Shown: positions 1-26,025 of the stretch, piece after piece
Position numbering within the stretch: the first letter of the stretch is position 1
Layout: each line of letters opens with the position of its first letter
From: Macrostomum lignano
Lineage: Eukaryota
Direction of reading: 5' to 3'
Assembly (NCBI GenBank): GCA_002269645.1
Contig: NIVC01005111.1
Location: forward strand, 1-26,025
Length of the DNA stretch: 26,025 nucleotides
Made by a program: the position numbers and the translations under genes
The notes under the pieces: model-generated
Databases searched by the model: none
What the model was told of the DNA's origin: nothing
Seen by the model: the letters and a program-made list of their open reading frames with translations, nothing else

Positions 1-622
1 ATCATGAGCAAAACCGAATAAAGGTCACTTGTCTAGACATCCTGGCGCCAAAAGTGACTGCAAAAAGCCCATAAATCAAAGGAGAAGGTAAAAGAGCGAG
101 TGGGGAGGAGGCTGGAAAGACCTCCTTGACCCAGACAGGCTGGAGCCAAAAGTGACAGCCAAACCGCAGTAAATTATTAAAAATATTGAAAAAGTCACAA
201 ATCAGGGGGTCAGAATGAGATTAAAAACATTCCTCCCAGACTTAGTGTCGCCTGTCTAGACTGTTAGAGGTCAAACCACTTCAGACCTGGATAGCCTGAC
301 CTTCAGAGATGCGTAAACAACCAAAATTAGAATCCTAAGGGAAGTACATTAAGCCTCTAACATAATTAATAGTAATGTCATAAAATGACATAGGACTCAG
401 CCTAAATGAGAGAATAGAGAGAAATTCCTAAGCTAGCCTACTGACGGTAGGGGAAAAAGCGCATCGGAGCAAAATGTGCGGTTTTAAGATTGAAAAAAGA
501 CGCGTCCTCATCATTTATGCAATAGTGAAAACAAAAAGACGGTTTTATGTAAATACCAGATGCAGAAGGAACTCTGAGATCTTGAACAGATTCATTTGAA
601 GGTGCTCTATTTCAACAAGCTG

Positions 623-780
623 CCGTTGGGATAAGCTGAAAATTATCGACACAGATCCGTGTGGATAAAATAGGAATTTTATTGACACGGCCTAAAGACT
701 TGAATTGTGGTAGCTATTTCAATAGGCTGCCGTGGGGTGTGAATAAAATTGGAATTATCAGCACGGGACCGTGGGGATAA
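623..780 (+). repeat. Degenerate short repeat array, motif CCGT(G/T)(G/T)GGATAA
   Basis: Motif at 623-634, 657-668 and 769-780, a variant at 730, and interleaved aatt(a/t)t..cac(a/g)g motifs. Also present in copy 2 (~16392-16549). Confidence 0.5.
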
Positions 781-892
781 GCACTTCCTTTTTAATATGG
801 AAGTTTCAAGCTTACTAGTAGCCAACATAAAAATAATAGAAAAATATGGTATATACTCCCCATTTATACAGTGCTAGGACAATAGGTAAATA

Positions 893-1037
893 ATAAACGC
901 CGTTTATTTCACATTCTGTGGTTAGAATGTCCGAGGCTGCATTTAATGGTTCCGAGGCGAGCAAAGCGAGCCGAGGACCATTGATTGTAGCCGAGGATAT
1001 TCTAACCACAGACTATGGTGAATTAAGCGGCGTTTAT
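893..1037 (+). other. 145-bp imperfect inverted repeat/hairpin with three tandem G.A mismatches
   Basis: Outer arms ataaacgcc (893-901) / ggcgtttat (1029-1037) and tctgtggttagaatgtcc / ggatattctaaccacaga. Loop gc-aaa-gc at 961-967. CGAG/CGAG internal mismatches at 933-934/993-994, 954-955/973-974 and 959-960/968-969. Confidence 0.9.
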
Positions 1038-1233
1038 CATATATGAACTTCGATATCTTATTTTTCGAGGGCATCCCATCTGATTGATAGACATTATAGG
1101 CTTAGGCCATTTGATTCCGACCATAGACAAATCAAATACGTTTCTCACGAAGATGCAGTCACGAAGCAGCCAGTCAATCAGTGGTGGCAAAAAGTAAAAG
1201 CCAAATTCAGAGTCGCTTCTTATACAATACAAT

Positions 1234-2589
1234 ATGGAATATGGCTGAGAAGACCTCAATTTTGACGCTTTCTTTGCTGCTGTCGGAATAGAGTCGACAA
1301 CTCGAGTTTCTGCTGAGTCCCTGGACGAAGCTGCTCTAAAAAAAAGAATCAAAGAAAGTTTGCCTGCCGCTACCCAAACGAAGGAAAAATGGGCAATGAA
1401 GTTATTTAATCTATGGAAAGAGACGCGCGTCAATCGTCAATTGGCAGGCGAAGAGTCGGGACTTATGGTTCTCAAGCCAACCGAGGATCTAACAAAATCC
1501 GACCTGAACCATTTGCTCCAGTATTTTGTGTTCGAAGTTAGTAAAGAGAATGGAGAAAAGTTTCCACCTGGCACCATCAAAGATCTAGTCTCCATGATCC
1601 AGCACCACTTTGTTTACGGACTTAAACGGACTCTTTCCATCTGGACTAATGCCGAGTTCGCTGAAACGCGACGTGCGCTAGATGCTGCCATGCGAGAGAC
1701 CGCCCGGGAAGGACAATTAAATGGTGGGCGGACAGCTGCACCAATTGCTTCGGATAGTGAGAATATCTTATGGGAGCGAGGTCTATTAGGAGATGATTCT
1801 CCGAAGGTGCTACTCAACACCCTAATATTCATGATCGGTAAAGTCTTTGGATTGCGAGGCGGTAGTGAGTTACACAGGCTCGAAATCAACAAGCAGCTGC
1901 AGCTATCTATCGAGGGAACGGACGAGGTTCTCGTGTACAAAGAGAGTTCCGTTTCAAAGACAAGGCCTGGTGGTTTGAAGACATTTAATAGGCCGCTCAA
2001 GCAAAATTCAGTGTTTCATACTCCCGGTCACGTTCGTTGCCTAGTGTGTCTGTATAAGAAGTACGTTGGTTATCGTCCGCCAGACTGCTCTAAGCCGCAG
2101 CTATTTCTATCGTGCATCCGCAAGGATGACACTATTCGCTCCGGCAAGTGGTACCAAAATCAATCGCTTGGTGTCCACAGTTTGGAAGCTGTTGTTCGGA
2201 ATCTGCTTGTTGGTCTACCTGAACCAAGTTCAGGGCGCTACACGAATCAGAGTCTTAGAAAGACCTGTGCCACCACGCTTCGGGATGCTGGAATTTCAAG
2301 GCCAGAAATTGCTCGTTTTACCGGTCATTCTTCATCTGCGATGGAGCGATACATCGGGCCATCAGCTAAAGTTGCTCGACTGGCCTCTGATGTTCTGCAG
2401 AACGTTTCTGTCTCGTCTGGATCATCAGCCTCGTCTGTTGAACCGTCTGAGCAAACTCGCGCTGTCTCGGCGTCAGCTGGTGAATCGTCGGTGCAAGTCG
2501 GCGCCGATCGAGTCACAGACGGGCGTCGTCGAGGTGTCAAGTCTATTGTCGTTGAAGATGGGCGGCTGGAAATAACGTTCCGTGACTAA
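1234..2589 (+). CDS. Crypton-type tyrosine recombinase (DUF3504-like); in-frame TGA at codon 5, open frame 1249-2589, next ATG at 1396
   Basis: Motifs FGLRGGSE (Arg, 1855), SKTRPGG (Lys), NQSLRKTCAT (HxxR box with His>Gln, 2248-2259), FTGHSS (His, 2326) and MERY (Tyr, 2350). N-terminal LPAATQTKEKWAMKLFNLW resembles Crypton YR N-termini. The ORF-track start at 1360 is a TTG, unlikely in a eukaryote. Confidence 0.88.
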
Positions 2590-2687
2590 GAGGATGTACA
2601 TGTAAGAACTCTCATCCGTAAACTGTTTGAATTGAATCATACAATTAGTAGAGTATGTAAGTTTCGTTGTCGTGTGAGTTGTTGGTT

Positions 2688-2738
2688 GCTAAATATAATG
2701 CTGGCTTGTATATAATGCTGGCTAAATATAATGCTGGC
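2688..2738 (+). repeat. Triple direct repeat of TATAATGCTGGC, putative right end of the Crypton-like element
   Basis: Copies at 2694-2705, 2711-2722 and 2727-2738; the 18-mer gctaaatataatgctggc is exact at 2688 and 2721. It abuts the truncation point of the THAP-transposase frame. Confidence 0.8.
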
Positions 2739-3589
2739 CAAAAGGCGACCATCGACGGCTTAGACAGGCCACCCCGATTGATCTCCCCCAAGAAGTCGAT
2801 TGCCGTGGTCTGGATTTCTTCATCACTATCAAGGGGCTGTAGGTTGTCAGAGTCGAGCAGACGCTGCAAGACGCGCATCCTCGCTTCCTTTGCACAAAAT
2901 TCTTAGCAACTGCTCCACTTACACTTCCATCCGTGCCAACCAATTCTACGACCTTGCCTTGCGACAGCGCTGAGCCATTCAGACCAATGGAGACCTTGTG
3001 ATTCGGTGCAATGCAGATGGAGCACGCTACCTGGCAGACATGCTTCTGCTCCAGCATGAAGATGCACAGGAACTCGTTGCAAATTGCAGTTTGAAACCCA
3101 TCTTGGCCTCGTCCCCTCAGAATCTAGCAGTTCTTGAATTTCTCGTGGCGAGCAATCGATAATTGAATCAGTGGCAAAGAAGTCGGAAATCTGATCTGCA
3201 TCCAGGCGCCTTTTTTCCGCCTCCATACGCGCAGATGATGTCGCAGTGCATGTGATCCGAGCTGCTGGGCGGACAGAGGAAAGGTATGATGGTGCGTTTG
3301 GAAAAATAGTTGGCACCGCATCTTGTCTCAGATAACGCTTAGCCAGCTGGCCTTTCTTCGCTTTGCGAGTGAAATTGTTGTCTTGTGTTGACTCAACGAA
3401 GTCCTCAGATGTGAAATGCAGTGAGCAGATGCGAGAGTACTTGGTGGGTTCAAAGTCCTTCCTCGGATTCGCCTTGTTCCATTTTTCCAGTAGACTCGGC
3501 TTGTTAAGTGGAAACGTCACAGTCCTGTCTGGTGTCGAACTATTAGCGAAGCCACTCCTGCAGCCGAATGCCGAACACTTATTCACCAT
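2739..3589 (-). pseudogene. THAP-domain (THAP9/P-element-like) transposase remnant, internally deleted and frameshifted
   Basis: ATG at 3589, then a C2CH THAP finger (MVNKCSAFGC...W...ICSLHF...AVPTIF, 3302-3589). Frameshift near 3105. A C-terminal motif VSGAVAKNF...CASC/QRLL...INRGGLSKPS (1-nt frameshift near 2865) follows with no RNase H catalytic core in between. Confidence 0.8.
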
Positions 3590-3907
3590 AACGAAGGATA
3601 TGCTTTCATTATGCAGAGTCAAATGAAGAAAGTGAATTTAGTTGTATTCGATATAAGCCGCAGCAGTTTTTGATAAATGCATATCTATGGAAACAATTGG
3701 CCTCATGTGGTAATTTTTTTGCGAGAATTTTTTCGCTTCCAGTCCAGATGCTAAGTATAGAAGTCCATGGTCTCCCTCTTTATGGGGTCAAAAAACTACA
3801 GTGCATATTAATGTCGATGTGGGCCATAGACAAAAATTTATTTACATTTCATTGTAGAAAGTGGGGGCTTTGCCCCACACCCCCATTCTCACTCTCCCCC
3901 TCCTAGC

Positions 3908-4077
3908 CATGGATGAATGAATAGAATTTTTCTATGAATAGAATTCGGCGAAGGCCGAAAATTGTCTATGGCAATCATCAACCAATGAAAAGGCACGGGG
4001 GGGAACCGGATGCAAAAGAGTCAAAAACGAAAATAGCCAGAGCCAGAATAGCAATCCATTCTATTCATTCATCCATG
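3908..4077. mobile_element. 170-bp MITE-like element with 20-bp perfect TIRs (CATGGATGAATGAATAGAAT)
   Basis: 3908-3927 is the exact reverse complement of 4058-4077. Internal hairpin ttcggc-gaag-gccgaa. No TSD found. The CATG...terminus resembles P-superfamily ends. Confidence 0.65.
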
Positions 4078-4096
4078 TGGGCACCCCATGCAATAT

Positions 4097-4130
4097 TTCT
4101 ATTTTCTACTATTGTAAGTAGAAAATAGAA
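4097..4130. repeat. Perfect 14-bp inverted repeat with 6-nt spacer
   Basis: ttctattttctact-attgta-agtagaaaatagaa. Confidence 0.85.
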
Positions 4131-4359
4131 TTCTACTTTCAGCTTCAGCTTTAAACTGCTGAATTCTATCTCAATTCCCGGAGAATAGGATAGGATCTCA
4201 TAATATTATTAACTATCCTATGGGCTCATCTCTTAAGTAGATTGCTACTATAAAAACGAAGCTTCTAGCAGGAAGAGAAGTATGCAAATAACAAACACAA
4301 ATGTTTTTGTTTTAATCGGTGCCTCCGATCAAACACCAAACAAGTCTTGATCGCGTTTG

Positions 4360-4365
4360 TTTATT
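4360..4365 (-). terminator. Polyadenylation signal AATAAA of the secreted peptide gene
   Basis: Minus-strand AATAAA lies ~34 nt downstream of the TAA stop at 4399-4401. Confidence 0.7.
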
Positions 4366-4398
4366 TAGCACAGGACAGTTCGGGTTATTCGAACTATT

Positions 4399-4686
4399 TT
4401 ACAGCTTGATGCAGCTGATGATCTGGATGGCGCTGCCACCGCACTTGCTGGCCAGGCAGGTGGCCAGCTTGCTGATGTTGGTGCCGCCGGAGAAGAAGCA
4501 GGTGATCAGGTTGGAGATCAGGCAGGTCGCGGAGCTGATGCCGTTCTGCTGCAGGCAGTTGGTGTCGATGCTCAGCACGGGCACGACCTCGTGAATGATG
4601 TCGTTAATGACCTCATTCTTCTGCTCAGGGGTGTAGGAGGCGGCGGCGAAGGCCACGAGAGCGAACAGGCAGGCGAGCTTGTACAT
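4399..4686 (-). CDS. Small secreted six-cysteine peptide precursor, 95 aa, intronless, family not recognised
   Basis: ATG in gccATG context. Signal-peptide-like N-terminus MYKLACLFALVAFAAA. Mature region C-x10-C-x7-C-x13-C-x4-C-x9-C. 89 of 95 codons end in G/C amid AT-rich flanks. TATA box upstream and AATAAA downstream. Confidence 0.9.
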   Translation of the reverse strand: MYKLACLFALVAFAAASYTPEQKNEVINDIIHEVVPVLSIDTNCLQQNGISSATCLISNLITCFFSGGTNISKLATCLASKCGGSAIQIISCIKL

Positions 4687-4754
4687 GGCTGTGCTGTTGT
4701 GTGCTTTGGCGCTGATGTGGAAGGCTTGTTCTAGTTAGTTGATGAATATGGTTT

Positions 4755-4783
4755 TGACTCGGCCAGCCGTGCCTTTATTTATA
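4755..4783 (-). promoter_or_regulatory. Core promoter (TATAAATA plus candidate initiator) of the secreted peptide gene
   Basis: Minus-strand TATAAATA at 4776-4783, with a TCA initiator-like site 28 nt downstream (A at 4755), implying a ~69-nt 5' UTR. Confidence 0.7.
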
Positions 4784-5739
4784 ATACCGCTGTGCCGCTG
4801 CAGGTGACGCTGTCTCGGACACTCCTGCTTCGCCCACGGCCCTGTCAAACTTGTCAATTAATTGGTTGTCCGAGGTCACCTGGCTGCGAATCGAACTCTG
4901 GCATGCAGTGTAGATTTTCCTTGGTTTTTAGGCTACTAAATTGTGTAGAGTTCAAAAAAGTTCGTGGGACACTGGCATGTGCGCGAGGCGTCAAAGAGTT
5001 TTAGTTGTCAGCGCGGACTTGATTTTATGCTATGTTTGGATTCTAGTTTGAAAAAATTGTCACCTACAAGTTACAAAATTGTTTGAAGGGTTATTTTCTG
5101 TTCTTGACCTTCTCTTCTCAGTTTGTAAACTCGCAAATCTATGATTTTCTGAAATTTCAATTCAGATAATCTGGAAGAAACTGCATGCGTAAGTGCGGAC
5201 CAGGATCGTACATTTCTGTGTATTGGCGCAATTTTAAGTAGCATGAATAGTAATAATAATAACAACTGATTACCAAGGACTACTTAAGAACACAGGACGT
5301 TACACTTGGAAATATTGGCAGAATTCTAAAAGGCCGATTTGAATGTGTGTCTATGGTTTTAGTGGCCTTTTTGCTATTTGAAGCAATGTGTATAATACAT
5401 GAATAGAAATTAAAGTCTAATGAATAAAGCTTTTTATATGCATGTGTTCCGACAAAATATTTATATTTATATAGAAGCAATGGTCAAAGCCTTTATCCAG
5501 GAGTCAATTTCAGCCTCTTCTTTCGGAAAAGTATACACGGTGCACCTTTTACCGCTTTTGTAGTTGCTGGTGCAGCCTGGAACGCAACACTTCGTCGGCA
5601 TCTTGTATAACTCAATTGACAATTTAATTTGAAGAAAGAAATAAAAGATCCAGAGAACACAGAAGAAGTGATCTGTTTGCGATCTTGTCTGCTTGGTGCT
5701 CTAAGCTAGACTTGTGGGTTATAAGAATCATACTCATAT

Positions 5740-6186
5740 AACAACAACAACAAAATACGCTGTCAGGATGGCAAAAGTCAGCGTCACAGGGCGCGCCTCA
5801 TGGCTTGGGCGCGAACAAAGGCCGCGCCACCGGCAGTGTCCGGGGCGCCGGCGTTAGCTAGCAGACAGTCGACATAACGCCGAGTTCGCGCTTGACCTCG
5901 CCGGTAGGGTGCCTGCAGCGTGAGCAGCAGCACCTCCTGCATCGGCTGTGGGCAGTACGACTCGGCGCGGATGAGATGGCCTGCGAGCTGGAGTCGCCGA
6001 TGGCACAGTAGATCGCGCCACACGCCCTCAATTACCCCAGCTAATGCTGGCACCCATTTTTTTTACAGCTGGATGAACTGAAGCAATGCAGAGTTAAGTG
6101 GTCTTGTTCAAGGACACAAATTGCTCCGAGTGGGTCGAGAATCAAACCCCCGACGCTCTAATCACTACTAGGCTACTGCAACCCCC
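5740..6186 (-). mobile_element. Composite SINE: tRNA-derived head, CORE-like central domain and RTE-LINE-derived 3' tail
   Basis: A-box-like TAGCCTAGTAG (6165-6175) and B-box-like GGTTTGATTCT (6138-6148). Central ttgtgtccttgaacaagaccacttaactc...ctgtaaaaaaaatggg (6053-6119) resembles the MIR/AFC CORE. The tail translates as RRLQLAGHLIRAE...RRGQARTRRYVDCL, like the post-RT C-terminus of RTE-clade LINEs, and ends in (TTG)4. No TSD found. Confidence 0.72.
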
Positions 6187-6711
6187 TCCTAGGCTACAAC
6201 ACTGCATGCTATAAACGTCAAATCCAATTATCTGTAGCGTTTCTGACAAAAAAGACTTAAAACGATGCCCAGAGCCTTTGTTAGGTAGACAGTAGTATAG
6301 CTAACTTTTTACTTGCAAATATGTGAAAAACGCAAATAAGGCTGTTGCGCTCCTTCCCGAGTTCTGTCAGTTGTACCTAAATTGAACTCGCTGCTCTGGG
6401 AGTTGCTAGATAGTACCGCAGTACTACCTATCGATTTGCCTGAGAAGAACCTAAAACGTTAGCCTTAGACTTGGTAGGGCTGCTGCCACCTTGGTTTGCG
6501 GACTCGACTCGTCGGAAGATTTGTATATCCGTAACCTGAAATAAATAAAAAGTCGCTCGGAGCAAGACAAATCTGAAACTGTCTCGACAGTTGATCGGAG
6601 ATGTTCCTACAATTGCTGTGCGAATCTGAAAATCTGTAAGCCTGAAATGAGAGAGGGGGAGCTCCTTGCCGGCGGACTCCGGTTGAGGAAAAACAGCTTC
6701 CAGGTGCTCCG

Positions 6712-7001
6712 TATTTATAGCCGAGCGGGCCCCGAAAGTCACGTGAGTTCCATGCGATGAGCGCGTGAAACTTTCTTATTTGGACCTCAGAGTCATGCAA
6801 GAGAGGCGTGATTCAAGGCCAACTTCCAAATAAGGCAAACTGTCAGGCAACAGTGGCGTGACTCAAGGTCAAATGCCTCACTCTATGCATGCACAGTCAC
6901 GTGCTTTTATGTGCTAAAAAAATTTGGGTGGATGAGTCATCCTGTTTACTCCCTCCAGACAGCCATTACACTCTGCATGCGGGTGAGCAGGGGGTGAGTC
7001 A
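6712..7001 (-). promoter_or_regulatory. TATA box with clustered AP-1 and GTCACGTG E-box motifs
   Basis: Minus-strand TATAAATA at 6712-6719. GTCACGTG at 6738-6745 and 6896-6903. TGA(C/G)TCA at 6859, 6933 and 6995. Repeats ggcgtga(t/c)tcaagg x2 and tgagtcatcctg x2. Motif-only evidence. Confidence 0.5.
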
Positions 7002-7576
7002 TCCTGCTTCTCCTCTTCAACGCGGGTGGGGAAATCATTGTGTGTGGCCACCTGCACGCCTGCTCGGGCGATCGGGCAGTAAACACTTAGGCCCAGCACA
7101 GGGCATCTCTCCCTAGATCAGGCGGACTGGACTGCTGTGCAGCGGAACACAGTCCCTAGGAAAGGCTAGTGAATGCTGCGACATAACTAGTTTGCAGCCA
7201 GTCGCTACAAGACGAACTAGCTAAAATTGTGACTGCGCCGCGCCAATTCAGCTTCCAAACTGTCCTGTGCACTTAAATAAGTTTTGTCAGTGGGGCAGAG
7301 CGCAACCGTATTGTCCAAAAATTGTGCTAGAATAAGGATTGCACTGTTGCGGCCCACCAGTTCAACGCATTTGGTGCCGAATCTGTGTGTCGCAACTCGC
7401 AACGCGCTGCTTCAATGAGCAAAGAGCTAATTAATAAATTCAGTCGATAGTCAGAATTCTGGGATACTATTATCAGAAGGGGCAGAAGTCGAGACTGGAC
7501 TCATATTATGTACAAGAAAATTTGTAAGCAATGGACCAAGAACCAGTTGGGGTCAGTCACAATCTTCGGCAGATGC

Positions 7577-7761
7577 TGTCATGACTAATGGGGTGGGGCC
7601 GCGTGGTAGGGGTGGAGCTTGTTTAGTAAGCCTAGTTAGCAGTACGTACGTTAATGTACATGCGCGGGCCACCGTGCCCCTTGGCCTATAAAATATATAG
7701 AGCGTGGAGGGTTTTGCCTCAACTGAGTTTACTCCAGAATAAGCGACTTGACTTCATTACA
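7577..7761 (+). repeat. 5' LTR (185 bp)
   Basis: tgtcatgact...cttcattaca; 183/185 identical to 12340-12524; contains TATAAAA. Confidence 0.97.
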
Positions 7762-7763
7762 AT

Positions 7764-7778
7764 TGGCGACGAGAATGG
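7764..7778 (+). promoter_or_regulatory. Primer-binding site, tRNA-Ser(GCU)-like, overlapping the gag ATG (7775)
   Basis: TGGCGACGAGAATGG starts 2 nt after the LTR. It matches 14/15 to the complement of the animal tRNA-Ser(GCU) 3' end as I recall it (TGGCGACGAGGATGG). Confidence 0.8.
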
Positions 7779-7976
7779 CTTCAGTTGGACAACTAGAGCC
7801 TTACGAAGAAGGCAAAGATTGGGACGCCTATCAAGAGCGAATGGACTCTTACATGCTTGCAAACGGCATAGAAGGCGACGACAAGAAGAAGGCAGTGTTT
7901 CTGACATTGATTGGCGAACGATGCTACGCAGTCCTGCGGGATCTCTGCAGTCTGACCAAGCCAACAGATCTGCAAT

Positions 7977-8895
7977 TAGGGATTCCAAAATCCCGACATT
8001 TTACAATCCCGGGATTGAATAGTCCCGAAATCCCGATGCTGTTGAAATCCCGGAATTCAAAATCCCGGAATCCCGGTGCTTTTGCAATCCCGGGATTAAA
8101 AATCCCGGGATTCGATTCCCAAAAAAATCCCGGGATTCAAATCCCGGATTTTTGGCTCCAATCCCGGGATCCCGGGATCCCGGGATTGGAATCCCTAAGC
8201 TAGACGGACTGTGCGGCGTGCCGCGTGCAGTAGTCATGGTCTCGCGACTCTCAGAGTCTCAGGGCCTTTTCATATTACCGATTCCAGAACCAGAATCGGT
8301 TCGGAATTCCAAGAAAAACAGCAGTATAACTATTAAACTCTGTTAATATTTGACTGCCTTAACAGCCTCACTTTGCACGATTTTTCACTTTCTTTTTGGC
8401 GATTGTCATTCAATAATAAAAACTTTATAGCACGTATCTCCCTCTAGTTATGGAGACAAAAAGTTATACTTCACAAAATGGTTCTGGTTCTGGAACCAGA
8501 ACAAGCAATATGAAAAGGCCCTCAGTCTCGTCTCGTGGTGGAAAACGAAAAAAAGTTAAAATTATCTATAATTTACAGTTCACAATAACAATTTTTAGCT
8601 CAATTAGGACAGGAGCTTTGCAAATGTGTAACGTTTCATTGAGAAACAGCAAAAACAAATAAATGTTTTATTATTCAAATAAACGTTTAGACTTTAAATT
8701 ATCTAATTTAGGCATTGAAAGGTTGTTCTAATCCCGGACCAATCCCGGGATTAAGGCCTTGAAATCCCGGGATCCCGATCCCGGACTTTTGCAATCCCGG
8801 GATTAAAAATCCCGGGATTCGATTCCCAAAAAATCCCGGGATTCAAATCCCGGATTTTTGGCCCCAATCCCGGGATCCCGGGATTGGAATCCCTA
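7977..8895. mobile_element. Non-autonomous hAT-type element (919 bp, composite) inserted in gag
   Basis: 8-bp TSD TCTGCAAT (7969-7976 and 8896-8903), 12-bp TIRs TAGGGATTCCAA, dense subterminal ATCCCGGGA(T) motifs. Removing it restores gag (KPTDLQ-YSALTEHL). An additional internal right end stops at 8197. Confidence 0.93.
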
Positions 8896-9309
8896 TCTGC
8901 AATACAGCGCCCTCACCGAGCACCTTCAAAAGTACTTCAAACCGAAGAAGCCAGTAATCGCTGAACGGTTCAAGTTCTACAAGCGAGCACAAAAGGACGG
9001 AGAGACGGCTGCTCAATTTCTGGCTGCGCTGCGGAATCTGACCGATTCGTGCGAGTTCGAGGGGTTTCGAGAAGAAGCTCTCCGAGACTGTTTCGTCTGC
9101 AGTCTTCGAGACCAGCGGACCCAGCAGCGACTCCTGATGGAGGAGAAGCTCACGCTGGATGCGGCCAAGAAAATTGCCCTCGCGGCGGAGATTCCAAAGT
9201 CGGAAACTGAGCAGTGGAAATCGAGCTCAGAGGTCAGCTCAATCCAGCAGGTAGCGCCAGACTCGAGGGCGTGCTACAGGTGCGGATTCAAAGGCCACCT
9301 GTCGGCAGC

Positions 9310-9325
9310 CTGCCACAGTGCCACT
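9310..9325 (+). other. hAT/Ac-type excision footprint (+8 bp) between the gag zinc knuckles
   Basis: ctgccacA-Gtgccact equals a duplicated CTGCCACT with both junction bases changed to their complements. Deleting 8 bp restores [34 protein letters not shown] in frame with the protease. Confidence 0.8.
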
Positions 9326-12300
9326 TCAGGACCGCAAAGTGCCACAACTGCGGGAAATTTGGACACCTGCAGAAAGTTTGCCGCTCAGCCAAGAAAGCCT
9401 CCAGTACAACGAAAGCCGGACGGTCAGAGAATGGACCAGCGCACGCAATGCAAACGGAAGAGGAGGAGGAAGCAGCAACAGGCCGGATTTCGCAAGTCAC
9501 TGCATCGGCCAAGAATATCAGCGTAAGCCTGCTGGTGAATGACCAGCCCCTCACCATGCAGCTGGACACCGGTGCCTGCGTCAGCCTCGTACCAGAGTCG
9601 TTGTGAAAGCAGCTCGGCCGACCTCAGCTGACACCAACACGCCTGCGACTCCGGACCTGGACGGGCGAGCCAATACAAGTCAAGGGAACAGCCGAGGTCA
9701 TGGTCAACTACGACGGAAGACAGCATCATAAGCTGCCGCTGGTGGTCACCAGTCAGACCGGAGCCTGCCCATTGCTAGGACGCAATTGGCTGGAAAAAGT
9801 GCGACTCAACTGGACTCAGTTGTTTGCCAACCAGATCAGCCAGGCGCCGGCGCAGAAAAGCGGGCCTCTCGACCAGATGCTGGAGGAGTTCGCTGATGTT
9901 TTCGACGAGAGCCTGGGGCAGTTGAAGGATCAGACAGTCGCACTGAGACTTAAAAGTGACGCACATCCTCGATTCTGCAAGGCCAGACCCGTGCCATTCG
10001 CAGTGCGGGACAAGCTGGAGCTCGAGCTCCAGGACATGCTCAACAAAGGGTACGCCAGTGGTTCCGGTACTCAAGGCAGACGGCTCAGTCCGACTGTGCG
10101 GCGACTATAAACTGACGTTGAACCCTTAGCTCCACATCGACCAGTACCCGCTGCCTACGCCTGAAGAGCTTTACGAGCAGGTGGGACAGGGTCAGCTGTT
10201 CTCAAAACTCGATCTGTCACAATGTTATCTTCAGTTTCCACTCGACGAAGAGAGCTGCAAGCTGACGACCATCAACACGCATAAAGGGCTTTTCGAGTAC
10301 CTCAGGTTGCCATTTGGCGTCAGTTCGGCTCCTGCGATTTGCCAGAGGCTGATGGAAAAACTTTTGAAGGGCGTGCCGGGAGTCTGTTGCCGCATTGATG
10401 ACATCCTGGTCTCCGGTCCGTCAATGAGTGAACACCAGCGCTTCGCAAGGTACTGACCAGGCTGAGAGCGGTGGGCTTGCGGCTGAAGCGAATCAAGTGC
10501 AAATTTCTGCAAGAAGAAGTCGAATACCTGGGCTCGTTGCTCCTCTGTATCAACTGTTGAGGAAGGCGACGGACTGGCGGTGGGCTGAGACGGAGGACCG
10601 AGCCTGGGACAATCTTAAGCAAGAACTGAGTTAGGACAGCGTGCTGACGCATTTCAACGAGCAGCTTCCAGTGGTGGTGGCCGCGGATGCTTCATCGGTC
10701 GGCATCGGCGCGGTGCTGTCCCACACGATGGAGGACGGCCCGGAACGGCCGGTGACTTTTGCTTCAAGGACGCTGTCAGCAGCGGAGCGAAATTACTCGC
10801 AAATTGAGAAAGAAGCCCTCGCCATCGTGTTCGCCATCAAGCGGTTCCACCAGTACCTGTTCGGCCGGAGCTTCACGATAATTACGGATCATCAGCCGTT
10901 GACGACGATTTTCGGACCGAAGGTTGGCATCTCCCCGACTGCAGCAGGGCGACTTCAGAGATGGGCACTGCTGCTGTCAGGGTACAGCTTACAGCTTACA
11001 GTACAGCATCCGGTTCCGCAAGACTGCTCAGCACAGCAACGCAGACGGCCTGTCTCGCTTGCCGCTGCAGATGAAGGACGACAGCCCAGACGACGACGAT
11101 CGGGTCTGTCAGCTGACGGGCGAATTCCCATTGACGGCGGCGGATGTAGCGGCAGCAACGAAGCGAGATGACGAGCTTCGAGATATTCTCCGGATGATAA
11201 TGACTGGCTGGCCAGAGTTGGTTCCGCCGCGGCTCGAGCCCTACTTTCGTCGTCGACTAGAACTAAGCGTGGAAGACGGCTGCGTGATCTGGGGAACTCG
11301 CGTGCTGGTTCCGGAAGCGTTGCGACCTGGAGTTCTGCTCGAGTTACACGTGGAACATTTCGGCATGGCCCGGATGAAAAGTGTCGCCAGAACCTTCGTC
11401 TGGTGGCCAGGAATGGATGCTGACATCGAGTCGGTTGCCAGCAGCTGCCAAGCCTGCCAATCCGTTAAGTTGCATCCGGTGCTGGCTCCACTGCACCCCT
11501 GGGTGTGGCCAGACCAGCCCTGGGACCGCATCCACGTTGACTTTGCCGGGCCGGTTCGAGGCCGCCAGTTTCTCCTCGTAGTCGACGCGCACTCAAAGTG
11601 GCCGCATGTGGAGGCCGTGTCAACACTCTAATCAGCCGAGCTGGTTCGCAAGCTGCGAGTGTTGTTTGCACAATGGGGCCTGCCGAGAGAACTGGTATCG
11701 GACAACGGTCCAGCATTCATCAGTCAAGGATTTAGCGATTTCTGCAAAGCAAATGGAATTCGCCACACAAGAAGCAGTCCATATCACGCCAAGACCAACG
11801 GACTGGTGGAACGGCTGGTGAAGTCGTTCAAGATGGCCATGGAGGCGTCACAGAGCAGTCAGCCGGACCTCGACATCCGGCTGTGCAACTGAATGCTGGG
11901 CTACCGAGCTAGCCCGCACCCAACGACCGGTCGGACACCAGCGGAGCTCTTCCTGAAGCGGCAGCTCCGGACTCGAATGGACCTGCTGCGGCCGTCAGCC
12001 CGGGATCGAGTACTGCAGGAGCAATCCGCCCAGAAACGACAGCACGACCGGCGGTCGCGGGAGCTGCCAGAGGAGCCGTGGTCGGAGGCCTGGGCCAGGG
12101 ACTACTGGCAACTGCGGGGCCGGCGAGTCGAGAGCGACGAACCTGACGGTCCAGCAGCCGGGACCGAGCCAGCTGAAGCTGCGGACTCGACCGGGACCGG
12201 CGCGGAGCACCCGGAGCCGGAGCCGACGCGCCCTGCGGACTGCAGCCTGCACGCGGCGACGGCCACCTGAGAAGCTGACCTACTCGAAACTCTGGAGCTG

Positions 12301-12326
12301 TGATTGATAGGGAGCGGACTTCTTCT

Positions 12327-12339
12327 GAGAGGGGAAAAG
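12327..12339 (+). promoter_or_regulatory. Polypurine tract
   Basis: gagaggggaaaag immediately precedes the 3' LTR. Confidence 0.9.
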
Positions 12340-12524
12340 TGTCATGACTTATGGGGTGGGGCCGCGTGGTAGGGGTGGAGCTTGTTTAGTAAGCCTAGTT
12401 AGCAGTACGTACGTTAATGTACATGCGCGGGCCACCGTGCCCCTTGGCCTATAAAATATACAGAGCGTGGAGGGTTTTGCCTCAACTGAGTTTACTCCAG
12501 AATAAGCGACTTGACTTCATTACA
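12340..12524 (+). repeat. 3' LTR (185 bp)
   Basis: Matches 7577-7761 except at 2 positions; followed by the TSD GATGC. Confidence 0.97.
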
Positions 12525-13147
12525 GATGCTTCTATTGAAAACATGCGAATTGAATAGCAACACTGTGCTGCAGCGGGAGCAAAGCTAAGCACGGGACGGT
12601 GCATGAGAGGCTTGCTGGTGTACCGATTAGAAAGCTGGCGACGCACTCAGCATACTGCTACAAGTAGCAAGGCAGTAAGACTGGCTGATTTTAAGCATTT
12701 TATGCGCATGCAGTTTTAAAAACCTTTGCAGGTTGTTTACAAAATCGAACTATCAAATGGTCGATAGGGAGAGCTTTGGTCAGTTAAATAAACCAAAATA
12801 TGAAGGCGGAATCAGCATTGGATTTGCAGCTCATCAAGTAAATGGTTGCGAACGGCGGGCTCGCAGGCAGGTTTGCAAACTTCAGCGGTTCTTTGGTAAT
12901 TCGGGAGGCGCTGAAGCAGACATGCAGTTACAGATCAGGCTTGGTCTGACTGCAGTTGTCTCTCAGCGTCTGCAGGACCTCCGGGTCTCTCATTGCGCTG
13001 TCAAACGAACGGTTTTGATGAGGACTCGCGCACAGGCAAGGCGCCTCTCGGAGCAGTAGCTCAAATTTGTGCGCCATCAGAGCCCGGAAAACTCCCAAGA
13101 AGGCGCTACAAGGAGCTAATTAACAGGTGAAGAACACCGGCGCGGAT

Positions 13148-13656
<509 letters not shown>

Positions 13657-14490
13657 GTAAGACTTCTCTCAGGTCTCCGGATCTACTTCTTTCTTTCTTG
13701 GTTTTCCAGCGGTTTTGTTCTAGCGCTTCCACTGCCCTCGAAGCCTAAGAGAGCTTACAAAGGAGATCGCTACTGGGCTGCTTATGACTTGTGCCTGTAG
13801 CACAAATAACAAATATGAGTCTTTAGATATTTTGGTGAGCTTCACTGGAGTCCAGGCTATAGAATTAACGTCTCAGCGAGCGTTGCCCATTTCGGGGCCG
13901 AGGCCGTGTCTATTTTATAAATCTTTTGATACACGTCATCCCCCGCCGCTGATTAGCAACGGCGGGGTGCCAGAACAGACGCAGCAACATTAGATTAGCG
14001 CGTTGCTACGGGGCGAGAGAGATAATTTGATAACTGTTCGTTGGTCACATCAGGCGATGGTTAAAGGTCAGTCCAGGGTTCAGTATTCGAATTGTTCGCA
14101 CGTCAGACCACCCGTGCGTCCCTCGGTGAGTCGTGCTTTTGCTCCCTGGGCAGATCCACGTACGTCACCGCTGACCTTGCCTGTTGGCCATTGCTCTATC
14201 TCGCCCGCCAGTCGGGGTATCTTGCCGTATCGCTTCTCCTGGCACCGCGCCGACTGACTCTGCCTGGTATCTCGGCTGACGTTCATGTCATCTCGCTTGG
14301 TCTGAAATCTTGGGGAAAGGTGACAGTTAACTTCTTATCATATCTTTAATTTATTTCACTTTCTAGCTGTTCTTTTAATTTCTTTTACTTAGCTGTCTTA
14401 TCTCTAAGTTCTGTTTCCAGTCTTTAAGCTTTCGCTTTACCTTTGACGACCTTTTAATGATGCTTATTATTTGCTAATTTCTAATCCCTA

Positions 14491-14514
14491 TACTACTACT
14501 ACTACTACTACTAC

Positions 14515-14569
<55 letters not shown>

Positions 14570-14580
14570 CCACTACTACA

Positions 14581-14647
<67 letters not shown>

Positions 14648-14662
14648 ATACTACAATAATTA
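14491..14662 (+). repeat. (CTA)n microsatellite, ~170 bp, interrupted
   Basis: CTA repeats with ccc and caa interruptions, decaying into aat/aca variants on the right. Confidence 0.95.
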
Positions 14663-14753
14663 CAACTACAATTTTAATTCTATATTCCTCTCCAACACTC
14701 AAAAGGTACTTGGGTCTGAAGAACGGCGATTGCATATTTGTCAATTCGTGCAG

Positions 14754-14899
14754 CGTCACGCAGCGTCAGATGATGGAGCAGGCGTCAACGAGGCCGGACG
14801 CGCCAAAGAGACGCCACAAGGCGAGCCGAGGATCCGTTGCATTCGCGGACGAGCTCGAACATGGAAGCGACTACGACGACGAGAATGCTGGGGAGGAGG
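14754..14899 (+). CDS. Candidate coding exon of an unrecognised host gene (MMEQASTRPDAPKRRHKASRGSVAFADELEHGSDYDDENAGEE)
   Basis: GC-rich open segment bounded by acceptor ttcgtgcag (14753) and donor gtgagc (14900). Flanking short GT-AG intron candidates at 14706-14753 and 14900-~14971. ATG ATG at 14770. No recognisable domain. Confidence 0.35.
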
Positions 14900-15559
14900 G
14901 TGAGCCAGGATTTGGAATTCACTTAGAACATGGCGATAGCCAATTAATGAACTGGTTAGAGTTTTAACTGTAGGTAATGGTGTTGCCCTGGGGAAGATCT
15001 GTGCAAAATCAGCTCATTCTGACCTTGCTTTTGGATCTACAAGTAGATCTAAAACTTCTAGATTTAACTTTTTTACTTAATCCGCAATCCTAAACGCCTT
15101 AGATTGAGTCAGAGCAAATAGCTACTTTTAGTATTAAAAGTAACTTCTGCCTCGAGTTTGGCACACAAAAAGCAAGTAAGCAAAAGTGCAAATCCTATCA
15201 GACTACCTAGGAAGGGGTCAGACAAAGGGCGCACCCAGTTAAGCAGGTCAAGAGAGCCTCTCACCCAACCAATCAGAGGACCTATCTGCCGGTAGCCAAG
15301 GATTCCACAGAGACCGAAGCGCTCGGACGGGATGCTGATGCTGATCCTAACTGACGAGTGCCGCCGTTACTCTTCACTTGCCGATTGCTGTTGCTGATCT
15401 TAGGGCGCAGGCCGGGGGAAGATAATCACGAGTGACCTCGGCCGAAGGGCGAGCGTTGGAGGGAGCTCTGCCCCGAAAAGTCCAAGATTGCCAGGGACCA
15501 AAAAGAAGGGAGGTCCCAGAAAGGAGGAAGGGTACTCGAGCGCGGGCCGACATGCCGAC

Positions 15560-15693
15560 TTTTATAGATCTCACGCGGCCGATTTGTTATAACGAGCGCC
15601 AAATTTTCCTATTGGCTGAGGGCCTTTGTTAAAAAATCGGCGCCGAATTTTCTGATTGGTCGAGCCGGGGTCGGTCAGGTCGACTCTGATTGG
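15560..15693 (-). promoter_or_regulatory. Triple CCAAT box plus TATA promoter module (LTR U3-like or orphan promoter)
   Basis: Minus-strand cagCCAATcag (15689-15693), cgaCCAATcag (15655-15659) and cagCCAATagg (15611-15615), then TATAAAA (15560-15566). No credible downstream ORF. Confidence 0.6.
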
Positions 15694-16662
15694 CTGAGCT
15701 CAAGACCCCAAAACCCACCCCACCAGGTGGCGTTCAGACCCCCGGGAAGTTGACAGGCGCGGTCATAAATCATGAGCAAAACCGAATAAAGGTCACTTGT
15801 CTAGACATCCTGGCGCCAAAAGTGACTGCAAAAAGCCCATAAATCAAAGGAGAAGGTAAAAGAGCGAGTGGGGAGGAGGCTGGAAAGACCTCCTTGACCC
15901 AGACAGGCTGGAGCCAAAAGTGACAGCCAAACCGCAGTAAATTATTAAAAATATTGAAAAAGTCACAAATCAGGGGGTCAGAATGAGATTAAAAACATTC
16001 CTCCCAGACTTAGTGTCGCCTGTCTAGACTGTTAGAGGTCAAACCACTTCAGACCTGGATAGCCTGACCTTCAGAGATGCGTAAACAACCCAAAATTAGA
16101 ATCCTAAGGGAAGTACATTAAGCCTCTAACATAATTAATAGTAATGTCATAAAATGACATAGGACTCAGCCTAAATGAGAGAATAGAGAGAAATTCCTAA
16201 GCTAGCCTACTGACGGTAGGGGAAAAAGCGCATCGGAGCAAAATGTGCGGTTTTAAGATTGAAAAAAGACGCGTCCTCATCATTTATGCAATAGTGAAAA
16301 CAAAAAGACGGTTTTATGTAAATACCAGATGCAGAAGGAACTCTGAGATCTTGAACAGATTCATTTGAAGGTGCTCTATTTCAACAAGCTGCCGTTGGGA
16401 TAAGCTGAAAATTATCGACACAGATCCGTGTGGATAAAATAGGAATTTTATTGACACGGCCTAAAGACTTGAATTGTGGTAGCTATTTCAATAGGCTGCC
16501 GTGGGGTGTGAATAAAATTGGAATTATCAGCACGGGACCGTGGGGATAAGCACTTCCTTTTTAATATGGAAGTTTCAAGCTTACTAGTAGCCAACATAAA
16601 AATAATAGAAAAATATGGTATATACTCCCCATTTATACTAGTGCTAGGACAATAGGTAAATA

Positions 16663-16807
16663 ATAAACGCCGTTTATTTCACATTCTGTGGTTAGAATGT
16701 CCGAGGCTGCATTTAATGGTTCCGAGGCGAGCAAAGCGAGCCGAGGACCATTGATTGTAGCCGAGGATATTCTAACCACAGACTATGGTGAATTAAGCGG
16801 CGTTTAT
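16663..16807 (+). other. G.A-mismatch hairpin, copy 2
   Basis: Same as 893-1037. Confidence 0.9.
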
Positions 16808-17003
16808 CATATATGAACTTCGATATCTTATTTTTCGAGGGCATCCCATCTGATTGATAGACATTATAGGCTTAGGCCATTTGATTCCGACCATAGACAA
16901 ATCAAATACGTTTCTCACGAAGATGCAGTCACGAAGCAGCCAGTCAATCAGTGGTGGCAAAAAGTAAAAGCCAAATTCAGAGTCGCTTCTTATACAATAC
17001 AAT

Positions 17004-18359
17004 ATGGAATATGGCTGAGAAGACCTCAATTTTGACGCTTTCTTTGCTGCTGTCGGAATAGAGTCGACAACTCGAGTTTCTGCTGAGTCCCTGGACGAAG
17101 CTGCTCTAAAAAAAAGAATCAAAGAAAGTTTGCCTGCCGCTACCCAAACGAAGGAAAAATGGGCAATGAAGTTATTTAATCTATGGAAAGAGACGCGCGT
17201 CAATCGTCAATTGGCAGGCGAAGAGTCGGGACTTATGGTTCTCAAGCCAACCGAGGATCTAACAAAATCCGACCTGAACCATTTGCTCCAGTATTTTGTG
17301 TTCGAAGTTAGTAAAGAGAATGGAGAAAAGTTTCCACCTGGCACCATCAAAGATCTAGTCTCCATGATCCAGCACCACTTTGTTTACGGACTTAAACGGA
17401 CTCTTTCCATCTGGACTAATGCCGAGTTCGCTGAAACGCGACGTGCGCTAGATGCTGCCATGCGAGAGACCGCCCGGGAAGGACAATTAAATGGTGGGCG
17501 GACAGCTGCACCAATTGCTTCGGATAGTGAGAATATCTTATGGGAGCGAGGTCTATTAGGAGATGATTCTCCGAAGGTGCTACTCAACACCCTAATATTC
17601 ATGATCGGTAAAGTCTTTGGATTGCGAGGCGGTAGTGAGTTACACAGGCTCGAAATCAACAAGCAGCTGCAGCTATCTATCGAGGGAACGGACGAGGTTC
17701 TCGTGTACAAAGAGAGTTCCGTTTCAAAGACAAGGCCTGGTGGTTTGAAGACATTTAATAGGCCGCTCAAGCAAAATTCAGTGTTTCATACTCCCGGTCA
17801 CGTTCGTTGCCTAGTGTGTCTGTATAAGAAGTACGTTGGTTATCGTCCGCCAGACTGCTCTAAGCCGCAGCTATTTCTATCGTGCATCCGCAAGGATGAC
17901 ACTATTCGCTCCGGCAAGTGGTACCAAAATCAATCGCTTGGTGTCCACAGTTTGGAAGCTGTTGTTCGGAATCTGCTTGTTGGTCTACCTGAACCAAGTT
18001 CAGGGCGCTACACGAATCAGAGTCTTAGAAAGACCTGTGCCACCACGCTTCGGGATGCTGGAATTTCAAGGCCAGAAATTGCTCGTTTTACCGGTCATTC
18101 TTCATCTGCGATGGAGCGATACATCGGGCCATCAGCTAAAGTTGCTCGACTGGCCTCTGATGTTCTGCAGAACGTTTCTGTCTCGTCTGGATCATCAGCC
18201 TCGTCTGTTGAACCGTCTGAGCAAACTCGCGCTGTCTCGGCGTCAGCTGGTGAATCGTCGGTGCAAGTCGGCGCCGATCGAGTCACAGACGGGCGTCGTC
18301 GAGGTGTCAAGTCTATTGTCGTTGAAGATGGGCGGCTGGAAATAACGTTCCGTGACTAA
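17004..18359 (+). CDS. Crypton-type tyrosine recombinase, copy 2 (same TGA at codon 5 and same His>Gln)
   Basis: Translation identical to copy 1. Confidence 0.88.
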
Positions 18360-18508
18360 GAGGATGTACATGTAAGAACTCTCATCCGTAAACTGTTTGA
18401 ATTGAATCATACAATTAGTAGAGTATGTAAGTTTCGTTGTCGTGTGAGTTGTTGGTTGCTAAATATAATGCTGGCTTGTATATAATGCTGGCTAAATATA
18501 ATGCTGGC

Positions 18509-19359
18509 CAAAAGGCGACCATCGACGGCTTAGACAGGCCACCCCGATTGATCTCCCCCAAGAAGTCGATTGCCGTGGTCTGGATTTCTTCATCACTATC
18601 AAGGGGCTGTAGGTTGTCAGAGTCGAGCAGACGCTGCAAGACGCGCATCCTCGCTTCCTTTGCACAAAATTCTTAGCAACTGCTCCACTTACACTTCCAT
18701 CCGTGCCAACCAATTCTACGACCTTGCCTTGCGACAGCGCTGAGCCATTCAGACCAATGGAGACCTTGTGATTCGGTGCAATGCAGATGGAGCACGCTAC
18801 CTGGCAGACATGCTTCTGCTCCAGCATGAAGATGCACAGGAACTCGTTGCAAATTGCAGTTTGAAACCCATCTTGGCCTCGTCCCCTCAGAATCTAGCAG
18901 TTCTTGAATTTCTCGTGGCGAGCAATCGATAATTGAATCAGTGGCAAAGAAGTCGGAAATCTGATCTGCATCCAGGCGCCTTTTTTCCGCCTCCATACGC
19001 GCAGATGATGTCGCAGTGCATGTGATCCGAGCTGCTGGGCGGACAGAGGAAAGGTATGATGGTGCGTTTGGAAAAATAGTTGGCACCGCATCTTGTCTCA
19101 GATAACGCTTAGCCAGCTGGCCTTTCTTCGCTTTGCGAGTGAAATTGTTGTCTTGTGTTGACTCAACGAAGTCCTCAGATGTGAAATGCAGTGAGCAGAT
19201 GCGAGAGTACTTGGTGGGTTCAAAGTCCTTCCTCGGATTCGCCTTGTTCCATTTTTCCAGTAGACTCGGCTTGTTAAGTGGAAACGTCACAGTCCTGTCT
19301 GGTGTCGAACTATTAGCGAAGCCACTCCTGCAGCCGAATGCCGAACACTTATTCACCAT
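18509..19359 (-). pseudogene. THAP-transposase remnant, copy 2
   Basis: Same as 2739-3589. Confidence 0.8.
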
Positions 19360-19677
19360 AACGAAGGATATGCTTTCATTATGCAGAGTCAAATGAAGAA
19401 AGTGAATTTAGTTGTATTCGATATAAGCCGCAGCAGTTTTTGATAAATGCATATCTATGGAAACAATTGGCCTCATGTGGTAATTTTTTTGCGAGAATTT
19501 TTTCGCTTCCAGTCCAGATGCTAAGTATAGAAGTCCATGGTCTCCCTCTTTATGGGGTCAAAAAACTACAGTGCATATTAATGTCGATGTGGGCCATAGA
19601 CAAAAATTTATTTACATTTCATTGTAGAAAGTGGGGGCTTTGCCCCACACCCCCATTCTCACTCTCCCCCTCCTAGC

Positions 19678-19847
19678 CATGGATGAATGAATAGAATTTT
19701 TCTATGAATAGAATTCGGCGAAGGCCGAAAATTGTCTATGGCAATCATCAACCAATGAAAAGGCACGGGGGGGAACCGGATGCAAAAGAGTCAAAAACGA
19801 AAATAGCCAGAGCCAGAATAGCAATCCATTCTATTCATTCATCCATG
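19678..19847. mobile_element. 170-bp TIR element, copy 2
   Basis: Same as 3908-4077. Confidence 0.65.
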
Positions 19848-20168
19848 TGGGCACCCCATGCAATATTTCTATTTTCTACTATTGTAAGTAGAAAATAGAA
19901 TTCTACTTTCAGCTTCAGCTTTAAACTGCTGAATTCTATCTCAATTCCCGGAGAATAGGATAGGATCTCATAATATTATTAACTATCCTATGGGCTCATC
20001 TCTTAAGTAGATTGCTACTATAAAAACGAAGCTTCTAGCAGGAAGAGAAGTATGCAAATAACAAACACAAATGTTTTTGTTTTAATCGGTGCCTCCGATC
20101 AAACACCAAACAAGTCTTGATCGCGTTTGTTTATTTAGCACAGGACAGTTCGGGTTATTCGAACTATT

Positions 20169-20456
20169 TTACAGCTTGATGCAGCTGATGATCTGGATGG
20201 CGCTGCCACCGCACTTGCTGGCCAGGCAGGTGGCCAGCTTGCTGATGTTGGTGCCGCCGGAGAAGAAGCAGGTGATCAGGTTGGAGATCAGGCAGGTCGC
20301 GGAGCTGATGCCGTTCTGCTGCAGGCAGTTGGTGTCGATGCTCAGCACGGGCACGACCTCGTGAATGATGTCGTTAATGACCTCATTCTTCTGCTCAGGG
20401 GTGTAGGAGGCGGCGGCGAAGGCCACGAGAGCGAACAGGCAGGCGAGCTTGTACAT
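20169..20456 (-). CDS. Small secreted six-cysteine peptide precursor, copy 2
   Basis: Translation identical to 4399-4686, with the same TATA and AATAAA. Confidence 0.9.
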   Translation of the reverse strand: MYKLACLFALVAFAAASYTPEQKNEVINDIIHEVVPVLSIDTNCLQQNGISSATCLISNLITCFFSGGTNISKLATCLASKCGGSAIQIISCIKL

Positions 20457-21509
20457 GGCTGTGCTGTTGTGTGCTTTGGCGCTGATGTGGAAGGCTTGTT
20501 CTAGTTAGTTGATGAATATGGTTTTGACTCGGCCAGCCGTGCCTTTATTTATAATACCGCTGTGCCGCTGCAGGTGACGCTGTCTCGGACACTCCTGCTT
20601 CGCCCACGGCCCTGTCAAACTTGTCAATTAATTGGTTGTCCGAGGTCACCTGGCTGCGAATCGAACTCTGGCATGCAGTGTAGATTTTCCTTGGTTTTTA
20701 GGCTACTAAATTGTGTAGAGTTCAAAAAAGTTCGTGGGACACTGGCATGTGCGCGAGGCGTCAAAGAGTTTTAGTTGTCAGCGCGGACTTGATTTTATGC
20801 TATGTTTGGATTCTAGTTTGAAAAAATTGTCACCTACAAGTTACAAAATTGTTTGAAGGGTTATTTTCTGTTCTTGACCTTCTCTTCTCAGTTTGTAAAC
20901 TCGCAAATCTATGATTTTCTGAAATTTCAATTCAGATAATCTGGAAGAAACTGCATGCGTAAGTGCGGACCAGGATCGTACATTTCTGTGTATTGGCGCA
21001 ATTTTAAGTAGCATGAATAGTAATAATAATAACAACTGATTACCAAGGACTACTTAAGAACACAGGACGTTACACTTGGAAATATTGGCAGAATTCTAAA
21101 AGGCCGATTTGAATGTGTGTCTATGGTTTTAGTGGCCTTTTTGCTATTTGAAGCAATGTGTATAATACATGAATAGAAATTAAAGTCTAATGAATAAAGC
21201 TTTTTATATGCATGTGTTCCGACAAAATATTTATATTTATATAGAAGCAATGGTCAAAGCCTTTATCCAGGAGTCAATTTCAGCCTCTTCTTTCGGAAAA
21301 GTATACACGGTGCACCTTTTACCGCTTTTGTAGTTGCTGGTGCAGCCTGGAACGCAACACTTCGTCGGCATCTTGTATAACTCAATTGACAATTTAATTT
21401 GAAGAAAGAAATAAAAGATCCAGAGAACACAGAAGAAGTGATCTGTTTGCGATCTTGTCTGCTTGGTGCTCTAAGCTAGACTTGTGGGTTATAAGAATCA
21501 TACTCATAT

Positions 21510-21956
21510 AACAACAACAACAAAATACGCTGTCAGGATGGCAAAAGTCAGCGTCACAGGGCGCGCCTCATGGCTTGGGCGCGAACAAAGGCCGCGCCAC
21601 CGGCAGTGTCCGGGGCGCCGGCGTTAGCTAGCAGACAGTCGACATAACGCCGAGTTCGCGCTTGACCTCGCCGGTAGGGTGCCTGCAGCGTGAGCAGCAG
21701 CACCTCCTGCATCGGCTGTGGGCAGTACGACTCGGCGCGGATGAGATGGCCTGCGAGCTGGAGTCGCCGATGGCACAGTAGATCGCGCCACACGCCCTCA
21801 ATTACCCCAGCTAATGCTGGCACCCATTTTTTTTACAGCTGGATGAACTGAAGCAATGCAGAGTTAAGTGGTCTTGTTCAAGGACACAAATTGCTCCGAG
21901 TGGGTCGAGAATCAAACCCCCGACGCTCTAATCACTACTAGGCTACTGCAACCCCC
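21510..21956 (-). mobile_element. tRNA/CORE-like/RTE-tail SINE, copy 2
   Basis: Same as 5740-6186. Confidence 0.72.
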
Positions 21957-22480
21957 TCCTAGGCTACAACACTGCATGCTATAAACGTCAAATCCAATTA
22001 TCTGTAGCGTTTCTGACAAAAAAGACTTAAAACGATGCCCAGAGCCTTTGTTAGGTAGACAGTAGTATAGCTAACTTTTTACTTGCAAATATGTGAAAAA
22101 CGCAAATAAGGCTGTTGCGCTCCTTCCCGAGTTCTGTCAGTTGTACCTAAATTGAACTCGCTGCTCTGGGAGTTGCTAGATAGTACCGCAGTACTGCCTA
22201 TCGATTTGCCTGAGAAGAACCTAAAACGTTAGCCTTAGACTTGGTAGGGCTGCTGCCACCTTGGTTTGCGGACTCGACTCGTCGGAAGATTTGTATATCC
22301 GTAACCTGAAATAAATAAAAAGTCGCTCGGAGCAAGACAAATCTGAAACTGTCTCGACAGTTGATCGAGATGTTCCTACAATTGCTGTGCGAATCTGAAA
22401 ATCTGTAAGCCTGAAATGAGAGAGGGGGAGCTCCTTGCCGGCGGACTCCGGTTGAGGAAAAACAGCTTCCAGGTGCTCCG

Positions 22481-22770
22481 TATTTATAGCCGAGCGGGCC
22501 CCGAAAGTCACGTGAGTTCCATGCGATGAGCGCGTGAAACTTTCTTATTTGGACCTCAGAGTCATGCAAGAGAGGCGTGATTCAAGGCCAACTTCCAAAT
22601 AAGGCAAACTGTCAGGCAACAGTGGCGTGACTCAAGGTCAAATGCCTCACTCTATGCATGCACAGTCACGTGCTTTTATGTGCTAAAAAAATTTGGGTGG
22701 ATGAGTCATCCTGTTTACTCCCTCCAGACAGCCATTACACTCTGCATGCGGGTGAGCAGGGGGTGAGTCA
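22481..22770 (-). promoter_or_regulatory. TATA/AP-1/E-box module, copy 2
   Basis: Same motifs as 6712-7001. Confidence 0.5.
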
Positions 22771-23345
22771 TCCTGCTTCTCCTCTTCAACGCGGGTGGGG
22801 AAATCATTGTGTGTGGCCACCTGCACGCCTGCTCGGCGATCGGGCAGTAAACACTTAGGCCCAGCACAGGGCATCTCTCCCTAGATCAGGCGGACTGGAC
22901 TGCTGTGCAGCGGAACACAGTCCCTAGGAAAGGCTAGTGAATGCTGCGACATAACTAGTTTGCAGCCAGTCGCTACAAGACGAACTAGCTAAAATTGTGA
23001 CTGCGCCGCGCCAATGCAGCTTCCAAACTGTCCTGTGCGCTTAAATAAGTTTTGTCAGTGGGGCAGAGCGCGCAACCGTATTGTCCAAAAATTGTGCTAG
23101 AATAAGGATTGCACTGTTGCGGCCCACCAGTCCAACGCAATTTGGTGCCGAATCTGTGTCGCAACTCGCAACGCGCTGCTTCAATGAGCAAAGAGCTAAT
23201 TAATAAATTCAGTCGATAGTCAGAATTCTGGGATACTATAATCAGAAGGGGCAGAAGTCGAGACTGGACTCACATTATGTACAAGAAAATTTGTAAGCAA
23301 TGGACCAAGAACCAGTTGGGGTCAGTCAAGATCTTCGGCAGATGC

Positions 23346-26025
23346 TGTCATGACTTAAGGGGTGGGGCCGCGTGGTAGGGGTGGAGCTTGTTTAGTAAGC
23401 CTAGTTAGCAGTACGTACGTTAATGTACATGCGCGGGCCACCGTGCCCCTTGGCCTATAAAATATACAGAGCGTGGAGGGTTTTGCCTCAACTGAGTTTA
23501 CTCCAGAATAAGCGACTTGACTTCATTACAATTGGCGACGAGAATGGCTTCAGTTGGACAACTAGAGCCTTACGAAGAAGGCAAAGATTGGGACGCCTAT
23601 CAAGAGCGAATGGACTCTTACATGCTTGCAAACGGCATAGAAGGCGACGACAAGAAGAAGGCAGTGTTTCTGACATTGATTGGCGAACGATGCTACGCAG
23701 TCCTGCGGGATCTCTGCAGTCTGACCAAGCCAACAGATCTGCAATTAGGGATTCCAAAATCCCGACATTTTACAATCCCGGGATTGAATAGTCCCGAAAT
23801 CCGATGCTGTTGAAATCCCGGAATTCAAAATCCCGGAATCCCGGTGCTTTTGCAATCCCGGGATTAAAAATCCCGGGATTCGATTCCCAAAAAAATCCCG
23901 GGATTCAAATCCCGGATTTTTGGCTCCAATCCCGGATCCCGGGATTGGAATCCCTAAGCTAGACGGACTGTGCGGCGTGCCGCGTGCAGTAGTCATGGTC
24001 TCGCGACTCTCAGAGTCTCAGGGCCTTTTCATATTACCGATTCCAGAACCAGAATCGGTTCGGAATTCCAAGAAAAACAGCAGTATAACTATTAAACTCT
24101 GTTAATATTTGACTGCCTTAACAGCCTCACTTTGCACGATTTTTCACTTTCTTTTTGGCGATTGTCATTCAATAATAAAAACTTTATAGCACGTATCTCC
24201 CTCTAGTTATGGAGACAAAAAGTTATACTTCACAAAATGGTTCTGGTTCTGGAACCAGAACAAGCAATATGAAAAGGCCCTCAGTCTCGTCTCGTGGTGG
24301 AAAACGAAAAAAAGTTAAAATTATCTATAATTTACAGTTCACAATAACAATTTTTAGCTCAATTAGGACAGGAGCTTTGCAAATGTGTAACGTTTCATTG
24401 AGAAACAGCAAAAACAAATAAATGTTTTATTATTCAAATAAACGTTTAGACTTTAAATTATCTAATTTAGGCATTGAAAGGTTGTTCTAATCCCGGACCA
24501 ATCCCGGGATTAAGGCCTTGAAATCCCGGGATCCCGATCCCGGACTTTTGCAATCCCGGGATTAAAAATCCCGGGATTCGATTCCCAAAAAATCCCGGGA
24601 TTCAAATCCCGGATTTTTGGCCCCAATCCGGGATCCCGGGATTGGAATCCCTATCTGCAATACAGCGCCCTCACCGAGCACCTTCAAAAGTACTTCAAAC
24701 CGAAGAAGCCAGTAATCGCTGAACGGTTCAAGTTCTACAAGCGAGCACAAAAGGACGGAGAGACGGCTGCTCAATTTCTGGCTGCGCTGCGGAATCTGAC
24801 CGATTCGTGCGAGTTCGAGGGGTTTCGAGAAGAAGCTCTCCGAGACTGTTTCGTCTGCAGTCTTCGAGACCAGCGGACCCAGCAGCGACTCCTGATGGAG
24901 GAGAAGCTCACGCTGGATGCGGCCAAGAAAATTGCCCTCGCGGCGGAGATTCCAAAGTCGGAAACTGAGCAGTGGAAATCGAGCTCAGAGGTCAGCTCAA
25001 TCCAGCAGGTAGCGCCAGACTCGAGGGCGTGCTACAGGTGCGGATTCAAAGGCCACCTGTCGGCAGCCTGCCACAGTGCCACTTCAGGACCGCAAAGTGC
25101 CACAACTGCGGGAAATTTGGACACCTGCAGAAAGTTTGCCGCTCAGCCAAGAAAGCCTCCAGTACAACGAAAGCCGGACGGTCAGAGAATGGACCAGCGC
25201 ACGCAATGCAAACGGAAAGAGGAGGAGGAAGCAGCAACAGGCCGGATTTCGCAAGTCACTGCATCGGCCAAGAATATCAGCGTAAGCCTGCTGGTGAATG
25301 ACCAGCCCCTCACCATGCAGCTGGACACGCGGTGCCTGCGTCAGCCTCGTACCAGAGTCGTTGTGAAAGCAGCTCGGCCGACCTCAGCTGACACCAACAC
25401 GCCTGCGACTCCGGACCTGGACGGGCGAGCCAATACAAGTCAAGGGAACAGCCGAGGTCATGGTCAACTACGACGGAAGACAGCATCATAAGCTGCCGCT
25501 GGTGGTCACCAGTCAGACCGGAGCCTGCCCATTGCTAGGACGCAATTGGCTGGAAAAAGTGCGACTCAACTGGACTCAGTTGTTTGCCAACCAGATCAGC
25601 CAGGCGCCGGCGCAGAAAAGCGGGCCTCTCGACCAGATGCTGGAGGAGTTCGCTGATGTTTTCGACGAGAGCCTGGGGCAGTTGAAGGATCAGACAGTCG
25701 CACTGAGACTTAAAAGTGACGCACATCCTCGATTCTGCAAGGCCAGACCCGTGCCATTCGCAGTGCGGGACAAGCTGGAGCTCGAGCTCCAGGACATGCT
25801 CAACAAAGGGTACGCCAGTGGTTCCGGTACTCAAGGCAGACGGCTCAGTCCGACTGTGCGGCGACTATAAACTGACGTTGAACCCTTAGCTCCACATCGA
25901 CCAGTACCCGCTGCCTACGCCTGAAGAGCTTTACGAGCAGGTGGACAGGGTCAGCTGTTCTCAAAACTCGATCTGTCACAATGTTATCTTCAGTTTCCAC
26001 TCGACGAAGAGAGCTGCAAGCTGAC
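23346..26025 (+). mobile_element. Mag-like Gypsy element, copy 2 (5' LTR 23346-23530; runs off the window within RT)
   Basis: Same GATGC flank, PBS, hAT insertion, footprint (25068-25083) and stop codons as copy 1. Confidence 0.96.
23746..24653. mobile_element. Composite hAT-type element, copy 2 (908 bp)
   Basis: Same TCTGCAAT TSD and TIRs; 11 bp shorter than copy 1 within the CCCGGGAT arrays. Confidence 0.92.

Follow-up and report, generated by a model that had tools for sequence, protein, structure and literature searches.

Proteins of the saposin B type pair their six cysteines C1–C6, C2–C5 and C3–C4, and consist of a four- or five-helix bundle stapled between its first and last helices. 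Small helical proteins with three disulfides act as water-borne pheromones in Aplysia and Euplotes, and the genes for Aplysia attractin, for the Euplotes pheromones and for insect odorant-binding proteins (OBPs) are fast-evolving, lineage-restricted and tandemly duplicated. In the precursors of conotoxins and of amphibian antimicrobial peptides (AMPs), a conserved prepro region adjoins a hypervariable domain built on a cysteine framework. Here we compare with these systems a gene of the flatworm Macrostomum lignano whose product, having a signal-like leader by its features, a mature chain of fewer than 150 residues and six conserved cysteines, falls within the generic class of small secreted cysteine-rich proteins.

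The DNA analysed, hereafter the window, is the entire contig NIVC01005111.1 (26,025 bp) of the M. lignano Mlig_3_7 assembly, GCA_002269645.1. The gene, copy A (Table 1), runs on the minus strand from an ATG at 4686 to a TAA at 4401-4399, with an in-frame stop 15 codons 5' of the ATG, and its 95 codons translate as MYKLACLFALVAFAAASYTPEQKNEVINDIIHEVVPVLSIDTNCLQQNGISSATCLISNLITCFFSGGTNISKLATCLASKCGGSAIQIISCIKL. The assembly annotates this 95-aa product, its coding sequence (CDS) being one uninterrupted 288-nt piece, and annotates an identical protein on NIVC01000768.1; its gene annotation was built from transcript assemblies only, with novel transcripts kept at RPKM ≥ 0.5 (PMC5730564). Among identical copies, reads are not assignable to one or another. 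The open reading frame is a genuine gene and not a chance ORF, because its six cysteines are kept in paralogues and nearly all of its codons end in G or C. On the plus strand, 4399-4686 is also open but meaningless, and an overlapping 91-aa ORF (4319-4594) owes its existence to the high GC3 of the gene opposite it. No RNA gene was found in the window by Rfam or tRNA scans. We also rejected the gene as transposon cargo, since paralogues sit in ordinary gene contexts, as with the member at L008, which is flanked by DIP2-like and PBD-domain genes.

Table 1. Features of the window, in contig coordinates
Feature	Positions	Strand	Basis or remark
CDS of copy A, 95 codons + TAA, intronless	4399..4686	minus	ORF and GenBank annotation
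Putative signal-peptide coding part, residues 1-16, MYKLACLFALVAFAAA	4639..4686	minus	hydropathy and -3/-1 rule; near-invariant leader in close paralogues
Residues 17-43, conserved acidic amphipathic helix (5 D/E) and the loop after it	4558..4638	minus	composition, AlphaFold helix at mature residues 4-18, dN/dS
Residues 44-95, hydrophobic six-Cys domain, C-terminal CIKL	4402..4557	minus	composition, Cys invariance, four predicted helices
Poly(A) signal AATAAA	4360..4365	minus	33 nt past the stop codon
Inr-like TCA(+1)AAAC	4752..4758	minus	read from sequence; 28 nt downstream of TATA box
TATA box TATAAATA	4776..4783	minus	starts 97 nt 5' of ATG
Family-specific upstream element GCGTCACCTGCAG (E-box CACCTG beside CRE-like half site)	4798..4810	minus	15 nt 5' of TATA box
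CDS of copy B, identical to copy A	20169..20456	minus	ORF and comparison
Copy B with poly(A) signal (20130-20135), TATA box (20546-20553) and upstream element (20568-20580)	20130..20580	minus	offset +15770 from copy A
First duplicated segment	1..10257		equals 15769-26025; full unit 15.77 kb
Repeat R, ~1.1 kb, with (TAC)169 at 13149-13655	12523..13655		within segment 10258-15768 joining both copies

The leader carries a single basic residue and a hydrophobic core 13 residues long, has small residues at -3/-1 (AAA|S or AAS|Y), and is nearly invariant among close paralogues. Cleavage would be expected after A16 or S17, leaving a predicted mature protein of 78-79 residues (~8.3 kDa). A seventh cysteine (C6) lies within the leader; the six of the mature chain, at residues 44, 55, 63, 77, 82 and 92, give the pattern C-x10-C-x7-C-x13-C-x4-C-x9-C. 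Charge is unevenly spread. All five D/E residues of the mature protein fall in residues 17-43 and none in residues 44-95, where three lysines leave a net charge of +3 (pI 8.7) on a part that is very hydrophobic and not amphipathic-cationic. The mature protein as a whole is slightly acidic (pI 5.5) and, with a charge-poor surface (11% D/E/K/R) and a GRAVY of +0.45, unusually hydrophobic for a secreted protein.

Codon use sets the gene apart from its surroundings. GC3 is 89/95 (0.94), with GC1 at 42/95 and GC2 at 40/95, and so many G/C-ending codons have a binomial P of 4e-11 even at an assumed background GC3 of 0.65; the open frames of neighbouring host genes range from 0.44 to 0.68 and transposon ORFs from 0.47 to 0.67. 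GC content is 59% in the CDS as against 40% in 2 kb of flanks, the enrichment being limited to CDS third positions, and with flanks at that level GC-biased gene conversion is an unlikely cause. Seventy-eight of 94 codons are those chosen for the M. lignano codon-optimised GFP, a design based on the 100 most expressed genes. Such codon use is typical of the most expressed genes and fits high expression, in agreement with the highly expressed product first proposed. We found no record of the family, and no expression, localisation or protein data for copy A or any paralogue, in the full texts or supplements of PMC5946080, PMC12896417, PMC7336406, PMC5977470 and PMC5730564; the literature searched contained no M. 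lignano cell atlas.

The signals around the gene recur across its family. Paralogues carry a TATA-like box at -95 to -103 relative to the ATG; transcription of copy A is predicted to start at about -69, and P0001, a paralogue model incomplete at its 5' end, starts 66 nt 5' of its own ATG. The upstream element has two matches in the window, one ahead of each gene copy, where 0.10 would be expected by chance, and it also precedes paralogues at L001, L004 and L005 and the identical gene copy at L006. As far down as 49% protein identity (L008, where the motif lacks its first base), most paralogues have GCGTCA(C/G)CTGCAG followed by a TATA-like box at a constant distance from the ATG. Judged from these sequences, the family shares a compact putative promoter module, an E-box/CRE-like element and then a TATA box.

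The original prediction, made from the DNA letters alone, is borne out in all of its descriptive detail, although it left the minus strand unmentioned: a 16-residue signal-like leader and five acidic residues before the first mature cysteine are both there; the cysteine spacing, the lack of D/E and the three lysines of the cysteine domain are exact on recount, as are the extreme codon bias and its GC3 value; and the gene is intronless with a TATA box, an initiator and AATAAA. The internal repeat ATCL that it had pointed out is indeed present twice, but a repeated 4-mer appears in 7% of shuffled sequences, a chance level at which we reject it as a sign of internal duplication.

For the mature protein, AlphaFold2, given nine closely related sequences, returned five helices in one compact domain spanning residues 17-95 (pLDDT 83.7, pTM 0.68). 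Helix 20-34, with a pLDDT of 70-78, lies inside this domain, and a beta-bridge between residues 39-40 and 93-94 joins the loop after the first helix to the C-terminus. An initial run on six sequences with the signal peptide included was poor (pLDDT 65) and was kept out of our conclusions. The six invariant cysteines probably form three disulfides that lock the predicted bundle of short amphipathic helices. Foldseek, which is weak on small helical proteins and was here queried with a predicted model, gave no significant match to the PDB (best E=2.8 and best TM 0.45 among the 50 matches listed) and none in BFVD better than E=0.77. Pfam recognised no curated family in eight family members, so that, with searches of Pfam, of the PDB by sequence, and of the PDB and BFVD by fold all empty of a clear match to a characterised family, the description of a secreted six-cysteine peptide of unrecognised family holds.

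The search for paralogues yielded a family of 26 member sequences, almost all from M. lignano. Clustered at 90% identity they fall into eight groups; M. lignano records occur in seven, while the eighth (P0003) has been seen solely in two Logan sequencing runs that are unidentified. When 5.8 billion proteins were searched three times by word index and 1.84 billion representatives were scanned in full with HMMER, M. lignano proteins alone came back, apart from P0003 and, in the full scan, a weak and probably spurious repeat match (P0010) that we discarded. This distribution holds for the collections searched, which may lack the genomes of M. cliftonense and M. hystrix as well as the transcriptomes of Macrostomum. 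Widening the profile with the divergent members P0006, P0007 and P0009 and the L009 ORF brought zero new proteins. One member, P0008, is a gene model of 979 aa that results from fusion. On NIVC01000671.1 (L001), a stretch of 12 kb holds four intact copies and a truncated one, and an unannotated divergent paralogue with the same scaffold of cysteines lies 2 kb from P0009. By sequence, this is a tandemly arrayed gene family, lineage-restricted in the collections searched.

All six cysteines are invariant in full-length paralogues, and the parts of the mature protein appear to have evolved at different rates. Within it, conservation is highest in residues 17-43 (dN/dS 0.1-0.26 against paralogues), whereas the cysteine domain has a dN/dS of about 1 or more, with dN ≥ dS in most comparisons, ratios that are inflated where codon bias or gene conversion lowers dS (0.03-0.25 in the cysteine domain versus 0.4-0.6 in residues 17-43). 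The estimates indicate a fast-evolving cysteine domain beside a conserved N-terminal helix.

Copy A is one of two copies in the window. Of the 10,241 bases aligned between 1-10257 and 15769-26025, which form a direct repeat, 11 are mismatched; there are also a few indels of 1-2 bases and one of 9 bases. Identity is ~99.9% at aligned bases and 99.67% counting gaps, and the second of the two unit copies is ended by the end of the contig. As first claimed, the gene was duplicated along with its regulatory signals, the stretch over which copies A and B are 100% identical being at least 1.2 kb long and taking in both the promoter and the poly(A) signal. Part of the unit derives from transposons, namely a roughly 5-kb LTR element and DUF3504 and THAP ORFs. 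To judge from the identity of its copies, the tandem duplication is very recent, and that identity speaks for recency, not for selection; we saw no sign of selection on copy number, of which the original prediction had called this gene the most plausible target in the array. The (TAC)n-bearing 1.1-kb repeat in the joining segment suggests unequal recombination, with no special part for the gene. A rather unlikely alternative is that the duplication arose in assembly, or that the contig is a second, redundant version of a haplotype, with one gene at this locus in the genome. The window is, after all, a whole contig ending within the second copy; many of the differences between the copies are single-base indels, as long-read consensus errors would give; the junction lies in microsatellite-bearing repeats prone to false overlaps; the assembly holds 180 Mb of duplicated non-repetitive blocks (PMC5730564); and on the 206-kb scaffold NIVC01000768.1 the unit is single-copy. 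Against this, an 835-bp unique segment between two (TAC)n tracts (13656-14490) is missing from the compared 20 kb of that scaffold, and the contig's copy of R shares 97.5% identity with one of that scaffold's two R copies and 95.5% with the other, as against 99.7-99.8% for the rest of the unit, so that the contig is a different locus or haplotype rather than the same reads re-assembled. The R copies that flank the single-copy unit, moreover, are the exact substrate from which unequal crossing-over would produce the tandem form.

The reading that we favour, and to which as a whole we assign a probability of roughly 55%, is that copy A is a genuine intronless gene driven by a TATA promoter, encoding a disulfide-locked, hydrophobic, secreted helical protein that would be the bulk product of a specialised secretory cell and would act on a hydrophobic partner. 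The protein would be made in bulk by one such cell type and then released outside the cell, where, to go by its composition and predicted fold, it may bind either a surface of lipid or membrane or some small ligand of apolar character; its mode of action would be like that of saposin-type or odorant-binding-type carriers, without kinship to them. Its site of action may be an interface with a quickly changing partner, whether microbes, food or a mating partner. A bolder proposal, which we consider possible but hold only tentatively, is that a new five-helix disulfide-locked fold was born within Macrostomum and became a fast-diversifying secreted effector at an arms-race interface (with microbes, or with the mating partner of a hermaphrodite), its expression driven by the 40-bp E-box-plus-TATA module and its copy number shifting by unequal recombination between (TAC)n-bearing repeats.

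Were the partner a mate, the protein might instead serve reproduction, either as a secretion of the prostate or seminal fluid or as a signal of the pheromone type, and act on a receptor of the mating partner and not on lipids. This we judge unlikely; as a proposal about biological role, it leaves most of the explanation favoured above standing. The family has much that such a role would call for, being small, secreted, lineage-restricted and tandemly duplicated, with a fast-evolving exposed domain; many prostate-limited M. lignano transcripts are reported as putative seminal fluid proteins (PMC5977470), and the reproduction-related genes of Macrostomum are reported to be fast-evolving (PMC7336406). 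We found no evidence tying the family to the prostate or the tail, or placing it among those seminal fluid proteins, and the supplements of both papers, which possibly carry no sequences, contain no paralogue identifiers and no family peptide words.

Less likely still is the precursor of an antimicrobial peptide or toxin, in which the acidic residues 17-43 would serve as a pro-piece, neutralising a cationic, disulfide-rich mature peptide (residues 44-95) and being removed on secretion, much as the original prediction had it. The split of charge along the chain invites this idea, as do the conserved leader and N-terminal segment beside a hypervariable cysteine-framework domain, in a family that is lineage-specific and tandemly expanded. 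Yet no member has a dibasic, furin-type or other recognisable cleavage site at 43/44 (...SIDTN|C...); the supposed mature part is only weakly charged and very hydrophobic, the full mature chain is slightly acidic, and the supposed pro-piece is the best-conserved part of it, packed by AlphaFold into a single compact domain and tied to the C-terminus by the beta-bridge. The divergent P0009 and the L009 ORF, where the acidic helix is absent or replaced and the cysteine domain retained, fit an accessory helix equally well as a pro-piece. On these grounds we set aside the anionic pro-piece with a cationic mature peptide, and favour one domain comprising both parts.

If the fast change in the cysteine domain reflects positive selection, the family would offer a handle on innate defence or on sexual conflict in a hermaphrodite; it also presents a small helical disulfide domain whose model looks confident and is without a match among solved structures. 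A more practical interest lies in the candidate promoter module, whose element, TATA box and ~66-nt 5'UTR all lie within 130 bp of the ATG, in a flatworm model with working transgenesis, where compact, strong, cell-type-specific promoters are needed. For now, this stands as one of many orphan secreted families in flatworms.

UniProt automatically names two members, P0004 and P0007, 'Saposin B-type domain-containing protein'. On that reading the protein would be a divergent member of the saposin-like proteins (SAPLIPs) and, as saposins or pore-forming SAPLIPs do, would bind lipid membranes and disturb them; its size of about 80 residues, its signal peptide, its predicted all-helical structure and its six cysteines are saposin-like. 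That membership is very improbable and we reject it: no Pfam SapB_1 or SapB_2 match at E≤10 was found in eight family members, and no saposin chain at E≤10 when the family profile was searched against the PDB; hhalign of the family with a profile of human saposins A-D gave a probability of 0.2% over 8 columns, while that same profile, as a control, reached SAPLIPs that are only distantly related, at E≤6e-5 in the PDB (surfactant protein B, plant swaposin, acyloxyacyl hydrolase, NK-lysin, amoebapore and caenopore); no saposin-fold chain stands among the 50 Foldseek matches listed; and the cysteine gaps are 10-7-13-4-9 as against 2-27-10-24-5 in saposins (2-27/28-10/11-23/25-5 across human saposins A-D), with no cysteine in the first helix, so that the helix 1-to-helix 4 staples that define the saposin fold cannot form. 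The original prediction's remark that the spacing is unlike that of saposins or defensins proves sound, and the automatic name is apparently wrong and worth correcting. A defensin- or knottin-type protein is rejected too, the predicted fold being all-helical, the cysteine domain only +3, the mature pI 5.5 and the boundary without a dibasic site. So is an insect OBP: the cysteine spacing does not fit the classic OBP pattern, Pfam gave no PBP_GOBP match, and the Foldseek alignment to Anopheles AgamOBP5 is insignificant (E=3.2, TM 0.28).

What the M. lignano protein has in common with SAPLIPs is that it is secreted, all-helical and hydrophobic in character, with six cysteines; by analogy, lipid or membrane binding would be the most natural action for such a protein. 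It differs from them in composition, SAPLIPs having 22-29% charged residues and a GRAVY of about 0. With conotoxin- and AMP-type precursors the family shares a conserved leader and N-terminal segment and a variable domain with fixed cysteines, but its protein has no processing site, keeps its N-terminal helix in the predicted fold, and has a cysteine domain that is weakly cationic, hydrophobic and all-alpha. Insect OBPs, Aplysia attractin and the Euplotes pheromones resemble the family in being small, secreted and helical with three disulfides, which in the family are probable. The putative seminal fluid proteins of M. lignano (PMC5977470) come from the same animal and belong to the same general class of putative secreted gland products.

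The ORF at 4399-4686 is a genuine gene, annotated but uncharacterised; its product is a small helical protein, secreted and locked by disulfides. By exact-sequence match the window is the complete contig NIVC01005111.1 (26,025 bp) of the M. lignano assembly Mlig_3_7 (GCA_002269645.1). The figures that the original prediction gave for it (GC3, cysteines, charges and signals) are all reproducible from the sequence: GC3 is 89/95, with GC1 at 42/95 and GC2 at 40/95; there are seven cysteines, a single one within the leader and the other six at positions 44, 55, 63, 77, 82 and 92 (gaps 10-7-13-4-9); and the segment 17-43 has five acidic residues, the segment 44-95 three lysines and no acidic residue. 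The leader is, judged by its features, a putative signal peptide (13-residue hydrophobic core, one basic residue, small residues at -3 and -1), and an in-frame stop lies 15 codons 5' of the ATG. An internal ATCL repeat, also pointed out there, is present but carries no weight, because 7% of shuffles contain a repeated 4-mer. The annotation of NIVC01000768.1, a 206-kb scaffold, includes a 95-aa protein identical to the gene product. As the M. lignano annotation is based on assembled transcripts alone (StringTie/TACO and a de novo transcriptome, novel transcripts being kept from an RPKM of 0.5 upwards; PMC5730564), an annotated gene model implies an existing transcript model, identical copies being indistinguishable. 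Our literature search found no publication on the gene or family. Antisense to the gene runs a 91-aa ORF (4319-4594, plus strand), which we rejected as a second gene and regard as a side effect of the real gene's GC3-rich codon use.

Features of the gene and of the duplicated unit (window coordinates unless a scaffold is named)
Feature	Position	Strand or sequence	Remarks
CDS, copy A	4399-4686	minus	95-codon ORF
TATA box TATAAATA	4776-4783	minus (coding strand)	starts 97 nt 5' of ATG
Initiator-like TCAAAAC	28 nt downstream of TATAAATA	minus	read from sequence
Poly(A) signal AATAAA	4360-4365	minus	33 nt past stop
409-aa ORF	1360-2589	plus	DUF3504 + QRICH1-like domains; copy at 17130-18359
239-aa THAP-domain ORF	2903-3622	minus	copy at 18673-19392
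Ty3/gypsy-type LTR element	7577-12524; second, truncated copy from 23346	window	RVT_1, RNase H, integrase zinc-binding domains
LTRs, 185 nt	7577-7761 and 12340-12524	window	98.9% identical
(TAC)n microsatellites	13149-13655 (169 units), 14491-14654 (54 units)	window	flank 835-bp unique segment
R copies, 1.1 kb	L006 975-2070 and 15804-16883	NIVC01000768.1	include (TAC)n tract; 92.8% identical mutually

The family, with 26 member sequences that fall into eight clusters at 90% identity, was recovered by searching 5.8 billion proteins with word indexes and by scanning 1.84 billion representatives exhaustively with HMMER; the scan also gave one fused gene model and one weak, probably spurious match. 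Seven of the eight clusters include M. lignano records and the eighth, P0003, is known solely from two unidentified Logan sequencing runs; the family has so far been seen almost only in Macrostomum. Full-length members, even those at 38-40% identity, keep every one of the six mature cysteines, and GC3 across the family is 0.83-0.95, the most distant annotated member excepted. A 12-kb stretch of NIVC01000671.1 carries four intact copies plus a truncated one; other members stand singly among ordinary genes. A divergent, unannotated paralogue (L009 12246-12635, plus strand), 2 kb downstream of the family member P0009, is more highly charged and keeps the cysteine scaffold as C-x10-C-x8-C-x13-C-x4-C-x12-C. 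Given this paralogue and the truncated copy, protein databases understate both the size and the diversity of the family. In that truncated copy (L001 1508-1768, minus strand) the C-terminal 47 residues encoded by a family gene are joined to unrelated sequence. The 979-aa model P0008, in which a family member (residues 100-188) appears to be joined to far longer unrelated downstream sequence, looks like a merged annotation with no real architecture. Orphan secreted families are common in flatworms.

Worth noting is the family's compact, conserved promoter. Most paralogues share GCGTCA(C/G)CTGCAG, an E-box next to a CRE-like half site, some 15-25 nt 5' of a TATA-like box that itself lies 95-103 nt from the ATG. 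The element has two matches in the whole window, one 5' of each gene copy (0.10 expected by chance), and among the fetched loci exact 13-mer matches precede family genes; no exact 13-mer occurs in L008 or L009, and P0006, in L008, has the element minus its first base, noticed by eye alone. The 127-aa models of the P0002 group (see L001 4989-5118) place their start ATG within their own TATA-like box, CATAAATG, and are therefore over-extended: their 32 additional N-terminal residues are almost certainly an artefact of annotation, and the true product, accordingly, almost certainly begins MYKL or MYNV. The 5'-partial model P0001 begins 66 nt upstream of the conserved ATG, where its 5' end coincides with the expected position of a TATA-directed start.

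The duplication of the gene is very recent, and the gene was carried along as a passenger in a 15.77-kb unit. Positions 1-10257 and 15769-26025 align over 10,241 bases with 11 mismatches and a few small indels, and for 1.2 kb around the gene the two copies are identical, bearing out the proposal that it was duplicated with its regulatory signals. On NIVC01000768.1 the unit is present once, with copies of a repeat, R, on both sides; the window's R, within the segment joining the two copies, is 97.5% and 95.5% identical to these, against 99.7-99.8% for the remainder of the unit. Unequal recombination between R copies is the most likely origin of the tandem form. The part of NIVC01000768.1 that was fetched lacks the 835-bp segment at 13656-14490, a difference suggesting that recombination between the two (TAC)n tracts deleted or inserted it; from such comparisons we conclude that the contig is a separate locus or haplotype. 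It is unlikely that the tandem arrangement was created in assembly; 180 Mb of this assembly consists of duplicated non-repetitive blocks, owing to the karyotype of the sequenced line (PMC5730564).

The tandem duplication, very young, also took in the LTR element, whose domains are scattered across several reading frames, so that it is either degraded or hit by long-read indel errors. Short tandemly repeated stretches whose periods are 40, 25 and 24 nt (AAAAATCCCGGGATT...) occupy 7999-8145 and 8805-8851 in the 5' part of the retroelement, with copies at 23768-23913 and 24564-24610; NIVC01000768.1 likewise bears an array with a 40-nt period (L006 18081-18915). The DUF3504/QRICH1-like and THAP ORFs are convergent, both with a GC3 of 0.47, and probably transposon-derived. 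An inverted repeat with perfect 20-nt arms (3908-3927 and 4058-4077, 130 nt apart; copy 15770 nt further), situated about 280 nt past the gene's poly(A) signal, may be a small MITE-like insertion.

Codon use argues for selection on translation. Of the gene's 94 non-Met codons, 78 are those picked for M. lignano codon-optimised GFP, a design based on the 100 most abundant transcripts; GC3 is 0.44-0.68 in the open frames of neighbouring host genes and 0.47-0.67 in transposon ORFs, and the gene's flanks are 40% GC. Selection on translation would indirectly imply high expression. The gene is probably highly expressed in one secretory cell type. Nei-Gojobori comparisons with five paralogues gave an overall dN/dS of 0.55-1.04 and values of 0.1-0.26 for residues 17-43; for the Cys domain most comparisons put dN level with or above dS, with the cysteines fixed. 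Because codon bias and gene conversion depress dS, we treat this domain as fast-evolving, with positive selection unproven. A conserved N-terminal part beside a variable Cys domain recalls toxin and AMP precursors, and the charge split between residues 17-43 and 44-95, from which the original prediction derived an anionic pro-piece and a cationic domain, is real; however, the boundary has no processing site, the N-terminal helix is predicted to belong to a single domain, the Cys domain has a charge of only +3 and the whole mature protein a pI of 5.5, leaving a cleaved pro-piece quite improbable.

The HMMER, Foldseek and AlphaFold checks proposed at the outset matched no known family or fold. 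Family members had no match to a relevant family in Pfam at E<=10, and the family sequence profile found nothing relevant in the PDB. AlphaFold2, run on the mature protein with nine sequences (pLDDT 83.7, pTM 0.68), modelled five helices and a small beta-bridge between the C-terminus and the loop that follows helix 1; the best Foldseek values for this model were E=2.8 in the PDB and E=0.77 in BFVD. The predicted fold is apparently new, which merits a note, as does the wrong automatic name 'Saposin B-type domain-containing' that two paralogues bear in UniProt.

By the tests applied, none of the saposin, defensin and OBP identities fits. A profile built from human saposins A-D, whose input sequences match saposin entries at E ~1e-33 to 1e-36, picks up surfactant protein B, plant swaposin, acyloxyacyl hydrolase, NK-lysin, amoebapore and caenopore; against the family, hhalign gives it a probability of 0.2% over eight columns. 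The cysteine spacing, already judged unlike that of saposins or defensins, is 10-7-13-4-9 compared with 2-27-10-24-5 in saposins. Unlike theirs, the first helix holds no cysteine, so staples between helix 1 and helix 4 are impossible; charged residues make up 11% as against 22-29%, and the protein is more hydrophobic, with GRAVY +0.45 as against about 0. We reject saposin membership because of these differences in profile, spacing, staples and composition. For the protein's action, a saposin-like one, binding lipid or an apolar ligand, would be the most natural guess.
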